In this document: positions 1-64,000 of the stretch, piece after piece
How the letters are laid out: the number at the start of each line of letters is the position of its first letter
Numbering within the stretch: position 1 is the first letter of the stretch
NCBI GenBank assembly: GCA_024239035.1
Contig: JANBVK010000001.1
Location: 107,010-171,009 of the forward strand
Direction of reading: 5' to 3'
DNA length: 64,000 nt
From: Patescibacteria group bacterium
GTDB lineage: Bacteria; Patescibacteriota; Minisyncoccia; UBA6257; GWB1-50-10
The notes under the pieces: generated by a model
What the model was told of the DNA's origin: nothing
The model's database searches: none
What the model saw: the letters and a program-made list of their open reading frames with translations, nothing else
Position numbers and translations under genes: made by a program

Positions 1-815
1 CCATTAATTGAATCTCCGCCAGGCAATTGTTTTACTATGGCTGAATCTCCACTAGATAGTAAATCCAACCAACAAACCCCATATGAATCTTGACTGACAC
101 TGTAACCTGGATTCCATGAAGGATCTTTGGAAGCATCATTTTTTTGACGTAAATCATAAACTCCAAAATCTAAGAAGACATTTCCTTCAACACCCACTTG
201 TTCTCCAATTATCTCTCCTTCTACAACCTCTGCATCTTGTACTCCAGTAGTCTTGGAATCCCCTTCTATCGGTTCTGGAAATGTTTCTGCTATGGCGGCT
301 AATTTTGGTGAAAGTTTGTATAAATGATCAAATCTATACCAAATACCACAAGGATTTATGAAATCGAATAAATATTGGACTTCTCCGTCTTGTAAATATC
401 TGCTTCCTTCACTAATATAACCATCGAGAGGGGCCCTAACGATTACATCTTCTTTTTTAGAATTATCAAACCGGAATCCCCCATGGGGGTTGAAGGCCCC
501 ACCTCTTATTTGTCCTGGATAAAGTATAGATGTTGCTAAACTAACGTCTACTGGAGATTTCAGTACCAAAGGATCTGGACATGTTGGAGGATTTCCTTGG
601 CTACTCCACTCGTTACCATCATACCTCCAAGAAACTCTGCTTATGGGTCTACTATCATCTTCTTCAATAATATCTTCCCTAGTACTCTCTTGAAAACCAG
701 TACTTTCACCAGAATCTTCATATGTTTTAAACAAATTTGAGTTGTTAAACAAAAAAAATCCTCCAACGGCTAAAACTAATCCTAATACGATTCCAATGAT
801 TAATTCTTTTTTCAT
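1..815 (-). CDS. Membrane-anchored extracytoplasmic protein, partial (C-terminus beyond window start). N-terminal 50 aa are paralogous to the next gene.
   Basis: ATG at 813-815 (minus). Translation begins MKKELIIGIVLGLVLAVGGFFLFNNSN, near-identical to the N-terminus of ORF 817..2052. Open frame continues to position 1. Confidence 0.6.
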   Translation of the reverse strand, partial: MKKELIIGIVLGLVLAVGGFFLFNNSNLFKTYEDSGESTGFQESTREDIIEEDDSRPISRVSWRYDGNEWSSQGNPPTCPDPLVLKSPVDVSLATSILYPGQIRGGAFNPHGGFRFDNSKKEDVIVRAPLDGYISEGSRYLQDGEVQYLFDFINPCGIWYRFDHLYKLSPKLAAIAETFPEPIEGDSKTTGVQDAEVVEGEIIGEQVGVEGNVFLDFGVYDLRQKNDASKDPSWNPGYSVSQDSYGVCWLDLLSSGDSAIVKQLPGGDSIN

Positions 816-816
816 T

Positions 817-2052
817 TTATCTTTCTAATTCTTCAAAACTCTTAAAAGCCCATGAGCCTTCTCCACAATTCGGTTCTATATTTTCTCCTACCTTTAATGT
901 CGTCGGACTAGTTAATTGCACAAGAATGCTGATGGGCGATGGTTTTTTATGTAGGTCCGTCGATTTTTGATCGAGTAAATTATCGAAACAATAAATATTT
1001 TCATCTTTAATGTCTTTAAAGTCTCTATTAACTAATCCAGAATTTGTTGGTGTAAAGTAATAAACTGCCGGTTCTAAAGTTTCCAGGAATCCAATAGCCA
1101 TGGCTCCTATTGTTGAGTTCTGAAAATCGTGCATCAAAGAAAGTTCTGGTCTTATAAATTTACTTTTAGAATTTTTAACAAACCATGTTCCTTGAGCGGT
1201 CCCTTTTATATCCTGATTAACTTCCCCACAGATGGGGTTTGTTGTTCTTCTGTCTTCGCGTTCTCCTAATAAAGATTTGAGTTGTATTTTAAGATCAGCA
1301 TTAAAATAATCCAAAGGACACACAAGATACCTTTGCCATTTTTGCCATCTGGAGGTATTTGCATAGTCTAATTCTTTTTCTCTGTAATCTGACAAACTGA
1401 AATCCAAGGGGCGCTGCCAAAATAATTTTCCCATAGTTCCCAATTGTTCCCCTGCAGAAACTTTAATGCTTAACTTTTTTGTACAAGTATGCCCTTTAAA
1501 TCTGCCAAATTCGTAATCCTCACAACGCTCATATGGAGGTTTTATTTCTAATTTTAATTTATCTGAAACAGTTGACAGGTGCAGGAAAAAACCTTCAACT
1601 TCTTTGCATGGAGAAAAATGAAGCGAATAGTCTTTGGAATTTGGAACTGGTTTTGCCATATCGTCCTCAATTATTTCTGTGATCCACATGTCTCCCGGAG
1701 AATAAAAAGCTCTTTCTATTGGTGCATCCTCTTCGGTTCTATAGGTATAAAGGTAAACGTGGTCAGTTGGATAGATATGTTCCGGGGCTTCACCAATAAA
1801 GCCTAAAGGTCTTATGTACCATAAGTCATCAAAGTTAATTGGTGTTTCTGTAAACAAATCTTTTCTACCCTCACAAGAAGGAATATCCAAAGATGTTTTT
1901 TGAAATTGGTCTTCCCTTACGTTTTCTTGAAAATCACTAATTTCACCAGAACCTTCATATTTTTTAAACGAGTTTGAGTTATTAAACAAAAAAAATCCTC
2001 CGACTGCTAAAATTAAAACTACTATAATTCCAATTATCAGCCCTTTTTTCAT
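817..2052 (-). CDS. Membrane-anchored hypothetical extracytoplasmic protein (N-terminal TM anchor, divergent ectodomain)
   Basis: 411-aa ORF with an N-terminal hydrophobic anchor MKKGLIIGIIVVLILAVGGFFLF. Tandem paralog of the upstream partial gene. 4-nt overlap with the next gene. Confidence 0.6.
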   Translation of the reverse strand: MKKGLIIGIIVVLILAVGGFFLFNNSNSFKKYEGSGEISDFQENVREDQFQKTSLDIPSCEGRKDLFTETPINFDDLWYIRPLGFIGEAPEHIYPTDHVYLYTYRTEEDAPIERAFYSPGDMWITEIIEDDMAKPVPNSKDYSLHFSPCKEVEGFFLHLSTVSDKLKLEIKPPYERCEDYEFGRFKGHTCTKKLSIKVSAGEQLGTMGKLFWQRPLDFSLSDYREKELDYANTSRWQKWQRYLVCPLDYFNADLKIQLKSLLGEREDRRTTNPICGEVNQDIKGTAQGTWFVKNSKSKFIRPELSLMHDFQNSTIGAMAIGFLETLEPAVYYFTPTNSGLVNRDFKDIKDENIYCFDNLLDQKSTDLHKKPSPISILVQLTSPTTLKVGENIEPNCGEGSWAFKSFEELER

Positions 2053-3569
2053 AGTCCCATTAACCTATCTGCATTTTTATAAGCGAATTTTTCCTGAATC
2101 TCCGGGCTGAGTCCTCCTATGAAGTCTCTCGCAAACCATGTAACTTCGCCGTATACATCGTCATCGAAATGCCAAGAATAGAGGGCATCTGTTCCCCACA
2201 TTATTCTGTCTGGGTGGGCCTCTATTAGTGGCTTCCAGTAACGTAGTGCAGATGCTAAAATCCTATGATACATTTCATCGGAGTGTAAATTATTCAGGAA
2301 TTCTTCCTTGGTCATACCATCTATAGGTAGGCTATATGGATACATCAAACCCGCATCTATTGAGTAGTAGATATTATCATGCTCCCGGATAAGAAGCGGA
2401 ATAATTTTCTCCACCCCCTCATCACTATGCAGAAGGACTTTTGTTTTAGGATTGTCTCGTAACGCGTCATGTAAGTCATCAAGGTCACTCTCTCTTGGAT
2501 GAATCATGACTACTAAATTATTCAGAGCGGCGTAATCATAGAGCTCATACATCTCATCATCATTCAACCGAATATCCTTGTAGAGAGGATTTTCACTATC
2601 CACATGTATCTCGCCTATTCCTTTAATAGGATATTTTTTGACGTAGTCATCTATCAATTTTGTTGTAAAATACTTTCTCGACTTAATACCACTAAGACTA
2701 TCGGGAAAAAGGAAAGGATGTATTCTACCACAATATCTATTACCTATTTCCATGGCCTGCTTCAAAAAGGGATTAGTCCATTTTTTTTCTCTAATAACAA
2801 AAAAGTCATGGTTTAATGGAAGGAAACCGATTAAGCCGGTGACACCAAGAGTATCAAACATAGTAAAGATTTCATCTGCGTTATCTGAATTTATCAAGAG
2901 TTTAGTGTACTCAATTCCTTCCGGTGAATCTTGTGAATCTTGACCGGTTAGATGGAGATGTGCATCAAACAACGGACCGTCGTATTTCTCTTCAGGAAAA
3001 GATAGAGGTGAGGAGAGAAGGTTTGTATCAAGAATAAATGTTTTTGCGCTATCTTCTCCAATTCCATCGTGAACGAATCGGGCTATCTCTTTAGTAGAGT
3101 TGCCAACGACAGAGTAAAGTTTGTAGATGGTAGTTCCTGTCCCCTCTTTATTTATTTTAAATGTGGCGATGTCGCCATATTTCTGGACAATCGCATCATA
3201 CTCTGCAGTTATTGGAGGAAGAATATCTTCATTTGTCTCTGGTCTGGAGAGTTCATAAACAGTGAGCCCATCCACACTTACGTTCTTATCAGAGTTGGAT
3301 TCTTTATGTGGGATGTAGCTGGCAACCGTTACAGACTGAAGACCTTCCACTTCCACACTTGTCCATAAAGACGTTGTCTCAACGTTGACCTTCACTAGAT
3401 ACGTATCAGGAGGAGAGCCAAGAGTATTGGGTTCTGCGTTATATTCAAACGGCTTTTCAGTAATGACGCATGGTTCATTAAAATTATTCTCAATCTGTTT
3501 ATCTATAAAGAACGCTCCTCCCGCAATCACTCCAATAATAACTGGCACGAGAATTAATAGTTTTTTCAT
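2049..3569 (-). CDS. Membrane-anchored amidohydrolase-superfamily protein (HxH metal-binding motif)
   Basis: Motifs DAHLHLTG and GEIHVD are typical of metal-dependent amidohydrolases of the TatD/amidohydrolase-2 type. Likely start at the MKKLLILVPVIIGVIAGGAFF signal-anchor (3569) rather than the ORF-track start at 3665. Confidence 0.55.
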   Translation of the reverse strand: MKKLLILVPVIIGVIAGGAFFIDKQIENNFNEPCVITEKPFEYNAEPNTLGSPPDTYLVKVNVETTSLWTSVEVEGLQSVTVASYIPHKESNSDKNVSVDGLTVYELSRPETNEDILPPITAEYDAIVQKYGDIATFKINKEGTGTTIYKLYSVVGNSTKEIARFVHDGIGEDSAKTFILDTNLLSSPLSFPEEKYDGPLFDAHLHLTGQDSQDSPEGIEYTKLLINSDNADEIFTMFDTLGVTGLIGFLPLNHDFFVIREKKWTNPFLKQAMEIGNRYCGRIHPFLFPDSLSGIKSRKYFTTKLIDDYVKKYPIKGIGEIHVDSENPLYKDIRLNDDEMYELYDYAALNNLVVMIHPRESDLDDLHDALRDNPKTKVLLHSDEGVEKIIPLLIREHDNIYYSIDAGLMYPYSLPIDGMTKEEFLNNLHSDEMYHRILASALRYWKPLIEAHPDRIMWGTDALYSWHFDDDVYGEVTWFARDFIGGLSPEIQEKFAYKNADRLMGL

Positions 3570-3671
3570 ATTCAAGTTTATTTTTAAGTTTGCCATTACT
3601 TGTCTTGTACAAAAAGCCTTTTTAAAAATCCTGACACAAATCCCCGATTCTAGCAATTTATACAATAAAAA

Positions 3672-3762
3672 CCTAACGGCTCAACGACGGGTGTCGTTGA
3701 GCCGTTAAGATTACACCATCCGCCACGTCCTCACTTCATCTACGTACATAAGCGTGGACGGT
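3672..3762. repeat. Two-hairpin intergenic repeat, copy 1 (perfect 14-bp stem AACGGCTCAACGAC/GTCGTTGAGCCGTT)
   Basis: About 90 bp nearly identical to 36377..36466. The first hairpin is perfect here; the second is degenerate here but perfect in copy 2. Confidence 0.6.
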
Positions 3763-3789
3763 TAGAGCTCACATTGATATGATGGGGTT

Positions 3790-4908
3790 ATGACATCAAA
3801 ATCTAAAAAAATTGTTAGTAAATTATTTACGGAAGCCGATATAAAAATTAACGGCAGCCGGCCGTGGGACATTCAGACACACAACGAAAAACTTTTTGAC
3901 CGTCTAATAAACCAGGGTTCTATGGGTTTGGGAGAGTCTTATATGGACGGCTGGTGGGACACAGAAAAACTCGATCAGTTTTTTTACAAGATTTTTAGCG
4001 CTGGATTAGATAAAAAAATTAAGTACGACTGGAACCTTATCTTTGCATACTTAAAATCCAAGATACTAAACACGCAGACAAAACAACGAGCCAGGAAGGT
4101 GGCTGAAGAACACTATGATCTCAGCGCAGAGCTGTATGAATCGTTCCTGGATCCATATAATCAATACACGTGTGGATACTTCAAAAACACTAAAGATCTC
4201 AATAAAGCGCAGGAGCAAAAGCTTCGTCTTATCTGTGAGAAATTGCAGCTTTCGCCGCAAGATAAAGTCCTGGATATTGGCTGTGGCTGGGGAGGATTTG
4301 CTAAATTTGCTTCCGAACACTACAACTGTCATGTTACCGGCTTGACCATCTCAGATAAGCAGCTTAAATACGCCAAAAAATATTGCCGAGGACTTCCGGT
4401 TAAAATCATTAAATCAGACTACAGAGACATCAGCGGCAAATACGATAAAATAGTGATTTGCGGCATGATAGAGCACGTTGGCTATAAAAATTACAGGACT
4501 ATCATGAAAGTTGTTCACCGTTCTTTAAAAGATGATGGTCTTTTTCTATTACATACCATCGGAGGAAATACTTCAGTGACCACCGCAGATCCATGGATAT
4601 TAAAATATATTTTCCCGAATTCTATGCTTCCATCGATCAAACAAATTTCCTCCGCGACAGAGAGGCTGTTCGTTATTGAAGATTGGCACAATTTTAGTAC
4701 GCATTACTATAAAACATTGATGGCTTGGTTCGATAACTTTGATCGCAACTGGCAGAAATTAAAATCTCAATATGATGAACGTTTCTATCGAATGTGGAAA
4801 TACTATTTACTTTCTTTTGCAGGATCATTTCAGGCGCGTAAAAATCAGCTCTGGCAAATCGTATTCTCAAAGAAGGGTTTGCCGGGCGGATACACTTCAA
4901 TCAGGTAA
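3790..4908 (+). CDS. cfa: Cyclopropane-fatty-acyl-phospholipid synthase (SAM-dependent methyltransferase)
   Basis: LDIGCGWGGFAKFASEHYNCHVTGLTISDKQLKYAK SAM-binding motif. Overall CFA-synthase-like sequence and length (372 aa). Confidence 0.85.
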   Translation: MTSKSKKIVSKLFTEADIKINGSRPWDIQTHNEKLFDRLINQGSMGLGESYMDGWWDTEKLDQFFYKIFSAGLDKKIKYDWNLIFAYLKSKILNTQTKQRARKVAEEHYDLSAELYESFLDPYNQYTCGYFKNTKDLNKAQEQKLRLICEKLQLSPQDKVLDIGCGWGGFAKFASEHYNCHVTGLTISDKQLKYAKKYCRGLPVKIIKSDYRDISGKYDKIVICGMIEHVGYKNYRTIMKVVHRSLKDDGLFLLHTIGGNTSVTTADPWILKYIFPNSMLPSIKQISSATERLFVIEDWHNFSTHYYKTLMAWFDNFDRNWQKLKSQYDERFYRMWKYYLLSFAGSFQARKNQLWQIVFSKKGLPGGYTSIR

Positions 4909-4963
4909 CCAGTTTTCTAGACAACTGACTAGTGATTCAGTAAACTAGACATAAGAAAACACC

Positions 4964-5608
4964 ATGAATAAACTCTATATTTTTCTAATCTTAGTAATTC
5001 TAATTTTAACAGGCAGTTATTTTATATTTGCCCGAGACACAGAAGAAAAACCTATAAACAATAATACATCAACCCCACCTACAACCAACACGATAACCCC
5101 ACCTACAACTGAACCTACAACTAACATGATTGCAACAATAAAAACTAATTTCGGCGAGATTAAACTGGAGCTTTTCGATAAAGACGCGCCAAAGACGGTA
5201 GAAAATTTCGTGAAACTCGCCGAGTCCGGCTTTTATGACGGCGTAAAATTCCATCGGGTAATCAAAGGATTTATGATCCAGGGCGGCGACCCTCTAAGTA
5301 AGGATGATTCCCTTAAAAACAGATGGGGCACAGGCGGCCCCGGCTACACTTTCGAAGACGAAATCCACGCAAATAACCGCAACGTCGCAGGCACCATCTC
5401 TATGGCGAACGCCGGCCCGGACACTAACGGCAGCCAGTTCTTCATTAACACTGCTAACAATAACTCTCTTGATGCCAAACACACCGTTTTCGGCAAAGTA
5501 ATAGCAGGAATGGATGTCGTTCAAAGCATTGAAAATACTGCGACCGCCGGCCCCGACCGCCCCGTCGACGACGTAATAATTGAAAGCGTCAAGATTACAG
5601 GCAACTAA
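4964..5608 (+). CDS. ppiB: Peptidyl-prolyl cis-trans isomerase, cyclophilin type, with N-terminal signal/anchor and Thr/Pro-rich linker
   Basis: [34 protein letters not shown] and HTVFGKV cyclophilin motifs. Confidence 0.85.
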
Positions 5609-5655
5609 CTAGTTCGCTAATTCCTGCCTGCCGGCAGGCACGGCGTACGAATGGT

Positions 5656-6783
5656 ATGCGCAAGGCGCTACTCATATTACTTTTCATCATTGTTATAGCC
5701 GGGGGACTGCTTTTTGTCTCTCGCGATAAACTTGAGAGAAATTTTTTTAAGCCAACCGATACTAGTCTGGAGAAAGGCGTGCAGGAGGTGCCAGACGAAG
5801 ATATTAAGATAATCGCTGAAGATCTCAACATTCCATGGGAAGTTGCTTTTTTACCGAGCGGCGAGATACTTGTTACCGAGCGTACAGGGACTCTTCTTAT
5901 AATCGGGGTGGATAGAATAAAAATTCCCATTGAAGGCGTCGAGCATGTCGGCGAAGGCGGGTTGCTCGGCCTTGCTCTACATCCTGACTTTAGTGAAAAT
6001 AAATGGATCTATCTCTACCTTACAACGAGAACCGACACGGGGCTTGTTAATCGTGTTGAGCGCTATCGCCTCTTTGAAAATCAACTCTCTGACAAAACGA
6101 CTATCATTGATAACATTCCGGGAGCTTTATTCCATGACGGCGGACGAATTGCCTTTGGTCCCGACGGATATTTGTACGTAACAACGGGAGACGCCGGAGA
6201 CGGTGCCTCAGCCCAAGATACGGAAGCGCTGTCAGGAAAAATTTTGCGACTGTCGGATGATGGATCAATCCCTCCAGGGAATCCATTTGGCAACGCCGTG
6301 TACTCATACGGCCATAGAAATGCTCAGGGTCTTGCGTGGGATACGGCAGGGAATCTTTGGGCAACAGAGCATGGAAGGTCAGGGACCCGTTCCGGATTTG
6401 ATGAGCTAAACTTTATAGAGAAGGGGCAGAATTACGGATGGCCGGTTATTCAAGGTGACGAGGAAAAAGAAGGAATGATAAATCCCGTCATCCACTCTGG
6501 TCCGGACGAGACATGGGCTCCTGCGGGGGCATTATATTATAACGGGAGCATCTTCTTTACAGGATTAAGAGGAGAATCTATTTACGAATCAGACATTCAA
6601 GACGGACGCGTCTCCGATATACGCATACATCTGCGGGGGAAGTTCGGCCGATTGCGTGCAATGAGCATTGGATCAGACGGCTTTTTTTACATCACGACTT
6701 CCAATACTGACGGGCGCGGTAAAAAACATATAGGAGACGATAAGATCATCCGGATCAATCCAACTATCTTTTCGTCAACTTAA
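5656..6783 (+). CDS. PQQ-dependent soluble sugar (aldose) dehydrogenase, beta-propeller (YliI/GSDH family)
   Basis: NIPWEVAFLPSGEILVTERTG, HDGGRIAFGPDGYLYVTTGD and GHRNAQGLAWD motifs are characteristic of the glucose/sorbosone dehydrogenase family. N-terminal TM/signal. Confidence 0.75.
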   Translation: MRKALLILLFIIVIAGGLLFVSRDKLERNFFKPTDTSLEKGVQEVPDEDIKIIAEDLNIPWEVAFLPSGEILVTERTGTLLIIGVDRIKIPIEGVEHVGEGGLLGLALHPDFSENKWIYLYLTTRTDTGLVNRVERYRLFENQLSDKTTIIDNIPGALFHDGGRIAFGPDGYLYVTTGDAGDGASAQDTEALSGKILRLSDDGSIPPGNPFGNAVYSYGHRNAQGLAWDTAGNLWATEHGRSGTRSGFDELNFIEKGQNYGWPVIQGDEEKEGMINPVIHSGPDETWAPAGALYYNGSIFFTGLRGESIYESDIQDGRVSDIRIHLRGKFGRLRAMSIGSDGFFYITTSNTDGRGKKHIGDDKIIRINPTIFSST

Positions 6784-6824
6784 TACCTTCCCCTACAACC
6801 CTCAGAACATTCCTTCCAAAAAGA

Positions 6825-6856
6825 AAAGACCTCGTCAACATATGGACGAGGTCTTT
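6825..6856. terminator. Bidirectional hairpin between convergent genes (12-bp perfect stem AAAGACCTCGTC/GACGAGGTCTTT)
   Basis: Inverted repeat located between the 3' ends of the + gene ending at 6783 and the - gene ending at 6855. Confidence 0.6.
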
Positions 6857-7460
6857 ACTGACCTAGCGCGAATCTCAGTTTCCGCGACTTTCGCGAAAGG
6901 AATGCAACAGTGCTATCCAATACCAGCCCCACAACCGGGTAGGCAAAATCCTGTGGCTGACCGCTGTAGCGGAGTGCGACCACAATGATTCCTAGAGCGA
7001 ACGCGCTCATCCACACATACCACGCAAGCGGCTCTTCATTGTTCGGATCCCGCCAGACACCTTCAATGGTCGGCAGAAACCCGATTGATATCGCCGTGAT
7101 TATGAGTAGGTTCGCATAAGTTGCCTCCCTACTCACCCACCACACGAAAATTGCAGCAAAACCAATAGTAAGAATGACTAACTCGTGTCTTGTGGGTCTT
7201 ACAAACTTATTGCGCAGGAGTACGCTCCAGAAAATGAGGGTTGCACCAATTGTCCCGGCAATCACCTGCAGCGACTTTACCCAATCAGCGCTCATTGCGA
7301 AGTACGAACCGGCATTTAAACTCATCAAAAAGAACACGATCATCCATGTCACAACATTCGGCCTCGAGCTCCCCTTCTGTGCTTGGTGGTTATAGAGTAT
7401 ATACGCTAAAAGATGAAGAACTGCGACAACAACACCCAAATAAGTGGTGAATCGTTCCAA
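6855..7460 (-). CDS. Hypothetical polytopic membrane protein
   Basis: 201-aa ORF with about 5-6 hydrophobic segments. No recognisable catalytic motif. Confidence 0.5.
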   Translation of the reverse strand: MERFTTYLGVVVAVLHLLAYILYNHQAQKGSSRPNVVTWMIVFFLMSLNAGSYFAMSADWVKSLQVIAGTIGATLIFWSVLLRNKFVRPTRHELVILTIGFAAIFVWWVSREATYANLLIITAISIGFLPTIEGVWRDPNNEEPLAWYVWMSAFALGIIVVALRYSGQPQDFAYPVVGLVLDSTVAFLSRKSRKLRFALGQ

Positions 7461-7655
7461 GAGTCACTCTCCTTTCATTTAAGATTCCTTGTTTTAGAGC
7501 TTTCTAGAAAATAAGGCAATATTATGGTTATGTCAAACAAAAACATCGGCTCAGACCTGTTTGAGCCGATGTCTTGATATATCGTTCTGATATAATTACT
7601 CTATACAACCAAGAAATTAGAGAACCTCCTTAAATCCCTCTAGAATCAAACGTAT

Positions 7656-8252
7656 ATGGAAAAGCCAAATACGGACACAACGGACACAAGAAAGAAACCT
7701 CTTATTTTAGTACTGGGGGGGACTTACGGCGTGGGTAAAACTACTCTCGCTCACCAGCTCTCTAAAGAATTAAATATCCCCCACCAAGCCGGCTTGGGTT
7801 TTTGCTACTATACTCTTAAAACTCTCCTACCAGATAATCCAATTGTTAAAAATTGGGGACTGTATAATACGTCAAATAAAACCTCCATAAAGAGAATATT
7901 ATTCCGGGAAGCCAAGTTAATTAGCAAAGTTATTCACACTCTTATAGATTCCGCCACTAAAACGGGAGAAAATTACATAATAGAGGGTCTCCAATTACTT
8001 CCTAAATACCTTCCTTTTGAGAAAATTCGCTACTGCGTTCTTACTGTTACCGATGCTGACGAATACAAAAGACGATTTGAACACCCCACAGAAACAAGAA
8101 CGAAACGCTTAAACAGCTCTACTCTCGAGATCGCAAAAACCATTGAAGAAATAATCCTAGAAGAGGCAGCACCTTACAATGTCCCTGTTTTTGATAATGT
8201 TTCACTAATCAGCGAAACATCGCAAAAAATTAGGGAGCATTTTGGGATTTAG
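7656..8252 (+). CDS. P-loop NTPase/kinase-like protein (Walker A GGTYGVGKTT)
   Basis: LVLGGTYGVGKTTLA Walker A near the N-terminus. Size and layout resemble small nucleotide/2-phosphoglycerate-kinase-like P-loop proteins. Confidence 0.5.
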   Translation: MEKPNTDTTDTRKKPLILVLGGTYGVGKTTLAHQLSKELNIPHQAGLGFCYYTLKTLLPDNPIVKNWGLYNTSNKTSIKRILFREAKLISKVIHTLIDSATKTGENYIIEGLQLLPKYLPFEKIRYCVLTVTDADEYKRRFEHPTETRTKRLNSSTLEIAKTIEEIILEEAAPYNVPVFDNVSLISETSQKIREHFGI

Positions 8253-8977
8253 GGTCTGCGTTTCCGCAACCGAATTTTCTTAACTCGCTCAAATAGTGGC
8301 TGATAAAGGTCTTCTCTGGGGTCAATATATAATTCCTGACGCGACGGCGCCCGATCAGTAAAGACGACCGGCGCCTCTTTGATAATGGTAAGTGGCTGCC
8401 GCTCGGCCCCCTCCCCCATAACCAAAATAGCAGCAGTAGCCAAACTGTCAGCCACGTCGGTCTTCGTTCGCTTCATAGTGCGGCCAAAAATATCCTTACT
8501 GCCGCGATAATCACGGATTCCTTCAAAACCGGCATACCCGAGCGCCACACCCATAATACTGGAACATAAAGGATATAAATGGCTATCAGTAATTAATACT
8601 CCTAACTTTTTTACGCCGTAATGTTTCTGCAGTTTTTTACGAATTATCCGAGCCGTCCGAAAACTATCTTTTGGCAACAACGCTAACTTACCGTCTGCAT
8701 TCGACCGATCAATGCCGGCAGACCTCATAACCACACCATCTTTAATGGTAAGCCATGCATATTTTGTCCTCATCACCCACTGGCTCTCTTTTTTAATTAA
8801 CTGTTCTTTAGTTTTTTTATTGATAATTCGTCGTGTTCTCCCCTCGGAAAAAGACACTATTTTTGACGTAATAACCAAAATGGATTTTTCAGACAACCGC
8901 GGTACCTTTCCGACAATAAAATCAAAAAGATCCTCCCCTTCTCTAAAAATCCGAGTTTTAATTGGTTGCACATTCAT
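8249..8977 (-). CDS. F420-0:gamma-glutamyl ligase (CofE)-like family protein
   Basis: ITSKIVSFSEGR and LITDSHLYP segments resemble the CofE/F420-ligase fold. Probable ATG at 8975-8977 preceded by AGGAG; the ORF-track start (8995) is a GTG. Confidence 0.45.
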   Translation of the reverse strand: MNVQPIKTRIFREGEDLFDFIVGKVPRLSEKSILVITSKIVSFSEGRTRRIINKKTKEQLIKKESQWVMRTKYAWLTIKDGVVMRSAGIDRSNADGKLALLPKDSFRTARIIRKKLQKHYGVKKLGVLITDSHLYPLCSSIMGVALGYAGFEGIRDYRGSKDIFGRTMKRTKTDVADSLATAAILVMGEGAERQPLTIIKEAPVVFTDRAPSRQELYIDPREDLYQPLFERVKKIRLRKRRP

Positions 8978-8988
8978 GGATGCTCCTA

Positions 8989-9056
8989 CCCCCACACCTA
9001 ATGAGGATTGCGAAGCTCACGCTTCGTAAGAAGCAAATCCTCATTAGGTGTGGGGG
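8989..9056. promoter_or_regulatory. Long perfect inverted repeat (21-bp arms CCCCCACACCTAATGAGGATT ... AATCCTCATTAGGTGTGGGGG, 26-nt loop with an inner hairpin) just upstream of the CofE-like start and its AGGAG
   Basis: Seen directly in the sequence. Sits between the upstream terminator and the start codon. Confidence 0.5.
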
Positions 9057-9094
9057 GTAATTACTCGATAATAACGAAAAAGGTTTCTTTATGC

Positions 9095-9137
9095 AAAACA
9101 AAAAGGGTGCTTGAGACCTGAATCTCAAACACCCCCC
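9095..9137 (-). terminator. Rho-independent terminator of gene 9161..9625 (hairpin GGGTGCTTGAGA...TCTCAAACACCC followed by a T-run on the minus strand)
   Basis: GC-rich hairpin plus a TTTTTGTTTT run in the minus orientation, 25 nt after the stop. Confidence 0.6.
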
Positions 9138-9160
9138 TTTACTACACCCTTCGTGAAATC

Positions 9161-9625
9161 CTAACCGCTGGTCAAGGCAACCTGATTTTCTGCTTCGATA
9201 CGCTTCGCAACGCTTTTAACGAAAGCCCTGCGCTTCTTTTCATCACCGTGACTATCACCGAGCCTCAACTGGGCAACCTCTTCGCTCCACTGACGAGCCA
9301 CCTCATCCCCTCCAAGTTGGCGCTCAAGGCGTCCCAAGGGAACCAGGACTTTGTCAACAAGAAGATGAGAGAGACTGATGATCGTCATCGTGGAAAGACG
9401 TTCCGGGTCAATCCCAGAAATCAGATCGTAAAACTGGCTTCCAAAACTTCCGTTCTGGAGACACATAAGGCGGTCCACTCCGTTTGCACGTGCCGTTTGT
9501 CGAACCCGTTCGGGTGTCAGAGCAGAGATGACTTCACCCAAATCGCGAATTCCTTGCCTGATCGTCCCGAGTTTCGGAAACTGCTCCTTCTGCGATCCGC
9601 CTTTTCCAGCCCTTTCGTTTGTCAT
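9161..9625 (-). CDS. Hypothetical protein encoded in a locally GC-rich segment (possible foreign origin)
   Basis: 154-aa ORF with protein-like composition and its own terminator. The overlapping + strand ORF 9248..9691 looks like antisense noise. Local GC is clearly above the window average. Confidence 0.45.
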   Translation of the reverse strand: MTNERAGKGGSQKEQFPKLGTIRQGIRDLGEVISALTPERVRQTARANGVDRLMCLQNGSFGSQFYDLISGIDPERLSTMTIISLSHLLVDKVLVPLGRLERQLGGDEVARQWSEEVAQLRLGDSHGDEKKRRAFVKSVAKRIEAENQVALTSG

Positions 9626-9783
9626 AACCCCTCGCTGTGGTGGTTAGGTAAAAGGGTATATACAACGTACCACATTCAGCTTAACTTATAGTAATTAAGC
9701 CGTCAACAAAGCCGTATAGAGACAAAACCGGAATGTGGTAAAATAAAGATTAAAGGTCGCAGTATAATTATCTTTATTTAAAC

Positions 9784-10065
9784 ATGGCAAACACGGTAAT
9801 AAAAAAAGACGGAACTAAGAAGCCTTTTGATAGTGAGAAAATCAGAAAATCAATCGAGTCTGCCGCCGAAGAAGCGGGTCTGGAAAAAGAAAGAATTAGC
9901 GAAATCGTAAACCAGGTTGCAAATGAAACAATGCAATTGGCGGAAGGAAAAGAAGAAATTGCCACCAGCGAGCTTAAAGAAAAAATCCTAAGCACCCTTG
10001 ATACGGTTGAGCCGTCAGTCTCGGCGGCGTGGCGGGAATATGACAGCAAACGCAAAGCCCAGTAA
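9784..10065 (+). CDS. Stand-alone ATP-cone domain protein
   Basis: VIKKDGTKKPFDSEKIRKSIESA matches the ATP-cone signature of the NrdR/NrdD N-terminus. No zinc ribbon. 93 aa. Confidence 0.55.
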   Translation: MANTVIKKDGTKKPFDSEKIRKSIESAAEEAGLEKERISEIVNQVANETMQLAEGKEEIATSELKEKILSTLDTVEPSVSAAWREYDSKRKAQ

Positions 10066-10096
10066 GACTCTTAGTAAATTAGCGGAATATCCACAT

Positions 10097-10137
10097 CAGA
10101 ACCTCCGACAAGGCGTCGGAGGTTCTGATTTCTTACT
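10097..10137 (+). terminator. Rho-independent terminator (13-bp perfect stem CAGAACCTCCGAC/GTCGGAGGTTCTG followed by ATTTCTT)
   Basis: Starts about 30 nt after the stop of the ATP-cone gene. Confidence 0.7.
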
Positions 10138-10180
10138 AAAACCTCTTATATTTCACGAACAATAGTGTTAAAATTAAAGG

Positions 10181-10708
10181 ATGAACTTTAAAAACCCATC
10201 TTTTAATATTCTAATTATCGTAACACTCCTGTTACTTAGCGTCTCAGTCTCTAATGCCCATATAAGCATTGGTGAATACGCCGGAACTCACGCCGTATCA
10301 TTTGACCCCGAGCCGCGCTCACCATTTGTCGGAGAAACGGTGGATATGGATTTCTACCTGCGCGATTTGAGCGGTAACTTTGCAAACGAGCCCTTCTTGA
10401 TAACGGTAAACGTTCAAAAAGTCCTGCCTGATGATTCTGAGATTACAATCTTTACCACCGAACCAGAGATTATAATAGACGGCAACTATAAAACGAATTA
10501 CAAATTTACCGAACCGGGACACTATCGCTTGGAATTTAATTTTCAAAGACCGAGCGAACCAGACATTAGTCGCGAAGGTATTTTTGATATTGAAGTACGC
10601 GATACGACTGGCGGAACCTCTACCACAACTATTCTTATTCTCTTGGTTCTCACTGCTATCCTTGCATTTACTGCCAGTTCTATCTTTACCAAACGCAGGA
10701 CATCCTAA
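10181..10708 (+). CDS. Hypothetical secreted protein with C-terminal TM anchor
   Basis: N-terminal signal peptide and a C-terminal hydrophobic segment followed by KRRTS. Confidence 0.5.
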   Translation: MNFKNPSFNILIIVTLLLLSVSVSNAHISIGEYAGTHAVSFDPEPRSPFVGETVDMDFYLRDLSGNFANEPFLITVNVQKVLPDDSEITIFTTEPEIIIDGNYKTNYKFTEPGHYRLEFNFQRPSEPDISREGIFDIEVRDTTGGTSTTTILILLVLTAILAFTASSIFTKRRTS

Positions 10709-10740
10709 CCCTGAAAACTTACCCGTCAACGGGTTCACTT

Positions 10741-13227
10741 ATGACAGAATCGCACGGAAAAATCAGATGTGTAATAACAAAATTTACGCTTGTTATTGGC
10801 GCTACCGTAGCTTTTTGGTTTCTGGGGATAAATTCAGTTTCCGCCGCCAACGTAAGTGTGGTATTACCAAACGGCGGAGAATGCTTAACCGTCGGCACAA
10901 AATTTACCATAGAGATAGCCTCCGATGCTAATCATGTTGCTCTCTATTATCGGGCTGATGGCGCCCAACCAGCTCATCTTGACTCGTCTTTAATCAAACA
11001 CCCTCTCCAGCAAACAACTTGGGGCTGGACCCCTTCAACCGATGACATCTCTGAAACCGGACGCATTTGGGTAGAGGGCCACCTTAATAATCACAACTCC
11101 ACCGGTGACTGGGATGATTCTAATGCCGACTTTGCGGTACGAGCAGATTGTTCTGGCGGCAACGGCGGCAACGGCGGCAACGGCGGTGGCGGCAGCGTTA
11201 CCAGCGCCGGCGGCAAACTAGCACATCGTCCAGAGATTGAAATTATCTCTCCTAAGAAAGGGGTTTTCAACGACTCAATCAAAATTGATTACAAAGCCAC
11301 AGATAAAAACGATGAACTCGGACAAGAAAACCTAGGTCTGGGTAGCGCTCCGGTTTCTATTTTTTATTCAAAAAGCACTGACGTAATAAGACTTAAGAAA
11401 CTCATTGCTAAAAACCTGCCAGCCGTTGGTTTATATGATTGGGACATTACCGATATCCCCGACAGAGACGACTATGCAATTATAATTGAGGCCACTGATA
11501 ATTCTAAAGAAGTAGGTCAAGCAATTTCTGAAACCTTTTCAATCGACAGCACTGTACCGGTGGTCAAAGTATATTCTTCGGGAGCCGAGATTTCCTGGCT
11601 TACTAAAAATAAAACATATTCCTTTATTGAATACGGCCCAATAAGCAACGAATACACTTCAAGAACTGATTTTGATACTGAGCTTACTAAAGAATACTAC
11701 GCATTAATTGAAAATCTCACAGCAAGCACGACTTATTACTTTCGCACTATCGCAGGACGGGCTTTTGACAAAGAGATAACAGTATCAGAAGAGTTCAGTT
11801 TCTCTACTCCGCTCTCACCAACGCAGGTAAGCGGTTTATTTGGGGTAGCCGGCGCAAGCACTACTCTCCTCTCGTGGATAAACCCTCCCGACTCGGATTT
11901 CCAAGAAACCGCCATTGTAAGAAGAGGAGATCGCTTTGCTAAAAACCAGGAAGATGGAGAAGTTATTTTCCGAGGCGATGAAACTTATTACCGTGATTCC
12001 ACCCTTACAAATGGCACTACTTACTATTATTCTATCTTCAGCATTAACTCTAATAATAATGTCTCTCTGCCAGTTAATATCACACTTACCCCCAAGGATA
12101 ATTTACTGCCGGCGCCGGCTCCCCCGCCGCCCGAGGATGATAGCACAAGCACTCTATCCAGAGTCCGTGCTCCTTCCTCTGAGCCCGGTGAAAACGCCGT
12201 CACTCTGCGCTGGAGGAATCCGGAAAGTGAAAATTTTCTCGGCATTCAAATCATCCGAAATGAAGATTCATTACCAGCAAACGCTTTTGACGGCAAGGTA
12301 ATTTTTCGGGGGCGGACTGAGATTTTCAAAGACTCGGGACTAATGGCTGATAAAAGATATTTCTACGGCATTTTTGTTTTTGGATGGACGAGCAATTTCT
12401 CGTCCGCCGCGTTAACTGCCAGCGTGACTCAGCCGCTCACCCAAACCCCCGAACCATTAACTTCCTCAACGTCCCTCCAAGAATTTGAAGAATTTATTAT
12501 TGAAAACAAGCCAAAAATCATCCAAACAGATATCGCCAAATTACAAAACAAGATTAAGGAACTCTCGTCACTCACCGAAAAAGAGTTAGGAATGATCCTC
12601 TCTGAAATTAAAGAAATACTAAATAAAATTAAGGAAGTTTCTATGTTTGTTGTTCCGGAAAAAATTGAAGAAAAACCGTCCCGCATCACCAAAACGCTTC
12701 AATTTGGCGCGGAAGACGAGGAAGTTAGAACCCTCCAGGAAATACTCAGGGGTTTCCCCGACATTTACCCCGAAGGAATTACAACGGGTTACTTCGGAGA
12801 ACTAACACGAAGGGCAATTCAGCGTCTCCAAACAAGTTTCGGTATCGCATCCTCGGGAGATGAAACAACCAGCGGCTACGGATTGGTCGGTTCGAAAACT
12901 AGAATAGCGCTAAACGCCCTAAAAGAAAGAAAGGTGCAAACCGTAATCATTGAACCTGAAAAATTTAACCCTAAAACTACCATAATACCCGTAGGCGGCA
13001 TAGTCCGTTGGATAAACAACGATACGAATGTTTCCTGGCCGGCCGCAGACATTCACGACACTCACTCCAACTATCCCGAGTCCGGCGGTTGTATCAGCAG
13101 CGCCTTTGATGCTTGTCGGGATTTGCAGAAAGGAGAAGATTACTATTTCATTTTCAATATACCCGGCACGTGGGAATACCACGACCACGTAAAACCTGAC
13201 AGAGTTGGGGAAATTATTGTAAAATAA
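10741..13227 (+). CDS. Large secreted multidomain protein with Gly-rich linker, FN3-like beta-sandwich repeats, peptidoglycan-binding (PG_binding_1-like) domain and C-terminal cupredoxin-like His-motif domain
   Basis: Signal peptide ending SVSA-ANV. A GGNGGNGGNGGGGS linker. Repeated TxYYFRT/TTYYYSIF beta-sandwich signatures. EEVRTLQEILRGFPDIYPEGITTGYFGELTRRAIQRLQ resembles a peptidoglycan-binding domain. C-terminal WINNDTNVSWPAADIHDTHS...WEYHDHV. Confidence 0.6.
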   Translation: MTESHGKIRCVITKFTLVIGATVAFWFLGINSVSAANVSVVLPNGGECLTVGTKFTIEIASDANHVALYYRADGAQPAHLDSSLIKHPLQQTTWGWTPSTDDISETGRIWVEGHLNNHNSTGDWDDSNADFAVRADCSGGNGGNGGNGGGGSVTSAGGKLAHRPEIEIISPKKGVFNDSIKIDYKATDKNDELGQENLGLGSAPVSIFYSKSTDVIRLKKLIAKNLPAVGLYDWDITDIPDRDDYAIIIEATDNSKEVGQAISETFSIDSTVPVVKVYSSGAEISWLTKNKTYSFIEYGPISNEYTSRTDFDTELTKEYYALIENLTASTTYYFRTIAGRAFDKEITVSEEFSFSTPLSPTQVSGLFGVAGASTTLLSWINPPDSDFQETAIVRRGDRFAKNQEDGEVIFRGDETYYRDSTLTNGTTYYYSIFSINSNNNVSLPVNITLTPKDNLLPAPAPPPPEDDSTSTLSRVRAPSSEPGENAVTLRWRNPESENFLGIQIIRNEDSLPANAFDGKVIFRGRTEIFKDSGLMADKRYFYGIFVFGWTSNFSSAALTASVTQPLTQTPEPLTSSTSLQEFEEFIIENKPKIIQTDIAKLQNKIKELSSLTEKELGMILSEIKEILNKIKEVSMFVVPEKIEEKPSRITKTLQFGAEDEEVRTLQEILRGFPDIYPEGITTGYFGELTRRAIQRLQTSFGIASSGDETTSGYGLVGSKTRIALNALKERKVQTVIIEPEKFNPKTTIIPVGGIVRWINNDTNVSWPAADIHDTHSNYPESGGCISSAFDACRDLQKGEDYYFIFNIPGTWEYHDHVKPDRVGEIIVK
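11155..11196 (+). repeat. In-frame hexanucleotide microsatellite (GGCAAC/GGCGGC)n encoding a Gly-Asn-Gly repeat
   Basis: ggcggcaacggcggcaacggcggcaacggcggtggcggcagc. Confidence 0.8.
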
Positions 13228-13235
13228 AAATAAGA

Positions 13236-13775
13236 ATGAAAAAAATTATAACAATCTCAATTGCTGTTCTAATTCTGGGGTTGGCAGCTTTTTTTATCTT
13301 CTTTTATCCGCAGGGAGAACAGGCCCAAGTAGACCTATCTCAAATCCCTCCTACTCCTGCCGTTACCACCTCTCCCGAACCCATCATCCCATCCCAAGAA
13401 GAACCGATCCCTCAAATCCCAGAGACCGAAGAAGAAACAGAAATATCTCTTCCTGTCCCTTCTCCTCCACCTGCGCCTCCCCGGGAACCGCAAGAGTTTA
13501 TCGTAACTATCTACAGCAACGAGAGGGCAGAACCGGCTAACCCAACCATTCGCGTGGGCGACACGGTAACTTTCATAAACGCTGATAATGAACTCCATTG
13601 GCCAGGCGCTGATCCCCACCCGACCCACAGTTCTCTCCCCCCATTTGATGCCCTGGGCGGTATTTCCAAAGGTCAAAGTTTCTCATACACATTTCGAAAA
13701 ACTGGAAGTTTTGGATATCACGAACACCTTCTCGATGACCCACCCACATTAGGTGTAGTCACTGTTCTACCTTAA
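13236..13775 (+). CDS. Secreted/anchored small protein with Pro-rich linker and C-terminal cupredoxin-like His-motif domain (paralogous to the C-terminus of the upstream large protein)
   Basis: FINADNELHWPGADPHPTHS...FGYHEHL aligns with WINNDTNVSWPAADIHDTHS...WEYHDHV of gene 10741..13227. Confidence 0.55.
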   Translation: MKKIITISIAVLILGLAAFFIFFYPQGEQAQVDLSQIPPTPAVTTSPEPIIPSQEEPIPQIPETEEETEISLPVPSPPPAPPREPQEFIVTIYSNERAEPANPTIRVGDTVTFINADNELHWPGADPHPTHSSLPPFDALGGISKGQSFSYTFRKTGSFGYHEHLLDDPPTLGVVTVLP

Positions 13776-13790
13776 TCCTTCTCTCAAATA

Positions 13791-15587
13791 ATGAGGTTTA
13801 AAATCAAAAATATAAGTATTTTCTGGCAGTTCGTATTGCTGGGGGTAATTATATTTACCATCATTGGAATTTTCCTCTCCAGTCTCATCGCCCCGGCGCT
13901 TATCCGCCTTACTCTACAACAACGGGAGCTGACCTCGGTAGTTTTTGCTAACCGGTTGGCTGCTGAATTTCTTTTACCAGAAGATTTTGTAAGGCCTGCA
14001 GAAGGAGAAAGCCGGGAACGCTTTGAACTTTTCGCGAACAACCTGCAAATTCCAGGGTTATTTCGAGTCAAAATCTGGAACCCTGAAGGGATTATTGTGT
14101 ATTCAGATATAGAAGAACTTATTGGGAAAAGGTTTCCATTACGCTCCGAACTTCAAAACGCGTTTAATCTGAAAACAGAAGTTAATTTAATAAAATTCGA
14201 TCCAAACGAACCGCAATATTTCTATGAGCTGTCCTTTGGAGAAGGCATAGAGGCCTACGCACCCCTTACCTTTGGTGCTTCCCCCGAAGTGATGGGAGTA
14301 GTAGGAACCTATGCTCGATCCGGATTCTTGCAGGAACAAATTAACGAAATTAAAAATCGTTTTGTACTAAGTATCGGACTATCTTTGGCTTTAATGTTTG
14401 CCGCACTTTCGTTTATCGTCTGGCGGGCTTCACGTACGGTTGACACCCAACGAAAAGAACTCTCAAAATATGCCACCGGCCTTGAAGAAATGGTAAAAGA
14501 AAGAACCGCCGAACTAGAAGAAGAAAGAACCAAACTCTCACAAATCACTCAACATATGAAAACCGGCGTCATTCTCTTAGATAAACAAGGAAAGGTTGTT
14601 TTTGTAAATAGGGAGGTTAAAGCTATGTTGTCGCTTAAAGATAAGGGAGAAGATAAAGCGCTTGAGATGCTCTATGCTAAATTCCCAAAATTAAATCTCA
14701 AAGAACTTATTTTAAAGTGCCTCTCGGGCCAACCCTCCAACATATCTGAAGCTGAGTCGGACGAGAAAATATTTGAAATATTATCTGGCTGCTTGCCTGA
14801 GCCTGGTAAAGGTTTTTTTGGCCACCTTATTTGGATACGAGACATTACTGAAGAAAAAGAACTTGACCGCGCGAAGACCGAATTCGTCGCCATTGCTTCG
14901 CACCAACTTAGAACCCCTCTCTCTACCATCAACTGGTACACGGAAATGCTCCTCAGCGGTGATAGGGGAAAAATAACAAAAGATCAGGAAACTTATTTGA
15001 AAGAAATCTACCACGGTAGCAAAAGAATGGTTGATTTGATTAATTCTCTCCTAAACGTTTCACGGATTGAATTAGGTACTTTTTCTGTTGAGCCAAAGTC
15101 GGTAAAACTTATAGAAATTGCCGACAGTGTAATAGGTGAACTTTTTCCAAAAATTAAAAACAAAAAATTAAAAATAGAAAAGGAGTATGATAAAGACCTG
15201 CCAATTATGAACGCCGATCCAAAACTTATGAGAATGGTCCTTCAAAACTTACTCGCAAACTCGGTTAACTATACTCCTGAAGGAGGGAGAATAAGTTTAA
15301 CAATTAAAAGACAGGGATCCGATGTATTTATCAAGGTTAGAGATACCGGCTATGGCATCCCCAAGGACCAGCAATCAAAAATTTTTGATAAACTATTCCG
15401 AGCCGACAACGTGATAGAAAAACAAACTGATGGCACGGGTTTGGGTCTATATACAGTAAAAGCGGTGGTGGAGCAATCCGGGGGCAAAATTCGGTTTGAA
15501 TCGGAAGAAAACAAAGGTACAACCTTCTACGTTACAATCCCTCTAAGCGGGATGATAAAGAAAGAAGGAGCCAAAAGACTCACTTGA
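13791..15587 (+). CDS. Sensor histidine kinase (two N-terminal TM segments, HisKA and HATPase_c)
   Basis: H-box FVAIASHQLRTPLSTI. G-boxes DTGYGIP and GTGLGLYTVKAVVEQSGG. Confidence 0.85.
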   Translation: MRFKIKNISIFWQFVLLGVIIFTIIGIFLSSLIAPALIRLTLQQRELTSVVFANRLAAEFLLPEDFVRPAEGESRERFELFANNLQIPGLFRVKIWNPEGIIVYSDIEELIGKRFPLRSELQNAFNLKTEVNLIKFDPNEPQYFYELSFGEGIEAYAPLTFGASPEVMGVVGTYARSGFLQEQINEIKNRFVLSIGLSLALMFAALSFIVWRASRTVDTQRKELSKYATGLEEMVKERTAELEEERTKLSQITQHMKTGVILLDKQGKVVFVNREVKAMLSLKDKGEDKALEMLYAKFPKLNLKELILKCLSGQPSNISEAESDEKIFEILSGCLPEPGKGFFGHLIWIRDITEEKELDRAKTEFVAIASHQLRTPLSTINWYTEMLLSGDRGKITKDQETYLKEIYHGSKRMVDLINSLLNVSRIELGTFSVEPKSVKLIEIADSVIGELFPKIKNKKLKIEKEYDKDLPIMNADPKLMRMVLQNLLANSVNYTPEGGRISLTIKRQGSDVFIKVRDTGYGIPKDQQSKIFDKLFRADNVIEKQTDGTGLGLYTVKAVVEQSGGKIRFESEENKGTTFYVTIPLSGMIKKEGAKRLT

Positions 15588-15635
15588 CCGTTAAACTTCT
15601 AGACTAGTAAAAACTAATTGTTGTATAATTAAACC

Positions 15636-16067
15636 ATGGCAAATCTAGACAAGTCGGCACAAAAAAATAAAACAATTCTAGTTGTAGAGGACGAACGATC
15701 CTTACTTGATGTAGTTAAGGAAAAACTTGAAATTGATGGTTTCAATGTTATAACAGCGCGGTCAGTAGAAGAGGCATTACCTTATTTAGAAGACCCAGAA
15801 AAAATAAGTGTAATCTGGTTAGACCACTACCTTATAGGTAAAGAAAGCGGCTTGGATTTGGTCGCTAGGCTAAAAAGCGGTGATTCAAAATGGAAAAATA
15901 TCCCCATTTTCGTCGTTTCCAATACTGCTAGTAGTAATAATATACGGACATATATAAAATTAGGTGCCTACAAATATTATACTAAAGCTGATTATAGTCT
16001 AAAATCCATTATTAAAGACATTAAAGAATCTATAAAGGAACGGGAACAACAACCAAAACCTAACTGA
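15636..16067 (+). CDS. Response-regulator receiver-domain protein (stand-alone REC)
   Basis: ILVVEDERSLLDVV...VIWLDHYL receiver signature. No output domain. Confidence 0.7.
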   Translation: MANLDKSAQKNKTILVVEDERSLLDVVKEKLEIDGFNVITARSVEEALPYLEDPEKISVIWLDHYLIGKESGLDLVARLKSGDSKWKNIPIFVVSNTASSNNIRTYIKLGAYKYYTKADYSLKSIIKDIKESIKEREQQPKPN

Positions 16068-16079
16068 ATTTCCTAAAGT

Positions 16080-16481
16080 ATGCCCGATAAACCCAAGAAA
16101 ATCCTTATTGTTGAGGACGAAATACCAATGCTAAAGGCATTGGCTGATAAATTTTCCCAGAGTGGATTTGAGACATTTAAAGCAAAAAACGGTGCGGAGG
16201 GTTTAGCTACCGCCCTAAAAGAACACCCTGATTTAATCCTACTTGATCTTATTATGCCAAAAATGGACGGGACGAAAGTGATGGAAAAATTACGGGAAGA
16301 CTCCTGGGGGAAAGACGTTCCAATCATCGTCCTTACTAACCTGAATTTGGAAGAAATGGAAATATTGGAGAAAAGTAAAATACCGGATAAGGTGAAAAAA
16401 GGTAAACCACTTCAGTATTTAGTAAAAACCGATATGAAACTCGAAGACATCTTAGAAAAAGTCAAAAAAGCTCTCGGTTAA
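16080..16481 (+). CDS. Response-regulator receiver-domain protein (CheY-like, stand-alone)
   Basis: KILIVEDEIPMLKAL...DLILLDLIMPKMDG...K receiver motifs. Confidence 0.8.
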   Translation: MPDKPKKILIVEDEIPMLKALADKFSQSGFETFKAKNGAEGLATALKEHPDLILLDLIMPKMDGTKVMEKLREDSWGKDVPIIVLTNLNLEEMEILEKSKIPDKVKKGKPLQYLVKTDMKLEDILEKVKKALG

Positions 16482-16484
16482 AAG

Positions 16485-16519
16485 AAAACACACCCCAGTC
16501 GGGGTGTGTTTTCTTTTGT
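16485..16519. terminator. Rho-independent terminator (ACACACCCC-AGTC-GGGGTGTGT plus TTTTCTTTTGT), possibly bidirectional (A-run on the other side)
   Basis: Directly follows the stop of 16080..16481 and abuts the 3' end of tRNA-Gly on the opposite strand. Confidence 0.75.
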
Positions 16520-16590
16520 GTGCGGGATACGGGAATCGAACCCGTGTCTCAACCTTGGGAAGGTCGCATTCTACCACTAAACTAATCCCG
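16520..16590 (-). tRNA. tRNA-Gly (anticodon CCC), no encoded CCA
   Basis: Minus-strand cloverleaf GCGGGAT...ATCCCGC acceptor, T-arm ACGGG-TTCGATT-CCCGT, anticodon loop UUCCCAA. Confidence 0.8.
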
Positions 16591-16659
16591 CCTTCGCCAG
16601 CCATAGCTGGCTTCGGCGGGCAAGCCCGCTGAAGCATGCGACGGCTGGATATATATTAT

Positions 16660-16974
16660 TTATTGTGATGTACTTGTGACGTTCGGAACAATTATTATTA
16701 ACCCCTCCCCCTCTTCACGATAATTAAATTGGGACTTCAGTTCCTTGAGAAGATTCTCCGGATTCTGGAAATATTCTATCCGAGAAGTGAGCGTCCTATT
16801 CTCTTCCTCAAGTGATTTTAAAACTTCACTTAATTCTGCCGCTTCTTTTCCTAATAAATTTTTCTCCTGCACCAGATTATAAACCCCCCACCCCAAGAGA
16901 GCAATAACTATAATTAAAACCAAAACCTTCCATAACGGCATCACCTCCATTATAACGTCCTTTCGGATTACCAT
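16660..16974 (-). CDS. Septum-formation initiator family protein (FtsB/DivIC-like: TM plus coiled coil)
   Basis: Single TM WKVLVLIIVIALLGWGVY followed by heptad-rich LSEVLKSLEEENRTLTSRIEYFQN. True start may be the internal Met around 16941. Confidence 0.5.
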   Translation of the reverse strand: MVIRKDVIMEVMPLWKVLVLIIVIALLGWGVYNLVQEKNLLGKEAAELSEVLKSLEEENRTLTSRIEYFQNPENLLKELKSQFNYREEGEGLIIIVPNVTSTSQ

Positions 16975-16986
16975 CCAACCAAAAAA

Positions 16987-17169
16987 GTAGTTGATAATCT
17001 TTTCTGTAATATGCCGGAGCGAAGCTATAAATTAACGAATGAAAAACAGAAAAGTAGAAAAACAGCGCTGTTTGAGCGAAACGAGTTCGCTGTTTTTCGT
17101 CAAGCTTTTCTGTTTTGAGGAGTATAATTTATCTGAGTAAAGGCGATTGCAGAGAAGATTATCAACTAC
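16987..17169. repeat. Repeat element family, copy A (about 183 bp, 20-bp terminal inverted repeats, core bidirectional terminator hairpin). 3' TIR overlaps the lepA stop codon.
   Basis: 5' arm GTAGTTGATAATCTTTTCTG and 3' arm CAGAGAAGATTATCAACTAC. Core AAAAACAGCGCTGTTTGAGCGAAACGAGTTCGCTGTTTTT. More than 85% identical to the copies at 48800 and 50523. Confidence 0.75.
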
Positions 17170-18959
17170 TTCTTCAACAGTTCCCTAAACACATCCGGCG
17201 TAATCTTCGCTTGAGAACGCTCCTTTAAACGTTTCTTGCCCTTCTTCTGCTTCTGCCATAGTTTCATTTTCCTCGTCCTGTCCCCGCCGTAAAGATGACC
17301 GGTAACGTTCTTTTTTAAAGCCTGAATGTCCTCTCGCGCAATTATATTCGCCCCCACCGCTGCCTGAATCGGCTGTGCAAACTGCTGTCGCGGTAAAAGT
17401 TTCTTAAGACGCTTAATCATCTCCCGCCCTTCTTGTTCATAAGTGCTTTTAGGAAAAAACCGGCTAAGCCCCGGTACCAATATCCCAGAAATCAGCACAT
17501 CAACCCGCAGGACATCCGATTTTTTATAGCCGGCTAGCTCATAGCTAAAAGAGGCATACCCCTCTGTTGCAGACTTTAATTTATCATCAAAATCGCTTAT
17601 AAGTTCCGCTAAAGGCATATCCGCATCTAACTTAACCCTGTCCTGTAATGTTTCAGTCATAATATTACTCAACCGAAAAAGCTTCTGGAGCGGAAAAAGA
17701 CTATTAATGTGGTTTTCGGGAACAATTATCTCAATCCTCACCATCGGTTCCCAAATCTCATCAAAATTTTCGGGTAAATCTTCGGGTTTTATAATTTCAA
17801 TGTCAGTACCTTTAACTTTCACTCGATACACCACCGACGGAAACGTATTCATAATACTGATCCCGAACTCCCGCCTCAAACGTTCCGCAGTAATCTCAAA
17901 ATGGAGACGGCCTAAAAATCCAATTTTAAACCCCCTGCCCAGCACTTCATTTTGGTCAGGATCAACGGTCAAAGACGAATCATTAAGTTTAAGTTTTTGT
18001 AACCCGCGTTTTAAAAGTTCATGGTCATTGCTGTCTTCCGGATAAAAAGATACAAACACCACCGGCTTCGGCTCCTTATAACCCGTAAGGGGCTGATAAC
18101 TAGTCGCTGGTTGCTGGTTACTGGGGACTATAATAGTGTCCCCTATTTTAATCTTTTCCGGATCCTTGACGCCGGTTGCAATATAACCGATCTCCCCGGG
18201 CTTAATTTCGAGTACCGACTTTAGCTCGGGAATAAAATAACCCAATTCCTTAATCTTAGAACCAGTCTTAGTCGCCAAGAGGTATATGTTATCATCACTC
18301 TTAATTTTCCCGCTAAAAACTCTAACAGACGCAACGACACCCTTATGGTCGTCGTAGAAAGAATCAAAAATGAGAGCACGAGTGTGATTGCTTTCGTCTT
18401 TGGGTGACGGTATGCAGCGAACAACTCCTTCAAGTAATTCTTTAACGCCTTCTCCTGTCTTCCCCGAAACAAGAAAAATATCTTTCTGCGATACCCCTAG
18501 AAGTTGTGCAACCTCACGAACAGCTCTCTGTAGTCGATTGTCGCTGCGGTCCTCGAATAAGTCTATCTTACTTACCGCGCCGATAATTTTTAACCCTGCC
18601 GCTTTCGCTGCTCGAAAGTTCGCCAGAGTCTGCGCCTGAATCCCCTGCCCGGCATCAACGAGTAAAATCGCTCCCTCCACCGCTACAAGAGCCCGGGAAA
18701 CCTCGTAAGAGAAATCAGAATGGCCGGGAGTGTCAATAAGATTTAGGTCATAAGTTTCAGCTTTCAAGTTATAACTCATCCGCACGGGAGCCATCTTAAT
18801 CGTAATCCCCCGCTCCCGCTCAAGCTCAAGCTGATCCAAGTACTGCGCTTTCATCCGCCTCTCCGGAACCGTCCCCGTAATCTCTAAAAACCTATCCGCA
18901 AGCGTGGATTTACCGTGATCGATGTGAGCGATTATACAGAAATTCCTTATGTTCTTCAT
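17166..18959 (-). CDS. lepA: Translation elongation factor 4 (LepA/EF4)
   Basis: NFCIIAHIDHGKSTLADR G1 motif, DTPGH, and full-length (597 aa) LepA-like sequence including the LepA-specific C-terminal domain. Confidence 0.95.
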   Translation of the reverse strand: MKNIRNFCIIAHIDHGKSTLADRFLEITGTVPERRMKAQYLDQLELERERGITIKMAPVRMSYNLKAETYDLNLIDTPGHSDFSYEVSRALVAVEGAILLVDAGQGIQAQTLANFRAAKAAGLKIIGAVSKIDLFEDRSDNRLQRAVREVAQLLGVSQKDIFLVSGKTGEGVKELLEGVVRCIPSPKDESNHTRALIFDSFYDDHKGVVASVRVFSGKIKSDDNIYLLATKTGSKIKELGYFIPELKSVLEIKPGEIGYIATGVKDPEKIKIGDTIIVPSNQQPATSYQPLTGYKEPKPVVFVSFYPEDSNDHELLKRGLQKLKLNDSSLTVDPDQNEVLGRGFKIGFLGRLHFEITAERLRREFGISIMNTFPSVVYRVKVKGTDIEIIKPEDLPENFDEIWEPMVRIEIIVPENHINSLFPLQKLFRLSNIMTETLQDRVKLDADMPLAELISDFDDKLKSATEGYASFSYELAGYKKSDVLRVDVLISGILVPGLSRFFPKSTYEQEGREMIKRLKKLLPRQQFAQPIQAAVGANIIAREDIQALKKNVTGHLYGGDRTRKMKLWQKQKKGKKRLKERSQAKITPDVFRELLKK

Positions 18960-19495
18960 AAATCGAATTCATGGACGGAAACATTGCCTATGTGAGGCGT
19001 TTTTTCTGAAAATAGATGGTGCGCAAGACGCACAATGCCACTGTGTGTCACAACAAGAATAATTTTATCGTGATAATCACGCTTTGATCCTTCTATAAAT
19101 TGAATTAGCCGCTGCTTGACGTCTTTCACTGATTCTCCTCCATACGGACGGAAGTCGTACTGTTGATTTCTACTAGCAATCTTATTAACCTTACCCTTTG
19201 TTTCCTGTTCTATCTCATCCCACGATTTTCCTGCAAGCGAACCAAACGAACGATCTTCTAAGTTCTTGTCTAACACTAAGGGCTTGTTAAAGCGCTGCTT
19301 GATAGCCTCCGCGGTTTGACTTGCCCGCTTGAGCGGAGAAGAAATAATGACGTCAAAATCACCGCTCAATTCTGCTGCAAGATCCTCTGCTTGCTTCATA
19401 CCTACCTCATTAAGCGGAGCATCTATGTCACTTCCCATAGGTTTTCCCTCTCTATTATAATCTGTCTCCCCGTGCCGAACAAAAATAAATTTCAT
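18956..19495 (-). CDS. Histidine phosphatase family protein (phosphoglycerate-mutase-like)
   Basis: FVRHGETDYN catalytic RHG motif and a later H in VVTHSGIVR. 4-nt overlap with lepA. Confidence 0.85.
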   Translation of the reverse strand: MKFIFVRHGETDYNREGKPMGSDIDAPLNEVGMKQAEDLAAELSGDFDVIISSPLKRASQTAEAIKQRFNKPLVLDKNLEDRSFGSLAGKSWDEIEQETKGKVNKIASRNQQYDFRPYGGESVKDVKQRLIQFIEGSKRDYHDKIILVVTHSGIVRLAHHLFSEKTPHIGNVSVHEFDL

Positions 19496-19503
19496 AAATG
19501 AAT

Positions 19504-19533
19504 TCTACACTATCTCCACCCAATAACACTAAT
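19504..19533 (-). pseudogene. Relic of a Cys-rich-paralog 3' end (degenerate copy of the conserved ...QAEVV-stop nucleotide block) just upstream of the phosphatase start
   Basis: ctacactatctccacccaataacacta matches ttacactacctccgcctgataacactg (the 3' end of all four paralogs) at 21 of 27 positions. Confidence 0.45.
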
Positions 19534-19549
19534 TTTTCCCTCAACTTTT

Positions 19550-21337
19550 TTACACTACCTCCGCCTGATAACACTGCTCGCAATAAACTATCTCCTCCCT
19601 ATCTGGTGCGTATGACGTTTCAAACTCGTTGGGACACCTGCCTTCCAGGTGATGATTATGCTTCGTGGTGTTTTTGTACACCTTGTAATCACACACGCAT
19701 TGACGATGAAAAAGCTGAGGTCGATTTCTCCACGCAACTCTATCAAAGTGTCTACAATTGAAACAAAGCCGAGGTAACGGCAAATTCAGTTGGCGATAAA
19801 ATTGAAGTTCTTGGAAAGTAATACGAAAGGCCGTTGCACAATTTTCTCCACATTGCTCAGGATGATTATTATTTTCATCATGCTGGCATTGAATGACTTC
19901 TTTTAAGATGTCATCACCCAACTTTTGAATTTGATCGGGAAGTTCATCTGAGGTTTTAGTTATCGAATATGCCCTCTCTTTTGGTCTACGCCAGTTGTAA
20001 CCCTGCGCTTTTGCTTCTTTTTCCGTAAGCGGGAAATATTCATGTGCCTGTGTTTCACTGTATCCAAATGCACTCATATCTGGCGGGAAAAATTCACCGT
20101 ATTTATACACCCGTCCTTTTGCATCAACATAAGGCATTTTGTTCATATGTTTAATGATTTTCGGAACCATCGCTCTATAGTCTTCTTTCGAATATTGCCT
20201 ATTTAAAATGCAGTATTGCTTGCTCTTCAATGCTACACAGCCAAACAAATTGTTTGATTGACGACAATTTACTGTATAGCGAGATTCATTTGCCGCAAAT
20301 GATTCAGCTGTAAAAAATGTGTTATAGATACCGTGGCCGGTGGCAATAATATCATAGGTAAGCTCTGTACCTTCGGAAGATGTAACATCCATGCCGTCTT
20401 TATTTGGACCATAAATCACGCTTTGGCAATGAGCCATATTTTGAGCAGTGCCCACAAAAAAACAATTACGAAGCTCTGTTGCATTATAGAGATAATCACC
20501 AGTACAATTTTTTGCTTGTACGCTATGCTGATATTTGACGGGGTGTTTGAGCCATACTTCCATTGCTTGTCCTCGAGCACGCTCAATACCAGACCAAGAA
20601 TCAAGTCTCATTTCTGCAAGCTTTTTTTGATATTCCTCCTTGCCGTAAGATTCATTGAAAATATGATAGCTCTTATTTCGCAACCCTGAACAACCAAAAC
20701 AACTATCACATCCGACACAATCCTGACTGAACCATACGTCGTTACACGAAGTGCAGCTTCGTGAGAAGAAGGTTTTATACGAATCATTGGTGTTGATACA
20801 GTAGTAGCAAAGCTCACATCCTTTACAGTTGACCATATCTATACACTGCTTACTCCTCAGTAATGTGACACTGTAAGCGCTATCCTCTAGGTATCCTGCA
20901 TCAAAACACAAGTAGCAGTTTTTTGCCCATGCTGCGATACTGTAATCACTGTTTGTTTTTTCCATAGACCACATAGGAGCCCATGGAACTTTGTTAAACA
21001 AGTCCCTGATTTGTTCAAAGAATGGTTTTGAGAAATCATACTCCATTCCATAATCCATGGGGTCCCATGCATCACTCTCCCAGTATTCGTAATCATAAAC
21101 TGGCATTGGAGCATCGGGAGGAATTAAGGTAAATATTTTCTTTCCTGTGGCATCACAAGTACGTTCGTAAAGGTATCGCATGTTGCGAAAAGACATCCGA
21201 CGCATTGCTCGGCATTTCCAACAAAACGTCGGCACCGGCACTTTTATCTTCTCATAAAACGCAAAATCTTGAGCCTCAACCTCAAATGAGTTCTTACAGT
21301 TCTGACATAGTCGTTTTTCGGCTTGGAAATCAGACAT
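19550..21337 (-). CDS. Cys-rich multi-CxxC zinc-ribbon protein, paralog 1 of a 4-5 member family (cytoplasmic, 595 aa)
   Basis: N-terminal CQNCKNSF...CWKCR and C-terminal RCPNEF...YCEQCYQAEVV zinc-ribbon-like motifs. Internal CKGCELCYYC and DCVGCDSCFGC clusters. No signal peptide. Confidence 0.8.
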   Translation of the reverse strand: MSDFQAEKRLCQNCKNSFEVEAQDFAFYEKIKVPVPTFCWKCRAMRRMSFRNMRYLYERTCDATGKKIFTLIPPDAPMPVYDYEYWESDAWDPMDYGMEYDFSKPFFEQIRDLFNKVPWAPMWSMEKTNSDYSIAAWAKNCYLCFDAGYLEDSAYSVTLLRSKQCIDMVNCKGCELCYYCINTNDSYKTFFSRSCTSCNDVWFSQDCVGCDSCFGCSGLRNKSYHIFNESYGKEEYQKKLAEMRLDSWSGIERARGQAMEVWLKHPVKYQHSVQAKNCTGDYLYNATELRNCFFVGTAQNMAHCQSVIYGPNKDGMDVTSSEGTELTYDIIATGHGIYNTFFTAESFAANESRYTVNCRQSNNLFGCVALKSKQYCILNRQYSKEDYRAMVPKIIKHMNKMPYVDAKGRVYKYGEFFPPDMSAFGYSETQAHEYFPLTEKEAKAQGYNWRRPKERAYSITKTSDELPDQIQKLGDDILKEVIQCQHDENNNHPEQCGENCATAFRITFQELQFYRQLNLPLPRLCFNCRHFDRVAWRNRPQLFHRQCVCDYKVYKNTTKHNHHLEGRCPNEFETSYAPDREEIVYCEQCYQAEVV

Positions 21338-21440
21338 AGCGTGTTGAGGCGAAATCCTGAGGAAAACCGAAGGGCTCCGGTTCGATAGTGAACTTTTGTT
21401 TGCAATTCTGACATTTCGAAGACACTGAGCTTGTCGAATG
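21338..21440 (-). pseudogene. Relic 5' fragment of a Cys-rich paralog (encodes CQNCKQKFTIEPE..DFA then stop) immediately upstream of the paralog 1 start
   Basis: tccggttcgatagtgaacttttgtttgcaattctgacat matches the paralog 2 5' coding region 23231..23271 at 32 of 41 positions. Frame is disrupted. Confidence 0.5.
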
Positions 21441-21464
21441 TGGTTTCGTTTCGGAATTCATAAA

Positions 21465-21502
21465 TTAATTACGTAATTAAATACGTATTTTAATACGTAA
21501 AT
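21465..21502. promoter_or_regulatory. Array of three TACGTA-centred palindromes at 12-bp spacing (AATTACGTAATT, AATACGTATT, TAATACGTAAAT) in the paralog 1 upstream region
   Basis: TACGTA at 21470, 21482 and 21494. The first two are perfect palindromes. Confidence 0.5.
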
Positions 21503-23290
21503 TCATACTACCTCCGCCTGATAACATTGTTCGCAGTAAACAATCTCCTTCCTCTCCGGAGCGTATGATGTCTCAAACTCGTTAGGGCATCTTCCTTCCA
21601 AGTGGTGGGAATGTTTTGTAGTGTTTTTGTATTTTGTAGCTTGCTCTGAGCCTGTCGAAGAGTCACACACGCACTGGCGGTGCCAAAGGTTTATAGGATT
21701 TCTTCTTCTGAAACGTGCATAATACCGGCAGTTGGGACATAGCCTAGGGAGAGGGATATTCATTTTTCTATAAAAATTGAGTTCATCAGAAACAATTCGG
21801 AAAGCCGTTACACACCTCTCTCCACATTTGCCCTGATGTGCACAACTAATAACTTCTTTCACAATACTGTCATCAACGTCTCTTATATGGTCAGGAAGTT
21901 GCTCTGCAGAGACAGTGATCTGATAAGAAGGTTTTTCGAGGTCACGCCAATTAAATCCTTGAGCAAGAGCGCGTTCTTTATCCAGCGGAAAGTAATCATA
22001 GGCCGGCGTTTCATTATAGGGGAAGGGAGACAGTTCTGTTGGAAAGAATTCTCCGTGAGCATATATCTTTCCCTTTTTATCTTTATATGACGCCTCGTTC
22101 AAGTGGTCTATAATTTGAAGAACAAGCTCCTCATATTTTTCTTTAGTATATTCTTTGTTTAAAATGCAATACTCCTTCTTGCGAAGTCCGATACACCCAA
22201 ATAAATCATGGCATCCGTTTTTACATATGTCACAATAGGTAATATTTCGCACTTCTGGCCAGGCATCCGAAGATAATTTCACATTGTAGGCATTCACGCC
22301 CATGGTGTTCACCTCATAGTTCAATTCCATCACGCAACACCCGTTGTTGATATCCATGGAATCCTTCGCTTTATTTACAAAAAGGCAATATCGGCAGTTT
22401 TCAAGTTCAGCCCCATTGAAACAGTGATAACAATCTTTAGAGTATGAAATCGTGTTTCCAACGACATTTGTTACGTTTTTAGTATAGGCATGTTTGTGCA
22501 ATGCTTTCTTTCTCATTGCTTCAAATTTAGCGGCATACGTTGAAAAATTCTTATACGAACCCGTATCAATGTCTTTCATTTTTTGCTTATAGTCCTCTTT
22601 GGTACATTGCTTATTTTCAAACACGTGAGACTTGTTCCAAATATTGCTGCTTAAAAAGCAATCTTGGGAACCCCTGGCATCGAAACAGAACGAAAGCCCC
22701 GTAGAACTCGCACAGTTTTCAACAAATATAAGTTGTGACACCTCGAGGCATTCGATACATTCATAACAATACTCTCCCCGGAGCACTATGAAACAATCAA
22801 CCAAGTTTTTAGAGTTCAAAATTCTGTAGCTATACATCGAGTCCTCGTTGTCCGAGCCTGAAAAAATGAGATAGCAATTTTTGCAATTTGCAATCTGGTT
22901 TGCGTATTCACAATTCACGCATTTATCAACTTGGAGCGCTACTCGAGGTACTTTATTCTGCAGCTCCTTAAATTGTGTAAAGAACGGTTTATTAAAATTG
23001 TATTCTCTTCCATATTGCGTTCCATCCCACTTATCTGAATACCAGCACTCTCGGCAATATACGGGGAAAGTCACATCCTGAGGATACATAGCAATAATAT
23101 CCTTGCGACAAAGGTCACATATTCGTTTATGAAGGCTTCTCTCATTTCGCCAAGAAAGTCTGCGTTGCAGCCGGCACGGAGGACACCACGTAGGCGCCGG
23201 CACTTTTATCTTCTCATAAAACGCAAAATCATCCGGTTCGATGGTAAACTGGTTTTTGCAGTTTTGACACTGTCTGGCCTCTTGTGTCAT
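21503..23290 (-). CDS. Cys-rich multi-CxxC zinc-ribbon protein, paralog 2
   Basis: Same architecture and termini as paralog 1 (CQNCKNQF...CPPCR at the N-terminus, YCEQCYQAEVV at the C-terminus). 35-bp nucleotide-identical patch with paralog 1 (GCCGGCACTTTTATCTTCTCATAAAACGCAAAATC). Confidence 0.8.
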   Translation of the reverse strand: MTQEARQCQNCKNQFTIEPDDFAFYEKIKVPAPTWCPPCRLQRRLSWRNERSLHKRICDLCRKDIIAMYPQDVTFPVYCRECWYSDKWDGTQYGREYNFNKPFFTQFKELQNKVPRVALQVDKCVNCEYANQIANCKNCYLIFSGSDNEDSMYSYRILNSKNLVDCFIVLRGEYCYECIECLEVSQLIFVENCASSTGLSFCFDARGSQDCFLSSNIWNKSHVFENKQCTKEDYKQKMKDIDTGSYKNFSTYAAKFEAMRKKALHKHAYTKNVTNVVGNTISYSKDCYHCFNGAELENCRYCLFVNKAKDSMDINNGCCVMELNYEVNTMGVNAYNVKLSSDAWPEVRNITYCDICKNGCHDLFGCIGLRKKEYCILNKEYTKEKYEELVLQIIDHLNEASYKDKKGKIYAHGEFFPTELSPFPYNETPAYDYFPLDKERALAQGFNWRDLEKPSYQITVSAEQLPDHIRDVDDSIVKEVISCAHQGKCGERCVTAFRIVSDELNFYRKMNIPLPRLCPNCRYYARFRRRNPINLWHRQCVCDSSTGSEQATKYKNTTKHSHHLEGRCPNEFETSYAPERKEIVYCEQCYQAEVV

Positions 23291-23300
23291 GGGTTATAAA

Positions 23301-25403
23301 TCACTTCCTAAGCGTCAAATCCAATATCACCCTCGCGTCCGGATCTTCATCTTCATAAATGAATATTGGGCTATTTGACTCCGACCAAACATAACCTAAC
23401 GGCGCCCCGAGAGTTACCCTCAAATTGCTCTTTACACCTGATTGGCGTTCAAAGATAAACCGGAACCTCTTTCCTGAACTCACACGAACTTGGTTGCCGC
23501 TCGGCGTTTGGTAACGCAGGTTCAACGTGCGGGTCTTCCCGGCCGGCGTCGTAAACCACGTTGCAAAAACACTTTTCCCGTGCGCTTCCATACTCCAGGC
23601 ATCATAGCCGGCAATGAGCACTCTGGTCTCCTCAATCTCTTGAAGATCGGCATTTACAGCGTATCCCTCACCATCATAATCAGGCCTCCGAAAACTTTTA
23701 GTACTGTTTCCTTTCAAAGAGACTAGGGTGGAGGCGGGATTTGTAAATATTTGAATAAAATTCTGATTATCTTTACGCCACCAGGGATCTTCTTGTTTAT
23801 CCCCTTCGTGTTTCCGTTCAATTGTTAAATCAGTAAAAACACCGCCGTCAGTATCAATATCCAGTCTTACCTCCAGCCGCTGCCGAACAAAAGCATCACT
23901 TTTACCGCCGGCGATATTAGCATCCACCACTGCAAGATACGAGCCCCAAAAACTGCTGGGCAACGGATAAACAGCACCGTCAATATTCTTAGAATTTAAG
24001 AAAGCCGCTAGGTCACCTTCTTTCGCAAAAATCATAATGTCTTTTTTGGTAATATGCCTTTCTAACTCATCAATTAGAGACCTTTGTCCTTCTTCTCCCA
24101 TCTGATCTAACCTCTCAAGAATGAGAGGAGTTAGCACGCTCAATACTTTTTTCGGATTCTCTCCTTTTTTCTTATCCCGGCCCGTTTCAACCTCTTTCTG
24201 AATCTCAATCAAAAAGTTATCTCGGTCTACCACTAAATCATATTCCTCTATCGGGACCGGACCAATAATACCGAGAATGGTCTCCATCACATTAATGTTT
24301 AGGGCAATAACGCCCTTGAAAGTAACGTCCTGCTCTTTGTAAAGTTTAGAGTTCTCTAAAAACCCCGTCACTGTTCTGGCAGAAGTAGGAAAGTCAAAAA
24401 ACCAATTAGCGTCTCTCGCTCCCCAATCCTTAGTTACTAACTGGAGCGGATCGGGCGGAATCACTTTTAATTCAAGGTTAAGAGGATGATCCGGCCAATA
24501 AATATCCTGAACTTCCAGGTTGGTCATCTGACCCCGCTCTACCTGCAAATCTGCGTAACTGCCAATAAAACCGCCGCCAGGTCTGATTTCGGCCGGATTT
24601 TGAAATAAAAGAAGAATATGGATCTCGTCTTCCGAATCAATAAGAGCAAGGAGCCCACCCAAGAAGCTGTCCAGATTATGAAGATCGGAACTATATTTAA
24701 GGTATTGATCGCCAATCTGCCCCTCAACGTTTTCAAAGAAAGAAGAAATAGATTTAAGGTTGGCGGCTGTATTTCTTATTGATTCAATCTGGCCAGTGAC
24801 TCCCTGTATTGACCCACGGATACCTTCTAAACGGTCAACAAGAGCTTGGCCGTCATTTTGGAAGTAATAAAAACCGTTCCCTTTCAGATCATTTAATGCC
24901 TCGGAGAGTTCTAAAAAATTAAGATTCAGGGCACTAATCTGACTTAAAAAGGCACCTGCTTCTTTAAAGGCCGGCAAGATGCTGCCGACGACGCTAAAGA
25001 GCACTCGGTTTTGCGGTCTCTCTAAAATGGCATTCAAACTTGATAATTCTTCAGTATTTTCTTTTAGGGCCAAACCAGCTTCAGCGGGTTCAAAAGCTCT
25101 GAGCGCCCCAACTGAAAAGGTAAAATTACTTACAATCTTATCTCCCTTCTCCACAATAAGCGCTTTTACTTCTTTGAGATTGAACGCAAGAAGAGTACCC
25201 ATAAGAATAAAAACCACCACTACTAAAGCTGTCCCCCATCTCAAAAATTTTTTATAAAATCCAAATCGGGCAGGTTCCTCTTGGAGCACATGAGTTAGAT
25301 TCAACTTAACAAACCTAACCGGCTGTTTATAATTGATACCTGGTTTTCTTATATCAACTAAAACCGGATCAATATTTTTAGCGGGTACAATTCGTTTTTT
25401 CAT
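23301..25403 (-). CDS. Large membrane-anchored extracytoplasmic protein, possibly DUF4012 family (polysaccharide-locus associated)
   Basis: 700 aa with a single N-terminal TM after about 60 residues. Sits next to GT4 and sugar-transferase genes. Confidence 0.4.
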   Translation of the reverse strand: MKKRIVPAKNIDPVLVDIRKPGINYKQPVRFVKLNLTHVLQEEPARFGFYKKFLRWGTALVVVVFILMGTLLAFNLKEVKALIVEKGDKIVSNFTFSVGALRAFEPAEAGLALKENTEELSSLNAILERPQNRVLFSVVGSILPAFKEAGAFLSQISALNLNFLELSEALNDLKGNGFYYFQNDGQALVDRLEGIRGSIQGVTGQIESIRNTAANLKSISSFFENVEGQIGDQYLKYSSDLHNLDSFLGGLLALIDSEDEIHILLLFQNPAEIRPGGGFIGSYADLQVERGQMTNLEVQDIYWPDHPLNLELKVIPPDPLQLVTKDWGARDANWFFDFPTSARTVTGFLENSKLYKEQDVTFKGVIALNINVMETILGIIGPVPIEEYDLVVDRDNFLIEIQKEVETGRDKKKGENPKKVLSVLTPLILERLDQMGEEGQRSLIDELERHITKKDIMIFAKEGDLAAFLNSKNIDGAVYPLPSSFWGSYLAVVDANIAGGKSDAFVRQRLEVRLDIDTDGGVFTDLTIERKHEGDKQEDPWWRKDNQNFIQIFTNPASTLVSLKGNSTKSFRRPDYDGEGYAVNADLQEIEETRVLIAGYDAWSMEAHGKSVFATWFTTPAGKTRTLNLRYQTPSGNQVRVSSGKRFRFIFERQSGVKSNLRVTLGAPLGYVWSESNSPIFIYEDEDPDARVILDLTLRK

Positions 25404-25421
25404 GAATATGCTGCGTTTTTA

Positions 25422-26519
25422 TTAAACCGCAAAACCGTTCTCGGAGACAATATGGCGTATGTTCTCCTTAAACTGAACTTTAGAAAACCGCTCCGCCCGC
25501 TTGCTAATATAAGAACGGTCAAATGACGTTCGCTCAAAATCTTGAACTGCATTCATTAATGTCTGAACGGACTGCTCTCCGAAAAGCAGCCCGGTTTTCC
25601 CGTGCTCAACAATTTCCCTTCCGCCGCCCTCGTTATATGCGATAACCGGCAGACCGCAGGCCTGTGCCTCAGCCGCCACCAACCCGAAATCTTCAATCTG
25701 CGGGAATACTAATGCTTTAGCATTACTGTACATTCGCCGTAACTCACTATCGCTCAAAAAAGGAATAAATTCCACATATTGAGAGTCGGCAAGTTTTTGA
25801 AGTTTGCTCATCTCCGGACCAACCCCAACAATCTTCAATGGTTTTTTTAAACGGTTGAACGCCTTAATCCCTAAATCAAATCCCTTGTAATAAAGCAAAC
25901 GACCCGCCATTAAAAAATATTCTTTCCCGGAAGTAATGGGTTCCGGATAAAAAGTCTCCGTATCAACCGGAGGGTAGACGACGCGTGCCTCCCTGCCGTA
26001 ACACGACTGGACTTTCCCGGCGATAAACTCGGAATTAGCAATAAAGAAATCAACTTTCTGCGCGGCTCTCTTATCCCACGCACGCAGTAAGCGGGCAATA
26101 GGACGAAGGATGCCTTTTGTAAGAGGCCATGGGGAAAAGGGTAAATTCTTCAGATAATCTATCTCCCACGCGTAACGGAGCGGGCTGTGACAATAACTTA
26201 TGTGATATGGGGCGTGTATAGAAATACCTTTGGCGTATCCGGCAGTAGACGAAATAACGAGGTCGTATTTCTCGGGACTCCGTAGTAATCTCGCTGCAAA
26301 GGGCATTAGAGGTATAAAAGCACGATGGCGCCCCCTCACAAAAAAACTATCAAGAATGCTCGTTTTTCTTATGTTTTTCCTGAAAAACCCAAACGTCTTT
26401 TTCTCATCATAAAGGAGAGTATAAAGATCGGCTTTGGGGAAAATTTCAAGGAGAGTCATCAAAACCCTCTCCGCCCCTCCAAATTGGTTCAAATAATCAT
26501 GAAGAATAGCAACACGCAT
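25422..26519 (-). CDS. Glycosyltransferase family 4 (GT-B, retaining)
   Basis: C-terminal FPQIEDFGLVAAEAQACGLPVIAYNEGG (EX7E-type GT4 signature). Confidence 0.85.
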   Translation of the reverse strand: MRVAILHDYLNQFGGAERVLMTLLEIFPKADLYTLLYDEKKTFGFFRKNIRKTSILDSFFVRGRHRAFIPLMPFAARLLRSPEKYDLVISSTAGYAKGISIHAPYHISYCHSPLRYAWEIDYLKNLPFSPWPLTKGILRPIARLLRAWDKRAAQKVDFFIANSEFIAGKVQSCYGREARVVYPPVDTETFYPEPITSGKEYFLMAGRLLYYKGFDLGIKAFNRLKKPLKIVGVGPEMSKLQKLADSQYVEFIPFLSDSELRRMYSNAKALVFPQIEDFGLVAAEAQACGLPVIAYNEGGGREIVEHGKTGLLFGEQSVQTLMNAVQDFERTSFDRSYISKRAERFSKVQFKENIRHIVSENGFAV

Positions 26520-26611
26520 CCCCTCATTTTATAACTTTTTCCTGCCTTGCGCCATAAATTTACCGGAGAAAACCAACCACCAAAAAGATTTTTCTGTTTC
26601 TGAAGAAAACC

Positions 26612-27199
26612 CTAAACCCCCGTGGGGTCAGAAAAGAAAATCCAAACAGTTTTAAAAAGTATCTTTATGTCTAACCAAAGTGACTGATGTTCAACGTAAT
26701 AAAAGTCCAACTCCAATTCCTTAAAATACGGCAAAGCCGACGCGCCGCTCACCTGTGATAGACCGGTGAGTCCGGCTTTTGCAAAATACAATTTCTTAAA
26801 TCCCGGAGGATACTGCGCGACTTCTTCTGGCTCATGCGGCCGCGGTCCCACCAGCGCTAATTCTCCTTTTAAAACGTTTAAAAACTGCGGAAATTCATCC
26901 AACCGAAATTTCCGCAGCAATTTCCCAACCCCCGTAAGTCTCGGGTCGTCCTTAATTTTAAAAAACGGCCCGTCGTTCCGCTCATTCAAATGAGCGAGAT
27001 TTCTTTTTGTAGCATGCGCCCCCTGCACCATTGAGCGGAATTTATATACCTTAATAACCTTTCCCCCGCTTACCCGATCAAGTTTAACTAAAACCGGCCG
27101 ACCGCCATTAAGTACGATCGCCAAAACAATAAAGGGTGTAAGCGGAAGAATAAACAATAACCCACAAACAGCACCTATGATATCAAAAAATCGTTTCAT
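26612..27199 (-). CDS. Sugar transferase (polyprenyl-phosphate glycosyl-1-phosphate transferase, WbaP/EpsL C-terminal domain type)
   Basis: Single TM then KFRSM, DEFPQFLNVLKGELALVGPRP and KAGLTGLSQV motifs typical of bacterial sugar transferases. Confidence 0.85.
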   Translation of the reverse strand: MKRFFDIIGAVCGLLFILPLTPFIVLAIVLNGGRPVLVKLDRVSGGKVIKVYKFRSMVQGAHATKRNLAHLNERNDGPFFKIKDDPRLTGVGKLLRKFRLDEFPQFLNVLKGELALVGPRPHEPEEVAQYPPGFKKLYFAKAGLTGLSQVSGASALPYFKELELDFYYVEHQSLWLDIKILFKTVWIFFSDPTGV

Positions 27200-27867
27200 G
27201 GAATTATTATGACAAACTCACCCTTCTTTTTTTCTCCTTGAAAATGCGATTGAGTCTCCAACATACTCCCCCTAAAAATTTCTTCGTGCAGTTTAGTAAG
27301 TTCTCGCGCAACAATAATTTCATATCCCTCTCCAAAAACTTCACTAATACTCGCCAGAGTTTTCTCCAGGCGGTGCGGTGATTCGTAAAGCACTATTGGT
27401 CTTACCTCAATAATCTCTAATTTTTTAAAAAAAGTCTGTCTCCCCTTCTTGTGGGGTGGATACCCTAAAAACGTAAATCTGTCGGCGTTCACTCCAGAGA
27501 CTGATAAAGCAGTGACAAGCGCCGACGGTCCCGGGATGGGAATAATTTTAGCGTCGGGAAGTTCTTCTTGAATAAATCTTACCAACCTCGAGCCGGGATC
27601 AGAAATCCCGGGCGTCCCTGCGTCAGAGACAAGCGCAACTCGTTCTCCTTTTCGCAACCTGTCACCTACCTCGCCGTGCACTCGCTCTGCTATGTGTTCA
27701 TCGTATCGCTTAAGCGGTTTTTTGACGTCATATTGATTTAGGAGTTTCTTAGTAACCCTCGTATCCTCCGCTAAAATCAAATCAACCTGCTTTAAAATCT
27801 CAAGCGCCCGCAGAGTTATGTCTTTCAAATTACCAATCGGAGTGGCGACAACGTATAATATACCCAT
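27196..27867 (-). CDS. rsmI: 16S rRNA (cytidine1402-2'-O)-methyltransferase RsmI (tetrapyrrole-methylase fold)
   Basis: GILYVVATPIGNLKDITLRALEIL N-terminus, typical of RsmI. Start taken at MGILYVV (the ORF-track start 27903 is probably too long). Confidence 0.8.
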   Translation of the reverse strand: MGILYVVATPIGNLKDITLRALEILKQVDLILAEDTRVTKKLLNQYDVKKPLKRYDEHIAERVHGEVGDRLRKGERVALVSDAGTPGISDPGSRLVRFIQEELPDAKIIPIPGPSALVTALSVSGVNADRFTFLGYPPHKKGRQTFFKKLEIIEVRPIVLYESPHRLEKTLASISEVFGEGYEIIVARELTKLHEEIFRGSMLETQSHFQGEKKKGEFVIIIP

Positions 27868-27917
27868 AATTCTTTGTTTCTTTATGTTTATTATTATACA
27901 CATTATCTCCGCTTAAA

Positions 27918-29018
27918 ATGACCAATAAAATCTTTTGGAAAATAGGAATAGGGGCTGTCTTAATTGTTTTGATTGTCTGGGGAGTGAATTCAGTAAACAA
28001 AGAGCAAGAAAAAGAATTGAGTTTCTCTTATGAGCGCGACCTGGTGTGGGGCGGTTATGGAACAGATGAAGGCGAATTCGACCTGCCTTATGGATCAGAT
28101 ATTGTTAGTATTGACGGAGAAGATTTTATTTTTATCTCGGATTGCCACAACAATAACGTTCAAAAGTTCACTCTCGATGGCGTATTCATTTCTCGGTTCG
28201 GAGAGCTGGGTAGCGAGCCGGGTCAGCTAGACCATCCTGCAGACATTAAAATCGACAAAGACAAAAATATCTGGGTAGTTGAGGAGGATAACCGACGTCT
28301 CTCAATATTCAATTATAATGGGGAGTTCATTGATAATTTTGAGATAACTGCAAAAGCAGCGATAGGAGATACAGGGGAGATTTATGGCATTACTTCTGAA
28401 CCTTTAAGCGTCGCGTTTGATAGTCAGGGAAATACTTACTTGTCCGATTTCGGAATGAGCCGGGTTTTTAAATTTAGTCCTTCGGGTGATATATCGTTTA
28501 TGTTAGGATACGGCGTTGAAGCAGGAGAAATTAGTATAAGGACCGAAGAAGTAAGTATAGGGACCGGTGATGGTGAATTTGATGGAAACTATTACATCGA
28601 AGTTGATAGCCAGGACAATCTCTATGTCGTGGATCGAGGCAACCATCGTATCCAAAAGTTCGACCCTAATGGCAACTTCCTGCTTAAATGGGGTAGGAAC
28701 GGCGGCGACGGGACACCAGGCAACCAGCCGGGTGAATTCAACTGGCCGCACGAAATAGCTATTGATAAATACGACAATGTTTATATCGCGGATACCTTTA
28801 ACAAGAGGATTCAAATTTTCAACAGCAACGGAGGATTCCTCCATCAATTCGGCGGTGATGGCGTATTCACGGCCCCTAAAACGGTAGCGGTTGATGAGAA
28901 GTTAACTTTATTTATAGGCGATGTTGGGGGTGAAACCACCTATGACGAGGAAGAAAGAGAGTTCCACTACGGACACGAAGATGAAGTAACGATTAGCCGA
29001 TGGAAGAACGTATATTAA
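27918..29018 (+). CDS. NHL-repeat beta-propeller protein with N-terminal TM anchor
   Basis: Repeated YVVDRGNHRIQKFD and YIADTFNKRIQIFN NHL signatures. Confidence 0.75.
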   Translation: MTNKIFWKIGIGAVLIVLIVWGVNSVNKEQEKELSFSYERDLVWGGYGTDEGEFDLPYGSDIVSIDGEDFIFISDCHNNNVQKFTLDGVFISRFGELGSEPGQLDHPADIKIDKDKNIWVVEEDNRRLSIFNYNGEFIDNFEITAKAAIGDTGEIYGITSEPLSVAFDSQGNTYLSDFGMSRVFKFSPSGDISFMLGYGVEAGEISIRTEEVSIGTGDGEFDGNYYIEVDSQDNLYVVDRGNHRIQKFDPNGNFLLKWGRNGGDGTPGNQPGEFNWPHEIAIDKYDNVYIADTFNKRIQIFNSNGGFLHQFGGDGVFTAPKTVAVDEKLTLFIGDVGGETTYDEEEREFHYGHEDEVTISRWKNVY

Positions 29019-29058
29019 ATTAAGCCCTCTACAGCGCAAGGTAAAATCTCTTTTTCTG

Positions 29059-29130
29059 TAGCCCCAAGGGGAATCGAACCCCTGTTTTCAGGATGAGAAC
29101 CTGATGTCCTGGCCACTAGACGATGGGGCC
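29059..29130 (-). tRNA. tRNA-Glu (anticodon CUC), no encoded CCA
   Basis: GGCCCCATCGTCTAGTGGCCAGGACATCAGGTTCTCATCCTGAAAACAGGGGTTCGATTCCCCTTGGGGCTA, closely resembling bacterial tRNA-Glu. Anticodon loop UUCUCAU. Confidence 0.85.
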
Positions 29131-29138
29131 AATTTAGC

Positions 29139-30470
29139 CTACAACCCCCGCCTGCCGGTAGGCAGGTAATTGTCATACAATCCCCGCTTCCTCAACCAGC
29201 GCCCGCTCTGCCGTACCAGTAACTCCCTCGCCCGGGCAGGTTCGGCCATCACTTCCTTAACAACTCTCTCCATCCTCACCGACTGCGATCCTTTCACTAA
29301 AATCAAATCTTCTTTCCGGATTTCCTCCTGCAGCCGCCTACCGCATTCACGGACGCTCATGAAGCTCAATACTTTCTTCCGAGGAAAGCCCGCACGAACC
29401 GCAGACTCAGCAATAAATTTAGCCCGTGTGCCAACGGTAAACAATAGATCTGTGCTCTTCGCTGCTAGCCGCCCCGCTCCTTTATGCGCCTCTATTGTGT
29501 ACTTTCCCAACTCCAGCATATCACCGAGAACCGCAATCTTTCTCTTAGCTTTTAAACTTCTTAACGTATCCAATGCCTCGTGCATTGCAACCGGCGAAGC
29601 GTTATAGGTATCATCAATAATAACACTCTCCTTAATGCCGCCCAATGCTCTAAGCCGGCCGGGCGGAGATCTGTAACCTGATAAGGCATCAGCAATTTTA
29701 GCCAAATTCATTCCATAAATCAAACCCACCGCAACGGCCGCCGCCGCCGCATAAGCGTGGGCCCTGCTCAAAACTTTTGTAAGCCGCACCGATACAGAAT
29801 TCCCTCCATATCTTAGCTTAAAAGTTATACCTGTAAACTTCTTATCAAAATGGTTTTGAAAACCGCTGATGCGTATATCAACGCCCCCTGAAAACCCGAA
29901 CGTCATGGGGTGAGCCCGGCTCTCTTTTTTCATTTCCAAAACGGCGATATCATCGGCGTTTAAAACTGAAAAACCGGTTACCGGCAAACTTTTTACAAGT
30001 TTTAACTTTTCCTGCGCCACTGCTTCCGGCCCGGCAAAAAACTCAACATGCACCGGAATCTCCCCCAATGCGGTTACAACGCCGATATGCGGCCGGGCAA
30101 CGTCAAGAAGATATTTCATGTCTCCCGGTCTGTCCACGCCGTATTCCAAAACCAAAATCTCCGGATAAGAGGGGTTCTTAACGAAAATTTGAAATAAAGA
30201 AGAAGTAATTACTCTAAACCAAAAGAACAACCCTCCGGTAGAATCCCAATCTCCCAAAATTGTAAGCGGCAATCCTAGTTCGTTGTTAAAGCTCTTTAAA
30301 GAAACTCTCACCCGCCGGCTATGACCTAAAACGGTCACCAATGCCGCCTTAGTGGAAGTCTTGCCGACGTTACCGGTTACGCCAACGATACCGGGCTTAT
30401 AACGCCTTAGAGTAAGCCTGGCCAGTATCTTTAACTTCCAGGCTAAAATTTTGATAAAAGGATTCCTCAT
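29139..30470 (-). CDS. murF: UDP-N-acetylmuramoyl-tripeptide--D-alanyl-D-alanine ligase (Mur ligase, most likely MurF)
   Basis: GVTGNVGKTSTKAA P-loop of Mur ligases. Located downstream of ftsI in the division/cell-wall cluster. Confidence 0.7.
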   Translation of the reverse strand: MRNPFIKILAWKLKILARLTLRRYKPGIVGVTGNVGKTSTKAALVTVLGHSRRVRVSLKSFNNELGLPLTILGDWDSTGGLFFWFRVITSSLFQIFVKNPSYPEILVLEYGVDRPGDMKYLLDVARPHIGVVTALGEIPVHVEFFAGPEAVAQEKLKLVKSLPVTGFSVLNADDIAVLEMKKESRAHPMTFGFSGGVDIRISGFQNHFDKKFTGITFKLRYGGNSVSVRLTKVLSRAHAYAAAAAVAVGLIYGMNLAKIADALSGYRSPPGRLRALGGIKESVIIDDTYNASPVAMHEALDTLRSLKAKRKIAVLGDMLELGKYTIEAHKGAGRLAAKSTDLLFTVGTRAKFIAESAVRAGFPRKKVLSFMSVRECGRRLQEEIRKEDLILVKGSQSVRMERVVKEVMAEPARARELLVRQSGRWLRKRGLYDNYLPTGRRGL

Positions 30471-30499
30471 GCCGCTTGTTATATGTTACACGATGCATA

Positions 30500-32089
30500 T
30501 CACTGACTCAATTTATCCGGCGGAATATTATAATAATTCAAAACGTATTCCGCCAACTCCCTGAATGCCGGCACAACCGTCAAGCCAGCCAAAGAACTCT
30601 CAGGCTTATCTAATTTTAAAAGAATAACAAATCTGGAGTTACTTGCCGGAGCGAAACCAACGAAAGTGTGAATAAGCTCTTCCGTATAACCGCCTTTCTC
30701 AAAATCGGGAATCTGAGCCGTTCCCGTTTTCCCGGCCACCCGATACTGAGGAATGGCCGCAACGACCGCTTTCTCCACCGCCCGTTCCATCATCGTGGTA
30801 ACCTGACGAGCCGTCTCCTTGCTTACCACCCGCCGGACCACGTACGGCTCGGCCTCCCCATCAGTGTAAGGTCTCATAAGCAATCCGCCGTTTGCAATGG
30901 CTGAGAAAGCATTAATCAGTTGAACGGGCGTTACGGCTGTTCCTTGGCCAAACGAAGCAGTGGCAAAATCAATTGCCCGGGCGTCTTTTCTTTCTAAGTT
31001 CCTCAAACTTCCTCCTGCCTCATCCGGTAGATCAACATCCGTTCTTTCCCCAAACCCGAATTTCTTCAAGTATTCGTAAAAAATTTGATGCCCCGTTTCC
31101 TGCTCCGCAAAAACCGCGCCCGTGTTCACTGATTTCTCAATCACTTTAGACATAGTAATTTCACCGTATGCCTTCTTGTCCCAATTCCGAATCGTCTTTC
31201 CGTTTAAAGTAACGCTCCCCTTGTCAACATATGTCGTCTCTGGAGTAATCGCTCCGCTGTCAATGCCGGCCGCCATAGTGAGCGGCTTAAACACAGACCC
31301 GGGCTCATAGATATACTGGACGGCCGGATTCAAAAAACTCCCGATAGGAAACTCACTATAAGCGTTCGGGTCAAAATCCGGAGCGTTGGCTAATGCCAAA
31401 ACTTTCCCCGTAGCGGGTTCTTGGATAATGACTGTTCCTCCACTCGCCTTAAATCGCGAAACAAGTTCTCTCAGCGTCTGCTCGGCCTGCGATTGAAGGG
31501 TGATATCAATCGTCAAATGCACGTCGTCTCCCTCGGCTAAATCCCCGTTACGGAGTTTCTCAATCCCATAGAGTCCCGCCGGCTCGTCATTCTCGGTATT
31601 TACCCCCACAAAGCCGGTAAGATGCGACGCCAACTTACCATATGAGTAGAAACGGTACTGTTTTTTATTAAAATAGACGCCTTCTAAGGCTATGTCCCGA
31701 ATAGCTGAAATCTGTTCCGGAGAAGCCCGGTCAACCAGTAACCTGAACGAACTTTCCGGATTATCGAGAACTTCTTGCAAATCCTCCTCTTCCCAACCAA
31801 CGATTGGAGCCAGGACTTTAGCAGCTAAGTAAGAATTACCGATCTCCTTCGGGGAAGCAAAGATGACCGGATAGTCGCGGTTCAGAGCCACCCGCGCAGC
31901 GCTACCGTTTCTATCAGTAAAAAAGATTTGTCCCCGCCTCAATTCAAGTTCCGCCTGAAACTCATTTCTCGCTTGGGCTCTTTCAAAATAATAATTCCCA
32001 TCTTTAACCTGCAAATCGTAAAGTTTAAGACCAAGCAGGCCGTAGCTCAATCCAAATATTAAAGTTAAAGCGAAGAATCGGAAAGCCAT
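30500..32089 (-). CDS. ftsI: Penicillin-binding protein transpeptidase (FtsI/PBP3-like)
   Basis: SxxK (GSVFKP), SxN (SVNT) and KTGT motifs. N-terminal TM. Division-cluster context. Confidence 0.85.
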   Translation of the reverse strand: MAFRFFALTLIFGLSYGLLGLKLYDLQVKDGNYYFERAQARNEFQAELELRRGQIFFTDRNGSAARVALNRDYPVIFASPKEIGNSYLAAKVLAPIVGWEEEDLQEVLDNPESSFRLLVDRASPEQISAIRDIALEGVYFNKKQYRFYSYGKLASHLTGFVGVNTENDEPAGLYGIEKLRNGDLAEGDDVHLTIDITLQSQAEQTLRELVSRFKASGGTVIIQEPATGKVLALANAPDFDPNAYSEFPIGSFLNPAVQYIYEPGSVFKPLTMAAGIDSGAITPETTYVDKGSVTLNGKTIRNWDKKAYGEITMSKVIEKSVNTGAVFAEQETGHQIFYEYLKKFGFGERTDVDLPDEAGGSLRNLERKDARAIDFATASFGQGTAVTPVQLINAFSAIANGGLLMRPYTDGEAEPYVVRRVVSKETARQVTTMMERAVEKAVVAAIPQYRVAGKTGTAQIPDFEKGGYTEELIHTFVGFAPASNSRFVILLKLDKPESSLAGLTVVPAFRELAEYVLNYYNIPPDKLSQ

Positions 32090-32376
32090 TGGTTACTGTT
32101 TAAGTAATCCGGGTTTCTCTCTAAAACCAAACTATGCTCCGATGCCAGCCCTCCTAAATTAGCCGGATCAGTTATTTTATAAATATTATTTTTTAAGTCT
32201 GCGTTTAAAGCTTGTCCTTTAACAATATCTTCTTTCAAAGTTTTTAACTGAAAGCGGGTGTCAACCAAAGAGTTATATGTAAATATGTAAACCAAACCTC
32301 CTACTAAAGCGACAGCAAAAACTAAAATCAGAAAACGAACGTAATCTTGATATTCGGATGGTTTAATGATTGTCAT
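32065..32376 (-). CDS. ftsL: Cell division protein FtsL-like small bitopic protein
   Basis: 103 aa, single TM, located between rsmH and ftsI. Confidence 0.55.
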   Translation of the reverse strand: MTIIKPSEYQDYVRFLILVFAVALVGGLVYIFTYNSLVDTRFQLKTLKEDIVKGQALNADLKNNIYKITDPANLGGLASEHSLVLERNPDYLNSNQWLSDSSL

Positions 32377-32383
32377 AAATTTA

Positions 32384-33253
32384 TTAGAGAATTTTTATGG
32401 CGCGGAGTTTAGCAGACCGGCTTCGCGGGTTATCTAAAACTTCTTCCTTGCTCGGAACAATCGGCTTCTTGGTTAAAATTTCTGCTTTTCCCTCTTTAGA
32501 TAAATCCCTAAAGCTGTGTTTAACAATCCTGTCTTCCAAAGAATGAAAAGAGATAACTACCGCCCGCCCGTGAGGATTTAAAATTTCAGGAATACAGTTT
32601 AGAACGGTTTCTAAATTCTTAAGTTCTTGATTTACGAAAATCCGCAATGCCTGAAACGTTCGGGTAGCCGGGTGGATTCTTGCATGAGCGTAACTCTTGG
32701 GAACCACCCCGGAGATTATGTCAGCAAGGACCTTAGAAGTCCTAATTGGTAAATTCTTTTTAATGGCTCTGGCAATTCTGTAAGCAAAGCGTTCTTCGCC
32801 AAAATCTTTAATGATCTTTGCTAATTCCGATTCCTTTAATTTTTCCAGCCATTTATAAACCGGCTTGGACTCCTCCGAATATCTCATATCAAGCTTCTCG
32901 TCGCGCTGAAAGCTAAATCCTTTCTCCGAGCTCTCCAACTGCTCGGAAGAAAGCCCCAAATCAAGCAATAACCCGTCTGCCTTTCCTAATTTTTTATTTT
33001 TTAATATCATCGGCACGTTTTTGTAATTGTCGCTTACTAAAATAACATTTTTACGATTTGCCATTTGCACTTTACGCTTTGCAATTACATCTTTATCCCA
33101 ATCAATCCCTAAGAACTTTCCGCCCGGCATAATTTTCTCCAAAACTGCAGCCGCATGTCCTCCCCCATCAAGTGTCCCGTCAATAAAGAATTCTCCGGGT
33201 TTGGGGTCCAAAAACTCTATTACTTCCCTTAAAAGAACCGGCTTGTGCTTCAT
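32384..33253 (-). CDS. rsmH: 16S rRNA m4C1402 methyltransferase RsmH (MraW)
   Basis: KPVLLREVIEFL...DGTLGGGGH N-terminal motif. Follows mraZ. Confidence 0.9.
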   Translation of the reverse strand: MKHKPVLLREVIEFLDPKPGEFFIDGTLDGGGHAAAVLEKIMPGGKFLGIDWDKDVIAKRKVQMANRKNVILVSDNYKNVPMILKNKKLGKADGLLLDLGLSSEQLESSEKGFSFQRDEKLDMRYSEESKPVYKWLEKLKESELAKIIKDFGEERFAYRIARAIKKNLPIRTSKVLADIISGVVPKSYAHARIHPATRTFQALRIFVNQELKNLETVLNCIPEILNPHGRAVVISFHSLEDRIVKHSFRDLSKEGKAEILTKKPIVPSKEEVLDNPRSRSAKLRAIKIL

Positions 33254-33263
33254 GCCCCATAAA

Positions 33264-33710
33264 TCATATCCCTAGCTCCCCTAATTTTTCCGCTATCTCA
33301 TCAGAGGCCGCTTCGGTCTTGGATTTATACTGCTTCCATGCATCTGCATCCCACACCTCAGCCCGATTAAAAAGCCCCGCAACAACTACCTGCTTTTTCA
33401 GGCCTGCGTATTCTCTCAGATAATCAGGAATTAAAATGCGTCCCTGAACATCGAGACGCACGTCGCTTGCCCCGGCAAGCATAAGCCGGACAAATGCCCG
33501 GGAGTTTGCTTGCGCAAGCGGTAGTGAGGTGAGTTTTTCCACTAACCCTTCCCACTCCTTCAACCCGAAAATAAAGAGCGACCGGTCAAGTCCGCGCGTA
33601 ATAATCGCCCCGGCGCTTAAATCCGTCCTGAACTTCGCCGGAACCGCCATTCGACCTTTAGAATCTAAATTATGTTTGTATTCACCTAATAACATAATCG
33701 TCTCCCCCAC
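33264..33710 (-). CDS. mraZ: Transcriptional regulator MraZ
   Basis: Duplicated DxxxR motifs (LDSKGRMAVP, LDVQGRILIP). 148 aa. Confidence 0.9.
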   Translation of the reverse strand: MGETIMLLGEYKHNLDSKGRMAVPAKFRTDLSAGAIITRGLDRSLFIFGLKEWEGLVEKLTSLPLAQANSRAFVRLMLAGASDVRLDVQGRILIPDYLREYAGLKKQVVVAGLFNRAEVWDADAWKQYKSKTEAASDEIAEKLGELGI

Positions 33711-33911
33711 TTAAAGGAGGTAAAACTCTTTACTCGTGAGTATGTCGGAGAGTGTTATAAAATTCGCGAGAGAGAATGATAAGCAATAGAACAAAATTGT
33801 TGTTTGAGCGAAGCGAGTTTGATTTTGTTCGTCTTTGCTTCATTCAAGCAAGCTTGAATTTTAAACACTCGGAGACTTTTACGAATGAGAAAGAGCTTTA
33901 GCGAACTAACT

Positions 33912-33962
33912 TTATCCCCAGAACTGCCTAGTTATCCCCAGAACTGTCCACAATTCCCCACT
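33912..33962. promoter_or_regulatory. Three TGGGG(A) direct repeats at exact 20-bp spacing (two full TTATCCCCAGAACTG units plus a third partial) about 200 bp upstream of mraZ. Candidate MraZ operator.
   Basis: CCCCA at 33916, 33936 and 33956 on the + strand, which reads TGGGG in the gene orientation. Confidence 0.45.
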
Positions 33963-33997
33963 TGAGTTTAATATTACCCCACCCGATCAAACCGAGT

Positions 33998-34025
33998 CAA
34001 AAACAAAAATCCGCCACCCGGCGGA
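33998..34025 (-). terminator. Rho-independent terminator after cutA (CCGCCGGGTGGCGG plus TTTTTGTTTTT on the minus strand)
   Basis: Hairpin followed by a T-run in the minus orientation, 64 nt after the cutA stop. Confidence 0.65.
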
Positions 34026-34087
34026 ACCAAAAAACCTTTATTCATGCGGATATTAGTTTCTAAAGCACTTAAGTTATTAACAAGTTA

Positions 34088-34411
34088 TCAACCCGTCTCC
34101 CCTCTCAACCATTTCATATAGTCAGCACTAACGTTATCAATGTCTATTGAGCCGACAAACGGCAGCTCATCATTGTGCATTTTTTTAGCTATTCTCTCTA
34201 GTTTTTTAAAATTCTTCGGCAGAGTTTCCATTACCAATAAGCATCCTTTAGCCGTTTCGATCTTGCCGCTCTTCGGCGGCCAAAAGTAACGGGCCAGCAA
34301 CCGCGGAAATATATCAAAACACGCCGCCAATCTTTCTTCCAAAGACTTATTGCCAATATCAGTGGCTTCTTTAACAGTATTACAATTCACCAAAACCCAG
34401 ATGATTTTCAT
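34088..34411 (-). CDS. cutA: Divalent-cation tolerance protein CutA1 family
   Basis: 107 aa. CutA-like sequence: IIWVLVNCNTVKEATDIGNKSLEERLAAC...ELPFVGSIDIDN. Confidence 0.7.
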   Translation of the reverse strand: MKIIWVLVNCNTVKEATDIGNKSLEERLAACFDIFPRLLARYFWPPKSGKIETAKGCLLVMETLPKNFKKLERIAKKMHNDELPFVGSIDIDNVSADYMKWLRGETG

Positions 34412-35292
34412 TTCGTATTTTTAATCCAATTCACAATCGTTCGCGCGAGCTCTTTTTCCTTTCCGGTGAATCCATGGTCAGCACCTTTTATAATCTTACC
34501 GCTAAAAAATTTATCTGATATTTGTTTTTTAAACGCTTCAAGAATTTCTTGGACCGGCCTGTCAGCATACTGTTCCTTCCCACCAATGAGCACGAGGACG
34601 GGAACACGAATTTTCCTTGCCCAATAAAACTTTCTTCTCGGATTATAATACGGAAACGTATCTTCTCTACTACCTTCTTTTGCAATGCTCAAAAATCTCT
34701 CCGCAGACCAGAATGCACCACCCACAAAAGACGGCGGCATAAAAGTTTTTCTTTTTCCTTTTTTAACCATTGCCTTAGCCCATTTAATGGCTAAGCGGTA
34801 TTTTCTGCCGAGATTTTTCTTAAGTATTGGAATGTCGCTAAGCGGCCCAAGAAGACCAATGCCGGCCACACCGCGTTTCCCAACTTTCCAAATATAGTAA
34901 GCAATTTTATTCGCGCCGGTGCTATGCCCCAGGAGAAAAATTTTCTTATAACCCTTCTTTCGCAAAAAACGAATCACAGCGTCAATGTCATATACAGAAT
35001 GTTCAAAACGTTCAAAAGTCGTGCCGCTAAGAACTTTTTTTGTTTTGTTTTTAAGTTTTCTCCTTAGAAAGTTTATGGTCCCCTGTCCTCTGTGGTCAAA
35101 AATCGCAAAGGCAATGTTCCTGTTATTTAAAACGTTTGCCACAGAAAACGTCCATTCGGGCCTGTCGGAGAATCTTCCCGTAAGACCAGAAACCCATAAC
35201 GCAGCTACGCTACTCTTACGCTTCGGTTTGAAAAACAACCCCTCAAGCGGAATCCCGTCTTTGGTAATAATTTGATGAAGTTCAGTAAGCAT
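34408..35292 (-). CDS. Alpha/beta-hydrolase fold protein (GHSxG nucleophile elbow)
   Basis: FLLGHSTGANK nucleophile elbow and a later DH pair. Confidence 0.7.
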   Translation of the reverse strand: MLTELHQIITKDGIPLEGLFFKPKRKSSVAALWVSGLTGRFSDRPEWTFSVANVLNNRNIAFAIFDHRGQGTINFLRRKLKNKTKKVLSGTTFERFEHSVYDIDAVIRFLRKKGYKKIFLLGHSTGANKIAYYIWKVGKRGVAGIGLLGPLSDIPILKKNLGRKYRLAIKWAKAMVKKGKRKTFMPPSFVGGAFWSAERFLSIAKEGSREDTFPYYNPRRKFYWARKIRVPVLVLIGGKEQYADRPVQEILEAFKKQISDKFFSGKIIKGADHGFTGKEKELARTIVNWIKNTK

Positions 35293-35328
35293 GATTTAAA
35301 TTATCTTACTCTCTTAATTTATAGCGAA

Positions 35329-35547
35329 TCAGTCGGTTATTTTCCACTGGACGCGGCCGACGGTACCATCAGTCAAACGCACCTTAACGCCGCGCGGATG
35401 GACGTTCTTTGAGGTTAGAATCTCCTTTACGATCCCCTGGGTGTAATTGTTCGTGCCATAATGCTTTTTCTCAATGATCCAGACGGCATCCCCCGGCTTG
35501 ATCTCACTCCGTCTCGGCGGCGTAGGATTATCAATTCCACGGGTCAT
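35329..35547 (-). CDS. YwbE/DUF2196 family small protein
   Basis: PGDAVWIIEKKHYGTNNYTQGIVKEILTSKNVHPRGVKVRLTDGTVGRVQ matches the YwbE consensus (GIVKDILT...HPHGIKVRL..G.VGRVQ). Confidence 0.65.
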   Translation of the reverse strand: MTRGIDNPTPPRRSEIKPGDAVWIIEKKHYGTNNYTQGIVKEILTSKNVHPRGVKVRLTDGTVGRVQWKITD

Positions 35548-35593
35548 GAATTTATTCTCCTAATTTCTTGTTGGTTGATTCCTTAATATCCTA

Positions 35594-36028
35594 TTACTCT
35601 AAACGTATTCTTGTATTAACGTTAAATCCATTCCTAGCAATATCGGGTAATTCACTTGCTAGAAATCTCGGTAATACGGTTACTTTTGTAACATCAACCC
35701 AGTCAATTTCTGCCAACTCGTGTCCTCCGTGGGTGCTAGCAGCCACATTATGGTTTAGGTAATCTTTGGAATTTTTAATATGAAAATACAGCCCTGGATT
35801 GCTATAACCATTTTTTTCTCTTATTTGATGGATATATATTAAGTTACTAATCTCTGGCTTAACATGCGTTTCTTCAATTAATTCTCTTTCAAGGGCCGAG
35901 AGTATATTTTCACCGGGTTCCATACCACCTCCGGGCAGACACCAAAAATCAGCCGAGGCGTTGTTCCTCACTAAAAGAAACTTGCCTTCATATTCTATTA
36001 TTGCTCTAACTGAGATTGTGTTATTCAT
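35594..36028 (-). CDS. NUDIX hydrolase
   Basis: Nudix box GGGMEPGENILSALERELIEETHV. Confidence 0.85.
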   Translation of the reverse strand: MNNTISVRAIIEYEGKFLLVRNNASADFWCLPGGGMEPGENILSALERELIEETHVKPEISNLIYIHQIREKNGYSNPGLYFHIKNSKDYLNHNVAASTHGGHELAEIDWVDVTKVTVLPRFLASELPDIARNGFNVNTRIRLE

Positions 36029-36055
36029 GAATCTATTTATAGTGATCTCGTCAAA

Positions 36056-36331
36056 TTATTTTTTCCGCATCAACAACAAGCGACGCTCTGGCGTATAGTG
36101 CCACCACGGATGCGACGGAGCGCCGTTCATAAAAGCCACGGCAGCCATAAAAGTGTCCAGTAAACACGGATCATGCCGCTTACCGGTTTTCTTATTAAGT
36201 CTCTCGTAGAGCTTCAATGGGTCATTGTTTTTAAGCTCACTTGGTCTTGTAATACCCACCTCGCGAAAACACCGCGCTATTTTCGGCCCCACGTTCGGGA
36301 TATCTTCTAATTTCTTAATCATACTTTGCAA
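36056..36331 (-). CDS. Helix-hairpin-helix domain protein (Cdd1/mitomycin-resistance-like HhH)
   Basis: LEDIPNVGPKIARCFREVGITRPSEL HhH motif. 91 aa. Confidence 0.5.
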   Translation of the reverse strand: MQSMIKKLEDIPNVGPKIARCFREVGITRPSELKNNDPLKLYERLNKKTGKRHDPCLLDTFMAAVAFMNGAPSHPWWHYTPERRLLLMRKK

Positions 36332-36376
36332 AAACTTTTTCTCCCCCCTAATTTTACCACCTCTTTCACTTAAAAC

Positions 36377-36466
36377 CCTAACGGTTCAACGACACCCATC
36401 GTTGAGCCGTTAAGATTACCGCACGTCTTCACTTCATCCACATATGTGGACAAAGTGAAGACACGC
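36377..36466. repeat. Two-hairpin intergenic repeat, copy 2 (both hairpins intact: AACGGTTCAACG/CGTTGAGCCGTT and GTCTTCACTT-caTCCACATATGTGGAca-AAGTGAAGAC)
   Basis: Matches copy 1 at 3672..3762 except the loop of hairpin 1 (ACCCAT here, GGGTG there). Confidence 0.6.
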
Positions 36467-36523
36467 AAAAATCCAGAAAAAAACAAAAAGCCGCACGCAG
36501 AGCATGCAGCTTTCTGCGGCGGC
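36466..36523 (-). terminator. Rho-independent terminator of the PurM-like gene (GCCGCCGCAGAAAGCTGCATGCTCTGCGTGCGGC plus TTTTTGTTTTTTTCTGG on the minus strand)
   Basis: GC-rich hairpin followed by a long T-run in the minus orientation, 26 nt after the stop. Confidence 0.75.
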
Positions 36524-36548
36524 TGTTACTAGCCATAACGTGTTGCGG

Positions 36549-37739
36549 TCAGCGAACGCCGAGTGTTGCTCCCGAATACTCGAGATCTTTCGGCTTGATG
36601 ACGACCTTCTTCTCATCACTCCGCTCAATGTGTCCGGCATAGCATGCGCCGTAGCGATTGAGGTACTCGTCTCCTTTGAGCACGTCCCAAACTTTCCTCA
36701 CATCAGCTTCCGGCACATAGAGCGCGAAACCCGCACCCATGTTGAAGTTTCCGTATGCCTCCCAATCATCCACCGGACCATGTCTCTGCAAAAAATTGAA
36801 GATCGGTAGTTGCTTCGGCAGGCACTCGATGACGTAGGCGAACGGTTGTGTTGCCCGCATGAGCTTGCGCCAGCCGTGCCCCGTGATGTTCACTGCGTAG
36901 TGGATGTTCACACCACGATCCAAGCAATCCTCGACGAGCGCGACATAGATATACGTAGGGTCGAGTAATGTTTCGCCGTACGTTCGGCCATCGTCGAGTT
37001 TGGTGAGATAGCCGTCCGGCAGAGCGCGCGACGGGAACCATTGCGGAAAGAAAAGATGCGCTAGTCGTCGCCAGAAACCGTCTCTCCGCCCGGCTATCCT
37101 TCGAGCCATCGTGAGGGCGTTCGCGTGGATACCGGAACTCTCGATGAGAATGATAGCATCGCCATGCTGGATGCTGTCTGCCGTGATAAGCCGCTCCTTC
37201 GGCTTCACAATGCCCATCGCTGAACCGGAAAGAACAACCGCCCCCGGCATAACCACGCCCTTGAGAGTTGGTGTTTCGCCGCCACCCCACACACAACGCG
37301 CCAGCGTGCACGCCCTCTTCCAACCCCCGACGAGATCGCGACATCTCTTCTCGTCATTAAACCAGTCAGAGTCGCCGACGGCAAGGTGCATCGCCACCGA
37401 GAGCGGAAGCGCGCCGAGTGTAACCATGTCGTTCACAATCATCGCCACAGTGTCCTGCGCGATGTGATCGTAGTACGACTTACCGGTTAGGCGGTACATA
37501 GCATCAGCTACGAGGTTTTTCGTACCGAGACCCTCCTCAACATGGGCAAAGTAGCTTTTTGCCGCCTCGATGAGATAAGCACTTTCACCCCGACTCATCT
37601 CGACTTCCCGAAACTCGCCATTATTGAGACGACTGATGTTTGTTGCTGTCTCATGCCCGGCGAGTTGCGCCATCCGCTTGAACGGATCCATTGCGCCGTA
37701 ATCAACACCAACGCCGACATATGTCATTCCTCCTATCAT
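36549..37739 (-). CDS. AIR-synthase-related (PurM superfamily) protein, high-GC gene
   Basis: EEGLGTKNLVADAMY (PurM DGVGTK-like) N-terminal domain plus a C-terminal PurM-like domain. About 55% GC against a 40% window background. Confidence 0.6.
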   Translation of the reverse strand: MIGGMTYVGVGVDYGAMDPFKRMAQLAGHETATNISRLNNGEFREVEMSRGESAYLIEAAKSYFAHVEEGLGTKNLVADAMYRLTGKSYYDHIAQDTVAMIVNDMVTLGALPLSVAMHLAVGDSDWFNDEKRCRDLVGGWKRACTLARCVWGGGETPTLKGVVMPGAVVLSGSAMGIVKPKERLITADSIQHGDAIILIESSGIHANALTMARRIAGRRDGFWRRLAHLFFPQWFPSRALPDGYLTKLDDGRTYGETLLDPTYIYVALVEDCLDRGVNIHYAVNITGHGWRKLMRATQPFAYVIECLPKQLPIFNFLQRHGPVDDWEAYGNFNMGAGFALYVPEADVRKVWDVLKGDEYLNRYGACYAGHIERSDEKKVVIKPKDLEYSGATLGVR

Positions 37740-37921
37740 TGACCGCTCCTTTTTCAGTTAGAAATGAACAAATTAAGCTATTTACTCTAGCTTGATTACC
37801 AAAATCACACTAGCGAAAACATCATAAAAAATCAACCATCTGTACCACCTCTTAGTAAATAAAAGGGACGCCCACTGTTTCCAATGTGCGTCCCGTTAGG
37901 ATGAATTTTCCGGCAAGCGAC

Positions 37922-38824
37922 TTATACGCTCGCGACTTCAAGGAGCTCGTCAAGCAGCGAACTGAACACTTGCTCGTGCCGCTCGAGATAGGCGGTGGCT
38001 ACCTGCACTGCCACAGCACCGCTCTCTCGATACTCCCGAATGTCTTTTCCGTGAGTGATGCCGCCAACGCCGATAATCTGAATGCGATCCGGTAGAAGTT
38101 CTCGCAGTTGCCGAACTTGCCCGAGACCAATCGGCTTCATCGCAGGTCCCGCGAACCCGGCAAAGCCACCGCCCGGCGTAATTCTCGGCTTCGCGCCGTT
38201 GTAGCTGAACGCGTTGGGGAAGGTATTCACCGTCGTGACAACCTTGGCCACTTTCGACGCGCCGATAACCTGCGCTAATCCAGCGAGCGCGAAAGGGTCC
38301 GATAAAGGAGATATCTTGACCGACACTTTTGCGTCGGCTCCGACTCTCTCCTCGACACGATGCAGAATCTCGGTGACCAGCGCCGGATCGAAACATGCGA
38401 TGCGCTTCTGCGTACTACCCTGCCACACGTTTGGGCAGCCAAGATTCTGCTCCACGAGGTCTGCCCCACCACCGAACGCGAGCTCCGTGAGGTTTGCATA
38501 CTCCTCCGGTGAGAAACCAGCGACACTCACGAAAAGCGGTTTGTTTTCGCCGTGAGCCACGGCGACCATTTCGGAAATCGTTTCCCTGTAGTACGGCGCG
38601 CCGCGGTTCGGAAGCCCGAGCGAATTGAGCGAGAACATCGGCCCCGCCCAGTAGACATCGCCGGTGTTACCCGTTCGCGGCTCCACGGTGATCGAGCCAA
38701 CCATGACCGCCGCACTGGCTGAACGCGAAAGCTCTTTCACTTCTTCCAGCGATCTGCATGTCCCCGCCGCGTTCATCAGCGGGTGTTCCAATCGGATACC
38801 TGCGACTTCAGTTTGCAGCTCCAT
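37922..38824 (-). CDS. Dihydroorotate-dehydrogenase-like flavoprotein (class 1A-like, active-site Cys in NLGCPNV), high-GC gene
   Basis: NAAGTCRSLEEV, NLGCPN, KISP and GVGGI motifs of a DHOD TIM barrel. Confidence 0.65.
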   Translation of the reverse strand: MELQTEVAGIRLEHPLMNAAGTCRSLEEVKELSRSASAAVMVGSITVEPRTGNTGDVYWAGPMFSLNSLGLPNRGAPYYRETISEMVAVAHGENKPLFVSVAGFSPEEYANLTELAFGGGADLVEQNLGCPNVWQGSTQKRIACFDPALVTEILHRVEERVGADAKVSVKISPLSDPFALAGLAQVIGASKVAKVVTTVNTFPNAFSYNGAKPRITPGGGFAGFAGPAMKPIGLGQVRQLRELLPDRIQIIGVGGITHGKDIREYRESGAVAVQVATAYLERHEQVFSSLLDELLEVASV

Positions 38825-39241
38825 GCCTTTTTCTTCCTCTCTTCGATTGGGAATGTACGATTTCAGCCCGACTATCGGGCTGATTACTAAAATCCGGAAC
38901 GTAGATCTCAGGAGGGCAGAATGACCAGAGAATGTGAAACGGGCCTGTATTGCAACCCATCGCCGACCTCCTTCAGACGATCGTATTCCTTCGCGAGCAC
39001 TTCAGACAACGTTCTATTGAGACTACTCTCGTCTACGTTTGATACAAACCCCACTCCAAAATGATGGAAACCCTTAACATCAGTTCCAGAGCTGAATGTA
39101 TGGAACAGAACAGAAAGAAAGAAATGACAGGACATATACGCCTCCCAATATGAGTAACAAGCAAGTCAAGGTTCTGCGGAAAAGGATGACACCAGCAAGA
39201 CAAATTGTCAATTCCCACCCTTCGCCATTAAAAATGGTCAG

Positions 39242-39315
39242 TGGGCGGAACAGGATTCGAACCCGTGACCTTTCGGATGTGACCCGAACGCTCTAACCAA
39301 CTGAGCTACCCGCCC
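39242..39315 (-). tRNA. tRNA-Val (anticodon CAC), no encoded CCA. The high-GC island abuts its 3' end.
   Basis: GGGCGGGTAGCTCAGTTGGTTAGAGCGTTCGGGTCACATCCGAAAGGTCACGGGTTCGAATCCTGTTCCGCCCA cloverleaf. Confidence 0.8.
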
Positions 39316-39391
39316 ATCATCCACACCACTATTGTACCCCAAGAAACGGAGCCAACAGTTCTTGCTATCACACAAGAATTATTTTTCTCTC

Positions 39392-39763
39392 CTACTGCAA
39401 CTCTACCGTAGCTCCTGCTTCTTCTAGCTTTTTCTTAAGCTCATCTGCTTCCTCCTTATTCAATCCCTCCTTAATCGTCTTCGGAGCACCATCAACTATA
39501 TCTTTTGCTTCCTTAAGACCAACACCGGCCGCTTCCTTAACTATCTTAATCACATTAATCTTCTGATCCCCCGCAACTTTAAGCACTACATTATAAGAAC
39601 TTTTCTCTTCCTTATCGCCGGCTTCTTCTCCGCCGCCTCCAGCCGTAGCGGGCATTGCAGCCGAGACGCCAAACTTTTCCTCCAGCGTTTTCACAAGCTC
39701 GGAGAGCTCAACCACTGAAAGTTTTTCGATTTTTTCTATTATATCACTAAATTTTTCTGCCAT
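39392..39763 (-). CDS. rplL: Ribosomal protein L7/L12
   Basis: [33 protein letters not shown] ... [16 protein letters not shown]...GLKEAKD. Confidence 0.95.
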
Positions 39764-39771
39764 AATATTTT

Positions 39772-40275
39772 TTATTTATTTTCGACCATTTTTGATTTCT
39801 GATCCAAAACATAAAGTAACATTTGGAGCGGCGCAGAGAGCATTCCTACAAGCTGCCCCAAAAGAACTTCCCTGCTTGGCAACTGACCTAAACTAAGAAT
39901 CTCCGCACTCTCAACAAATGCTTTATCTTTTATATTAAAACCGCCGAGTATCTTAAGAGAGCCCTTCTCCTGCTTGGAAAACTTATACACCGTGGATGCA
40001 GTCTCATGAACGTCTTTTGGTGAAAATACCACACCCGTCTGGCCCTCAAAATTTTTTGGATCAAACTCCATCCCAATCTTCTCAAATACAAACTTAAGAA
40101 GGCGTTTCTTCACCACACGAAACACACCACCAATTGCCCGCACTTGTCCTCTAAAATCATTTAACTTATTTACTGATAACCCCGTAAAATCAACTAAAAC
40201 CACCGTCTCGCTTCCTTTGAGATTTTCCACTCCCTGCTCAACTGCTTTATTCTTTTGATCTTTTGTTTTTGCCAT
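39772..40275 (-). CDS. rplJ: Ribosomal protein L10
   Basis: [42 protein letters not shown], adjacent to rplL. Start taken at MAKTKDQ. Confidence 0.9.
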
Positions 40276-40394
40276 AAAAAAAGCGGCATCGTGCCGCAAA
40301 ACATAAAAATCCTTACTCTCCTACATAGGACTTATCCGCCTATTGGCGGACCTATGATCTGCGGATACGTGTACATATTAGCCTACCTCAAGTA
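40276..40394 (-). promoter_or_regulatory. Probable ribosomal-protein L10 leader (autoregulatory 5' UTR) with hairpins GCGGCAtcgtGCCGC and CCGCCtattGGCGG
   Basis: Structured region of about 120 nt between an upstream terminator and the rplJ start. This is the conserved position of the L10 leader in bacteria. Confidence 0.45.
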
Positions 40395-40473
40395 AATGTC
40401 AACACCGCCAAAAAACGAAGCGGCACTGATTGTAAGTGCCGCTTGGTTTTGTACTCTGCTCTGGCGAGATACA

Positions 40474-40665
40474 TCATCGTGCAAAAAGCATTATCACAAC
40501 AACGCCGATCATAATGATGAAAAGGATCCGCTCTAGCCAGTTCCGCCCCTTCTTGCCGTAGAACGGGTGTGGTCGATACTCTCGCCGAATATTTCGAGAC
40601 ATAACCCCTCTCTGTTGAAGTTCTATAAAGATTAATACCTCAAAAAGCCTGTGTGTGTCAAACAA
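40474..40665 (-). CDS. Small hypothetical protein with C-terminal TM (63 aa)
   Basis: ORF followed by the hairpin AAGCGGCACTTACAATCAGTGCCGCTT plus a T-run (minus orientation) at about 40395-40445. Confidence 0.3.
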   Translation of the reverse strand: MFDTHRLFEVLIFIELQQRGVMSRNIRREYRPHPFYGKKGRNWLERILFIIMIGVVVIMLFAR

Positions 40666-40703
40666 AAACCCAACCTTAAATCAGCGCCTCGAAAGGTTTT
40701 TAG

Positions 40704-41786
40704 TTATAATCCCCCCTCCAAGTCCTCAAGTAATTTCTTAGCTTTCGTTGAAAGTTTTTTAGGTGTCTTTAACGTAAAAGAAATATAAAGATCGCCGCGA
40801 TTGTGAATCAAACCAAAAACGGGCATGCCTCTCCCCGGCACCCTAAGCTTGTCTTTAACGTTGAATTCTTGCGGCATAGAAACCTCAAATGTCTCCCCGT
40901 TTATATCTTCAATCTTAATTTTTCTGCCGAGTAGCGCGTCAGTAAAACTAATTTCTCGTTCCATAAGGAGATCTCTTTTATTTCTTGAAAATACCGGGTG
41001 GGGCTTTACTTTGATTACCACATAAAGATCACCGTTTGACCCTTCTCTTTCTCCCGCTTCCCCTGCGCCGCTTACCTTTATAATCTGCCCGTTTTCTACG
41101 CCGGGATTAATGTCAATTATTATCTCTTTCATGCCTAAAACCCTAGCCGCCCCCTCACAAACCTCACAAGGTTTATTCGGCATCTCGCCGCGTCCGGAAC
41201 ACTTCGGACAAGATTTGACCTGGGCAAAATTGCCAAAAAATGTTCTCTTTTGCTCTTTAATCTCCCCTCGCCCCTGACATACGGTGCATGTTGTAAATCC
41301 CTTACTCTTATCATGACCCAATCCCTTACAAGCATCGCAAGAGATATAAGTTTTAAGGCTAATTGTACGCTTAAGTCCTTTATACGCTTCCTCTAATGAA
41401 ATTTCCTGGAGTGTCTCGATATCAGAACCATGAGTATAGGTCTGACGACGCTGCCCGCCAAACTGGCCAAAAAGACTCTCTAACACATCACTTAAATCAA
41501 CCATGTCACCGCCAAAATCAACATTCCAACCTTCTCCAAAACCCGCTTGTCTGTAAGGCGCCCCTCCAGGCGTTCCCTCAAAAACCCCGCCAAACCGGTC
41601 ATACTGCGCCTTCTTTTCTTTATTAGAGAGCACTTGATAAGCCTCATTTACCTCTTTAAATTTCTTCTCGTTGCCGCCTGACTTATCAGGATGATATTTA
41701 TGAGCCAATTGGCGGTAAGCCTTCTTTATGTCCTCGTTTGAAGCATCTTTTGAGACGCCTAAAACTTTGTAATAATCCTCTGTCAT
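40704..41786 (-). CDS. dnaJ: Chaperone DnaJ
   Basis: J-domain HPD motif (AHKYHPDK), G/F region, four CxxCxGxG repeats. Confidence 0.95.
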
Positions 41787-41805
41787 AATTCTATAAATTG
41801 AGTTT

Positions 41806-42849
41806 CTAACTCAACATCACAAATTCCCGACCTCTGTTCTCTAGAGTAATATGAGCGAACCCACTAATCAATAGAAACTTAAATAACACAAACGCCACTA
41901 GTTCTATAAACCAATAAAGCAAAACAGCTATCCCCTTCACACCAAAGAAAAAAGCCAATGCTAAAGCTAAACTTAATGCCGATTTTAAGGCAGCCGACAA
42001 GCCGTTAAAATAATCTTTGGTTATCCTAAAAACCTCTCCTGTTACCGGTGCGCTGGCATTAAGCGGACCAACGACTTTCTCCAATTCTTTTTTTAATTCT
42101 AGGGAAAACCGCCTGACTGCTTCCGCTTTTTCGGGTGGTGGTAAACGCTGGAAATTAATGGCGGGATCGGCCTCTGTCTCCCCCATCGAACTGGGTATCT
42201 TTCTAAGCTGGTTCAGAGCAATAACATCAAGAAAGCTCTGAACAGTTTTATTAAAAGATATGTCGGAAAACACAAGCCCTACAATCGGCTGGGAAGAGGC
42301 AAGTGTCTGACCAACCAGTACCCTACCCAACTCGTCATTAAAATTCCCCCACGAGAAGTAATTCAGATAAAACACTATTGTCAAGAAAATTAGAAGACCG
42401 GTAACGGCTCTGGGTAAAATACTCCTGGCTGTAAAGAAAAATTTTATCTCCAAGCTGTTAGATAATACTCGCTGACCCCTTACGGCCGCAAAAACCAGAA
42501 AAATAAAGAAGATTAAAGAGCCGGCTATCAAAACCAATGAGGGAGAAGGATAAATCCGAGAATAGAAAACAATAAGCGGAGTAATCCCCTGCAAAAACAT
42601 CACTACTACCATATTAAACCTGCCTTTAATAAAAAATATCTGGAGAATCATTACTACTAAGAAACCGCCGCCAAACAAGAGGCTAAAAAACAAACGGCTG
42701 TAGTCAGCTGTCAATAAAAATTTATTGAAGAAGTAAGTAGTAGCAAAAATAAACCCAGCGCCGAATAGAACCAAGATAATTATCTTCCAGAGACTGCGAT
42801 CTTCTTCTGATTCTTTTGATTGGCTAATTACTGTCGGGTTGGGACTCAT
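41806..42849 (-). CDS. Hypothetical polytopic membrane protein
   Basis: About 8 predicted TM segments. Overlaps the dnaK 3' end. Start uncertain (MSPNPTV proposed). Confidence 0.45.
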
Positions 42850-44740
42850 TTGGTTTTTGTTCGTCCGGCTTTTTACTATCGGAGTCGGGCTTATCCTTAG
42901 TATTATACAATGACCCTCCAACTCTTTGAAGTTCCGAAGAAAGCTCAGTTGTTGCTCTTTTAATCGCTTCTATGTCTTCACCGCCCTGTACCTGCTTTAG
43001 GCTTTCTATTTTTTTATTAACGCTGTCTTTGATATCAGCCGAGAGTTTCTCTCCCGCGTCTTTTATGCTTTTCTCCGATGTATAGATAAGCGACTCGGCT
43101 TGATTTTTGGCGTCAATAAGCTCTTTCTTTTTCTGGTCTTCGGCGGCGTGTTCAGTCGCCTCCTTCTTTAGACGTTCAACTTCCTCTTTGTTCAAACTGG
43201 TACTTGCTTCAATCTTCACCGACTGACCCTTATTGGTAGCTTTATCCTTGGCTGAAACGTTCAGGATTCCGTTTACATCAATGTTAAAAGTTACCTCTAC
43301 TTGAGGAACACCGCGAGGCGACGGCGGGACACCATCTAAGATAAAACGAGCAAGTGTCTTATTATCGGCCATCATCGGCCGCTCGCCCTGACCAACATGA
43401 ATCTCAACGGACGTTTGATTGTCGGCAGCGGTCGAGAAAATCTGTTTCTTATCGGTAGGTATAGTTGTGTTTCTGGAGATCATCGGCGTAGCAACGCCGC
43501 CAAGCGTCTCAATTGAGAGCGTGAGAGGCGTAACATCAAGCAGAAGCATATCTTTTACATCTCCCTCTGGCTTACGACCTTCGTCTTTAGCCGCAATAAT
43601 CTCAGCCTGAATCGCCGCCCCGGTAGCCACCACCTCATCGGGATTGATGCCTTTATGAGGTTCCTTGCCAAAAAGTTTCTCTATTGCTTTTTGAATGGCT
43701 GGCATTCGCGTCTGACCGCCAACGAGGATGATCTCGTCAATATCTTGCATCTTCAAGCCGGCTCCTTTCGGCGACGCGGCGGTAACGGCCTCCTTTACCA
43801 GACTGATAGATTTATCAATCATCTCACCAACTAAATCTTCTAACTTAGCGCGGGTAAGTTTCATTAAGAAGTGTTTCGGACCCGATGCATCAGAAGTAAT
43901 GTAGGGTAGGTTCACTTCGGTCTCAAGCGTTGTTGAGAGTTCGTGTTTCGCCCGCTCTACCGCCTCTTTCAATCTCTGAAGAGCTAGTGAGTCCTTGGAT
44001 ATATCAATTCCTTCTTGCTTCTTAAATTCTTTAACAAGATGTTCAATTATTTTTTTATCAAAATCATCTCCTCCTAAGTGAGTGTCGCCGCCGGTCGCTT
44101 TCACCTCAACGGTATTATCAGCCACTTCAAGAATGGAAATATCAAAGGTTCCGCCGCCGAGGTCGTAAACGACTATCTTTTCTTCTTTCTTGAGGTTTAA
44201 ACCGTAGGCGAGCGCCGCTGCCGTCGGTTCGTTTATAACACGTTTCACTTTAAAACCGGCTATCTCGGCAGCGTTTTTAGTGGCTTGCCGCTGACTATCA
44301 TCAAAATAAGCAGGCACGGTGATTACTACTTCATCAATTTTCTCGCCTAAGATGGCTTCGGCATCAGCTTTCATTTTTTGGAGAACCATCGCTGATATTT
44401 CCTCTGGTTTATACCATTTTTCCCCCATCTTAATCTCAACTCCTCCTTGCTCAGAAGCCTTCATCTCAAACGGGAGCCAATCTTTATCGTGTTTCACTTC
44501 CTTGTCAGTAAACTTGCGACCGATTAAGCGCTTCACTGAAAAAATGGTGTTTTTGGGGTTTACGACCGCCTGGCGTTTAGCAAGCAACCCGACAAGCCGC
44601 TCACCCGACTTGCTGGTAGCAACTATTGAAGGGGTAGTGCGACCCCCCTCGTGATTCTCTAAAACGCGCGGTTCACCCCCCTCCGTTACTGCCATCGCGG
44701 AGTTAGTTGTTCCTAAATCTATTCCTAGTATTTTAGCCAT
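42824..44740 (-). CDS. dnaK: Chaperone DnaK (Hsp70)
   Basis: [23 protein letters not shown] and full-length Hsp70 sequence. Confidence 0.97.
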
Positions 44741-44743
44741 GTT

Positions 44744-45250
44744 TTATTTATTTTTATTTTGACCTTTTGATAATTTTACTCTCGCGGGCCTTATAACCTT
44801 ACTACCCAAAATATAACCACCTTCAACTTCTTCGGCCACGGTTCCTGCTTGTTTATCAGATTCTATCTCGCTTACAGCTTCGTGATAATTAGGATCAAAC
44901 GAGTCGCCCGGCCGAACAATAATCTTTTCCAAACCATACTTCTTAAGTATTCCTTCTAACTGGTTCTTGATTAAAGACATGCCTTTCTGGGCCGGACTGT
45001 CTTTCTCTAAAACGGTCAAACCGAGATTAAAACTGTCTAAAATAATAATTAGTTCCGATATTAAAAGTCCGTTGCTCAATTTAGCAAACTGTTCAAATCT
45101 CTGACCCTCTTCTTTCTTATAGTTAATGATATCTGCCTTTGCCCGCCTCCAACCGTTCAAATATTCTTCCCTTTCTCTCTCGCATTTGGTGAGTTTATCC
45201 TGCGGTTCGCCGGTTTTCTCTTTTTTTTCCTTTTTATCTTTCTTTTCCAC
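44744..45250 (-). CDS. grpE: Nucleotide exchange factor GrpE
   Basis: Position between hrcA and dnaK. Coiled-coil N-terminus and GrpE-like C-terminal beta domain. Confidence 0.8.
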   Translation of the reverse strand: MEKKDKKEKKEKTGEPQDKLTKCEREREEYLNGWRRAKADIINYKKEEGQRFEQFAKLSNGLLISELIIILDSFNLGLTVLEKDSPAQKGMSLIKNQLEGILKKYGLEKIIVRPGDSFDPNYHEAVSEIESDKQAGTVAEEVEGGYILGSKVIRPARVKLSKGQNKNK

Positions 45251-45253
45251 GTC

Positions 45254-45958
45254 TTATAATACTTTTTCTAAATATTTTAACAACCCTAATGATTTCTCGT
45301 AGTCCATACGCTTCGGACCAATCGCAATAATAAATATTTCTTCATTGTTTACTACCAACCGCTGCGCCACGACCGAAAGGTGATGGCTTTTAGTAATGGG
45401 GCTCTTGCCAATAAAAACTTGAGGCCAAGCGTCGTCTTCCTGCCACCGGTTGATATTCAGAGCCAATCGATTTGGTAAGAATTCAAAATCTTTTGCCACT
45501 TCCACAAAGTCAGACCGCTCATCTAACTCTAGGTTTGAAAAAAGATCTTTAAAACCGCTGCTCGACATCCGCTCAGCCACCGGTTCATAACCAACGCCGA
45601 GAACTCCCAAGTAGCCTGATAATTCTTGAATCAGCCGGTCCCTCTCTCCTTCTAAAAATTCTTCCATCAAATCAACAAACCGGTCTATGTGGCTATTCAC
45701 TCGAATCTCTTCCTCGCTGTCACGGAGCAAATTCCTCACGAAAAAACGATAAGCCTTGTCAGTCGGAAATCTTCCTCCCGAAGGATGGTTCTGATAAAAG
45801 TAACCCGCTTCGCTCAAATCGTTCAGTTCCCACCGGATCATCGCCGGCCTGATTCCAAAATCATACTTTTGGTACAGACGCTTGGAAGTAATCGGCTGAC
45901 CGGTCTTAATAAATTCTCTCACTCCGCCCTCCAAAATAGATTCTGTTCTAGGCCTCAT
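45254..45958 (-). CDS. hrcA: Heat-inducible transcription repressor HrcA
   Basis: N-terminal winged-helix ILEGGVREFIKTGQPITSKRL. Operon position upstream of grpE-dnaK-dnaJ. Confidence 0.8.
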   Translation of the reverse strand: MRPRTESILEGGVREFIKTGQPITSKRLYQKYDFGIRPAMIRWELNDLSEAGYFYQNHPSGGRFPTDKAYRFFVRNLLRDSEEEIRVNSHIDRFVDLMEEFLEGERDRLIQELSGYLGVLGVGYEPVAERMSSSGFKDLFSNLELDERSDFVEVAKDFEFLPNRLALNINRWQEDDAWPQVFIGKSPITKSHHLSVVAQRLVVNNEEIFIIAIGPKRMDYEKSLGLLKYLEKVL

Positions 45959-45976
45959 TACCGCGTAAGCTTAACA

Positions 45977-46003
45977 TTAGCACTGATGAGCGTCAAGTGC
46001 CAA
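45977..46003. promoter_or_regulatory. CIRCE-like operator (TTAGCACTG-N9-AAGTGCCAA) upstream of hrcA
   Basis: Close match to the CIRCE consensus TTAGCACTC-N9-GAGTGCTAA with 9-nt spacer. Confidence 0.6.
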
Positions 46004-46777
46004 TTAAGGACACGCCGCCGAACTAGTCGCGATGTTGCCGGAGTTGTTAAGTTTCAAATGAAAGCATGAGCCGCCGGGCGCGACGAAAATGATGCCAGCC
46101 GAAGAACTGGCAAACCCTATATCACCGTTAACTTTTAATTTCACCGCCGAAACCGGCCCCGTGCCGATACCGATGCCTCCAGAAAAGAAACCGTCTTTCC
46201 AGTTATTGCCAGCATTACCAATGTCATAAGCGTTGTGCGTATTCGGTAAAACGCTTGAATCAAAAGTAGCGGCCGAAATTTTGGTAATGGCTGTTTTTAA
46301 ACTGCGAGTGGCTTTGGCTTGAAGATTATTAGTGTTGAAATCCAGAGCCAAATCAACTTGAACCACCGTCGGTCCGCCGGGGTTTTCATATTTCGTCACC
46401 AAAAAATTATTCACCTTTACGTTAGAGTCAGTAAGTGCGATAGCGGCACCGGCGCCTTCTTGGATGTATATTGCTGTATTTGAAGCGTCAACATAAATTA
46501 TTGTTGGATCAAGAGTTGAAGACGCCATCCGGAGAGTTAGCGTCGTTGTTGCTATCCCGGCTTCCATATCAACGAGGCTAGACCCGCTCACCGAACGTTG
46601 GATGGTATTCCCCACAAAAGAAATCTGCTGATTTACTTCATTAATGGAATTCTGCCTATTCTGAATTTGAGTAATGGCGGTCAAAATACTCACCAAAAAG
46701 ATAGAACTCACCGCAAAAATAACGGTGTAAATTAGCACCTCTATTAAAGTGAATCCTTGTTTTGACGTATCTCTCAT
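46004..46777 (-). CDS. Type IV pilin / pseudopilin-like protein (prepilin N-terminal methylation motif)
   Basis: KQGFTLIEVLIYTVIFAV class III signal peptide. Confidence 0.8.
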   Translation of the reverse strand: MRDTSKQGFTLIEVLIYTVIFAVSSIFLVSILTAITQIQNRQNSINEVNQQISFVGNTIQRSVSGSSLVDMEAGIATTTLTLRMASSTLDPTIIYVDASNTAIYIQEGAGAAIALTDSNVKVNNFLVTKYENPGGPTVVQVDLALDFNTNNLQAKATRSLKTAITKISAATFDSSVLPNTHNAYDIGNAGNNWKDGFFSGGIGIGTGPVSAVKLKVNGDIGFASSSAGIIFVAPGGSCFHLKLNNSGNIATSSAACP

Positions 46778-46807
46778 AACCCAAGTAAGTTATAATAATT
46801 ATAACAG

Positions 46808-48709
46808 ATGACAAGACCGTTCAATAACGCTTATCAAAATATTCTCTTAGTTCTGATCCTTGGTTTGGCTGCTATTTTGATGTTCAATGCCGCAAGCGGT
46901 GAGTCGGCTATCACGGATGAGCGGGCACACATCCCCGCCGGCTTTGGCTACGTTAAATTCCTGGACTACCGTCTAAATCCCGAACACCCGCCGTTTATAA
47001 AAGCATTATCTGCTCTACCGCTCACCATCCTCGACTTAAACTTTCCAACCGAACACAGAAGCTGGACGGAAGACGTAAACGGCCAGTGGGATGCCGGCAC
47101 TCAATTTCTCTATAAATCAGGAAACGACGCAGATCAAATAGTAACCGTCTCACGGCTCTTCCCTATCGTCCTTACCCTTCTGACTATCGTAATAATCTAT
47201 ATCTGGTCGCGGGAGCTTCTTGGGAACTGGTGGGCTCTTATTCCAGCTTTCCTTTTCGGCCTATCACCAACCGTACTTACCCACGGTCACTATGTCACAA
47301 CCGACATCGGTGCTACTTTTGGCATTCTTCTTGCCACATTTGCTTTCACTAAGTTTCTTCTCAAGCCCTCTAAAACAAATACAATCTGGGCTGGAATCGC
47401 TTTCGGTATTGCGCAAATTACGAAATTTTCAGCTGCCCTGCTTATTCCTTATTTCTTAATTCTTACTTTCTTATTTTATCTAGGACTCGTTTTGCGGGAT
47501 TGGAAGACAACCGAGAGAATCTCTAGAATAAAAAATTCTTTAAGAATCTTTTGGGTGTACCTCCGAGGCATCGTTTTTGTATTTGTAATCGGTGCCCTTG
47601 TTATTTATGCAGTCTATTTCCTCTTCACTATAAACTATCCTCCTGAAAAACACTTAACTGACGCCACTCAAATTCTTACTTCTTTTAGCCCTCACTGGAT
47701 AGCCGACGTAAATCTCGCAATGATTCAAAGTCCCGTGCTCCGACCTATGGGCGAATATACGTTGGGACTTTTAATGGTTCTCCAGCGCTCCGCCGGCGGT
47801 AACACGGGTTATTTCTTAGGCGAAGTCTCGGCTACCGGTTGGTGGTACTACTTCCCTGTTGTGTTTCTGTTAAAAGAACCCCTACCCTCTTTAATTCTAA
47901 TCTTCTTTGCGCTGGGACTCGGTATCTGGCACATCATTAAAAGCCTAAAATCTAAAACCTCCAAATTAAAAACTTTCACAAACTACTTGGGCACTCACCT
48001 TCCTGAATTTGCAATGCTTACGTTTATCGTAATTTACTGGGGATATAGCATGAGAAGTCCTTTGAACATTGGCGTTCGCCATCTATTGCCGACCATGCCT
48101 TTCATTTACATCTTATCCATAAGCAGCATAAAATCATGGGCTAATACGAAATTAGATTTGAAAGACAAATTTATCGCATCGCTCTTCGCCGTTTCAAGCT
48201 ACCTGCGTAAAACATTCATAAAATTCTTATTTCTTGCCATCCTGCTCCTATGGTATCTTGGAGGAACCATAGTCGCAGCTCCTTACTTCCTTTCTTATTT
48301 TAACGAGCTGGGCGGCGGAACTACTAACGGCTACCGTTATGTAACTGATTCAAATTATGACTGGGGTCAGGATTTAAAACGATTACAGGCATTTGTTAAG
48401 GACAAGAATATCGATCTTATCGCAGTGGATTATTTTGGCGGCGGAGATCCTAAATACTACCTTGGTGAAAACGTTGCTGAATATTGGTGGTCAGCGCGGG
48501 GTAATCCCAGGGACATTGGCATTGAATGGTTGGCGGTCTCCATAAACTCCCTGCAGGGCTCTCTAGGAAAAACCGCCCCCGGCTTTGAACGAAAGCCGGA
48601 AGATGAATATCGCTGGCTCCAAGAACTCCGTCCCCCACCCGCCGGGCTGGGCCAGGTACCCACACCCGACTTCCGCGCCGGCACTTCCATATTCATCTAC
48701 CACCTATAA
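46808..48709 (+). CDS. Polytopic membrane glycosyltransferase, GT-C fold (PMT/ArnT-like, GT39/GT83 family)
   Basis: About 12 TM segments. First-loop ITDERAHIPAG (DE motif) and PEHPPF motif typical of polyprenyl-phosphate-sugar-dependent GT-C enzymes. Confidence 0.55.
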   Translation: MTRPFNNAYQNILLVLILGLAAILMFNAASGESAITDERAHIPAGFGYVKFLDYRLNPEHPPFIKALSALPLTILDLNFPTEHRSWTEDVNGQWDAGTQFLYKSGNDADQIVTVSRLFPIVLTLLTIVIIYIWSRELLGNWWALIPAFLFGLSPTVLTHGHYVTTDIGATFGILLATFAFTKFLLKPSKTNTIWAGIAFGIAQITKFSAALLIPYFLILTFLFYLGLVLRDWKTTERISRIKNSLRIFWVYLRGIVFVFVIGALVIYAVYFLFTINYPPEKHLTDATQILTSFSPHWIADVNLAMIQSPVLRPMGEYTLGLLMVLQRSAGGNTGYFLGEVSATGWWYYFPVVFLLKEPLPSLILIFFALGLGIWHIIKSLKSKTSKLKTFTNYLGTHLPEFAMLTFIVIYWGYSMRSPLNIGVRHLLPTMPFIYILSISSIKSWANTKLDLKDKFIASLFAVSSYLRKTFIKFLFLAILLLWYLGGTIVAAPYFLSYFNELGGGTTNGYRYVTDSNYDWGQDLKRLQAFVKDKNIDLIAVDYFGGGDPKYYLGENVAEYWWSARGNPRDIGIEWLAVSINSLQGSLGKTAPGFERKPEDEYRWLQELRPPPAGLGQVPTPDFRAGTSIFIYHL

Positions 48710-48799
48710 ACTACTCCACAAAATAAGATTTTTGTTTCTGAAGAAACCTGTCGGAGCGAGACGGTGAACATAATCCACCGCTTATCACCCAATCAAAAA

Positions 48800-48987
48800 G
48801 TAGTTCATAAATTCTCCTCTGTAGTATGCCGGAGCGAAGTCATAAATTAACGAACGAGAAACTAAAAAGTAGAAAAACAGTGCTGTTTGAGCGAAGCGAG
48901 TTCGCTGTTTTTCGTTAAGCTTTTCTGTTTTGAGGAGTATATATTTATCTGAGTAAAGGCGGCTACAGAGGAGAATTTATGAACTAC
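48800..48987. repeat. Repeat element family, copy B (188 bp, perfect 25-bp TIRs GTAGTTCATAAATTCTCCTCTGTAG / CTACAGAGGAGAATTTATGAACTAC)
   Basis: Core is more than 90% identical to copies A and C. Lies between convergent genes. Confidence 0.75.
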
Positions 48988-48994
48988 ACAACCC

Positions 48995-49789
48995 TTACTG
49001 ATAATAAATCCTGTTTGGCACGCGGAAATCAAAATAAATCACTTTACTAAACTCAAACCGCTTATCCAAATTCTTAATAATCCCCTCCAAGTTATCCGGC
49101 GCAAAATTTAAACTAAAGTAAAATATCGGCCCCGAAGCCACCTCTGCCTGCCACTCCTCGAGAGCTAAATCTCTTATCTCAACGGACGAGACGATAAAAT
49201 CATAATTATCTAGAGTTCCCAATGTTTGAAATACATTCTCTACCCGCACCGGATCGTTAAGAATGGGGTTGCCTAAAATCACCGGACGGTTATTTATATC
49301 TTCAATTTTCAAAATCAAAACCCCCTGAACGTCCGGCACGCGGGCAAAAACAATACCCTGCCGATCAAAACCGTAACAATCATTCTCTAAGACACACCAA
49401 ACCCCGAACAACTCCCTCTCGTGAGCGCCAATGATCACTTTCTTTTCTCCTAAATTCGTCTTGATATTTATCTCTCCCAAAACCGGCAACGAACTGAGAA
49501 ATTCAGGTTTTTTACCAAACTCCCAAAAGAGTATATTATCCGACCCTAATAACGAACGTAGGCGGCTATCACTTATCATTTTTGCATTCAAAGAGGCAAA
49601 TAACACATCGTTAGAAATAAGTTTAGAACCGTTAACCTCAAAACTTTCGACTTTTAAAAAATCGGCATAAAGCACAAAATACGCAAACCCTATAAGCGCG
49701 GCACCGAGGAGAAATCCCGCTCCTGACCACAGCAAAAATCTCAAACGTATTAATCTCTTTTTCTTCTTTTGAAAAGGTAAATCTTGCAT
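48995..49789 (-). CDS. ftsQ: Cell division protein FtsQ/DivIB-like (TM plus POTRA)
   Basis: N-terminal TM then VESFEVNGSKLISNDVLFASL POTRA-like segment. Confidence 0.5.
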   Translation of the reverse strand: MQDLPFQKKKKRLIRLRFLLWSGAGFLLGAALIGFAYFVLYADFLKVESFEVNGSKLISNDVLFASLNAKMISDSRLRSLLGSDNILFWEFGKKPEFLSSLPVLGEINIKTNLGEKKVIIGAHERELFGVWCVLENDCYGFDRQGIVFARVPDVQGVLILKIEDINNRPVILGNPILNDPVRVENVFQTLGTLDNYDFIVSSVEIRDLALEEWQAEVASGPIFYFSLNFAPDNLEGIIKNLDKRFEFSKVIYFDFRVPNRIYYQ

Positions 49790-49795
49790 TGCTTG

Positions 49796-50452
49796 CTATT
49801 CGTAAACCCTCACAGGGAATGAATATGTATACTCTGATGCTCCCTCCTCCTGCACCTCAACGCTCACTGGATAATCACCTTTTGAAAGCCAGGTATGACT
49901 TAAAAATCGAACCTCATCCGGAAAAGATTCTCCTTCCTCTCTTTCTCCATCACCCCAATCAACTGAGTAAATAGAAACTCTATTAATTGATACGATAAGC
50001 GGCGTCCCTACCTTAGTAATAATCGTCGCTGGCGGCGGAGGAACAAGAAAGAGGGAACTCGCCTCAGCTGGAAGTGTTTCGCTCTCACCTCCTGTGATAG
50101 AATTAATCGTTAAAATTCCCTGGGGAGAAACCACGGTTGGAGTATTGTTAACCAAAGAACCTGCAAATGACTGAATTTTCTTTCCTACAGGAAAAATGGT
50201 TTCCGCAACTTTCTGTTTTACGTACTGCTTTGCCGTCTCCTCCGTCTCCTCTTTTGCTTCCCGGACTGCCTGGGCTCTCTCACGTGCCTTATTTTCTAAA
50301 CTATCAACTATACTGCCGAGGAACTGCCCCGCTCCTCCTCTCGTCTCACTCCCCGTATCACCGCTCCACCACCGAGCATACCCAAAGTAACCCCCGTATG
50401 AGATCCCCACAAACAGAAGAACCCAAAATACACCAATAAAGAGACGACGCAT
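49796..50452 (-). CDS. Hypothetical secreted/anchored protein
   Basis: N-terminal TM. No recognisable domains. Confidence 0.45.
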   Translation of the reverse strand: MRRLFIGVFWVLLFVGISYGGYFGYARWWSGDTGSETRGGAGQFLGSIVDSLENKARERAQAVREAKEETEETAKQYVKQKVAETIFPVGKKIQSFAGSLVNNTPTVVSPQGILTINSITGGESETLPAEASSLFLVPPPPATIITKVGTPLIVSINRVSIYSVDWGDGEREEGESFPDEVRFLSHTWLSKGDYPVSVEVQEEGASEYTYSFPVRVYE

Positions 50453-50522
50453 TACACTTATACTACCACTCTCCCCTTACGAATAGTCAAGTAAATCTCT
50501 TTTTACTACCCAACCCTAAAAA

Positions 50523-50639
50523 GTAGTTGATAAATCTTCTCTGTAATATGTCGGAGCGAAGTTATAAATTAACGAACGAGAAACTGAAAAGTAGAAAAAC
50601 AGTGCTGTTTGAGCGAAGCGAGTTCGCTGTTTTTCGTTA
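50523..50639. repeat. Repeat element family, copy C, 3'-truncated after the core hairpin (lacks the 3' TIR)
   Basis: 5' TIR GTAGTTGATAAATCTTCTCTG plus the conserved core to ...CGCTGTTTTTCGTTA. Confidence 0.7.
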
Positions 50640-50669
50640 CCTTATTACACCACATCCCACAAACGTAAT

Positions 50670-50834
50670 CAGCTTTTAGCTGAGGACAGATTGCTTTTCG
50701 GAATATCTCGCAGTCCCGTTGGGCTTGGTCTCGAGCGAGGTGAGAGCCAGCGGGACGAGGGAAAAGAAAGTTTTACCGCTGGAGTAAAACTATTCTGGTT
50801 CCGAAAGGTAACTGTCCGAGGATACTAAAAGCTG
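50670..50834. ncRNA. Candidate structured RNA of about 165 nt (long closing stem with tandem G-A internal loop, 10-bp second stem, mutually exclusive inner helices), abutting the serS stop
   Basis: CAGCTTTTAG pairs CTAAAAGCTG. GGACAG pairs CTGTCC. CTTTTCGGAA pairs TTCCGAAAGG. CCAGCGG/CCGCTGG competes with GTTTTAC/GTAAAAC. Confidence 0.4.
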
Positions 50835-50835
50835 A

Positions 50836-52095
50836 CTACTTCCTTCCTATCTCACTCTTCCCCACATAATCTTTCAGCGCTTTTGGAACTTTGATAGTTC
50901 CCCGCTGAGTTTGATAATTCTCAAATATCGCAACTAAAGTCCGCCCAATAGCAAAAGCTGTAGCGTTCAACATATGGACAAACTCTTTCTTCTCTCCCCT
51001 CATCTCATATTTAGTATTAACGCCGCGCGCTTGAAAATCAGTAGTATTAGAGCACGAATGGGTTTCCCGATAAGTCCCCTCTCCGGGAAGCCACGCCTCA
51101 ATATCATGCTGTTGCGCATCAGTCCAGCCCATATCCCCCGTGCATATCTCAACCACTCTGTAAGGGATATCAAGTTTTTCCATTAACTTTTCCTGAAGAG
51201 AAAGTAAAATTTCATACTCCTTAACCGAATCCTTTGGTTTAGTGAATGAGAACATTTCCACTTTATCAAATTGGTGAACTCGCAAAATCCCTTTAGTATC
51301 TTTACCGTATGAGCCCGCCTCCCTCCTAAAACAGGTTGAAAAACCAACATATCGTCGGGGTAGTGTTTTTTCGTTCAATACCTTATTCATATGCATCGGC
51401 CCTATAGTGTGCTCCGCGCTTCCTACCAAATATAGATCGTCTTTGGGTAAATAATAACGTTCCTCTTTCTGGTCTGCGGCAAGTCTCCCCATACCGGCGA
51501 ATGCCTCAGGACGAATCATTACCGGCGGCACAACCGGAATAAATCCATGTGGTAGAAGCGTGTCATATGCAAGCTTCACAAGCCCGAACTCAAGGAGCAC
51601 TGCGTCCCTTAATATATAACTGAAACGAGTGCCCGTCACTTGAGAGGCGCTCTGAATGTCAATCAAGCCTAAATTTTCTGCTAAATCGAGGTGACTTTTC
51701 GGTTGAAATTTAAACTTCGGTTTCTTGCCAACTTCCCTTAAAACTTTATTAAAAGATTCATCTTTACCAACAGGGACGTCCTTAAAGGGTAAGTTGGGTA
51801 AGTAGCTCAAAACCTCATCTCGTTTTTTACCGAAGGTTTCACTCTCACCTTTTATTTGAATAATGCGCTTCTTTAAAATCTGTGCCCGGTTTAACGAGTA
51901 GTCTCTACGACCTTCAGCGAGTTCACTGGTAACCTTATTTTGCTCCGCTTTAAGTTGATCTAGGGCGGCTATTTTTTTCCTCCACTCATCATCCAATCTA
52001 AGAAACTTATCAACAAGCTTTGGATCAACATTTTTTTTAGTAATTCCTTCTCTTACCTTATCTGGATTTTCGCGAATTATATTTACGTCGAGCAT
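50836..52095 (-). CDS. serS: Seryl-tRNA synthetase
   Basis: Class II motifs, N-terminal coiled coil, 419 aa. Confidence 0.95.
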   Translation of the reverse strand: MLDVNIIRENPDKVREGITKKNVDPKLVDKFLRLDDEWRKKIAALDQLKAEQNKVTSELAEGRRDYSLNRAQILKKRIIQIKGESETFGKKRDEVLSYLPNLPFKDVPVGKDESFNKVLREVGKKPKFKFQPKSHLDLAENLGLIDIQSASQVTGTRFSYILRDAVLLEFGLVKLAYDTLLPHGFIPVVPPVMIRPEAFAGMGRLAADQKEERYYLPKDDLYLVGSAEHTIGPMHMNKVLNEKTLPRRYVGFSTCFRREAGSYGKDTKGILRVHQFDKVEMFSFTKPKDSVKEYEILLSLQEKLMEKLDIPYRVVEICTGDMGWTDAQQHDIEAWLPGEGTYRETHSCSNTTDFQARGVNTKYEMRGEKKEFVHMLNATAFAIGRTLVAIFENYQTQRGTIKVPKALKDYVGKSEIGRK

Positions 52096-52104
52096 AATCT
52101 TAAA

Positions 52105-52509
52105 TTATAAATTAAAGCGTGAAGAATGAAGCTTGTTCGGTTCATATGCATGCATTACCTCAATCTCCGGTTTATATCCTAAATCCTTAATATGATTCTC
52201 CAAATTCTCTCGCAAAGCATGTTGATCGTAACCTATGGCGATAACGTCGGGTTTGTATTTTTTAACAACCTCCCACGTACCAATCTCCATATCACCAACA
52301 ATTACTTCATCAACACCGTCTTCTTTCTTGATATTTTCGAATCGTTCTGCGAGATTAATCTCAGGTAAGTAGCCTTTCAGGTACTGGACAATGTGGTCCT
52401 GCGCCACCACTGCAACTAAATAATCGCCGTGACGGCGGGCCTCCCCAAAAAACGTCCGATGCCCTTCATGAACGCCGTCAAACGTGCCGAATACCATTAC
52501 TCGTTTCAT
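52105..52509 (-). CDS. Cytidylyltransferase-like nucleotidyltransferase (HxGH motif; RibL/TagD-like)
   Basis: VFGTFDGVHEGH near the N-terminus. 134 aa. Confidence 0.6.
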   Translation of the reverse strand: MKRVMVFGTFDGVHEGHRTFFGEARRHGDYLVAVVAQDHIVQYLKGYLPEINLAERFENIKKEDGVDEVIVGDMEIGTWEVVKKYKPDVIAIGYDQHALRENLENHIKDLGYKPEIEVMHAYEPNKLHSSRFNL

Positions 52510-52516
52510 ACTAAAG

Positions 52517-53980
52517 TTACTTTGATTTTCTTTTCATTAACGGGAAAAAAACGGTTTCCCTAATCGGTTTATCCATAAGTATAGCGAATACCCGCTCTGA
52601 CATTCCAAAACCGGCTGCAGGCGGCATACCATATTCCAGCGCCTCTAAAAATTCTTCGTCTAATCTTTGCGCTTCCTTATCTCCTTTTTCACGCAACTTC
52701 ATTTGTTCTTCAAATCTCTCTCTTTGATCAATTGGATCATTTAATTCTGAAAAACCCTTACCAAGCTCTGTTTCTACAGCCATTATCTGAAATCTGGCAA
52801 CTCTCCCTGAATCTTTCTCTAATCGCTTAGCAAGAGGCTCAATCTCAACCGGCGGATTAACCAAAAAACACGGTTGTATTAACTTACGTATAACCGCCTT
52901 TTTGAAAATTATATCTATAATCCTCCCCTTCCCAGCAGTACGCTCATATTCTAATTTTAATTCCTTGGCTTTTTTCTGAAGATCTTCGATTGTTGCTTTC
53001 TCTAAATCAACTCCGGTTTCTTTCTTGAATATTTCATAGTAATCAAGTCGTCTCCACTTCTTTCCCCAGTCAACTTGGTGACCGCACGAATTGACGATAA
53101 GCGTCCCACAAACTTTTTTAACAACGTCTTTGTAAAGTTTTTCTGTAAGCTCCATCATGTCTTCATAATCAGCGTACGCCCAATAACACTCCATCTGGGT
53201 ATAGTCCTGCAGATGCTCCCGATCAATCCCCTCGTTTCTAAAGATCCTTCCAATTTCAAATACTTTCTCATACCCACCAACCAAAAGCTTCTTTAAAGGC
53301 AACTCTAAAGAAATTCTAAGATATAAATCCATATCGAGCGCATTCAAATGCGTAATAAACGGTTCTGCATCTGCACCGCCCGGAACACGCTCAAACACCG
53401 GCATTTCTACCTCTAGAAAATCTGCGCTCTTGAGATGTTCTCTCACGGTATCCCAGAATAAACTTTTCTTAACAAACATCTCTTTAATTTCGGGGTGGAG
53501 AAGTATATCCAGATATCGCTCTCTCAGCTTGGTCTCGACATCCTCTAAGCCGTACCGGTGAGCCGGCAGCGGTTTCAAACTCTTCGCAATCATCCTAACC
53601 TGCTGGACAAGCAGACTTTTCTCTCCCCGCTCTGTATTGAAAACTTTCCCTTGAGCTTCTACAAAATCACCAATATCAAAGGTTTCTTTGATGAGCTTAA
53701 AGTTTTTAACTTTTTCCTCGTTAAAAACGAGTTGAAATTTTCCGGTGCCGTCTTGAATATGAGCAAAAATAATCTTTCCTTGATCCCGCCATGCCATAAT
53801 ACGTCCCGCTACCGCGATTGATTTCTTCGAGCTCTCAAACGCCGAAAAACGCTCGATTATTTCAGCTAACGTTGCATCCCGATGAACCTTTGCAGGATAG
53901 GGATTACCAGTCTCTTCATACTTTCTAAGCTTTTTCTTCCGCTCTTTAACTAGATCTTCAAGCATGCCAATGTTGTCCAA
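52517..53980 (-). CDS. lysS: Lysyl-tRNA synthetase, class II
   Basis: OB-fold N-terminal domain plus class II catalytic core. Length and sequence typical of LysS. Confidence 0.95.
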   Translation of the reverse strand: MDNIGMLEDLVKERKKKLRKYEETGNPYPAKVHRDATLAEIIERFSAFESSKKSIAVAGRIMAWRDQGKIIFAHIQDGTGKFQLVFNEEKVKNFKLIKETFDIGDFVEAQGKVFNTERGEKSLLVQQVRMIAKSLKPLPAHRYGLEDVETKLRERYLDILLHPEIKEMFVKKSLFWDTVREHLKSADFLEVEMPVFERVPGGADAEPFITHLNALDMDLYLRISLELPLKKLLVGGYEKVFEIGRIFRNEGIDREHLQDYTQMECYWAYADYEDMMELTEKLYKDVVKKVCGTLIVNSCGHQVDWGKKWRRLDYYEIFKKETGVDLEKATIEDLQKKAKELKLEYERTAGKGRIIDIIFKKAVIRKLIQPCFLVNPPVEIEPLAKRLEKDSGRVARFQIMAVETELGKGFSELNDPIDQRERFEEQMKLREKGDKEAQRLDEEFLEALEYGMPPAAGFGMSERVFAILMDKPIRETVFFPLMKRKSK

Positions 53981-53994
53981 ATTTTGGAGCCTTC

Positions 53995-54480
53995 TTATTC
54001 TATACCTAAAATTTTATAATCTGTTTCCTTCTTCGGGGTTTCCACATTAACCACATCGCCAACTTTCTTGCCTAAAACCCCTTTGCCAACCGGAGATTCA
54101 TTAGAAATAAAACCCCGTGTAGGCCTAGCTTCACTCGATCCAACAATGGTATACGCTACTATCTCTCCTTTGTCTTTTTCCAGCTTGACTTTAGATCCAA
54201 TTCTAACCGTTGCCGTGCCGCTGGACTTCTTAATAATGGAAGTTTTTCTTAAGAGATTATCGAGTTCGTTAATCTTTTTCTCTAAATTAGATTGTTCCTC
54301 TCGCGCATCCTGATATTCAGAATTCTCTGAAAGATCCCCCAACTCCTTAGCTTGCTTAAGACGCTTGGCAATCTCTTTTCTGCCTTTAGTCTTTAATTCT
54401 GCAAACTCCTTAGATAATTCGTCGTACCGTTCTTGAGATAAGTAAGTTATATCCATGCTGATTTGTATATCTGCGCTCAA
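53995..54480 (-). CDS. greA: Transcription elongation factor GreA
   Basis: N-terminal coiled coil with the acidic-tip-bearing segment LGDLSENSEYQDAREEQ and C-terminal FKBP-like domain. Confidence 0.9.
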   Translation of the reverse strand: MSADIQISMDITYLSQERYDELSKEFAELKTKGRKEIAKRLKQAKELGDLSENSEYQDAREEQSNLEKKINELDNLLRKTSIIKKSSGTATVRIGSKVKLEKDKGEIVAYTIVGSSEARPTRGFISNESPVGKGVLGKKVGDVVNVETPKKETDYKILGIE

Positions 54481-54488
54481 TTTATATA

Positions 54489-56360
54489 TTAGCGCAGTTT
54501 TATTCGGTTCTCATAGTACCACGAAAACACATCTCTAGCTACTGGCACAACGTTTAAACTTCCCTCCCGGGCATCTTCCACCAAAACCAAAATTGCAATC
54601 TGAGGTTCGCCAGCTAACGGATCGTAAGGAGCGTAACCAACAAAGAATGCATTAACTTTTTCATTGTTATTAACCTGAGAGGTACCAGTTTTAGCCGCAA
54701 CGCTAACCGGTAAACCGCTCAAAAGATTAGCGGTCCCGTACGGTCTAACTACCGCATCTCTCATCCCCTGCTGAACCTCTTTTACATAACCGCCAATTCC
54801 CTGACTTATGTCTTTTAAAACGGTGGGTTTACTCCTAATAATTTCTTCCCCCTCACGGTCGATAACCGATTTCATAATACGGAGTTGATAGAATTCACCG
54901 CCCGTAGCTATGGCACTTATGTAGTTTAAAAGAGTAATGGGCGTCACCAATAAATCCCCTTGCCCAATACTTACATTGTAAGTGTCACCCAATCGCCAAG
55001 TTTCCCCTTGTTCATTTTTCCAGTAAGGATCCGGCAGAAAACCAGGAACCTCTCCCGGCAAATCAATTTCTGTCTTCCCTCCCAAATTAAATTTTTGCCA
55101 CCAATCTTTCAACTTAGTAATCCCTAAACCCTGTTGGTTTTTGAATCCACCACCAACTTCGTAAAAATAAACATTGGAAGATCTCGCAAGCGCACTATGA
55201 AGATCAACCCAGCCGTGAGGCCGCCAATCTAAAAAGAGACTTGGGGGAGAATCGGGACTGTAGGGATTGGGGATCTCAATAAAGCCAGCAGAAAAAATTT
55301 CAGTCCCAGGATTAACAACCCCCTCAACCAGAGCCGCTGTAGCGACAAGTGGTTTAATAGTTGAGCCGGGGGCGTACAACCCGCTCACGGCCCGATTGAA
55401 AAAAGGCTGATTATTGCTTTCCAAAAATCCAGCTACGTTATTGGCATCAAAACCCGGAATACTGAAAAGAGCCAAAACCTCACCATTCTGAGGATTAATG
55501 GCAATACCAACGCCTATATTCCTGTCTAACTCAGAAAGCGCCTGCATTAAACGGTTATAAAAGTACTCTTGAAACTCCCGATCGATAAACGTTTCTAACT
55601 TACCGCCCACCTGAGACAACGCTGACACCCTCTTTTCTTTAATCTTGCCTACTGCATCGCGCAAGAAAATCTCCCGTCCGTTTACACCTCGCAAACTGGC
55701 GTCATAGTACGCTTCCAAACCCGCCTTACCAATCTCATCATCAATAAACAAACCCGGACTCTGTTTTAAGTCGTGAACGCTAACCAAACCGGTAAAACCG
55801 AGTAAGTGGGAGAAAGTAAGAGATAATTCATGAACCCTTTTAAAACTCTGTTCAACCCGGAGACCCGGCACGTTATCCGATTCAAGAATAGCTATCTGAT
55901 TATGGTCTAGATCTCCGGTTAAAAAAAGTTTCTCACTAGAACCCCAGTCTTTCTCCTTAATTCTTTGGTCCAATTCTCTCTGATCTATCCCTAAAATCTC
56001 ATTAATTCTCCTAAAAACGGATAACCGATCATCCAAATTTTTAGGCAACTCGTGGGGCACTAAAAAAGTATTAAGAGTCTGCTCATTACGAATTAAGGGA
56101 ATACCAAAACGATCCACAATCACTCCCCGCGGCGCTGGTTCTACTTCAGCATAACTTATATTAGCCAAAGATCGCGATGTATAAAAAGAGTTGTTAAAAA
56201 CCCCCAAATTCACTAATTGGCCAATAACTACTAGAATCAAAAACAGAACCAATACAAAGAAACTTTTAAACACCCTATCACCCAAAGGAACCTCAAGAAG
56301 ATCTTCTTCCACGACCTTATCCGTCAAAATATCTTCTAAATTAATATCCCGTTTATTCAT
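54489..56360 (-). CDS. mrdA: Penicillin-binding protein 2 (elongasome transpeptidase)
   Basis: SxxK (GSTIKP), SSN and KTGT motifs. Lies directly downstream of mreBCD. Confidence 0.85.
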   Translation of the reverse strand: MNKRDINLEDILTDKVVEEDLLEVPLGDRVFKSFFVLVLFLILVVIGQLVNLGVFNNSFYTSRSLANISYAEVEPAPRGVIVDRFGIPLIRNEQTLNTFLVPHELPKNLDDRLSVFRRINEILGIDQRELDQRIKEKDWGSSEKLFLTGDLDHNQIAILESDNVPGLRVEQSFKRVHELSLTFSHLLGFTGLVSVHDLKQSPGLFIDDEIGKAGLEAYYDASLRGVNGREIFLRDAVGKIKEKRVSALSQVGGKLETFIDREFQEYFYNRLMQALSELDRNIGVGIAINPQNGEVLALFSIPGFDANNVAGFLESNNQPFFNRAVSGLYAPGSTIKPLVATAALVEGVVNPGTEIFSAGFIEIPNPYSPDSPPSLFLDWRPHGWVDLHSALARSSNVYFYEVGGGFKNQQGLGITKLKDWWQKFNLGGKTEIDLPGEVPGFLPDPYWKNEQGETWRLGDTYNVSIGQGDLLVTPITLLNYISAIATGGEFYQLRIMKSVIDREGEEIIRSKPTVLKDISQGIGGYVKEVQQGMRDAVVRPYGTANLLSGLPVSVAAKTGTSQVNNNEKVNAFFVGYAPYDPLAGEPQIAILVLVEDAREGSLNVVPVARDVFSWYYENRIKLR

Positions 56361-56364
56361 TTAT

Positions 56365-56820
56365 TCATTCTTTTAAAAAACGAAAAATAGGCCAAATAAC
56401 AAACCCTAAGATAAGATTATACAAAACCTCTCCTAAAACTAAACCCACCGATATCAATGAGAACCGGAATACATTGATAATTAAATAAAAAATCACCGTC
56501 CCCAAAAGAATAGCAATCAAGAAATCCAGCATATTGTTACCGGTTAATATCCGCTTTAAAAAATAAAAACCTATAGCTAAAACTACCACCACCAACACTT
56601 GAGGAAACCAGTAAGGGGTTAGGGTAAAAAACACTGCCGCCATTGATAAAAGCAACGCCCCCAAAAACCAAATATTATCTAGTTTAAAAATAATCAACAA
56701 AAAACTAATAAGAATTAAATTAGGGTTGATACTACCTAAACTTAAAATCCCAGACTGCTGCAGAAAAAACGCGGCAACAACCGCTAAAAATACCAATAAA
56801 AATTTTATGTATATGTTCAC
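56365..56820 (-). CDS. mreD: Rod shape-determining protein MreD-like membrane protein
   Basis: Small polytopic membrane protein in the mreB-mreC-mreD position. Confidence 0.5.
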   Translation of the reverse strand: MNIYIKFLLVFLAVVAAFFLQQSGILSLGSINPNLILISFLLIIFKLDNIWFLGALLLSMAAVFFTLTPYWFPQVLVVVVLAIGFYFLKRILTGNNMLDFLIAILLGTVIFYLIINVFRFSLISVGLVLGEVLYNLILGFVIWPIFRFLKE

Positions 56821-56821
56821 A

Positions 56822-57535
56822 TCAAGGAAAATCTGTTATAACTAAAACCTTATTAATATTCTCCAGCCGATATAACGTTGTTAGCTCGGCAGCAAGCCAC
56901 GCCTCATTCGAAACAGGTTTTACTTCGCCTATAGTTCCAATTAAAAGATTTAGAGGGAAATCGGGAGAAATATTTAAGACCTCATCTCCTAAATTAATAT
57001 TGGCTCCCAGAGAAATTAGATCTAAAGAAGGAGGTGTTCCCCCTTTCAAAAGAGCTTTTGTATCTTCACTGCCGATAATTACACTACTCCGCCATTCAGG
57101 GTTAAAAACGGTTTCAACAACGCTCTGCGATCTCAAAACATCTTTAACTTTCCCCAGAAGAATATTTTCGTTTATTAAAACCGGCATTCCCGGCTCAATT
57201 CCATCCCGAGCACCAATGTTTATGACTACAAAACGCCGATCATTAAAAGGGTAACGTGAATAAACTTGTCCTACTTGGTAAGAAAAATGCTCTGAAATAA
57301 TTACCCCTTCTTCTAACTTACCAAGTTTTGCCAATAAACCTTGATTCTCAAGCTCCAAATCCCGAAATCTTTGATAATCAAATGCCCCATCCCAAAAACT
57401 TAAATTCAGAGCCCTAAATTCTTGGAGAACCCCATTAACACCGCCGCGATAAAAAAATGCCAAAAATAAAAAAAATAAAGTTAAAAAAAGAACTAAAAAA
57501 AATTGTGGAGATTTCATCCCAACAAAAAACTTCAC
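56822..57535 (-). CDS. mreC: Rod shape-determining protein MreC
   Basis: N-terminal TM, coiled coil, beta-rich C-terminal domain. Follows mreB with a 4-nt overlap. Confidence 0.6.
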   Translation of the reverse strand: MKFFVGMKSPQFFLVLFLTLFFLFLAFFYRGGVNGVLQEFRALNLSFWDGAFDYQRFRDLELENQGLLAKLGKLEEGVIISEHFSYQVGQVYSRYPFNDRRFVVINIGARDGIEPGMPVLINENILLGKVKDVLRSQSVVETVFNPEWRSSVIIGSEDTKALLKGGTPPSLDLISLGANINLGDEVLNISPDFPLNLLIGTIGEVKPVSNEAWLAAELTTLYRLENINKVLVITDFP

Positions 57536-58554
57536 CCCAACTTCAAATTGGAAAAATTATCTAAAAGATGACTGTATTTATCGAAATTCTCAACAACAAC
57601 ACCTGTCCCCCTCACAACACAGGTTAAGGGATCGTCTACCAATTTAACTTCAACGCCGGTCTCTTTCTGCAACATCTGATCAACACCCCTCAACATACTG
57701 CCTCCTCCGCACATATAAACTCCGTTTTTATGGACGTCACCAACCAACTCAGGAGGAGAAGCTTCAATTAAATCTTTCAACCCCTCGTGAATAAGTCTTA
57801 GGGGACGACCGAGCCATAGACGCACTTGAGTGTCTTTAACAACAATCTCCCGAGGCAAACCACTTACCACGTCTCTCCCTCTTATCTGCACCTCCAAGCG
57901 TTCTGATTGAGGAATTGCCGCGCCGACAGCGATTTTTATGTCTTCGGCCGTTGGCTCACCAATACTTAACTTAAGTTCATCTCTTACTGACCTTATAATT
58001 TCACTATTCAGGAAATCACCGGCAACCTCAAGTCGTTTTGAGACAACTATCCCATTCATGGAAATAATTGCCATATCAGTCGTGCCGGCACCAATGTCAA
58101 CAACTAAATATGCAGTCGGCTGATGAATATCAAGTTGACTGCCTAGGGCAGCAACAAGCGGCTGCTCGACTAAGTGCACCTCATTTGCACCCGACTCCTT
58201 CAATAAATCTTCTACTGACTTCCTCTCAACCTCCGTTAGATTAGTAGGAACACTTACAATCATTCTCGTAGACCAAGACCACGGAATATGACCATCTTTT
58301 AAAAAGTGTTGAGTCATCTCACGAGCCATATCAAAATCGGCAATAACTCCGTGAATTATAGGCCTCGAAACCGTAACGTGAGCCGGCGTCCGACTCCGCA
58401 TTGTTTTTGCGTGATCACCATAAGCAACAATCCTGTTGGTCCGGTTATTAAAAGCTATAACAGAAGGTTCATTAACCACTACTCCGTTCTTGTTCAAATA
58501 AATCTGAGTCGTATCAGTTCCCAAATCAATGCCGATATGTTTTTTTAAAATCAT
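57532..58554 (-). CDS. mreB: Rod shape-determining protein MreB (actin homolog)
   Basis: IGIDLGT...VVDIGAGTTD...MCGGGSML actin-fold ATPase motifs. Confidence 0.9.
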   Translation of the reverse strand: MILKKHIGIDLGTDTTQIYLNKNGVVVNEPSVIAFNNRTNRIVAYGDHAKTMRSRTPAHVTVSRPIIHGVIADFDMAREMTQHFLKDGHIPWSWSTRMIVSVPTNLTEVERKSVEDLLKESGANEVHLVEQPLVAALGSQLDIHQPTAYLVVDIGAGTTDMAIISMNGIVVSKRLEVAGDFLNSEIIRSVRDELKLSIGEPTAEDIKIAVGAAIPQSERLEVQIRGRDVVSGLPREIVVKDTQVRLWLGRPLRLIHEGLKDLIEASPPELVGDVHKNGVYMCGGGSMLRGVDQMLQKETGVEVKLVDDPLTCVVRGTGVVVENFDKYSHLLDNFSNLKLG

Positions 58555-59810
58555 GATAAAGTTTTTATTATTTCTTCTAATTTCATCAACTTGGTCTCTT
58601 TCTCGTTCCTGTGCTTAACCTCTAGTTTTTCCTGAACTATTGTTTTCTCACTCACCACCAATCTCACGGGCAGACCAATTAGATCGGCGTCGTAGAATTT
58701 TTCCCCTGCATGAACCTGGGCCCGATCATCATAAAGCACTTCTATTCCCGCCTTAGCCAGTTTATTATAAGCAATATCTGCTTGCTTTTTCAATGATGAT
58801 GTCATCTCCCCTACTGCCAGAAGGTGAACTTTGAGGGGAGCAACCGACTCCGGCCAAATAATTCCCTGCTCGTCGTGATGAATCTCGGAAACGGTCCCCA
58901 TCACTCGTCCTAAACCAATACCGTACGAACCCATCACTACATATGCTTTCTTGCCGTCTTTGTTTACAAACTGTAAATTAAAGGCTTCGGAATATTTCGT
59001 ACCAAGCGGAAAGATGTTGCCCACTTCAATAGTTTTTATTTTATCTAGAACTCCTTTTTGACATTCGGGGCACTGGTCTCCTCCTTTGTTTTTAGAAATC
59101 TCTTTATTCTCTGCAAAATTACAGAGGCGGCATAAAACAATCTCATCCTCACCCGCAGGAGACTCCACTTGAAATTCGTGCGTATTCGAAAATGTAAAAT
59201 CCCCGCCGGCGGCAGTGGTATAGATTGATTTTAAGCCGCATCGTTTGAAAATTTTTTCATAGGCGCCTTTTACCTCATTATAGTAACGAAACATATCTTC
59301 TAGAGAAACATGGAAACTGTACAAATCTTTCATTATAAACTCCTTTCCCCGCAGAAGCCCCGATCGAGCCCGCGGCTCATTCCTGAACTTTGACTGGATT
59401 TGATACGCCGCAAACGGCAGGTCTTGATAAGAACTTATGTATTTAGAAACGATATCGGTAAGCACCTCCTCATGTGTCCACCCGAGAACAAAACCGGGGG
59501 TTTTTTCTTCCTTACCTTTCACCTCAAATCCTATCCCAACGTCCCATCGCCCGCTCTTATCCCAATATTTCTTCTCAACGAGCGCGGGCATTAACATCTC
59601 TTGCCCGCCTATAGCGTTCATCTCCTCCCGGATAATAGCCGAAATCTTCCTAATTACCTTCCAACCCAAGGGGAGGTATGAATACACGCCGCCCGAATTT
59701 TTATAAACAAAGCCTCCTCTCTCAAGGAGCTTCGCATTAACACTAACTTCATCCTTAGGGTCCTCCTTATATGTTCTAGAAAAAAGCTCCGACTGCCGCA
59801 TAAACCCCAT
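58551..59810 (-). CDS. proS: Prolyl-tRNA synthetase (short form lacking the editing domain)
   Basis: Class II aaRS motifs, C-terminal anticodon-binding domain, 419 aa. Confidence 0.85.
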   Translation of the reverse strand: MGFMRQSELFSRTYKEDPKDEVSVNAKLLERGGFVYKNSGGVYSYLPLGWKVIRKISAIIREEMNAIGGQEMLMPALVEKKYWDKSGRWDVGIGFEVKGKEEKTPGFVLGWTHEEVLTDIVSKYISSYQDLPFAAYQIQSKFRNEPRARSGLLRGKEFIMKDLYSFHVSLEDMFRYYNEVKGAYEKIFKRCGLKSIYTTAAGGDFTFSNTHEFQVESPAGEDEIVLCRLCNFAENKEISKNKGGDQCPECQKGVLDKIKTIEVGNIFPLGTKYSEAFNLQFVNKDGKKAYVVMGSYGIGLGRVMGTVSEIHHDEQGIIWPESVAPLKVHLLAVGEMTSSLKKQADIAYNKLAKAGIEVLYDDRAQVHAGEKFYDADLIGLPVRLVVSEKTIVQEKLEVKHRNEKETKLMKLEEIIKTLS

Positions 59811-59831
59811 TCTATCAGAAGAAATTGACCG

Positions 59832-60800
59832 CTACAACTCTTCTTTTTCCAGACAGCGGGCCATCGGTAGAAATTTTTTCACCAGGAAGAGTGCGTAGCT
59901 TTTCGGTACATACTTGATGGGTACATGATACAAATCAACCCAGACATGACTGTAAATTGCAAAGAGTATAGATTGTTTTAAATAGTGCCGCTCTTTTTTT
60001 GATAGCTTTCTTTTTTTTAAATATCCCTCTAGAAATTTTTTAGTTAACGCTCTATCCAACCGTCCTTTACTCTCACAATTCCACATAATTGTTTTTCCCA
60101 CATCGAACACAAAAGAGTCCACATACGTATTGCCGAAATCAATCACCCCAGTTAATTTCTCTCCAATAAAAAGTTCGTTGTCGAGTTTGATGTCCACGTG
60201 GATTGGGCCCCGAGGAAGCCATTTGGGCAGACGATTATTCAGAACTCCCCGTTTTACCTCTTCAACAACTGCCTTTAGCTGGGGATGAGTTTGTCTTTTC
60301 ACATAACGATACATTAATGCCATTATTTTAGGGTTTAGGTCGTAAAATCTCCGCCTGCCCCGCATTGTCTTTTTGAACTTACTGCCCAACTTATGAAATT
60401 CTCCAACAAATTCACCAAGCTGATACGCCATCTTTGGTGTAATTCTTTTTGGTTGCCGACCGGGCAAAAATCGATACACGCTTACTGCGTATCCTTTGAA
60501 ATTCTCAAGATATTTTCGGCGTTTTGATGGAATATAATGAGGAACCGGTAAACGTTTCAGGTGTGTAAGAAAATTTATCTCGTGCAGGAGAGCGATTCTC
60601 GGCACGATCTTCATATCCGCAACAACGACTTTCTTGCTGGACAAATTGTGCTTTGCAACGATAAATTTCCCCTTCGGGGTTGTAATTGCTACCTTTGGCG
60701 TCTGATACCCCTGCCGGAAATACGTAATGTTCCCTATCTTACCAAGCTCAAATAAGTCTGTAATCTGCTGATATTCCCTTTTAGAAAAAAATTTAAGCAT
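59832..60800 (-). CDS. APH/CotS/homoserine-kinase-II family protein-kinase-like protein, translationally coupled to the upstream Cys-rich paralog
   Basis: Brenner motif IHVDIKLDN and DFGNT. AUG (MLKFF) 2 nt after the paralog 3 stop with GGAGG 10 nt upstream. The ORF-track start at 60836 overlaps the upstream gene. Confidence 0.65.
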   Translation of the reverse strand: MLKFFSKREYQQITDLFELGKIGNITYFRQGYQTPKVAITTPKGKFIVAKHNLSSKKVVVADMKIVPRIALLHEINFLTHLKRLPVPHYIPSKRRKYLENFKGYAVSVYRFLPGRQPKRITPKMAYQLGEFVGEFHKLGSKFKKTMRGRRRFYDLNPKIMALMYRYVKRQTHPQLKAVVEEVKRGVLNNRLPKWLPRGPIHVDIKLDNELFIGEKLTGVIDFGNTYVDSFVFDVGKTIMWNCESKGRLDRALTKKFLEGYLKKRKLSKKERHYLKQSILFAIYSHVWVDLYHVPIKYVPKSYALFLVKKFLPMARCLEKEEL

Positions 60801-60802
60801 TT

Positions 60803-62551
60803 CTACACCACCTCCGCCTGATAACACTGCTCGCAATATACAGTCTCCGGTCTATCAGGAGAATACGAAGACTGCATAGACTTTCCACATTTCACGCATT
60901 TTCTCTCATACAACTCCAGCACGATAGAGCCGAACTTTTTTCTTTTCTCTGCCAACCGTACACTGTAATGTTTCTGGGGTAAGGGAAGATTATATCTCCT
61001 GTAAAACTCTAATTCTGCCTTTATATAGCGGGATTTCTTATTATTTTCGCTGTCAAAGACAACTTTATTCAAAATATCGTCTTTCACCTCACGAATATCC
61101 TTAGGAAGATCTTTTGAATCAACGATTTCTCCTTCCACCTCATACAAAGTCTCCTGGATATCTTCTGTCCGATATCCATACCTCCTCGCCGTCTCAACGT
61201 CATCATATCCTTTATAGGAGGTAGCAATAGAAATATTGTAGGGAAACGGTGAAAGTTTGGGTGGGAAAAATTCTCCATATTCACCTTTCTCTAACATTTT
61301 TGCCTTTACTTTATCTACCATCTCCCAATAGTCTTTCTCAGCGTACTGCTTATTGAGAATACAGAACGATTTATTTTTAAGTCCGATGCAACCAAAACAG
61401 TCGTGGCAGTTAATACAGAGATCACAATATTCTATCTCACGGCAATCATCAACATCAATGGAAAATTTAATCCCGTAGTTATTGTCACCTGCCCAAGATT
61501 CATAACTAAACTCCGTACCTACACCGCCAACAATATCGTATGAATCTCTGGTTTTCGTAACTCCAATGGAATATGCCACGTTTTCCCCACCAATAATATA
61601 AAAACAAGCGTAACAATTTTTGGAATCCTTAATATAATCACCAAAACTTGCGACCGCTCGGTCGTTGTGAGTTTCTTTATAAAACGCCTTCTTTTTCAAT
61701 TCGGTGAACTTTCCTTTTAAAGAATTTAAAGATTCTCGGTCGCCAAGATTTAACGCTCGTATCTTCTCCTCATAAGCCTTTTTAGTCAACGGTTCATTAA
61801 AAAAGTGGTACTTTTTGTGACGCAAATTCACACAACCAAAACAGTATTCGCAATCTCGACAATCGAAAAGGAAGTAGGAATAGAGACAATGCTTCGAGTG
61901 CTCCACAAAAAAACAATTGAAGAGATCAGAACTTTCGAAACAATCGTAGCAGGTATCAGAGTTTCTCAGTGCAAAACCATCAAAGCAACTTCGCGAATCA
62001 ATCAAAGAAATACTATACGCACTATCTTCAGATTGGTAAGAATCAAAAATTAAATAGCAGTTTTTCAGTCGAGTCGAGTTATTGGTATAATCACTCCTAA
62101 TGCTTGTACTATCAATGTGGAGATTGGGCCGAGGAACGTTCCGCATAAGCTCTCCAAATTGATCAAAGAATCCCCGGCTATCGGTGTAGGCGCTGGCATA
62201 ATCGTTAGGATCCCATTCCTCGCCAAACCACATCTGATGTTCATAAACTTTGTATGGTGTGGTAGGGGGGTACTGAGAAATAATCGACTTTTTAGAAAAA
62301 GATGATACTACCTTAAAAAGATTGTAAGAATTCGTAAAAGCAATTTTTCTCCGTATACGTTCCTTGGGAGATAACGTTGGCAGAGGCACCCGCATTTTCT
62401 TGTAAAACTCAATATCTTCCGGACGAACGTAAAATTTCTCACCAGAAAATCGGCAAGTCCTCCACTGACCTCCCTTCTCATCTAATTCAAGTTTGGAAAA
62501 GTATTCATCCAGCGCTTTATCAAATTGTGGAGTTTTGCTCACTTGATTCAT
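60803..62551 (-). CDS. Cys-rich multi-CxxC zinc-ribbon protein, paralog 3 (N-terminal ribbon Cys lost)
   Basis: Same conserved blocks (KNCYLIFDS, CRDCEYCFGC, CDLCINCHDCFGC, GEFFPPKLSPFPYN, LEFYRRYNLPLP) and YCEQCYQAEVV terminus. Confidence 0.8.
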   Translation of the reverse strand: MNQVSKTPQFDKALDEYFSKLELDEKGGQWRTCRFSGEKFYVRPEDIEFYKKMRVPLPTLSPKERIRRKIAFTNSYNLFKVVSSFSKKSIISQYPPTTPYKVYEHQMWFGEEWDPNDYASAYTDSRGFFDQFGELMRNVPRPNLHIDSTSIRSDYTNNSTRLKNCYLIFDSYQSEDSAYSISLIDSRSCFDGFALRNSDTCYDCFESSDLFNCFFVEHSKHCLYSYFLFDCRDCEYCFGCVNLRHKKYHFFNEPLTKKAYEEKIRALNLGDRESLNSLKGKFTELKKKAFYKETHNDRAVASFGDYIKDSKNCYACFYIIGGENVAYSIGVTKTRDSYDIVGGVGTEFSYESWAGDNNYGIKFSIDVDDCREIEYCDLCINCHDCFGCIGLKNKSFCILNKQYAEKDYWEMVDKVKAKMLEKGEYGEFFPPKLSPFPYNISIATSYKGYDDVETARRYGYRTEDIQETLYEVEGEIVDSKDLPKDIREVKDDILNKVVFDSENNKKSRYIKAELEFYRRYNLPLPQKHYSVRLAEKRKKFGSIVLELYERKCVKCGKSMQSSYSPDRPETVYCEQCYQAEVV

Positions 62552-62558
62552 ACTCTAT

Positions 62559-62582
62559 TTAACAATTCGCGCGAATTGTTAA
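62559..62582. promoter_or_regulatory. Perfect 24-bp palindrome TTAACAATTCGCGCGAATTGTTAA filling the 32-bp spacer between paralogs 4 and 3
   Basis: Self-complementary over all 24 nt. Confidence 0.55.
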
Positions 62583-62583
62583 G

Positions 62584-64000
62584 TCATACTACCTCAGCTT
62601 GATAACACTGTTCGCAATAAACGACTTCTGGTCGGTCAGGGGCATAGGTTGTTTGAATTGACTTACCACATTTCGCACACTTCCGCGCGTAGAGTTTGAA
62701 GGGCCCCCGGCGGCGGAGACGATCAAGATAACGGCAGTTAAAACATTTCAGCGGTACAGGAATGAGCATCTTTCGATAAAACTCCAACTCTGGCTGAATT
62801 AAGCGGTAATTGAAACTACAACCCGTACACTTCAGCACTTCCTTCACAATGCTGTCAGGAATGTCTTTAATATGATCCGGTATATCTTCGGGTTGAATCG
62901 TTTCGTGGCCTTTCGTACGGGGAATATCATCTTCCCATCGAAATCCTTCAGCAACTGCCTGCTCTTTAGATAAAGGATAATTCTCTTGGGCTGGCGTCTC
63001 GTTGTAGGCGAAAAACGCAAGTCTTAGTGGAAAATATGAACCATATAATCCATCCTGTTCCATCTGTCTAACTATCTGATCTCGCATTTTACTGTAGTCT
63101 GATTCACTATACTGTTTATTTAAAATATAGTACTTTCCATTCTTCAACCCATCACATCCGAAACATTCCTCTGATCTACTCATGCCAAAACAGTACCGAA
63201 GTCCTCTGCAAGAATCACACCCCCATGACCCAATTACATTGTACGAGTATCCAACCGCAACGGTTTCCAACAAAAGCTCAGAGTCATACCCATATCCCAT
63301 AACGTCATAGCTATCCCTAGTAGATTTTGTAGCAAACTCAAATTTACAATCCTCTGATTCAGTTACCTCGAAACAGTGTTTACAATTCTTCGAATTGAAA
63401 ATATACTCCCCTTCTGAACCAACAGACTTTAAATTATTATTCTGCCTACGAGGGAACTGAAGCGCATGCTCCTCAAATTTCTCAAGCGCATCTTGAACCT
63501 TTTTATAACTCCCGGCAATCTCGGCAACTCTTTTCTCATATTCTTCTTTAGACAACGCTTCATTAAAAAAGTGATACTGCTTGTTACGCAAATTAACGCA
63601 CCCAAAGCAATCTTGACAGTTACTACAACCAAGTAAAAACCACGAGTTCAAACAGCTCATCACGTTCTGACCGTACCGCACGCCGTGGCTTTTATGCCCG
63701 TTAATGCATTCGTAAGATTGTTCAAGACTAATCGCGAAATAGATATCCAAAGAATCCCGACAATCTTTCACCCCACGCGAATAAGCTACATCTTCGTTAT
63801 AACCGCTATTAAATATTAAATAACAATTCTTGTTATATCCGGCGAAATTTTGGTATTCACTATTAACACTCGTACCTATCGTTGTATAAACGCTTTTCTT
63901 CGGTACCTTCAGCATTAACTCCTGTAATTGATCAAAGAACGCCCTCGAAGGATTATAATCTCGGGCAAAAGACTTTGCATCCCATTTATCTGAGTTATAA
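62584..64000 (-). CDS. Cys-rich multi-CxxC zinc-ribbon protein, paralog 4, 5'-truncated by the window edge
   Basis: The frame remains open upstream of the ORF-track Met to the window end (reads ...YNSDKWDAKSFARDYNPSRAFFDQLQELMLKVPKK, homologous to the WDxxxYGxEYxFxKPFFxQ block of the other copies). Ends YCEQCYQAEVV. Confidence 0.75.
   Translation of the reverse strand, partial: YNSDKWDAKSFARDYNPSRAFFDQLQELMLKVPKKSVYTTIGTSVNSEYQNFAGYNKNCYLIFNSGYNEDVAYSRGVKDCRDSLDIYFAISLEQSYECINGHKSHGVRYGQNVMSCLNSWFLLGCSNCQDCFGCVNLRNKQYHFFNEALSKEEYEKRVAEIAGSYKKVQDALEKFEEHALQFPRRQNNNLKSVGSEGEYIFNSKNCKHCFEVTESEDCKFEFATKSTRDSYDVMGYGYDSELLLETVAVGYSYNVIGSWGCDSCRGLRYCFGMSRSEECFGCDGLKNGKYYILNKQYSESDYSKMRDQIVRQMEQDGLYGSYFPLRLAFFAYNETPAQENYPLSKEQAVAEGFRWEDDIPRTKGHETIQPEDIPDHIKDIPDSIVKEVLKCTGCSFNYRLIQPELEFYRKMLIPVPLKCFNCRYLDRLRRRGPFKLYARKCAKCGKSIQTTYAPDRPEVVYCEQCYQAEVV

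Follow-up and report, generated by a model that had tools for sequence, protein, structure and literature searches.

Two GC-rich genes of PurM and dihydroorotate dehydrogenase type as probable separate lateral acquisitions downstream of tRNA-Val in a Patescibacteria genome

Genomic islets and islands associated with tRNA genes are characterized by atypical GC content, GC3 and codon usage, by their absence from close relatives in which an empty site can be identified, by a position just downstream of a co-oriented tRNA gene where relatives carry other cargo, and by integrases and a duplicated tRNA 3' segment. Among the enzymes of nucleotide synthesis, the class 1A dihydroorotate dehydrogenases (DHODs), represented by Lactococcus lactis DHODA (PDB 1DOR) and the Trypanosoma cruzi enzyme (PDB 3W1A), are soluble TIM barrels of about 300 aa with a catalytic Cys in the motif N-L-x-C-P-N and no N-terminal extension, whereas class 2 DHODs (human DHODH, PDB 1D3G; Escherichia coli PyrD, PDB 1F76) possess an N-terminal membrane/quinone-binding domain and use Ser as the base. 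PurM, the phosphoribosylformylglycinamidine cyclo-ligase (E. coli, PDB 1CLI; family TIGR00878), comprises two superfamily domains and the motifs DX4GAXP, GGET and SSGxH(A/S)N. The PurR regulon of E. coli places purine and pyrimidine genes, including purMN, pyrC and pyrD, under the control of one regulator.

The locus described here lies in a stretch of 64,000 nucleotides of Patescibacteria DNA (the window), in which an earlier note had pointed to a high-GC island of two genes next to tRNA-Val. The PurM-fold gene was found with its AIRS and AIRS_C domains and with the strong terminator attributed to it, and the DHOD-like flavoprotein gene with a DHO_dh domain and an active-site Cys in the motif NLGCPNV (Table 1). 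The favored explanation, which is considered probable, is that the two genes represent separate, self-contained and laterally acquired units (a pyrD-type DHOD and a purM-type AIR synthetase) that stand in tandem downstream of tRNA-Val, at a site prone to rearrangement where they separate a small native ORF from its terminator.

Table 1. Features of the two-gene locus, with positions counted from the first nucleotide of the window.
Feature	Position	Strand	Evidence
tRNA-Val(cac)	39241..39315	-	ARAGORN; Rfam tRNA 64.5 bits
Native spacer outside the insertion	38896..39240	-	aligns with L121, within the ~80%-identity alignment from rplJ to 38896
Inserted 2.4-kb block (DHOD unit + PurM unit)	~36495..38895	-	missing from L121 (empty site)
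Leader motif upstream of DHOD-like gene	38845..38885	-	covariance model R1 51 bits, E=2.6e-11
DHOD-like flavoprotein, PyrD-type, 300 aa	37922..38824	-	PF01180 152 bits, residues 3-296 of 300
DHOD-unit intrinsic terminator	37857..37894	-	hairpin 37865-37894 and T-run; DNA-conserved in other DHOD units
Promoter (inferred) and leader of PurM unit	37740..37836	-	R1 41.6 bits, E=9e-9; leader motif 37756-37796
PurM (AIR synthetase)-type gene, 396 aa	36549..37739	-	AIRS and AIRS_C: PF00586 39.5 bits, PF02769 32 bits
Strong intrinsic terminator after PurM	36483..36517	-	16 pairs, then TTTTTGTTTTTTT
Native palindrome with 30-nt arms, immediately outside the insertion	36414..36473		repeat I1; kept in L121 with compensatory change

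The compositional discontinuity claimed for the island is present on profiling. Of the 57 window ORFs of at least 100 aa, the two genes are the most extreme, with GC3 values of 0.635 for the PurM-type gene (z=3.8) and 0.661 for the DHOD-like gene (z=4.3) against 0.415±0.058 for window genes, GC contents of 0.557 (z=3.4) and 0.587 (z=4.1), respectively, and a codon-usage fit of z=-3.2 for each within the same set. Along the GC profile, values of 0.51–0.60 extend over 36400-37600 and 37800-39000 (window mean 0.429). The elevation is restricted to the coding regions: the 182-bp spacer between the genes has a GC content of 0.396, and the leaders and terminators located there are AT-rich and host-like. 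The upper break, previously placed at the tRNA-Val end (39242), actually falls at about 38.83-38.90 kb, and the 416-bp stretch 38825-39240 is at background (GC 0.454). Abrupt steps of this type are also what an assembly or binning chimera would produce if GC-rich foreign reads had been joined into an AT-rich contig, an explanation of practically negligible probability. A 621-kb NCBI contig, a 729-kb ENA scaffold and a 20.6-kb Logan contig, assembled independently, all show the same gene order. Comparable units of high GC surrounded by AT-rich DNA recur in many independent samples, including identical loci from four sources (L002, L003, L004, and L007), and the host-like composition between the two genes is at odds with a chimera.

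The 3' end of tRNA-Val (39241) is the start of a region that varies among close relatives. In L121 (RplJ 86% identical) rplJ, rplL, tRNA-Val and the 345-bp spacer are conserved and homology then resumes at window position 36494; the alignment covers 40282..38896 and, 37 bp further on, 36494..36422, and this jump delimits the insertion. Homology to L119 (RplJ 88%) ends exactly at the tRNA-Val 3' end, beyond which a different gene set occurs, and in the Jorgensenbacteria locus L122, taken as outgroup, rplL and tRNA-Val are directly followed by mraZ. The block is thus absent in 3/3 relatives examined and none of them carries the same two genes at the site, in agreement with the proposal of horizontally acquired DNA, here at a variable site linked to a tRNA. 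Direct integration at the 3' end of the tRNA, on the other hand, is not what the comparison indicates: unlike tRNA-associated islands, the block begins 345 nt past the tRNA, between the small ORF and that ORF's terminator, and by junction comparison the T-run of the PurM terminator and the sequence beyond it are homologous to the small-ORF terminator of the empty site in L121. The 400-bp stretch regarded as gene-poor does contain a hairpin, but most of it (38896-39240) is native DNA shared with L121 and includes a conserved 75-codon ORF (38908-39135) of uncertain coding status. In this ORF 57 of 76 aa are identical to L121, the codon changes comprise 14 synonymous and 19 nonsynonymous, and no family match was obtained in Pfam, NCBIfam, PADLOC or PHROGs.

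The absence of an integrase and of an att repeat reported in the earlier note was reproduced. No recombinase genes were found in the window, no stretch within 35300-39240 matches the 3' end of tRNA-Val with a score above 11 (null mean 11.9±1.3), and the repeat search gave no att-type duplication of that end at the boundaries of the block. The missing recombinase, att-type repeat and tRNA fragment distinguish the block from tRNA-associated islands, which have an integrase and a duplicated tRNA 3' segment, and count against the favored explanation.

The block is flanked by a single, weak repeat, which reads TAGTAATCAG on the left and TAGTAACAG on the right and has an estimated chance probability of ~0.1. 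Together with the single TTAATCAG present in the empty site, it is a trace expected if both genes had come as one circular element by a single crossover at the TAATCAG core of the leader, the two genes being neighbors already in the donor. This course of events appears unlikely. It agrees with the joint absence of both genes from L121 and with the resemblance of the sequence past the PurM stop codon (..GCTAGTAAC..) to GCTAATGTAAC, the -10 region in other DHOD promoters; however, the junction repeat is short and imperfect, the units are adjacent in no sampled genome, and the homology to other units is interrupted between the genes.

Separate acquisition of the two units, the favored reading, can be examined through their distribution. 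Both genes belong to clades spread over many Patescibacteria classes, with coding GC of ~0.52-0.60 in host flanks of 0.32-0.56. In almost every one of 84 loci the PurM homolog exceeds its flanks in GC, by as much as +0.23, and the DHOD homolog behaves likewise; other purine genes adjoining PurM homologs are also GC-rich, and the pyrF-DHOD-pyrE operon of L124 shows GC3 values of 0.65-0.77 next to neighbors of 0.33-0.45. The units span ~1.1-1.3 kb and occur in unrelated flanks and at different loci between genomes. DHOD units are 80-91% identical at the nucleotide level, the identity being limited to the gene plus ~120-220 nt upstream and 60-100 nt downstream, with recurrent homology boundaries at 37857 and 38891-38893; in the most similar pairs, those of L086, L087, and L096 (90-91%), the alignment takes in no further flanking DNA. 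Copies of PurM at loci labelled Blackburnbacteria, Nomurabacteria, Vogelbacteria, and Saccharibacteria share 74-78% identity with that of the window, whereas ribosomal protein L10 reaches at most 68% outside the genus-level group, and a short-branch crown cluster of the neighbor-joining tree mixes these four labels. A search for the donor lineage found none, the best protein homologs being 83% (PurM) and 91% (DHOD) identical, and this counts against the favored reading.

The persistence of GC richness over this distribution bears on a different history, in which the block is ancestral, was deleted in the sampled relatives, and has kept its high GC through selection or GC-biased gene conversion acting on conserved, frequently recombining genes. 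Third-position identity between PurM copies is 44-58%, so the GC richness outlasts a divergence over which drift toward host composition is expected. A simple "recent transfer" does not fully account for this persistence, and a GC excess found in dozens of genomes is easier to reconcile with a maintained property than with a large number of very recent transfers; moreover, the relatives examined number three. An ancestral block is nevertheless rather improbable. Since three different relatives lack it and in the outgroup tRNA-Val is followed by mraZ, gain is more parsimonious than repeated loss. In addition, the homologs stand at different loci with unrelated flanks in different genomes, the ribosomal and chaperone genes of the window do not show raised GC3, and more distant PurM homologs in AT-rich Patescibacteria have the same GC as their host.

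In contrast to tRNA-associated islands, each unit carries as cargo a single housekeeping-type gene, framed by a promoter or leader and a terminator of its own. The hairpin that the earlier note placed in the gene-poor stretch is no isolated feature but belongs to the conserved 5' leader of the DHOD transcription unit; it is formed by 8 bp at 38864-38882 (CAGCCCGACTATCGGGCTG) and is followed by the tail GAAAUCGUACAUUCCCAAUC. In the PurM unit the leader region is homologous to the leaders of PurM loci (L005 and L022) as well as DHOD loci (L104 and L086), and is preceded by a putative -35 (TTGATT, 37831-37836) and -10 (TAGTGT, 37808-37813) that were read from the alignment, the consensus scan having made no call. 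The leader hairpin is 85% paired, with 4 pairs changed on both sides, and 0/500 shuffles match the observed score. Covariance model R1 matches only upstream of PurM or DHOD genes (window plus 1.14 Mb of loci) and, on non-training sequences, detects the motif in L124 ahead of pyrF (60.4 bits) and in L123 ahead of PurM (37 bits). Rfam 15 returned for 36000-39500 only the tRNA and chance miRNA-type matches at E up to 5. This predicted 5' leader common to both units (a 5'-proximal hairpin plus AAAUYGUWCAUUCCCAAC) is a new detail and suggests shared regulation or a shared vehicle. As in the PurR regulon, purM and pyrD (or pyrF-pyrD-pyrE) have a conserved element in common, which here lies between the promoter and the start codon; unlike the 16-bp palindromic operator of that system, the element is a covarying hairpin that is located in the 5' UTR, is followed by 18 nt of conserved tail and matches no Rfam family. 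At the other end of the DHOD unit, homology of the terminator with L096, L085, L086, L089, L104, and L090 ends at 37857. Upstream, DNA homology to other DHOD units stops at 38891-38893; the unit would lack its usual promoter in this genome and is probably read through from the upstream small ORF.

The DHOD-like protein resembles class 1A enzymes in most respects. It is an FMN TIM barrel of ~300 aa devoid of an N-terminal extension (the N-terminus lies ~15 residues ahead of strand 1), its best HMM and PDB matches are class 1A DHODs (E=1e-32 in PDB, class 2 only E=6e-9), the catalytic-base Cys130 of NLGCPNV is Cys in 114/115 homologs, and the orotate-binding residues Asn67, Asn127, Asn132, and Asn193 as well as Lys164 are kept in 106-115 of 115. 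In contrast to class 1A, the position of the class-1 Lys43, the strand-2 lysine that contacts FMN and orotate, is Gly in 115/115 family members, that of Ser194 is Thr in 112/115, and the score against NF002702 (183.7 bits) is under the equivalog cutoff of 301. The family also has a basic residue (Lys/Arg) three residues past the NAAG strand, which on alignment to human DHODH (its sequence checked against PDB) falls at the class-2 lysine position behind strand 1 (NAAGTC(K/R) here, AAGFDK in the human enzyme); it is K in 97 homologs, R in 17, and Arg24 in the window protein. The Gly in the E-I-G-S-V-T strand and the Asn-Thr pair are likewise shared with class 2, from which the protein differs in the lack of the membrane/quinone-binding domain, in having Cys and not Ser as the base, and in a far lower similarity. 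The combination of a putative FMN lysine at the class-2 position with retention of the class-1A cysteine base is a new detail of this family. The enzyme would convert dihydroorotate to orotate with FMN, Cys130 acting as the base, and by analogy with class 1A the electron acceptor may be fumarate or O2. In other genomes DHOD homologs occur with pyrimidine genes, either as pyrF-DHOD-pyrE operons (L124 and L125), with PyrF immediately upstream (L092, L094, L095, and L103) or with a PyrE-like gene downstream (L093 and L094); no such linkage was found in the window itself.

The PurM-type protein exceeds the cutoffs of both Pfam domains and scores 163.7 bits against TIGR00878, under the equivalog cutoff of 236.35, which is a classification threshold and not a mechanistic feature; the protein is a divergent subfamily member. 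PurM structures in PDB match it at E=4e-30 with ~30% identity, the match being split by an insertion of ~33 aa at residues 217-249 that the solved PurMs do not have. The DX4GAXP motif is represented by DMVTLGALP, and GGGETP and SSGIHANAL line up with their counterparts in the PDB structure of PurM 9k00. The family is mainly restricted to Patescibacteria, and some homologs occur in Acidobacteriota (Vicinamibacterales). As for PurM cyclo-ligase, homologs adjoin other purine genes: a large PurL lies ≤205 nt away in 10 Patescibacteria-type loci, and PurN, PurH, PurB, and PurD are also found nearby in other genomes, while the window contains no other pur genes near its PurM. The protein is predicted to form AIR from FGAM and ATP. 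Neither this protein nor the DHOD-like one passes its NCBIfam equivalog cutoff and the DHOD family lacks the class-1 Lys43, and both observations count against the favored explanation.

The earlier note had suggested that the pair may be a two-enzyme module for a reduced heterocycle or other nucleobase-like modification. In such a model a dedicated PurM-like/DHOD-like module, arrived as one island, would make or modify the compound by ATP-dependent activation or cyclization followed by flavin redox chemistry. The two genes are indeed adjoining, co-oriented and equally GC-rich, they share a homologous leader, both proteins are under equivalog cutoffs, and the active-site arrangement of the DHOD family is unusual. 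This reading is very improbable and already close to refuted. The pair occurs together in 0 of ~100 informative homolog loci: no DHOD homolog was found within 10 kb of the PurM homolog in 82 PurM loci, and no PurM homolog at DHOD loci (0/19 de-duplicated, 0/24 scored individually). The two genes have separate leaders and terminators, the DNA-homology blocks of the two units are separated by 21 nt of unique spacer, partners elsewhere are the canonical pur and pyr genes listed above, and the substrate-ring-binding and catalytic residues of the DHOD and the DX4GAXP of PurM are intact. Under the favored explanation the two genes would serve the pyrimidine and purine pathways separately, without coupling; a PurM and a PyrD standing alone in the genome would be hard to rationalize, and the view here is that of the window.

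Small integrative elements proximal to tRNAs may carry the units as cargo or mobilize them in trans; here the mobility gene is missing. In contrast to tRNA-associated islands, units of the same kind accompany many different tRNAs: of 21 leader-bearing loci, at least 9 have a co-oriented tRNA of varied identity 170-450 nt upstream, a signal confined to a subset defined after seeing the data, and with all homologs pooled, tRNA proximity is not significant against a local null from the same loci. In L086, L089, and L123 the tRNA is farther upstream, with a LAGLIDADG, HTH or large serine recombinase (LSR) gene in between. A wider proposal, tentative and on balance unlikely, envisages a Patescibacteria pool of mobilizable GC-rich single-operon "nucleotide-synthesis cassettes" (purM, pyrD, pyrF-pyrD-pyrE) that would insert immediately downstream of tRNA genes via LSRs or homing endonucleases, with one undescribed leader RNA sensing a common signal and controlling purine and pyrimidine genes, and with the DHOD as a distinct class (class-1A scaffold and Cys base, class-2 FMN lysine). 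As in tRNA-associated islands, sibling units elsewhere adjoin serine recombinases. Related LSRs lie beside units in L096, L123, L028, L031, and L012; those adjoining PurM in L123 and DHOD in L096 are 73% identical. In L086 the mobility gene is that of a LAGLIDADG endonuclease.

A dependence on hosts for nucleotides is assumed for the Patescibacteria (CPR), whose biosynthetic genes are patchy in distribution. The CPR chromosome segment in the window has a mean GC of 0.429, and its nearest group by ribosomal protein L10 is that of the Jorgensenbacteria-type Paceibacteria. On the minus strand grpE, dnaK, a membrane protein gene, dnaJ, rplJ, rplL and tRNA-Val(cac) are followed by a 416-bp stretch, the DHOD-like (dihydroorotate dehydrogenase-like) gene, a 182-bp spacer and the PurM-like gene, and then by genes for a Cdd1/HhH protein, a NUDIX protein, YwbE/DUF2196, an alpha/beta hydrolase and CutA1, by mraZ and rsmH, and by the division cluster.

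Features of the tRNA-Val islet, its surroundings and other loci of the window
Feature	Position	Strand	Remark
Large ORFs, first pair	19550-21337; 21503-23290	-	
Stretch missing from L119	35321-36348		Contains the YwbE/DUF2196 gene
YwbE/DUF2196 gene	35329-35547	-	GC3 0.63, third highest in the window
NUDIX protein gene	35594-36028	-	Beside the island
Native hairpin	36380-36411		Conserved in L119
Native hairpin	36414-36473		30-nt-arm palindrome
Terminator after PurM-like gene	36483-36517		
Inserted block	36495-38895		2.4 kb
PurM-like gene	36549-37739	-	
Predicted promoter of PurM unit	37808-37836		
DHOD-like gene	37922-38824	-	
Hairpin in the 416-bp stretch	38864-38882		
75-codon ORF	38908-39135	-	Beside tRNA-Val
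tRNA-Val(cac)	39241-39315	-	
Large ORFs, second pair	60803-62551; 62584-63915	-	

The GC content climbs to 0.51-0.60 over the DHOD-like and PurM-like ORFs. Their GC3 values (0.636 and 0.663; z=3.8 and 4.3) exceed those of the 55 other window ORFs of at least 100 aa used for comparison (0.415±0.058, maximum 0.547), and their codon-usage fit is the worst in the window (z=-3.2 each), so that the compositional anomaly described in the earlier note is real by GC, GC3 and codon usage. The 182-bp spacer (GC 0.396) and the 416-bp stretch adjacent to the tRNA (0.454) do not share the excess; as it is limited to coding sequence, the upper composition break falls at about 38.83-38.90 kb and not, as had been proposed, at the tRNA-Val 3' end. 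The terminator after PurM, the NLGCPNV motif of the DHOD-like protein and the hairpin described in the same note were all recovered, and the 64-kb window holds no recombinase gene.

The nearest sampled relatives were chosen by identity in L10 (RplJ) and their loci (L119, L121, L122) compared with the window. The Jorgensenbacteria locus L122 (L10 64% identical) has the order dnaK, x, dnaJ, rplJ, rplL, tRNA-Val, mraZ, with no gene in the tRNA-Val to mraZ interval. L121 (L10 86%) aligns to window positions 40282..38896, comprising rplJ, rplL, tRNA-Val and the 345-bp spacer with the 75-codon ORF, and 37 bp after this first segment the alignment picks up at 36494..36422; L121 thus represents the empty site, and the inserted block is delimited at both ends, separating the small ORF from the terminator that trails this ORF in L121. 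In L119, the nearest relative (L10 88%), nucleotide homology runs through rplL, ends exactly at the tRNA-Val 3' end (39241), and returns at 36420-36349 and again from the hydrolase onward; the cargo at the equivalent site (L119 3632-6111) consists of a Pol-beta-type nucleotidyltransferase, a 212-aa ORF, a lytic transglycosylase and a 137-aa ORF. The site is a hot spot with different cargo in each relative, and the arrangement, shared by three independent assemblies, is no assembly artefact. Since none of the three relatives carries the two genes at this place, the reading of an acquired island stands, supported by the empty site of a sister genome, with boundaries other than those first drawn. 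The locus is a tRNA-linked islet with two laterally acquired pathway genes, itself of an ordinary, familiar kind. As for an att site, neither a partial copy of the tRNA-Val 3' end (searched in 35300-39240) nor meaningful direct repeats were found, in line with the earlier note, which had no att direct repeat; a junction repeat (TAGTAATCAG / TAGTAACAG) is too short to carry weight.

The 75-codon ORF is kept in L121 at equal length (57/76 aa) with an ambiguous pattern of 14 synonymous and 19 nonsynonymous codon changes, and a family search gave no match; it may encode a small protein or may be conserved without coding. The interval from the PurM terminator to the Cdd1 gene holds two native hairpins in succession, the longer of which is kept in L121 with a compensatory change (GTCTTC..GAAGAC vs GTCCTC..GAGGAC). 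The NUDIX protein has a match to PDC-S07, a candidate defence family of PADLOC (E=2e-10). Within the L119 cargo, the nucleotidyltransferase has a weak MntA-like match and the 212-aa ORF is GC-rich (GC3 0.62) with no family match.

The fold assignment of the two island proteins is not in doubt. The PurM-like protein has two PurM-superfamily domains with DX4GAXP, GGET and SSGxHxN motifs and aligns to solved PurMs (E=4e-30), the alignment being split by an insertion of about 33 residues; its score lies under the TIGR00878 cutoff. The DHOD-like protein is nearest to class 1A DHODs (E=1e-32), scores 184 bits against the NF002702 cutoff of 301, and retains Lys164, the Cys base and the four Asn residues for the substrate. 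In a census of 115 homologs, however, the position of the class-1 Lys43 (L. lactis numbering) is Gly in all 115 and Ser194 is replaced by Thr in 112, while a basic residue occurs three positions past the NAAG strand (Lys in 97, Arg in 17 including Arg24 of the window protein). When aligned with human DHODH (sequence checked against PDB), this relocated residue coincides with the class-2 lysine of AAGFDK, the family Gly with EIGSVT and the Asn-Thr pair with Asn284-Thr285. The family is thus one of soluble, Cys-based DHODs with class-2 FMN-lysine placement, and the pyrF and pyrE context described below argues for a working DHOD. A search for a closer donor gave best protein identities of 83% (PurM) and 91% (DHOD), and a literature search brought up no work on GC-rich CPR pur or pyr genes or on the relocated-lysine DHOD type.

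The proposal that the pair constitutes a novel two-enzyme module is not supported by the comparison of homologous loci. Among the PurM-like loci (80 species-representative, L001-L004 and L123) and the DHOD-like loci (25, with L124 and L125) none contains both genes. PurM homologs have the large PurL beside them in 13 Patescibacteria-type loci (within 205 nt in 10), and further neighbours are PurN (9 loci), PurH (5), PurB (4) and PurD (3). A DHOD homolog 86% identical to that of the window lies inside a pyrF-DHOD-pyrE operon of a Paceibacterota genome (L124, L125), the OMP decarboxylase gene is immediately upstream of DHOD in L092, L094, L095 and L103, and PyrE-like genes are downstream in L093 and L094. 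These canonical neighbours indicate a purine-pathway and a pyrimidine-pathway enzyme that happen to be adjacent here. Membership of a defence system was also rejected, as PADLOC matched neither gene and PHROGs returned generic purM and DHOD homology only.

What the two genes do share is a leader, to which the hairpin at 38864-38882 belongs. Homology links their two 5' regions and extends to the leaders that both families have elsewhere, and a 19-leader alignment displays an 8-bp hairpin followed by the conserved tail AAAUYGUWCAUUCCCAAC. In the hairpin 85% of cells are paired and four pairs carry changes on both sides; its score is unmatched by shuffles (0/500) and register-shift controls collapse. 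R1, the covariance model built from this alignment, finds two sites only in the 64-kb window (51 and 41.6 bits) and, in 1.14 Mb of loci, sites only upstream of PurM or DHOD genes; outside the training set it detects a site of 60.4 bits in L124, where it precedes pyrF, the first gene of the pyr operon, by 50 nt, and another upstream of PurM in L123 (37 bits). Upstream of the hairpin most units have in common TTGATT-17 nt-TA(A/G)TGT, which from its sequence is read as a promoter, not called in a consensus promoter scan; on this reading the hairpin would sit at the mRNA 5' end. The PurM unit of the window retains this predicted promoter, and the homology of the window DHOD stops just before the hairpin, so that this gene probably depends on transcription coming from the upstream small ORF.

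The leader may act as a regulatory RNA or bind a protein, or it may be a mere part of a shared vehicle. Rfam at permissive thresholds over 36000-39500 returned only the tRNA and chance matches, and no leader or riboswitch family. A PyrR-type site was rejected, as the AGAGAGG of the DHOD leaders overlaps the Shine-Dalgarno sequence and is missing from the PurM leaders, and the Rfam PyrR model gave no match. The tail may also be a palindromic operator: in AATTGTACATTC 10 of 12 positions fit a perfect palindrome, and the left half has T/C variation without compensating change. Minimum-free-energy folds often pair the tail UUCC with GGAG or GGAA in helices of about 4 bp (z -0.04 to -2.95), too weak to make tail-to-Shine-Dalgarno pairing convincing as an expression platform. 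A scan of viral contigs for the tail gave 9 matches, with 7 of 10 occurrences inside tail-fibre coding repeats (…NCTFPTLNQNTTG…), and under the full leader model no match exceeds about 24 bits. The phage contigs L110-L118 repeat the 18-mer AAATTGTACATTCCCAAC because it encodes NCTFPT in a repeated tail-fibre motif (…GTPxSGxLxNCTFPTLNQNTTG…), and the viral matches are unrelated to the leader.

The GC-rich character of both genes extends across genomes. PurM homologs exceed their 10-kb flanks in GC in nearly every locus (Nomurabacteria, 0.553 vs 0.321, with GC3 0.647 vs about 0.24 in neighbours; L020, 0.542 vs 0.323; Berkelbacteria, 0.600 vs 0.397), and adjacent PurL, PurH, PurB and PurD are likewise GC-rich. 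DHOD homologs are constant at 0.56-0.60 in flanks of 0.37 to 0.55, and the entire L124 pyrF-DHOD-pyrE operon is an island (GC3 0.65-0.77 vs 0.33-0.45 in neighbours). Distant PurM homologs (<60% identity) of AT-rich Microgenomates-type genomes have the GC of their hosts, as do the Vicinamibacterales (Acidobacteriota) copies (64-65% identical; host GC 0.60-0.63). Neighbour-joining groups the GC-rich copies from Patescibacteria in a crown of short branches with the Vicinamibacterales clade nested inside, which implies inter-phylum transfer in either direction. The tightest crown cluster mixes copies labelled Nomurabacteria, Vogelbacteria and Blackburnbacteria (Microgenomatia) with a bin called Woesearchaeota, and the window PurM is 74-78% identical to copies of this kind; L10 identity outside the window's own genus-level group is at most 68%. 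The DHOD units share 80-91% DNA identity between genomes over the gene, 120-220 nt upstream and 60-100 nt downstream, no other flank sequence aligns in the most similar pairs, and the homology boundaries recur at window positions 37857 and 38891-38893; they are discrete units in unrelated contexts. Copies hold a GC3 of about 0.6 though host GC3 is 0.24-0.45 and third-position identity between copies is 0.44-0.58 (much synonymous divergence), which selection, GC-biased gene conversion or recurrent transfer out of Patescibacteria donors of moderately high GC could explain.

The Vicinamibacterales contigs (L049-L070) have the otherwise Patescibacteria-type PurM in a conserved purine context. The 4-kb contig L009 (PEXD01000040.1), assigned by binning to a Woesearchaeota archaeon, has a PurM unit 76% identical to that of the window with the same leader and with tRNA-Cys and tRNA-Leu upstream, and represents either misbinning or cross-domain transfer.

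As to the means of movement, a co-oriented tRNA lies 170-450 nt upstream in nine leader-bearing loci (L002, L008, L009, L022, L030, L059, L088, L090, L093) with varying identities (Gly, Ala, Leu, Tyr, Pro, Ile, Arg, Leu, Arg), a pattern seen only in this leader-bearing subset, which was defined after seeing the data; tRNA proximity of all homologs pooled is not significant against a local null. In three loci the tRNA is farther upstream with one gene between, namely a free-standing LAGLIDADG endonuclease gene (L086 222-821) or an HTH-domain gene (L089 856-1521) before a DHOD unit, and a large serine recombinase before the PurM unit of L123. The serine recombinases of L096 (beside DHOD) and L123 (beside PurM) are 73% identical, and of the 10 loci with a recombinase gene 5 have it no more than 1 kb from the unit. 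The units may be cargo of small tRNA-proximal integrative elements or may be mobilised in trans by them. A phage vector was rejected, as no relative of either protein occurs among 2.9 million viral contigs.

With its sister empty site and discrete units bearing their own leader and terminator, the locus offers a concrete, base-resolved example of gene gain, and it suggests an exchange of purine and pyrimidine genes between very distant CPR lineages in which the coding sequence stays GC-rich and foreign in composition. Three secondary leads reach past the original finding, namely the leader common to pur and pyr genes, the DHOD family with the relocated lysine, and the GC-rich mobile pur and pyr units seen across CPR. 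Directly testable now are the leader as regulatory RNA or operator, the relocated-lysine DHOD as an enzyme class apart that has an electron acceptor of its own, and the serine recombinases as movers of units.

At L096 7500-11300 tRNA-Ile(gat) and tRNA-Ala(tgc) bracket a DHOD unit and a large serine recombinase of 516 aa. Nested inverted repeats of 100 nt at 99% (8072-8171 vs 9587-9686) and 70 nt at 97% (9681-9750 vs 11097-11166) are present, and the structure may be invertible or mobile, or else a chimera of amplification. Elsewhere in the window, four large ORFs in two adjacent pairs appear to be paralogues; Pfam is blank except for a weak C-terminal treble-clef zinc finger in two of them, and an N-terminal CxxC…DFAFYEKIKVP motif is clearly common to both members of the first pair.

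What the first reader, a model, noticed from the sequence alone, without database searches (positions are those of the whole stretch)
48800..48987. Intergenic repeat element of about 185 bp in three copies, with a conserved terminator-like core and copy-specific but self-complementary terminal inverted repeats
Copies at 16987..17169, 48800..48987 and 50523..50639 share a conserved core. It reads TATGCCGGAGCGAAG.TATAAATTAACGAA.GA.AAAC..AAAAGTAGAAAAACAG.GCTGTTTGAGCGAA.CGAGTTCGCTGTTTTTCGT.AAGCTTTTCTGTTTTGAGGAGTATA..TTTATCTGAGTAAAGGCG. The hairpin AAAAACAGCG/CGCTGTTTTT has an A-run on one side and a T-run on the other, so it could act as a bidirectional intrinsic terminator. Each full copy is bounded by 20-25-bp inverted repeats whose sequences differ between copies A and B (GTAGTTGATAATCTTTTCTG versus GTAGTTCATAAATTCTCCTCTGTAG). 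The partner arm carries matching changes in each copy. That pattern points to a structural (RNA or cruciform) constraint and argues against a fixed transposase-binding site. Upstream of each 5' arm CCAA.C...AAAAA is also conserved. No transposase is present. Possibilities are a MITE-like mobile terminator cassette or a small structured RNA gene family.
Basis: seen in the sequence. Interest (0 to 1): 0.75.

Follow-up and report, generated by a model that had tools for sequence, protein, structure and literature searches.

The report
Rod-hairpin intergenic repeat, invariant apical loop
The repeat is real: five copies of a roughly 180-base hairpin element sit between housekeeping genes of a tiny Patescibacteria genome, and their loop carries a 19-base motif found unchanged at the tip of otherwise unrelated long hairpins in many bacterial phyla, a class I could not find in Rfam or in the searchable literature.

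Summary
Copies A (16987-17169), B (48800-48987) and truncated C (50523-50639) are real. There is also a diverged full copy D (33721-33900) and a distant branched relative X (50665-50839). Each element folds end to end into a rod hairpin. The arms differ between copies but stay complementary, including a matched 2-nt indel. These loci span Bacteroidota, Clostridia, Burkholderiales, several CPR groups, Acidobacteriota, Nitrospirales and others. No Rfam family matches, and no protein is shared among neighbouring genes. At orthologous sites in relatives the element is replaced, absent or breaks the assembly, so it turns over like a mobile or REP-like repeat. G-U pairs favour the motif strand, which in this genome is antisense to the flanking genes. 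My best reading is a non-autonomous REP/MITE-like structured repeat whose apex is a recognition module. The sRNA-family reading remains open. The idea of a bidirectional terminator at the core hairpin is not the conserved feature.

The parts
16965..16986 (+). Tail of copy A (GGATTACCATCCAACCAAAAAA). On the - strand it reads TTTTTT followed by GGTTGGATGGTAATCC, directly after the rod.
   Evidence: The tail is conserved before A, B, C and X. It is absent from the orthologous lepA-divIC spacer of relative L193, so it belongs to the element.
16987..17169 (+). Copy A, a full rod hairpin. Its GTAG end on the - strand (17169-17166) contains the lepA stop codon TAG.
   Evidence: MFE is -76.8 on the + strand versus -57.3 on the - strand, with 6 versus 0 G-U pairs.
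17069..17087 (+). Apical module of A, TGTTTGAGCGAAACGAGTT, with one mismatch to the class motif.
33721..33900 (+). Copy D, a diverged full rod with its own compensating stems and non-GTAG ends. It lies in the mraZ 5' leader.
33801..33819 (+). Apical module of D, an exact match to TGTTTGAGCGAAGCGAGTT.
48781..48799 (+). Tail of copy B (CTTATCACCCAATCAAAAA).
48800..48987 (+). Copy B, a full rod lying between the convergent PMT-family gene (+) and a 264-aa gene (-).
48884..48902 (+). Apical module of B, an exact match.
50503..50522 (+). Tail of copy C (TTACTACCCAACCCTAAAAA).
50523..50639 (+). Copy C, consisting of the 5' arm plus the apex and truncated just after the apex, where the tail of X begins.
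50606..50624 (+). Apical module of C, an exact match.
50640..50664 (+). Tail-like sequence before X (CCTTATTACACCACATCCCACAAAC).
   Evidence: by comparison with the tails of A, B and C.
50665..50839 (+). Element X, a branched relative. It has an outer stem, hairpin 1 with the apex variant GAGCGAGGTGAG (50733-50744) and hairpin 2 with the loop CCGCTGGAG (50776-50784). Its CTAC end contains the serS stop codon on the - strand.
   Evidence: An orthologue follows serS in L195/L196, and a further member lies in L197/L198. In their alignment 21 of 45 pairs keep pairing through changes on both sides.

Best explanation
The window carries a local Patescibacteria subfamily of a large cross-phylum class of non-autonomous, structured intergenic repeats that resemble REP and MITE elements. 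Each unit is a single-strand rod hairpin about 180 nt long. Its arms evolve quickly and in concert. Its only invariant part is the apical module (Y)UGUYUGA-GCGNAGC-GAGUU, a GNA-triloop minihairpin flanked by G and A residues that could form tandem G.A pairs. Shown: the fold, the compensation, the invariance of the apex across phyla, the intergenic position at gene 3' ends, the turnover at orthologous sites, and the strand asymmetry. Inferred: the apex is the recognition site of a trans-acting factor. That factor could be a hairpin-specific mobilising nuclease of the HUH/Y1 (RAYT-like) kind acting on the motif strand as single-stranded DNA, or an RNA-binding protein. Also inferred: the arms stay complementary through selection for the hairpin in active copies together with arm-to-arm template switching, and copies spread to, or replace, hairpins just after stop codons. 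In this genome the rod plus its T-run tail then serves, secondarily, as a terminator or insulator for the upstream gene on the - strand.
For: Structure: the rod folds have z-scores from -5 to -11. Thirteen of 63 pairs show changes on both sides among A, B and D. The A/B terminal stems change in concert, including a matched indel.

My own estimate of the chance expectation is about 9 loci. In 87 of 101 instances at least 30 pairs span the motif, against 7 of 90 control positions. The apex-proximal stem has a covariation score of 0.505 against 0.207 in shuffles, and 0 of 500 shuffles reach it. Extra copies show the loop variants GCG[A/C/G/T]AGC, as expected for a GNA triloop.

Non-autonomy: no protein family is shared among the neighbours. 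The Pfam scans of the flanking genes and the mid-sized ORFs of the window found no transposase.

Turnover: the lepA-divIC spacer is 200 nt here. It is a 39-nt hairpin in a relative with 94% LepA identity, and it holds a related element with an assembly gap in a relative with 91% identity. The serS-downstream element is present in two lineages and absent in three. The site of B is empty in L195. Assemblies of relatives break at the element.

Position: across the class there are 13 convergent against 3 divergent spacers, and the upstream gene is co-oriented in 28 cases against 9.

Strand: the motif strand folds better in 89 of 100 instances. Isolated mismatches are G.T in 78 cases and A.C in 36. 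In the window there are 27 G-U pairs on the + strand against 6 on the - strand, which runs against the direction of the GC skew.

Kinship: enterobacterial REPs have a GTAG end and an AAGCG-N-AGCGC apex (PMC2817692; PMC3733652).
Against: No transposase or RAYT gene was found, and its presence elsewhere in the 729-kb genome could not be tested. No target-site duplication or clean empty site was seen, because the lepA site of the relative carries a different short hairpin rather than nothing. The GTAG/CTAC ends are missing in D. REP-RAYT pairs are lineage-specific, whereas this apex is invariant across phyla, which suggests a more universal partner. The X-type element has persisted after serS in lineages whose SerRS is only 71% identical, with compensatory changes, and this looks more like a maintained function than like a selfish repeat. 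In this CPR lineage the folding strand is antisense to every co-directional flanking gene. Passive co-transcription does not explain that.
Confidence: 0.5

Rival explanations
1. The elements are a family of structured small RNA genes. In this reading they are transcribed from the + strand, with the conserved tail as promoter or 5' element. They fold into a rod or three-way RNA whose invariant apical loop (and, in X-type members, the CCGCUGGAG loop) binds a conserved cellular partner. The multiple copies would be paralogues.
For: G-U pairs lie on the + strand in all four full copies (27 against 6), even though the mutational skew runs the other way. All five copies are on the + strand; four of them are antisense to genes that flank them co-directionally, and B lies between convergent genes. 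The 20-nt tail is conserved only on the 5' side. The X-type architecture and both of its loops are kept across three lineages, with 21 of 45 pairs changed on both sides. Many members in other phyla carry a downstream module whose U-rich tract mirrors the hairpin's U-rich arm, as expected for a U.A-U triple helix, which is an RNA-type feature.
Against: The consensus scan finds no sigma-70-like promoter in the tail, and the candidate hexamers I could see have 18-20-nt spacers. No Rfam family matches. The A.C mismatches are not rare: there are 36 against 78 G.T, which is weak for a strongly selected RNA. The rapid replacement or absence at orthologous sites and the assembly breaks are typical of repeats. 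In most other phyla the motif strand is co-oriented with the upstream gene, so an independent transcript is not required there. In RNA the GCGNAGC minihairpin is considerably less stable than in DNA (PMC13037366).
Confidence: 0.27
2. The elements are simply unusually long intrinsic terminators or 3'-end stabilisers that duplicated locally, and the apex is a thermodynamically favoured loop with no specific partner.
For: Rods A, B and C are followed by TTTTT(T) on the gene strand. A and X start inside the stop codons of lepA and serS. The terminator scan gives hits inside A, B and C on the + strand. The class prefers gene 3' ends and convergent spacers. GNA and GNRA loops are common in stable hairpins.
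Against: Thermodynamics cannot explain an invariant 19-nt loop, including the unpaired UGUUUGA and GAGUU flanks, across phyla with GC fractions from 0.30 to 0.72. D lies between a predicted promoter and mraZ, after a separate cutA terminator, and has no T-run after the rod. The strand that folds better is not the gene strand in this genome. A 180-nt rod is far longer than a terminator needs.
Confidence: 0.13
3. The elements are single-stranded-DNA signals such as priming, SSB-exclusion or origin-like hairpins. They would be analogous to the G4 and RSF1010 ssi signals or to plasmid sso elements, acting during replication or transfer.
For: GCGNAGC and CCGAAGG minihairpins are known at ssDNA priming sites and in phage N4 hairpin promoters (PMC13037366). 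Plasmid sso elements are, from my own recollection and not checked here, long variable hairpins with small conserved loop motifs. The class also occurs on megaplasmids and in phage-associated contigs.
Against: In the window the motif strand is the leading-strand template, not the lagging-strand template that becomes single-stranded. The GC skew is -0.146 and 38 of 48 large ORFs are on the - strand. Orientation relative to genes differs between this CPR lineage and other phyla. The copies sit between housekeeping genes on a chromosome.
Confidence: 0.07

Closest known systems
REP / REPIN elements with their RAYT (Y1 HUH) transposases, in particular the GTAG-tagged REP superfamily (PMC2817692, PMC3733652, PMC3116915)
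   Same: Both are extragenic. Both lie mostly after genes, between unidirectional or convergent ORFs. Both are hairpin-forming, and G.T pairs are tolerated in the stems. A, B and C have GTAG/CTAC termini. The apex is of the AGCG-N-AGCG kind, as in enterobacterial REPs (GTAAGCGaaGCGCC). Both occur as inverted head-to-head pairs in some hosts (Variovorax and Ralstonia).
   Different: The rod is 180-230 nt rather than 20-40 nt. Here the stems vary and the loop is invariant, which is the opposite of REPINs. The same 19-mer recurs across phyla, whereas REPs are lineage-specific. D lacks GTAG. No RAYT was found nearby.
Hairpin-forming bacterial MITEs: Correia/NEMIS, ERIC/IRU, bcr1, RUP
   Same: They are 100-200-bp multi-copy intergenic elements that fold into long hairpins. 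By my recollection they are co-transcribed and can carry terminators or outward promoters. Insertion polymorphism occurs between strains.
   Different: Those families have conserved terminal inverted repeats, usually a target-site duplication, and a narrow host range. Here the terminal repeats are copy-specific, no duplication is seen, and the conserved part is the apex.
Integron attC sites and plasmid ssoA origins (structure conserved, sequence variable, small conserved motifs)
   Same: The logic is the same: a variable imperfect hairpin read as a single strand, with only short motifs conserved.
   Different: attC sites have R''/R' boxes (RYYYAAC...GTTRRRY) at the outer ends and sit in cassette arrays next to intI. 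Neither is seen here: the ends read GTAGTT...AACTAC, which is the opposite arrangement. No plasmid or rolling-circle context is present.
ENE / MALAT1-type U.A-U triple-helix RNA stability elements (relevant only to the downstream module seen in other phyla)
   Same: A U-rich tract mirrors the U-rich arm of an adjacent hairpin whose other arm is A-rich, with a C opposite the single G, as needed for U.A-U and C+.G-C triples.
   Different: The strands are all in cis and need no poly(A) tail. The context is bacterial. The module is absent from the window copies and has not been tested experimentally.

Membership tests
REP/REPIN-RAYT | Short (20-40 nt) imperfect palindrome | tested here: not met
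   The rods are 175-188 nt.
REP/REPIN-RAYT | Conserved terminal GT(A/G)G tetranucleotide | tested here: inconclusive
   A, B and C start with GTAGTT and end with AACTAC. X ends with CTAC. D has no GTAG. In A and X the GTAG coincides with the stop codons of lepA and serS, and the same AAGTAG gene end exists in a relative with a different element.
REP/REPIN-RAYT | Cognate RAYT (Y1 transposase) gene in the genome, flanked by REPs | not testable with these tools
   No Y1 transposase appeared among the window ORFs scanned or near 120 class loci.
REP/REPIN-RAYT | High copy number, extragenic, mostly downstream of ORFs | tested here: inconclusive
   There are five copies in 64 kb, all intergenic. Across the class, convergent spacers outnumber divergent ones 13 to 3. 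The genome-wide count is unknown.
MITE (IS-derived) | Terminal inverted repeats conserved between copies (the transposase binding site) | tested here: not met
   The terminal arms are the most divergent part between A and B, and they are unrelated in D.
MITE (IS-derived) | Target-site duplication flanking each copy | tested here: not met
   No direct repeat flanks A, B or C.
MITE (IS-derived) | Presence/absence polymorphism between related genomes | tested here: met
   The lepA-divIC, serS-downstream and PMT/264-aa sites all differ between relatives.
Intrinsic (factor-independent) terminator | GC-rich hairpin immediately followed by a U-tract on the transcribed strand | tested here: inconclusive
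   On the - strand, rods A, B and C are followed by TTTTT(T). On the + strand, scan hits lie inside A, B and C. D and X lack a clear U-tract. No transcript data are available.
Any Rfam 15 RNA family | Covariance-model match at or near the gathering score | tested here: not met
   The window gave only three tRNAs. No hit fell on the elements at E<=10. Other class loci gave none either.
Integron attC | R''(RYYYAAC)...R'(GTTRRRY) outer boxes, in a cassette array next to intI | tested here: not met
   The ends read GTAGTTGAT...ATCAACTAC, which is the opposite polarity, and the neighbours are housekeeping genes.

The most novel reading that the evidence does not exclude
The window's repeat may be the local face of an undescribed cross-phylum class of structured nucleic-acid elements. 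The class would be defined by an invariant apical module (UGUYUGA-GCGNAGC-GAGUU) on hypervariable 150-230-nt rods. In roughly half of the members outside this lineage there is also a downstream module predicted to form a U.A-U triple helix. On this reading the class is a new kind of widespread bacterial non-coding RNA, or a hairpin mobile element with a near-universal, still unknown protein partner.
Probability: 0.35. Interest if true: 0.85.

Novelty: new variant of a known kind. Interest (0 to 1): 0.66.

Why it matters
If the class is truly undescribed, it is one of the most widely distributed non-coding sequence motifs outside the universal RNAs. It occurs in gut Bacteroidota and Clostridia, soil Burkholderiales (Variovorax, and Ralstonia solanacearum including strain GMI1000) and several CPR lineages. 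It has a clear experimental handle, a 19-nt loop, in cultivable hosts.

It would also pose a sharp question: what molecule reads an invariant loop on stems that are free to change completely?

For CPR biology, it shows that a 0.73-Mb streamlined genome tolerates or uses multiple 180-nt hairpins at gene ends.

For annotation, these elements break assemblies of relatives at exactly these sites. They also overlap stop codons, so they affect MAG contiguity and 3'-end calls.

Tried and rejected
1. Known RNA families. Five Rfam searches, in both gathering and E-value modes, found nothing on any element.

2. Literature string searches. The apex and the downstream-module sequences returned only unrelated primers. 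Descriptive searches returned only general REP/MITE papers.

3. Viral scan. Sixty-nine loci matched, but two large groups are probable chance matches. One is a set of near-identical contigs, probably prophage-derived, in which repeated short motifs that look like iterons follow the match. The other is the end of integrated inoviruses carrying Zot and Rep_trans. Only about 8 of the 69 were genuine hairpin members.

4. Associated protein. All-against-all clustering of ORFs within 3 kb of 120 loci gave no shared family.

5. Metagenome scan for the A-type subfamily (GGAGCGAAG, a gap, then the apex). It gave a single unrelated hit, so no subfamily-wide covariation set could be built.

6. E. coli genomes. 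No match.

7. A stem-plus-heptaloop model of the apex (UUUG/CGAG). I rejected it because natural variants change U4 to C and vary only the middle triloop base, which fits GCGNAGC.

8. Kink-turn, sarcin-ricin, boxA, SRP, 6S and tRNA-like readings of the apex. I considered these from memory and dropped them, because the sequence did not fit the consensus motifs as I recall them. None was formally tested.

9. A putative sixth rod at 583-767. It does not fold as a rod, so I rejected it.

10. A quantitative test of the triple-helix mirror rule. My sliding-window score did not discriminate (6.53 against 6.57). The support comes from inspecting individual members whose tracts are asymmetric.

Full report
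**Observation.** A and B are 87% identical over 207 bp, and C matches both at 90-92% over its 133-135 bp. The terminal inverted repeats of A and B are the two longest inverted repeats in the 64-kb window. The same blastn uncovered a fourth, much more diverged copy, D (33721-33900). Inspection of the sequence that truncates C revealed a fifth, distant member, X (50665-839). Every full copy folds from end to end into a single rod. MFE is -76.8, -74.9 and -59.6 kcal/mol for A, B and D, with z-scores of -10.8, -8.5 and -5.2 against dinucleotide shuffles. So the terminal repeats are only the outer part of a whole-length hairpin. Between A and B the terminal stem carries three fully compensated substitutions, two wobble-to-Watson-Crick changes and a 2-nt indel present in both arms. 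Among A, B and D, 13 of 63 predicted pairs keep pairing through changes on both sides.

**Genomic setting.** The window comes from a 729-kb scaffold (ENA ERZ23499938) of a Patescibacteria organism. Its LepA is 72% identical to that of the nearest named MAGs, Candidatus Jorgensenbacteria. The neighbours are housekeeping genes: lepA, a divIC-like gene, serS, mraZ, cutA and a PMT-family glycosyltransferase. No transposase was found among the ORFs scanned. Thirty-eight of 48 large ORFs lie on the - strand, and the + strand has a GC skew of -0.146. All five elements carry the motif on the + strand. They are therefore antisense to the genes that flank A, C, X and D co-directionally, while B lies between convergent genes. 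The GTAG end of A contains the lepA stop codon, and the CTAC end of X contains the serS stop codon. On the gene strand it reads rod, then TTTTT(T), then GGTTGGRTGRTAA.

**What is actually conserved.** A to D share the loop TGTTTGAGCGAA(G/A)CGAGTT. I scanned one genome per GTDB species for this 19-mer. The loci come from Bacteroidota, Lachnospiraceae and other Clostridia, Variovorax and other Burkholderiales, Saccharibacteria, Gracilibacteria, Magasanikbacteria, Acidobacteriota, Nitrospirales, Elusimicrobia, Gastranaerophilales and Poribacteria, at GC fractions from 0.30 to 0.72. In almost all of them the motif is the loop of a long hairpin whose stems are unrelated in sequence. In 87 of 101 scorable instances at least 30 predicted pairs span the motif, against 7 of 90 control positions. 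The eight apex-proximal pairs use all pair types, with a covariation score of 0.505 against 0.207 in shuffles (0 of 500 shuffles reach it). Additional copies in the same loci show which loop positions may vary. These are U4 to C and the middle base of GCG-N-AGC, that is, a GNA triloop closed by two G-C pairs. BLAST also finds the motif on 128 Ralstonia megaplasmids, including GMI1000, and on Variovorax, Parabacteroides and Butyrivibrio replicons. It finds none in 5,426 E. coli genomes. No Rfam 15 family matches any member. Literature searches with the sequences found nothing relevant. No protein family recurs within 3 kb of the loci.

**Which strand folds.** Across the class the motif strand is the more stable in 89 of 100 cases, by a mean of 10.6 kcal/mol. 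With an arm alignment that treats G.T and A.C equally, isolated mismatches are G.T 78 times and A.C 36 times. This is a real but moderate bias. In the window the + strand folds contain 6, 8, 5 and 8 G-U pairs for A, B, D and X, against 0, 2, 1 and 3 on the - strand. The replication-associated skew should push the other way. So the motif strand acts as a single strand. Whether it does so as RNA or as DNA is not settled. GCGNAGC is the classical extraordinarily stable DNA minihairpin, known at ssDNA priming sites and in N4 hairpin promoters, and it is considerably less stable as RNA (PMC13037366). Features seen in other phyla, described below, look like RNA.

**Turnover.** In a relative with 94% identical LepA, the 200-nt lepA-divIC segment (rod plus tail) is replaced by a 39-nt hairpin whose ends resemble those of X. 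In a relative with 91% identity the site begins GTAGTTGATAAAT and then runs into an assembly gap. An independent assembly of the source sample ends inside A. The contig of another relative ends exactly at serS-TAG-TT. After serS, an X-type element is present in the window and in a lineage with 71% SerRS identity (L195/L196). It is absent in three other lineages, where the spacers are 97, 43 and 10 nt. A further X-type member sits elsewhere in L197/L198. The three X-type sequences share an outer stem, a hairpin capped by UCGAGCGARGYGAGA and a second hairpin with the loop CC(G)GCUGGRG. In their alignment 21 of 45 pairs keep pairing through changes on both sides. At the site of B, the two convergent genes overlap in L195. 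No clean empty site or target-site duplication was found.

**Terminator question.** The A-run/T-run around the core stem exists only in this AT-rich subfamily. Elsewhere the sub-apical stems are GC-rich and have no T-run. On the + strand the consensus scan does find AGCGAA-GCGAG-TTCGCT followed by GTTTTTCG in A, B and C. On the - strand the whole rod is followed by a T-run. D, however, lies downstream of a canonical cutA terminator and a predicted promoter, inside the mraZ leader. Class-wide the elements favour gene 3' ends. Convergent spacers outnumber divergent ones 13 to 3, and the upstream gene is co-oriented in 28 cases against 9. In this CPR lineage, by contrast, every informative copy is antisense to its flanking genes. 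Termination is therefore a plausible local by-product and not the conserved property.

**Interpretation.** The closest known kind is the GTAG-tagged REP/REPIN world. Those elements are extragenic hairpins after genes that tolerate G.T pairs, have GTAG termini and, in enterobacteria, carry an AAGCG-N-AGCGC apex (PMC2817692; PMC3733652). The differences are substantial: the length, the hypervariable stems with an invariant loop, the cross-phylum identity, and the absence of any RAYT in view. Classical MITE criteria fail, because there are neither conserved terminal repeats nor a target-site duplication. The matched indel in both arms suggests that arm-to-arm templating (quasipalindrome correction) contributes to the compensation. 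Compensation alone therefore does not prove an RNA constraint. I commit, at about 0.5, to a non-autonomous structured repeat whose apex is a recognition module for a trans-acting factor. The sRNA-family reading is at about 0.27. It is supported mainly by the strand asymmetry, the one-sided conserved tail and the long persistence of the X-type.

**Seen outside the window.** About half of the class members in other phyla carry, 50-90 nt downstream of the apex, a second module: U-tract 1, a 2-nt linker, U-rich arm 2, a loop (often GCGAAGC or ATCAAG) and an A-rich arm. In about a dozen members with asymmetric tracts (for example L074, L079, L086, L091, L105, L130, L172 and L173), U-tract 1 is the mirror image of arm 2 and not a copy of it. 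It is therefore parallel to the purine arm, with C over G. This is the signature of a U.A-U/C+.G-C triple helix. My crude numerical test of the rule was uninformative.

Noticed in passing
L086:2060-2130, L202:1270-1330, L091, L172, L128 and others (not in the window): About half of the class members in other phyla have a downstream module: U-tract, CT linker, TACTTTCTTTGG, loop, CAAAGAAAGTGAG. The upstream U-tract is the mirror image of the hairpin's U-rich arm, as predicted for a cis U.A-U / C+.G-C triple helix. The stem sequence TACTTT...AAAGTA is conserved from Bacteroidota to Burkholderiales.
   Followed up: partly
window 50665-50839; L195:2353-2510(-); L197:5736-5903(-): The X-type elements are three-way structures with a second conserved loop, CC(G)GCUGGRG, in addition to the GAGCGARGYGAG apex. 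The one after serS is orthologous between lineages whose SerRS is 71% identical.
   Followed up: partly
window 33905-33960 and 33971-34025: There are two direct repeats of TTATCCCCAGAACTG (on the - strand, CAGTTCTGGGGATAA). They lie between a predicted promoter (34000-33971, -) with the cutA terminator (34025-34010, -) on one side and copy D with mraZ on the other. They look like MraZ operator boxes, which would place D inside the dcw-operon leader.
   Followed up: no
L086:1570-2140; L202:950-1330; also L079, L143, L151, L185: In Variovorax and Ralstonia the elements occur as head-to-head inverted pairs about 255-295 nt apart. In L086 the centre holds a perfect hairpin capped by GCGTAGC, flanked by GGCC-GAGCGAAGC-...-GGCC hairpins. 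The whole forms a palindrome of roughly 600 nt built from GAGCGAAGC units.
   Followed up: partly
L014-L189 (for example L084, L113, L142, L145, L147): A subclass has an enlarged conserved apex, YGAGGAC-TGTTTGAGCGAAGCGAGTT-CCGCAG. The same GAGGAG / CCGCAG words form an internal loop further down the rod in Variovorax. This suggests that the inner stem is an expansion between two conserved modules.
   Followed up: no
L191 end (4168), L192:11804-11903 (N run), L194 end (1803): Assemblies of the source sample and of close relatives break, or contain gaps, exactly at these elements.
   Followed up: yes
L010, L019, L030, L031, L036, L045, L054, L069 (viral contigs): The 17-mer TTTGAGCGAAGCGAGTT lies exactly at the boundary between the conserved end of an integrated inovirus (Zot, Rep_trans) and variable flanking DNA. 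This is probably a chance match in one phage lineage, but an att-site role was not excluded.
   Followed up: partly
window 13791-15587, 19550-21337, 21503-23290: Three ORFs of about 595 aa have similar lengths, two of them in tandem. The counterparts of the tandem ORFs in relative L192 carry no Pfam hit on record. Paralogy and function were not examined.
   Followed up: no
window 1-64000: The + strand GC skew is strongly negative and becomes steadily more so, from -0.07 at the left end to -0.21 at the right end. Gene orientation is 38 of 48 large ORFs on the - strand.
   Followed up: no

What the first reader, a model, noticed from the sequence alone, without database searches (positions are those of the whole stretch)
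50670..50834. Highly structured element of about 165 nt abutting the serS stop codon
Nested helices: a 10-bp closing stem (CAGCUUUUAG/CUAAAAGCUG), a 3-nt bulge, 2 bp, a tandem G-A/A-G internal loop and a 6-bp GGACAG/CUGUCC helix. Further in there is a 10-bp CUUUUCGGAA/UUCCGAAAGG helix, a GUCCCG/CGGGAC helix, and two mutually exclusive inner helices (CCAGCGG/CCGCUGG versus GUUUUAC/GUAAAAC). Alternative pairing plus a tandem GA motif resembles a regulatory or protein-binding RNA. The pairing is strand-symmetric, so orientation is open. Placement 2 nt after the serS stop favours a serS 3'-UTR-derived sRNA or a stabiliser on the minus strand. I found no RNase P, tmRNA or SRP signature motifs. 6S-like size and architecture is one possibility.
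Basis: seen in the sequence. Interest (0 to 1): 0.55.

Follow-up and report, generated by a model that had tools for sequence, protein, structure and literature searches.

The report
Conserved folded repeat element beside serS
The 165-base element next to serS is a real, conserved folded element. It reads on the strand opposite serS and belongs to an undescribed family of hairpin elements that sit just after stop codons in one clade of tiny (Patescibacteria/CPR) bacteria; it is not a 6S-like or serS-specific RNA.

Summary
The fold is far better than chance: -81.1 kcal/mol, z -9.2 on the + strand.

The + strand is the structured strand, and it is antisense to serS. The serS-sense strand folds to only -58 kcal/mol. 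G·U pairs number 42 against 13 across seven related elements.

No Rfam family matches on either strand. Homologues lie in related Patescibacteria contigs: L011 after serS, and L014 after a different gene. The stems co-vary strongly (20 of 31 core pairs changed on both sides, 96.7% still paired). The loops are conserved: GCUUGGU, the apex YGAGCGARGYGAG, and CGCUGGA.

The element is not tied to serS:
- Close relatives lack it and carry a plain terminator there.
- Others carry a different family member at the same two intergenic sites.
- The window holds a related repeat of about 200 nt in 3-4 copies, same orientation, also against stop codons. One truncated copy sits directly upstream of the finding.

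Best reading: a new family of strand-specific, REP/ERIC/MITE-like structured intergenic elements occupying the terminator slot. Function is unproven. A stand-alone antisense sRNA remains a live rival.

The parts
50670..50834 (+). The whole element ('E165'): a long interrupted closing stem P1 carrying a three-way junction with hairpins P2 and P3. The structured strand is +, antisense to serS.
   Evidence: fold, z-scores, G·U asymmetry. Homologues were found.
50670..50704 (+). 5' strand of P1: 10 bp, then CUGA, then a 6-bp GGACAG, an A bulge and 14 bp.
   Evidence: L011 and L014 also have long closing stems, with unrelated sequences.
50798..50834 (+). 3' strand of P1. It ends 1 nt before the complement of the serS stop codon.
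50680..50683 (+). CUGA on the 5' strand. Together with GAG-GAUAC at 50818-50825 it forms the tandem G·A/A·G loop. An alternative reading is a box-C/D-like kink-turn: C-stem GGACAG/CUGUCC, 3-nt loop GAG, then G·A, A·G, U·U.
   Evidence: Read directly from the sequence. The motif is partly present in L011 (UUGA ... GA with a 6-nt loop) and absent in L014.
50706..50762 (+). Hairpin P2. It comprises P2a UCUC/GGGA, a GCA bulge, and P2b GUCCCGUUGG/CCAGCGGGAC. It continues with the conserved 7-nt bulge GCUUGGU (50723-50729) and the conserved apex (50730-50746).
   Evidence: Covariance model R1 aligns L011 (51 bits) and L014 (23 bits). Eight of the 10 P2b pairs changed on both sides.
50730..50746 (+). 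Apex 'cap' CUC-GAGCGAGGUGAG-AG. It can fold as C-G, G·A, A·G, G·U, C-G plus a GAG triloop. It is a diverged copy of YGAGCGAAGCGAG, which contains the GCGAAGC mini-hairpin.
   Evidence: The same cap occurs in L011 and L014, in the window's R200 repeats, and as the loop of variable-stem hairpins in IMG/VR contigs.
50765..50796 (+). Hairpin P3: AGAA-A-GUUUUAC / GUAAAAC-UA-UUCU, with the conserved loop CGCUGGA at 50777-50783.
   Evidence: Ten of the 12 pairs changed on both sides across win, L011 and L014. The loop is CGCUGGA / CGCUGGA / CGGCUGGG in the three.
50836..52095 (-). serS (419 aa), convergent with the element's structured strand.
   Evidence: Pfam Seryl_tRNA_N plus tRNA-synt_2b. The identical protein lies on a 729-kb Patescibacteria scaffold.
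50503..50639 (+). Truncated copy (5' arm plus apex) of the multi-copy repeat 'R200', directly upstream of the element. Its apex is AAAAACAG-UGCUGUUUGAGCGAAGCGAGUUCG-CUGUUUUU, which also matches a + strand terminator-like pattern.
48787..48992 (+). Full R200 copy: a long imperfect hairpin whose 3' arm ends 2 nt before the stop codon of the convergent 264-aa gene.
   Evidence: G·U pairs are 8 on the forward strand against 2 on the reverse complement.
16968..17174 (+). Full R200 copy. Its 3' arm contains the stop codon (CTA at 17166-17168) of the convergent gene 17166-18959.
   Evidence: G·U pairs are 6 on the forward strand against 0 on the reverse complement.
33741..33832 (+). Diverged partial R200 copy (about 70-77% identical).
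49796..50452 (-). Downstream co-directional gene (218 aa, weak PKD-like match). The element lies between the serS stop codon and the start of this gene.

Best explanation
The element is one member of a previously undescribed, lineage-specific superfamily of folded intergenic elements, 145-225 nt long. The family occurs in a clade of Patescibacteria near Jorgensenbacteria/Paceibacteria.

Shared features of members:
- A long closing stem.
- GA-rich internal loops.
- An apex built on YGAGCGARGYGAG.
- The slot between the stop codon of one gene and the promoter of the next, with the 3' end 1-17 nt from the stop codon.
- The structured strand antisense to those genes.

The window's member is a three-way-junction type (P1, P2, P3), shared with L011 and L014.

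Most likely mode of action (inferred, not shown). It behaves like REP/ERIC/Correia-type structured repeats. It spreads or is exchanged among a few permissive 'end-of-gene' sites. It is kept folded by selection on one single-stranded form, most simply RNA read from the + strand. It stands where relatives have an ordinary terminator. There it would separate serS from the downstream transcription unit and block or stabilise transcripts running antisense towards serS.

Shown: the structure, its strand, conservation with compensatory change, family membership, patchy and site-swapping distribution, and absence from Rfam.

Inferred: transcription, mobility, and any insulating, terminating or stabilising role.
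For: **Structure and strand**
- z -9.2 on the + strand against -6.2 on the - strand.
- The forward strand is more stable in all 7 elements: win -81.1/-58.0; L011 -66.1/-38.8; L014 -75.9/-59.6; L022 -65.2/-51.1; L029 -72.7/-62.6; R16968 -79.4/-60.2 and R48787 -74.9/-56.4.
- G·U pairs: 42 forward against 13 reverse, with only 2 A·C 1x1 mismatches.

**Homology**
- A model built from the window sequence alone finds L011 (E 1e-10) and L014 (E 2e-3).

**Covariation**
- Core: 31 pairs, 96.7% paired, 20 pairs changed on both sides, against 2-4 in slid controls.
- L022 against L029: 53 pairs, 100% paired, 11 double changes against at most 1.

**Not serS-specific; patchy**
- Present after serS in the window, L011 and L029.
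- Present after the 238-269-aa gene 'Y' in L014, L022 and L039, and as R200 in the window.
- Absent at both sites in L017, L018, L020, L024 and L030.
- Element type does not track site.
- Relatives without it have plain terminators right after serS (L030, L014).

**Repeat nature**
- R200 has 3-4 copies in 64 kb, all on the + strand and all against stop codons.
- Copies differ by compensatory changes in the stem (GTTGATAA/TTATCAAC against GTTCATAA/TTATGAAC).
- Intergenic GAGCGAR occurs 9 times on the + strand and 0 times on the - strand.
- Two assemblies break at these elements (L005 inside R200; L010 2 nt after the serS stop).

**Not a known family**
- Rfam gives nothing for the window or for six related loci.
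- No blastn match in phage or plasmid records.
Against: - Only one copy of this exact type lies in the 64-kb window. The rest of the 729-kb genome could not be read, so 'repeat' status for this type is inferred from relatives and from R200.
- No target-site duplication and no cognate transposase were seen.
- A branched three-way junction with conserved loops looks more like a dedicated functional RNA than a simple palindromic repeat.
- No sigma-70-like promoter is predicted upstream on the + strand, except in L011.
- No U-tract follows the window element on the + strand, so + strand transcription is unproven.
- On the serS-sense strand, U-rich tracts follow several family members (R200, L014, L022, L029). 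This fits a sense-strand terminator role and sits awkwardly with the G·U asymmetry.
- Only 3 (core) and 2 (rod type) sequences support the covariation counts, and alignment A8 was fitted to the model's structure.
Confidence: 0.5

Rival explanations
1. A stand-alone, stable, trans-acting small RNA gene on the + strand, convergent with serS. The paired 5' and 3' ends protect it from decay. The kink-turn-like GA loop, the GA-rich apex and the two displayed GCUKGG motifs (bulge GCUUGGU and P3 loop CGCUGGA) would bind a protein, or pair with CCAGC/CCAAGC-type targets.
For: - Strand asymmetry and G·U pattern.
- A three-way junction with conserved single-stranded motifs and co-varying stems.
- An A/T-rich -10-like box lies directly 5' of the closing stem in several members: TATAAT in L014, and TAGTCA-17-AATAAT in L011.
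- The ends are paired, as in other stable bacterial RNAs. This last point is general knowledge, not tested here.
Against: - No promoter-like site is predicted for the window copy or for most others.
- No terminator follows on the + strand.
- Presence, absence and locus vary among relatives whose serS is 82-87% identical, which is unusual for a core sRNA.
- It shares its slot, orientation and apex with an obviously repetitive family.
Confidence: 0.25
2. A DNA-level hairpin element. One DNA strand folds as single-stranded DNA or a cruciform and is recognised by an enzyme, such as a REP/RAYT-like or IS200/IS605-like HUH transposase, or a priming or recombination protein. The RNA fold would be a by-product.
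For: - The apex in L011, L014 and R200 contains GCGAAGC flanked by tandem G·A in a Y-GA-R context.
- GCGNAGC mini-hairpins are extraordinarily stable as DNA and much less so as RNA. They occur at ssDNA-phage primase origins, ssiA and N4 hairpin promoters (PMC13037366).
- The cap is found as a hairpin loop in diverse IMG/VR contigs, in two cases next to terminase genes.
- R200 termini are GTAG...CTAC. This resembles the GTAG next to REP sequences, which is the author's recollection and was not tested.
- Distribution is patchy, at hot-spot sites.
Against: - As DNA the two strands fold about equally (-37.7 against -32.3 kcal/mol). The many G·U/G·T positions therefore give a clear advantage only at RNA level.
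- The window's own apex is GCGAGGU, not a canonical GCGNAGC.
- By GC skew the structured strand is the leading-strand template, not the strand most exposed as ssDNA.
- No transposase and no target duplication were seen.
Confidence: 0.15
3. One reading: a serS 3'-UTR structure on the minus strand, acting as a terminator or 3' stabiliser, or as a 3'-UTR-derived sRNA.
For: - It starts 1 nt after the serS stop codon.
- The reverse complement still folds well (-58 kcal/mol, z -6.2).
- The basal 10-bp stem is perfect Watson-Crick on both strands.
- A weak terminator-like pattern was called on the - strand at 50683-50669.
- Relatives have ordinary terminators in this slot.
- U-rich tracts follow several family members on the sense strand.
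Against: - The strand asymmetry is consistent and opposite in 7 of 7 elements.
- In L011 the sense-strand closing stem is broken by five A·C mismatches.
- The sense-strand tail after the window element is only AUUACGUUUGU.
- The element is not linked to serS (L014, L022, L039).
- The genome has canonical strong terminators elsewhere on the - strand, for example 36322-36513.
Confidence: 0.08
4. A 6S-like RNA that mimics an open promoter and sequesters RNA polymerase.
For: The size (165 nt) and the long closing stem. No 6S RNA was detected elsewhere in the window.
Against: - No 6S family scores even at E<=10.
- The junction has 1-3-nt linkers rather than a large central bubble.
- The conserved architecture is a three-way junction.
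- The element is absent or differently built in close relatives.
Confidence: 0.02

Closest known systems
REP/BIME and REPIN elements, ERIC, Correia (NEMIS), RUP and BOX-type structured intergenic repeats (MITE-like)
   Same: - Imperfect palindromes of 100-200 nt that fold into long hairpins.
- Confined to intergenic regions at gene ends.
- Multi-copy relatives in the same genome.
- Patchy presence among relatives.
- Stems kept by compensatory change.
- Assembly breaks at the elements.
   Different: - No sequence similarity to any of them (no Rfam or blastn match).
- A branched three-way junction with conserved loops.
- A GA-rich YGAGCGARGYGAG apex.
- Strict antisense orientation and abutment of stop codons.
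- No target duplication or transposase seen.
- The host is a Patescibacteria lineage. The two literature searches on Patescibacteria/CPR asked about 6S and structured RNA, not repeats, and turned up no comparable element.
GCGNAGC 'mini-hairpin' (d(GCGAAGC)) motifs at ssDNA origins, ssiA and N4 virion-RNAP promoters
   Same: The family's apex in L011, L014, R200 and many viral-contig hairpins contains GCGAAGC closed by C-G, with a GAA triloop (PMC13037366).
   Different: - Here the mini-hairpin is extended by tandem G·A pairs and sits on a 145-225-nt folded element.
- The window's own apex is a variant (GCGAGGU).
- No primase, Rep or N4-like polymerase context was found.
- The RNA-level G·U pattern argues against a purely DNA role.
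Kink-turn (box C/D-type K-turn)
   Same: The window's P1 internal loop can be read as: C-stem GGACAG/CUGUCC, 3-nt loop GAG, G·A, A·G, U·U. An exact CUGA (D-box-like) sits on the non-bulged strand.
   Different: - The C-box side is GGAUAC rather than RUGAUGA.
- Position 4b·4n is A·C.
- The motif is not conserved in L014 and is atypical (6-nt loop) in L011.
- No L7Ae-family protein was looked for.
6S RNA
   Same: Similar length, and the 5' and 3' ends are paired in a long helix.
   Different: - No central bubble.
- No match to the Rfam 6S models.
- The fold is a three-way junction.
- Not universally present in the clade.

Membership tests
6S RNA | Scores against a curated 6S covariance model (Rfam 6S families) | tested here: not met
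   cmscan of 50400-51000 on both strands at E<=10 gave only a spurious lncRNA hit. The whole window at E<=0.5 gave no 6S hit.
6S RNA | Large single-stranded central bubble between a closing stem and a terminal stem | tested here: not met
   The MFE and centroid folds show a three-way junction with 1-3-nt linkers. The same junction is conserved in L011 and L014.
6S RNA | Binds sigma-70 holoenzyme and templates product RNA | not testable with these tools
   This needs biochemistry.
REP/REPIN/MITE-like structured intergenic repeat | Multiple copies per genome | tested here: inconclusive
   The E165 type is single-copy in 64 kb. The related R200 type has 3-4 copies.
REP/REPIN/MITE-like structured intergenic repeat | Terminal inverted repeats or a long hairpin, confined to intergenic DNA | tested here: met
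   All members lie in intergenic gaps.
REP/REPIN/MITE-like structured intergenic repeat | Presence/absence and site variation among close relatives | tested here: met
   serS relatives at 82-87% identity carry it after serS (L029), after gene Y (L014, L022, L039) or not at all (L017, L024).
REP/REPIN/MITE-like structured intergenic repeat | Target-site duplication flanking the element | tested here: not met
   No direct repeats flank the win, L022 or L029 elements.
REP/REPIN/MITE-like structured intergenic repeat | Cognate transposase (RAYT or other) in the genome | not tested
   Only the ten genes nearest the element were scanned, and none is a transposase. The rest of the genome is unavailable.
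Intrinsic (Rho-independent) terminator | G+C-rich stem immediately followed by a U-tract on the transcribed strand | tested here: inconclusive
   No site was called for the + strand element. Only a weak - strand pattern was called (TCAGCTAAAAGCTGA + TTACGTTTGT). Family members R200, L014, L022 and L029 do have U-rich tracts on the sense strand.
Kink-turn | C-stem, 3-nt loop, tandem sheared G·A/A·G, non-Watson-Crick 3b·3n pair | tested here: inconclusive
   The window sequence fits under an alternative pairing. The fit is partial in L011 and absent in L014. Three-dimensional geometry and protein binding cannot be tested here.
GCGNAGC mini-hairpin | G-C, C-G stem closing a G-N-A triloop | tested here: not met
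   The window apex is GCGAGGU: a G·U closing pair and a GAG loop. L011, L014 and three of the four R200 copies have exact GCGAAGC; R16968 has GCGAAAC.
Hammerhead ribozyme | CUGANGA, stem II, GAAA and stem III around a cleavage site | tested here: not met
   CUGAGGA occurs at 50680-50686, but no GAAA follows the enclosed helix. There is no Rfam hammerhead hit, and the motif is absent in L011.

The most novel reading that the evidence does not exclude
Two readings remain open.

1. E165-type elements are a new class of stable, strand-specific regulatory RNA of CPR bacteria. The fold is a three-way junction on a K-turn-bearing stem that displays two GCUKGG motifs and a tandem-GA cap. It would act in trans on a protein or on CCAGC/CCA-type targets.

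2. The whole superfamily is a new kind of mobile hairpin element. Its hyperstable YGAGCGAAGCGAG cap, shared with hairpins in phage contigs, would be the recognition handle for an as-yet-unknown enzyme.
Probability: 0.2. Interest if true: 0.75.

Novelty: new variant of a known kind. Interest (0 to 1): 0.55.

Why it matters
CPR/Patescibacteria have tiny genomes with little spare DNA, and almost nothing is known about their non-coding elements. This case shows a family of 150-225-nt folded elements kept in shape by compensatory evolution. Members are oriented antisense to their neighbours, pressed against stop codons, and swapped among a few intergenic sites.

If they are transcribed, they are a new set of CPR RNAs. 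These might act as insulators or antisense regulators at gene ends, or as protein-binding RNAs.

If they are mobile, they are the first REP/MITE-like system described for this clade, and a practical cause of assembly breaks.

The shared GA-rich cap also turns up in phage-contig hairpins. That may point to a broadly used hairpin module that has no entry in RNA family databases.

Tried and rejected
**Known RNA families.** Rfam was scanned at gathering and permissive thresholds on the region, the whole window, six related loci and twelve viral loci. Nothing was found at any element. The only real hits were tRNAs and one unrelated hammerhead II in L187.

**Conservation downstream of serS in distant relatives.** The genome contigs and metagenome-contig scans with SerS found only proteins 38-59% identical. 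None had the element; the next genes follow serS directly.

**Loop motif in viral contigs.** The scan with TTGGTYTCGAGCGARGYGAGA returned 0 hits.

**Apparent insertion polymorphism.** The extra gap in L034/L037 relative to L030 was only a gene-calling difference.

**Small protein.** No reading frame is kept open or conserved across win, L011, L014, L022 and L029.

**Hammerhead.** CUGAGGA at 50680 has no GAAA partner and there is no model hit.

Its partner is not conserved in L011. Read as a pseudoknot it would also leave a 1-nt loop crossing a 7-bp helix.

**Kissing between the P2 apex and the P3 loop.** It would give 3+4 bp with a G·G mismatch in win and L011, and only 3 bp in L014. It is not supported.

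**Promoter search upstream of all eight elements.** Only L011 has a sigma-70-like site adjacent to the element.

**Stop-codon context.** AAGTAG/AAGTAA ends the convergent gene for 6 of 8 elements. These represent only about 3 independent genes, so the pattern is not significant.

**Other searches.**
- blastn against annotated phages and plasmids gave no match.
- Literature searches for the 12-mer and for CPR 6S or structured RNAs found nothing relevant.
- Model R1 on 100 viral loci gave only weak, cap-only matches.
Full report

As RNA the + strand folds to -81.1 kcal/mol, against -46.5 +/- 3.8 for dinucleotide shuffles (z -9.2).

The fold has three parts:
- P1, a long interrupted closing stem: 10 bp, then a CU/GG step, a tandem GA and an AUA bulge, then 6 bp, an A bulge and 14 bp.
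- P2 (50706-50762), one arm of a three-way junction.
- P3 (50765-50796), the other arm.

serS is the 419-aa ORF at 50836-52095 on the minus strand (Pfam). Its TAG stop codon is one base beyond the last paired base of the element.

**2. Which strand?**

It is not. The serS-sense strand folds to only -58.0 kcal/mol (z -6.2).

Eight of the 66 + strand pairs are G·U, and these become A·C on the other strand. The bias recurs in every relative found later (forward/reverse, kcal/mol):
- L011: -66.1 / -38.8
- L014: -75.9 / -59.6
- L022: -65.2 / -51.1
- L029: -72.7 / -62.6
- Two R200 repeats in the window: -79.4 / -60.2 and -74.9 / -56.4

. In total there are 42 G·U pairs on the forward strand against 13 on the reverse, with only two A·C 1x1 mismatches in the forward folds.

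Known mutational biases are C-to-T change on the G-rich leading strand and on the non-template strand. The window's GC skew is negative throughout. These biases would enrich G·U on the gene-sense strand, the opposite of what is seen. That step is inference.

As DNA the two strands fold about equally (-37.7 against -32.3 kcal/mol). Selection therefore acts on a single-stranded form of the + strand, most simply RNA. That strand is antisense to serS.

**3. Is it a known RNA?**

No.
- Rfam 15 gives only three tRNAs in the window at gathering thresholds.
- Nothing credible appears at E<=10 in 50400-51000 on either strand.
- The whole window at E<=0.5 gives nothing relevant.
- Six related loci give no hit.
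- blastn against annotated phages and plasmids finds nothing.
- No reading frame is conserved across the homologues.

**4. Source and relatives**

The identical SerS protein lies on a 729-kb scaffold of a metagenome-assembled Patescibacteria genome.

Distant SerS loci (38-59% identity) have no such element; the next genes follow serS directly.

Among closer relatives (66-84% SerS identity), contig look-ups gave the following.

| Locus | SerS identity to the window | Where the element is |
|---|---|---|
| L011/L012 | 71% | Homologous element 8 nt after the serS stop, same antisense orientation |
| L014-16 | 70% | Only a small terminator after serS; a homologous element 2 kb further on, after a 238-aa gene 'Y' |
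| L029 | 68% | A related rod-shaped element after serS |
| L022 | 68% | The same rod-shaped element, after Y |
| L039 | 66% | Another family member after Y |
| L017, L018, L020, L024, L030 | 66-70% | None at either site; L030 has a textbook terminator after serS |

Within the group whose SerS proteins are 82-87% identical to each other, site and element type are uncorrelated:
- L022 and L029 carry near-identical apical domains at different sites.
- L014 and L022 carry different types at the same site.

**5. Covariation**

A covariance model was built from the window's core alone (50705-50797, with the structure given by hand). It recovers L011 at 51 bits (E about 1e-10) and L014 at 23 bits (E about 2e-3), and nothing else in 199 kb of CPR loci.

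On the resulting three-sequence alignment:
- 96.7% of cells are paired.
- 20 of 31 pairs changed on both sides, against 2-4 when partners are slid by 1-3 columns.
- 0 of 500 shuffles reach the observed values.

P2b changes from GUCCCGUUGG/CCAGCGGGAC to AGCGAAAAA/UUUUUCGCU. P3 changes at 10 of its 12 pairs.

L022 against L029 gives 53 pairs, 100% paired, with 11 double changes against at most 1 in slid controls.

Caveats: there are few sequences, and alignment A8 was fitted to the model's structure.

The conserved unpaired parts are:
- the 7-nt bulge GCUUGGU (GCAGGGU in L014);
- the apex YGAGCGARGYGAG;
- the P3 loop CGCUGGA (CGGCUGGG in L014).

It is therefore not conserved.

**6. A repeat family in the same window**

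The 137 nt upstream of the finding (50503-50639) match 48787-48917 (92%), 16968-17100 (90%) and 33741-33832 (77%).

The two best copies are full imperfect hairpins of about 205 nt (R200). Their 3' arms reach the stop codons of convergent genes:
- The stop of gene 17166-18959 lies inside one arm.
- The stop at 48995-48997 lies 2 nt beyond the other arm.

.

All copies are on the + strand. Intergenic GAGCGAR occurs 9 times on the + strand and never on the - strand. Copies differ by compensatory changes in the stem.

The R200 apex is AAAAACAG-UGCUGUUUGAGCGAAGCGAGUUCG-CUGUUUUU. It is homologous to P2 of L011 (GAAAAA-GCUUGGUUUCGAGCGAAGCGAGAA-UUUUUC), and hence to the finding's apex.

The copy next to the finding has lost its 3' arm, and E165 stands in its place. 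Two assemblies break at these elements: L005 ends inside R200, and L010 ends 2 nt after the serS stop.

**7. The apex 'cap'**

UCGAGCGAAGCGAGA can continue a helix as U-A, C-G, G·A, A·G, G-C, C-G, closing a GAA triloop. It contains GCGAAGC. GCGNAGC mini-hairpins are extraordinarily stable as DNA and considerably less stable as RNA. They occur at ssDNA-phage primase origins, at ssiA and in N4 hairpin promoters (PMC13037366).

Exact-pattern scans of IMG/VR returned many hits. No chance expectation is given for these scans. Many hits look like chance or coding matches; one large prophage cluster has the motif inside an ORF.

A subset has the motif as the loop of hairpins with unrelated, perfectly complementary stems: L110, L115, L129, L136, L175, L177, L187, L191, L223, L240 and L246. 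L042/L099 carry a 230-nt folded element. In the second scan these hits share three further bases (TGT) that were not part of the search pattern.

Orientation relative to the neighbouring genes is mixed, and two of these hairpins sit just upstream of terminase genes. The E165 three-way core itself is not found in these viral contigs.

The window's own apex (GCGAGGU) is a diverged version of the cap.

**8. The GA loop**

Besides the MFE reading, the P1 internal loop fits a box-C/D-like kink-turn:
- C-stem GGACAG/CUGUCC;
- loop GAG;
- G·A, A·G, U·U;
- an exact CUGA on the opposite strand.

L011 has a looser version (UUGA ... GA with a 6-nt loop), and L014 has none. I treat this as a lead, not a finding.

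**9. What it most likely is and does**

The evidence is solid for three statements:
- It is a real, conserved, strand-specific fold.
- It is not linked to serS.
- It belongs to a larger family of folded elements that occupy end-of-gene slots and turn over quickly.

The most economical reading is a REP/ERIC/Correia-like structured intergenic element family, new in sequence and architecture. Its + strand single-stranded form is under selection, and it stands where relatives have a terminator.

Transcription, mobility and any insulating or terminating role are inferred. No convincing + strand promoter or terminator is seen for the window copy. Several family members have U-tracts on the gene-sense side. 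That keeps a sense-strand terminator contribution possible for the basal stem.

Rivals:
- A stand-alone antisense sRNA, favoured by the branched fold and conserved loops.
- A DNA-level hairpin element, favoured by the mini-hairpin cap and its occurrence in phage contigs.
- 6S, rejected.

**10. Verdict**

The element is a new variant of a known kind, structured intergenic repeats. There is a reasonable chance (about 0.2) that it is something more novel: a new CPR sRNA class, or a new mobile hairpin system. Interest is 0.55.

Noticed in passing
window 16968-17174, 48787-48992, 50503-50639 (truncated), 33741-33832 (diverged): A repeat of about 205 nt ('R200') that folds into a long imperfect hairpin. 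All copies are on the + strand, and the 3' arms reach or contain the stop codon of a convergent gene. Its termini are GTAG...CTAC and its apex is CUGUUUGAGCGAAGCGAGUU. Copies differ by compensatory stem changes.
   Followed up: partly
IMG/VR loci L110, L115, L129, L136, L175, L177, L187, L191, L223, L240, L246, L042/L099: The 12-19-nt cap (Y)GAGCGAAGCGAG, or TGTTTGAGCGAAGCGAGTT, forms the loop of hairpins with unrelated complementary stems in viral contigs ranging from 34% to 63% G+C. L187 and L223 are 100-nt hairpins that differ by compensatory changes. There is no Rfam family at these sites.
   Followed up: partly
L175 around 1481 and L042 around 3490-3600: In two phage contigs the cap-bearing hairpin or folded element lies in the gap immediately upstream of a terminase gene (large subunit in L175, small subunit in L042), on the same strand as that gene.
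   Followed up: no
L142 1038-1135: Four copies of GAGCGAAGCGA lie within about 95 nt of one intergenic region of a 3.8-kb viral contig.
   Followed up: no
window 8989-9057: A near-perfect palindrome of about 70 nt (CCCCCACACCTAATGAGGATT...AATCCTCATTAGGTGTGGGGG) lies between two minus-strand genes. Its centre contains GCGAAGC, and it is equally stable on both strands.
   Followed up: no
window 36322-36513 (minus strand): Three consecutive strong hairpins, one of them followed by a long U-tract (-78 to -85 kcal/mol on the - strand against -57 to -63 on the + strand, depending on the exact range folded). They look like a stack of canonical minus-strand terminators, which shows that the genome does use ordinary terminators.
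   Followed up: no
L020 around 7320-7365 and 8120-8165: A different, perfect 40-nt palindrome (CACACCAAGTTATTTCGCCATGGCGAAATAACTTGGTGTGG) occurs in two neighbouring intergenic gaps of a relative that lacks the E165 and R200 elements.
   Followed up: no
L005 (end at 4486) and L010 (end at 1803): Two independent assemblies stop at these elements: one inside the truncated R200, the other 2 nt after the serS stop codon of an 84%-identical relative. This suggests that the repeats break short-read assemblies.
   Followed up: partly
window 9626-10180, 36029-36548, 38825-39391, 40300-40703: Four unusually long intergenic regions (400-570 nt) for such a compact genome. Several fold better on the minus strand. 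Apart from one tRNA, none has an Rfam match.
   Followed up: no
L011 2560-2600 (locus + strand): A perfect sigma-70-type promoter (TTGACT-17-TATAAT) for the gene downstream of the element. Its -35 box overlaps a weaker, oppositely oriented promoter-like site (TAGTCA-17-AATAAT) that ends 3 nt before the element.
   Followed up: partly
L187 3881-3947: A type II hammerhead ribozyme (72 bits) lies in a viral contig that also carries a cap hairpin about 9.6 kb away.
   Followed up: no
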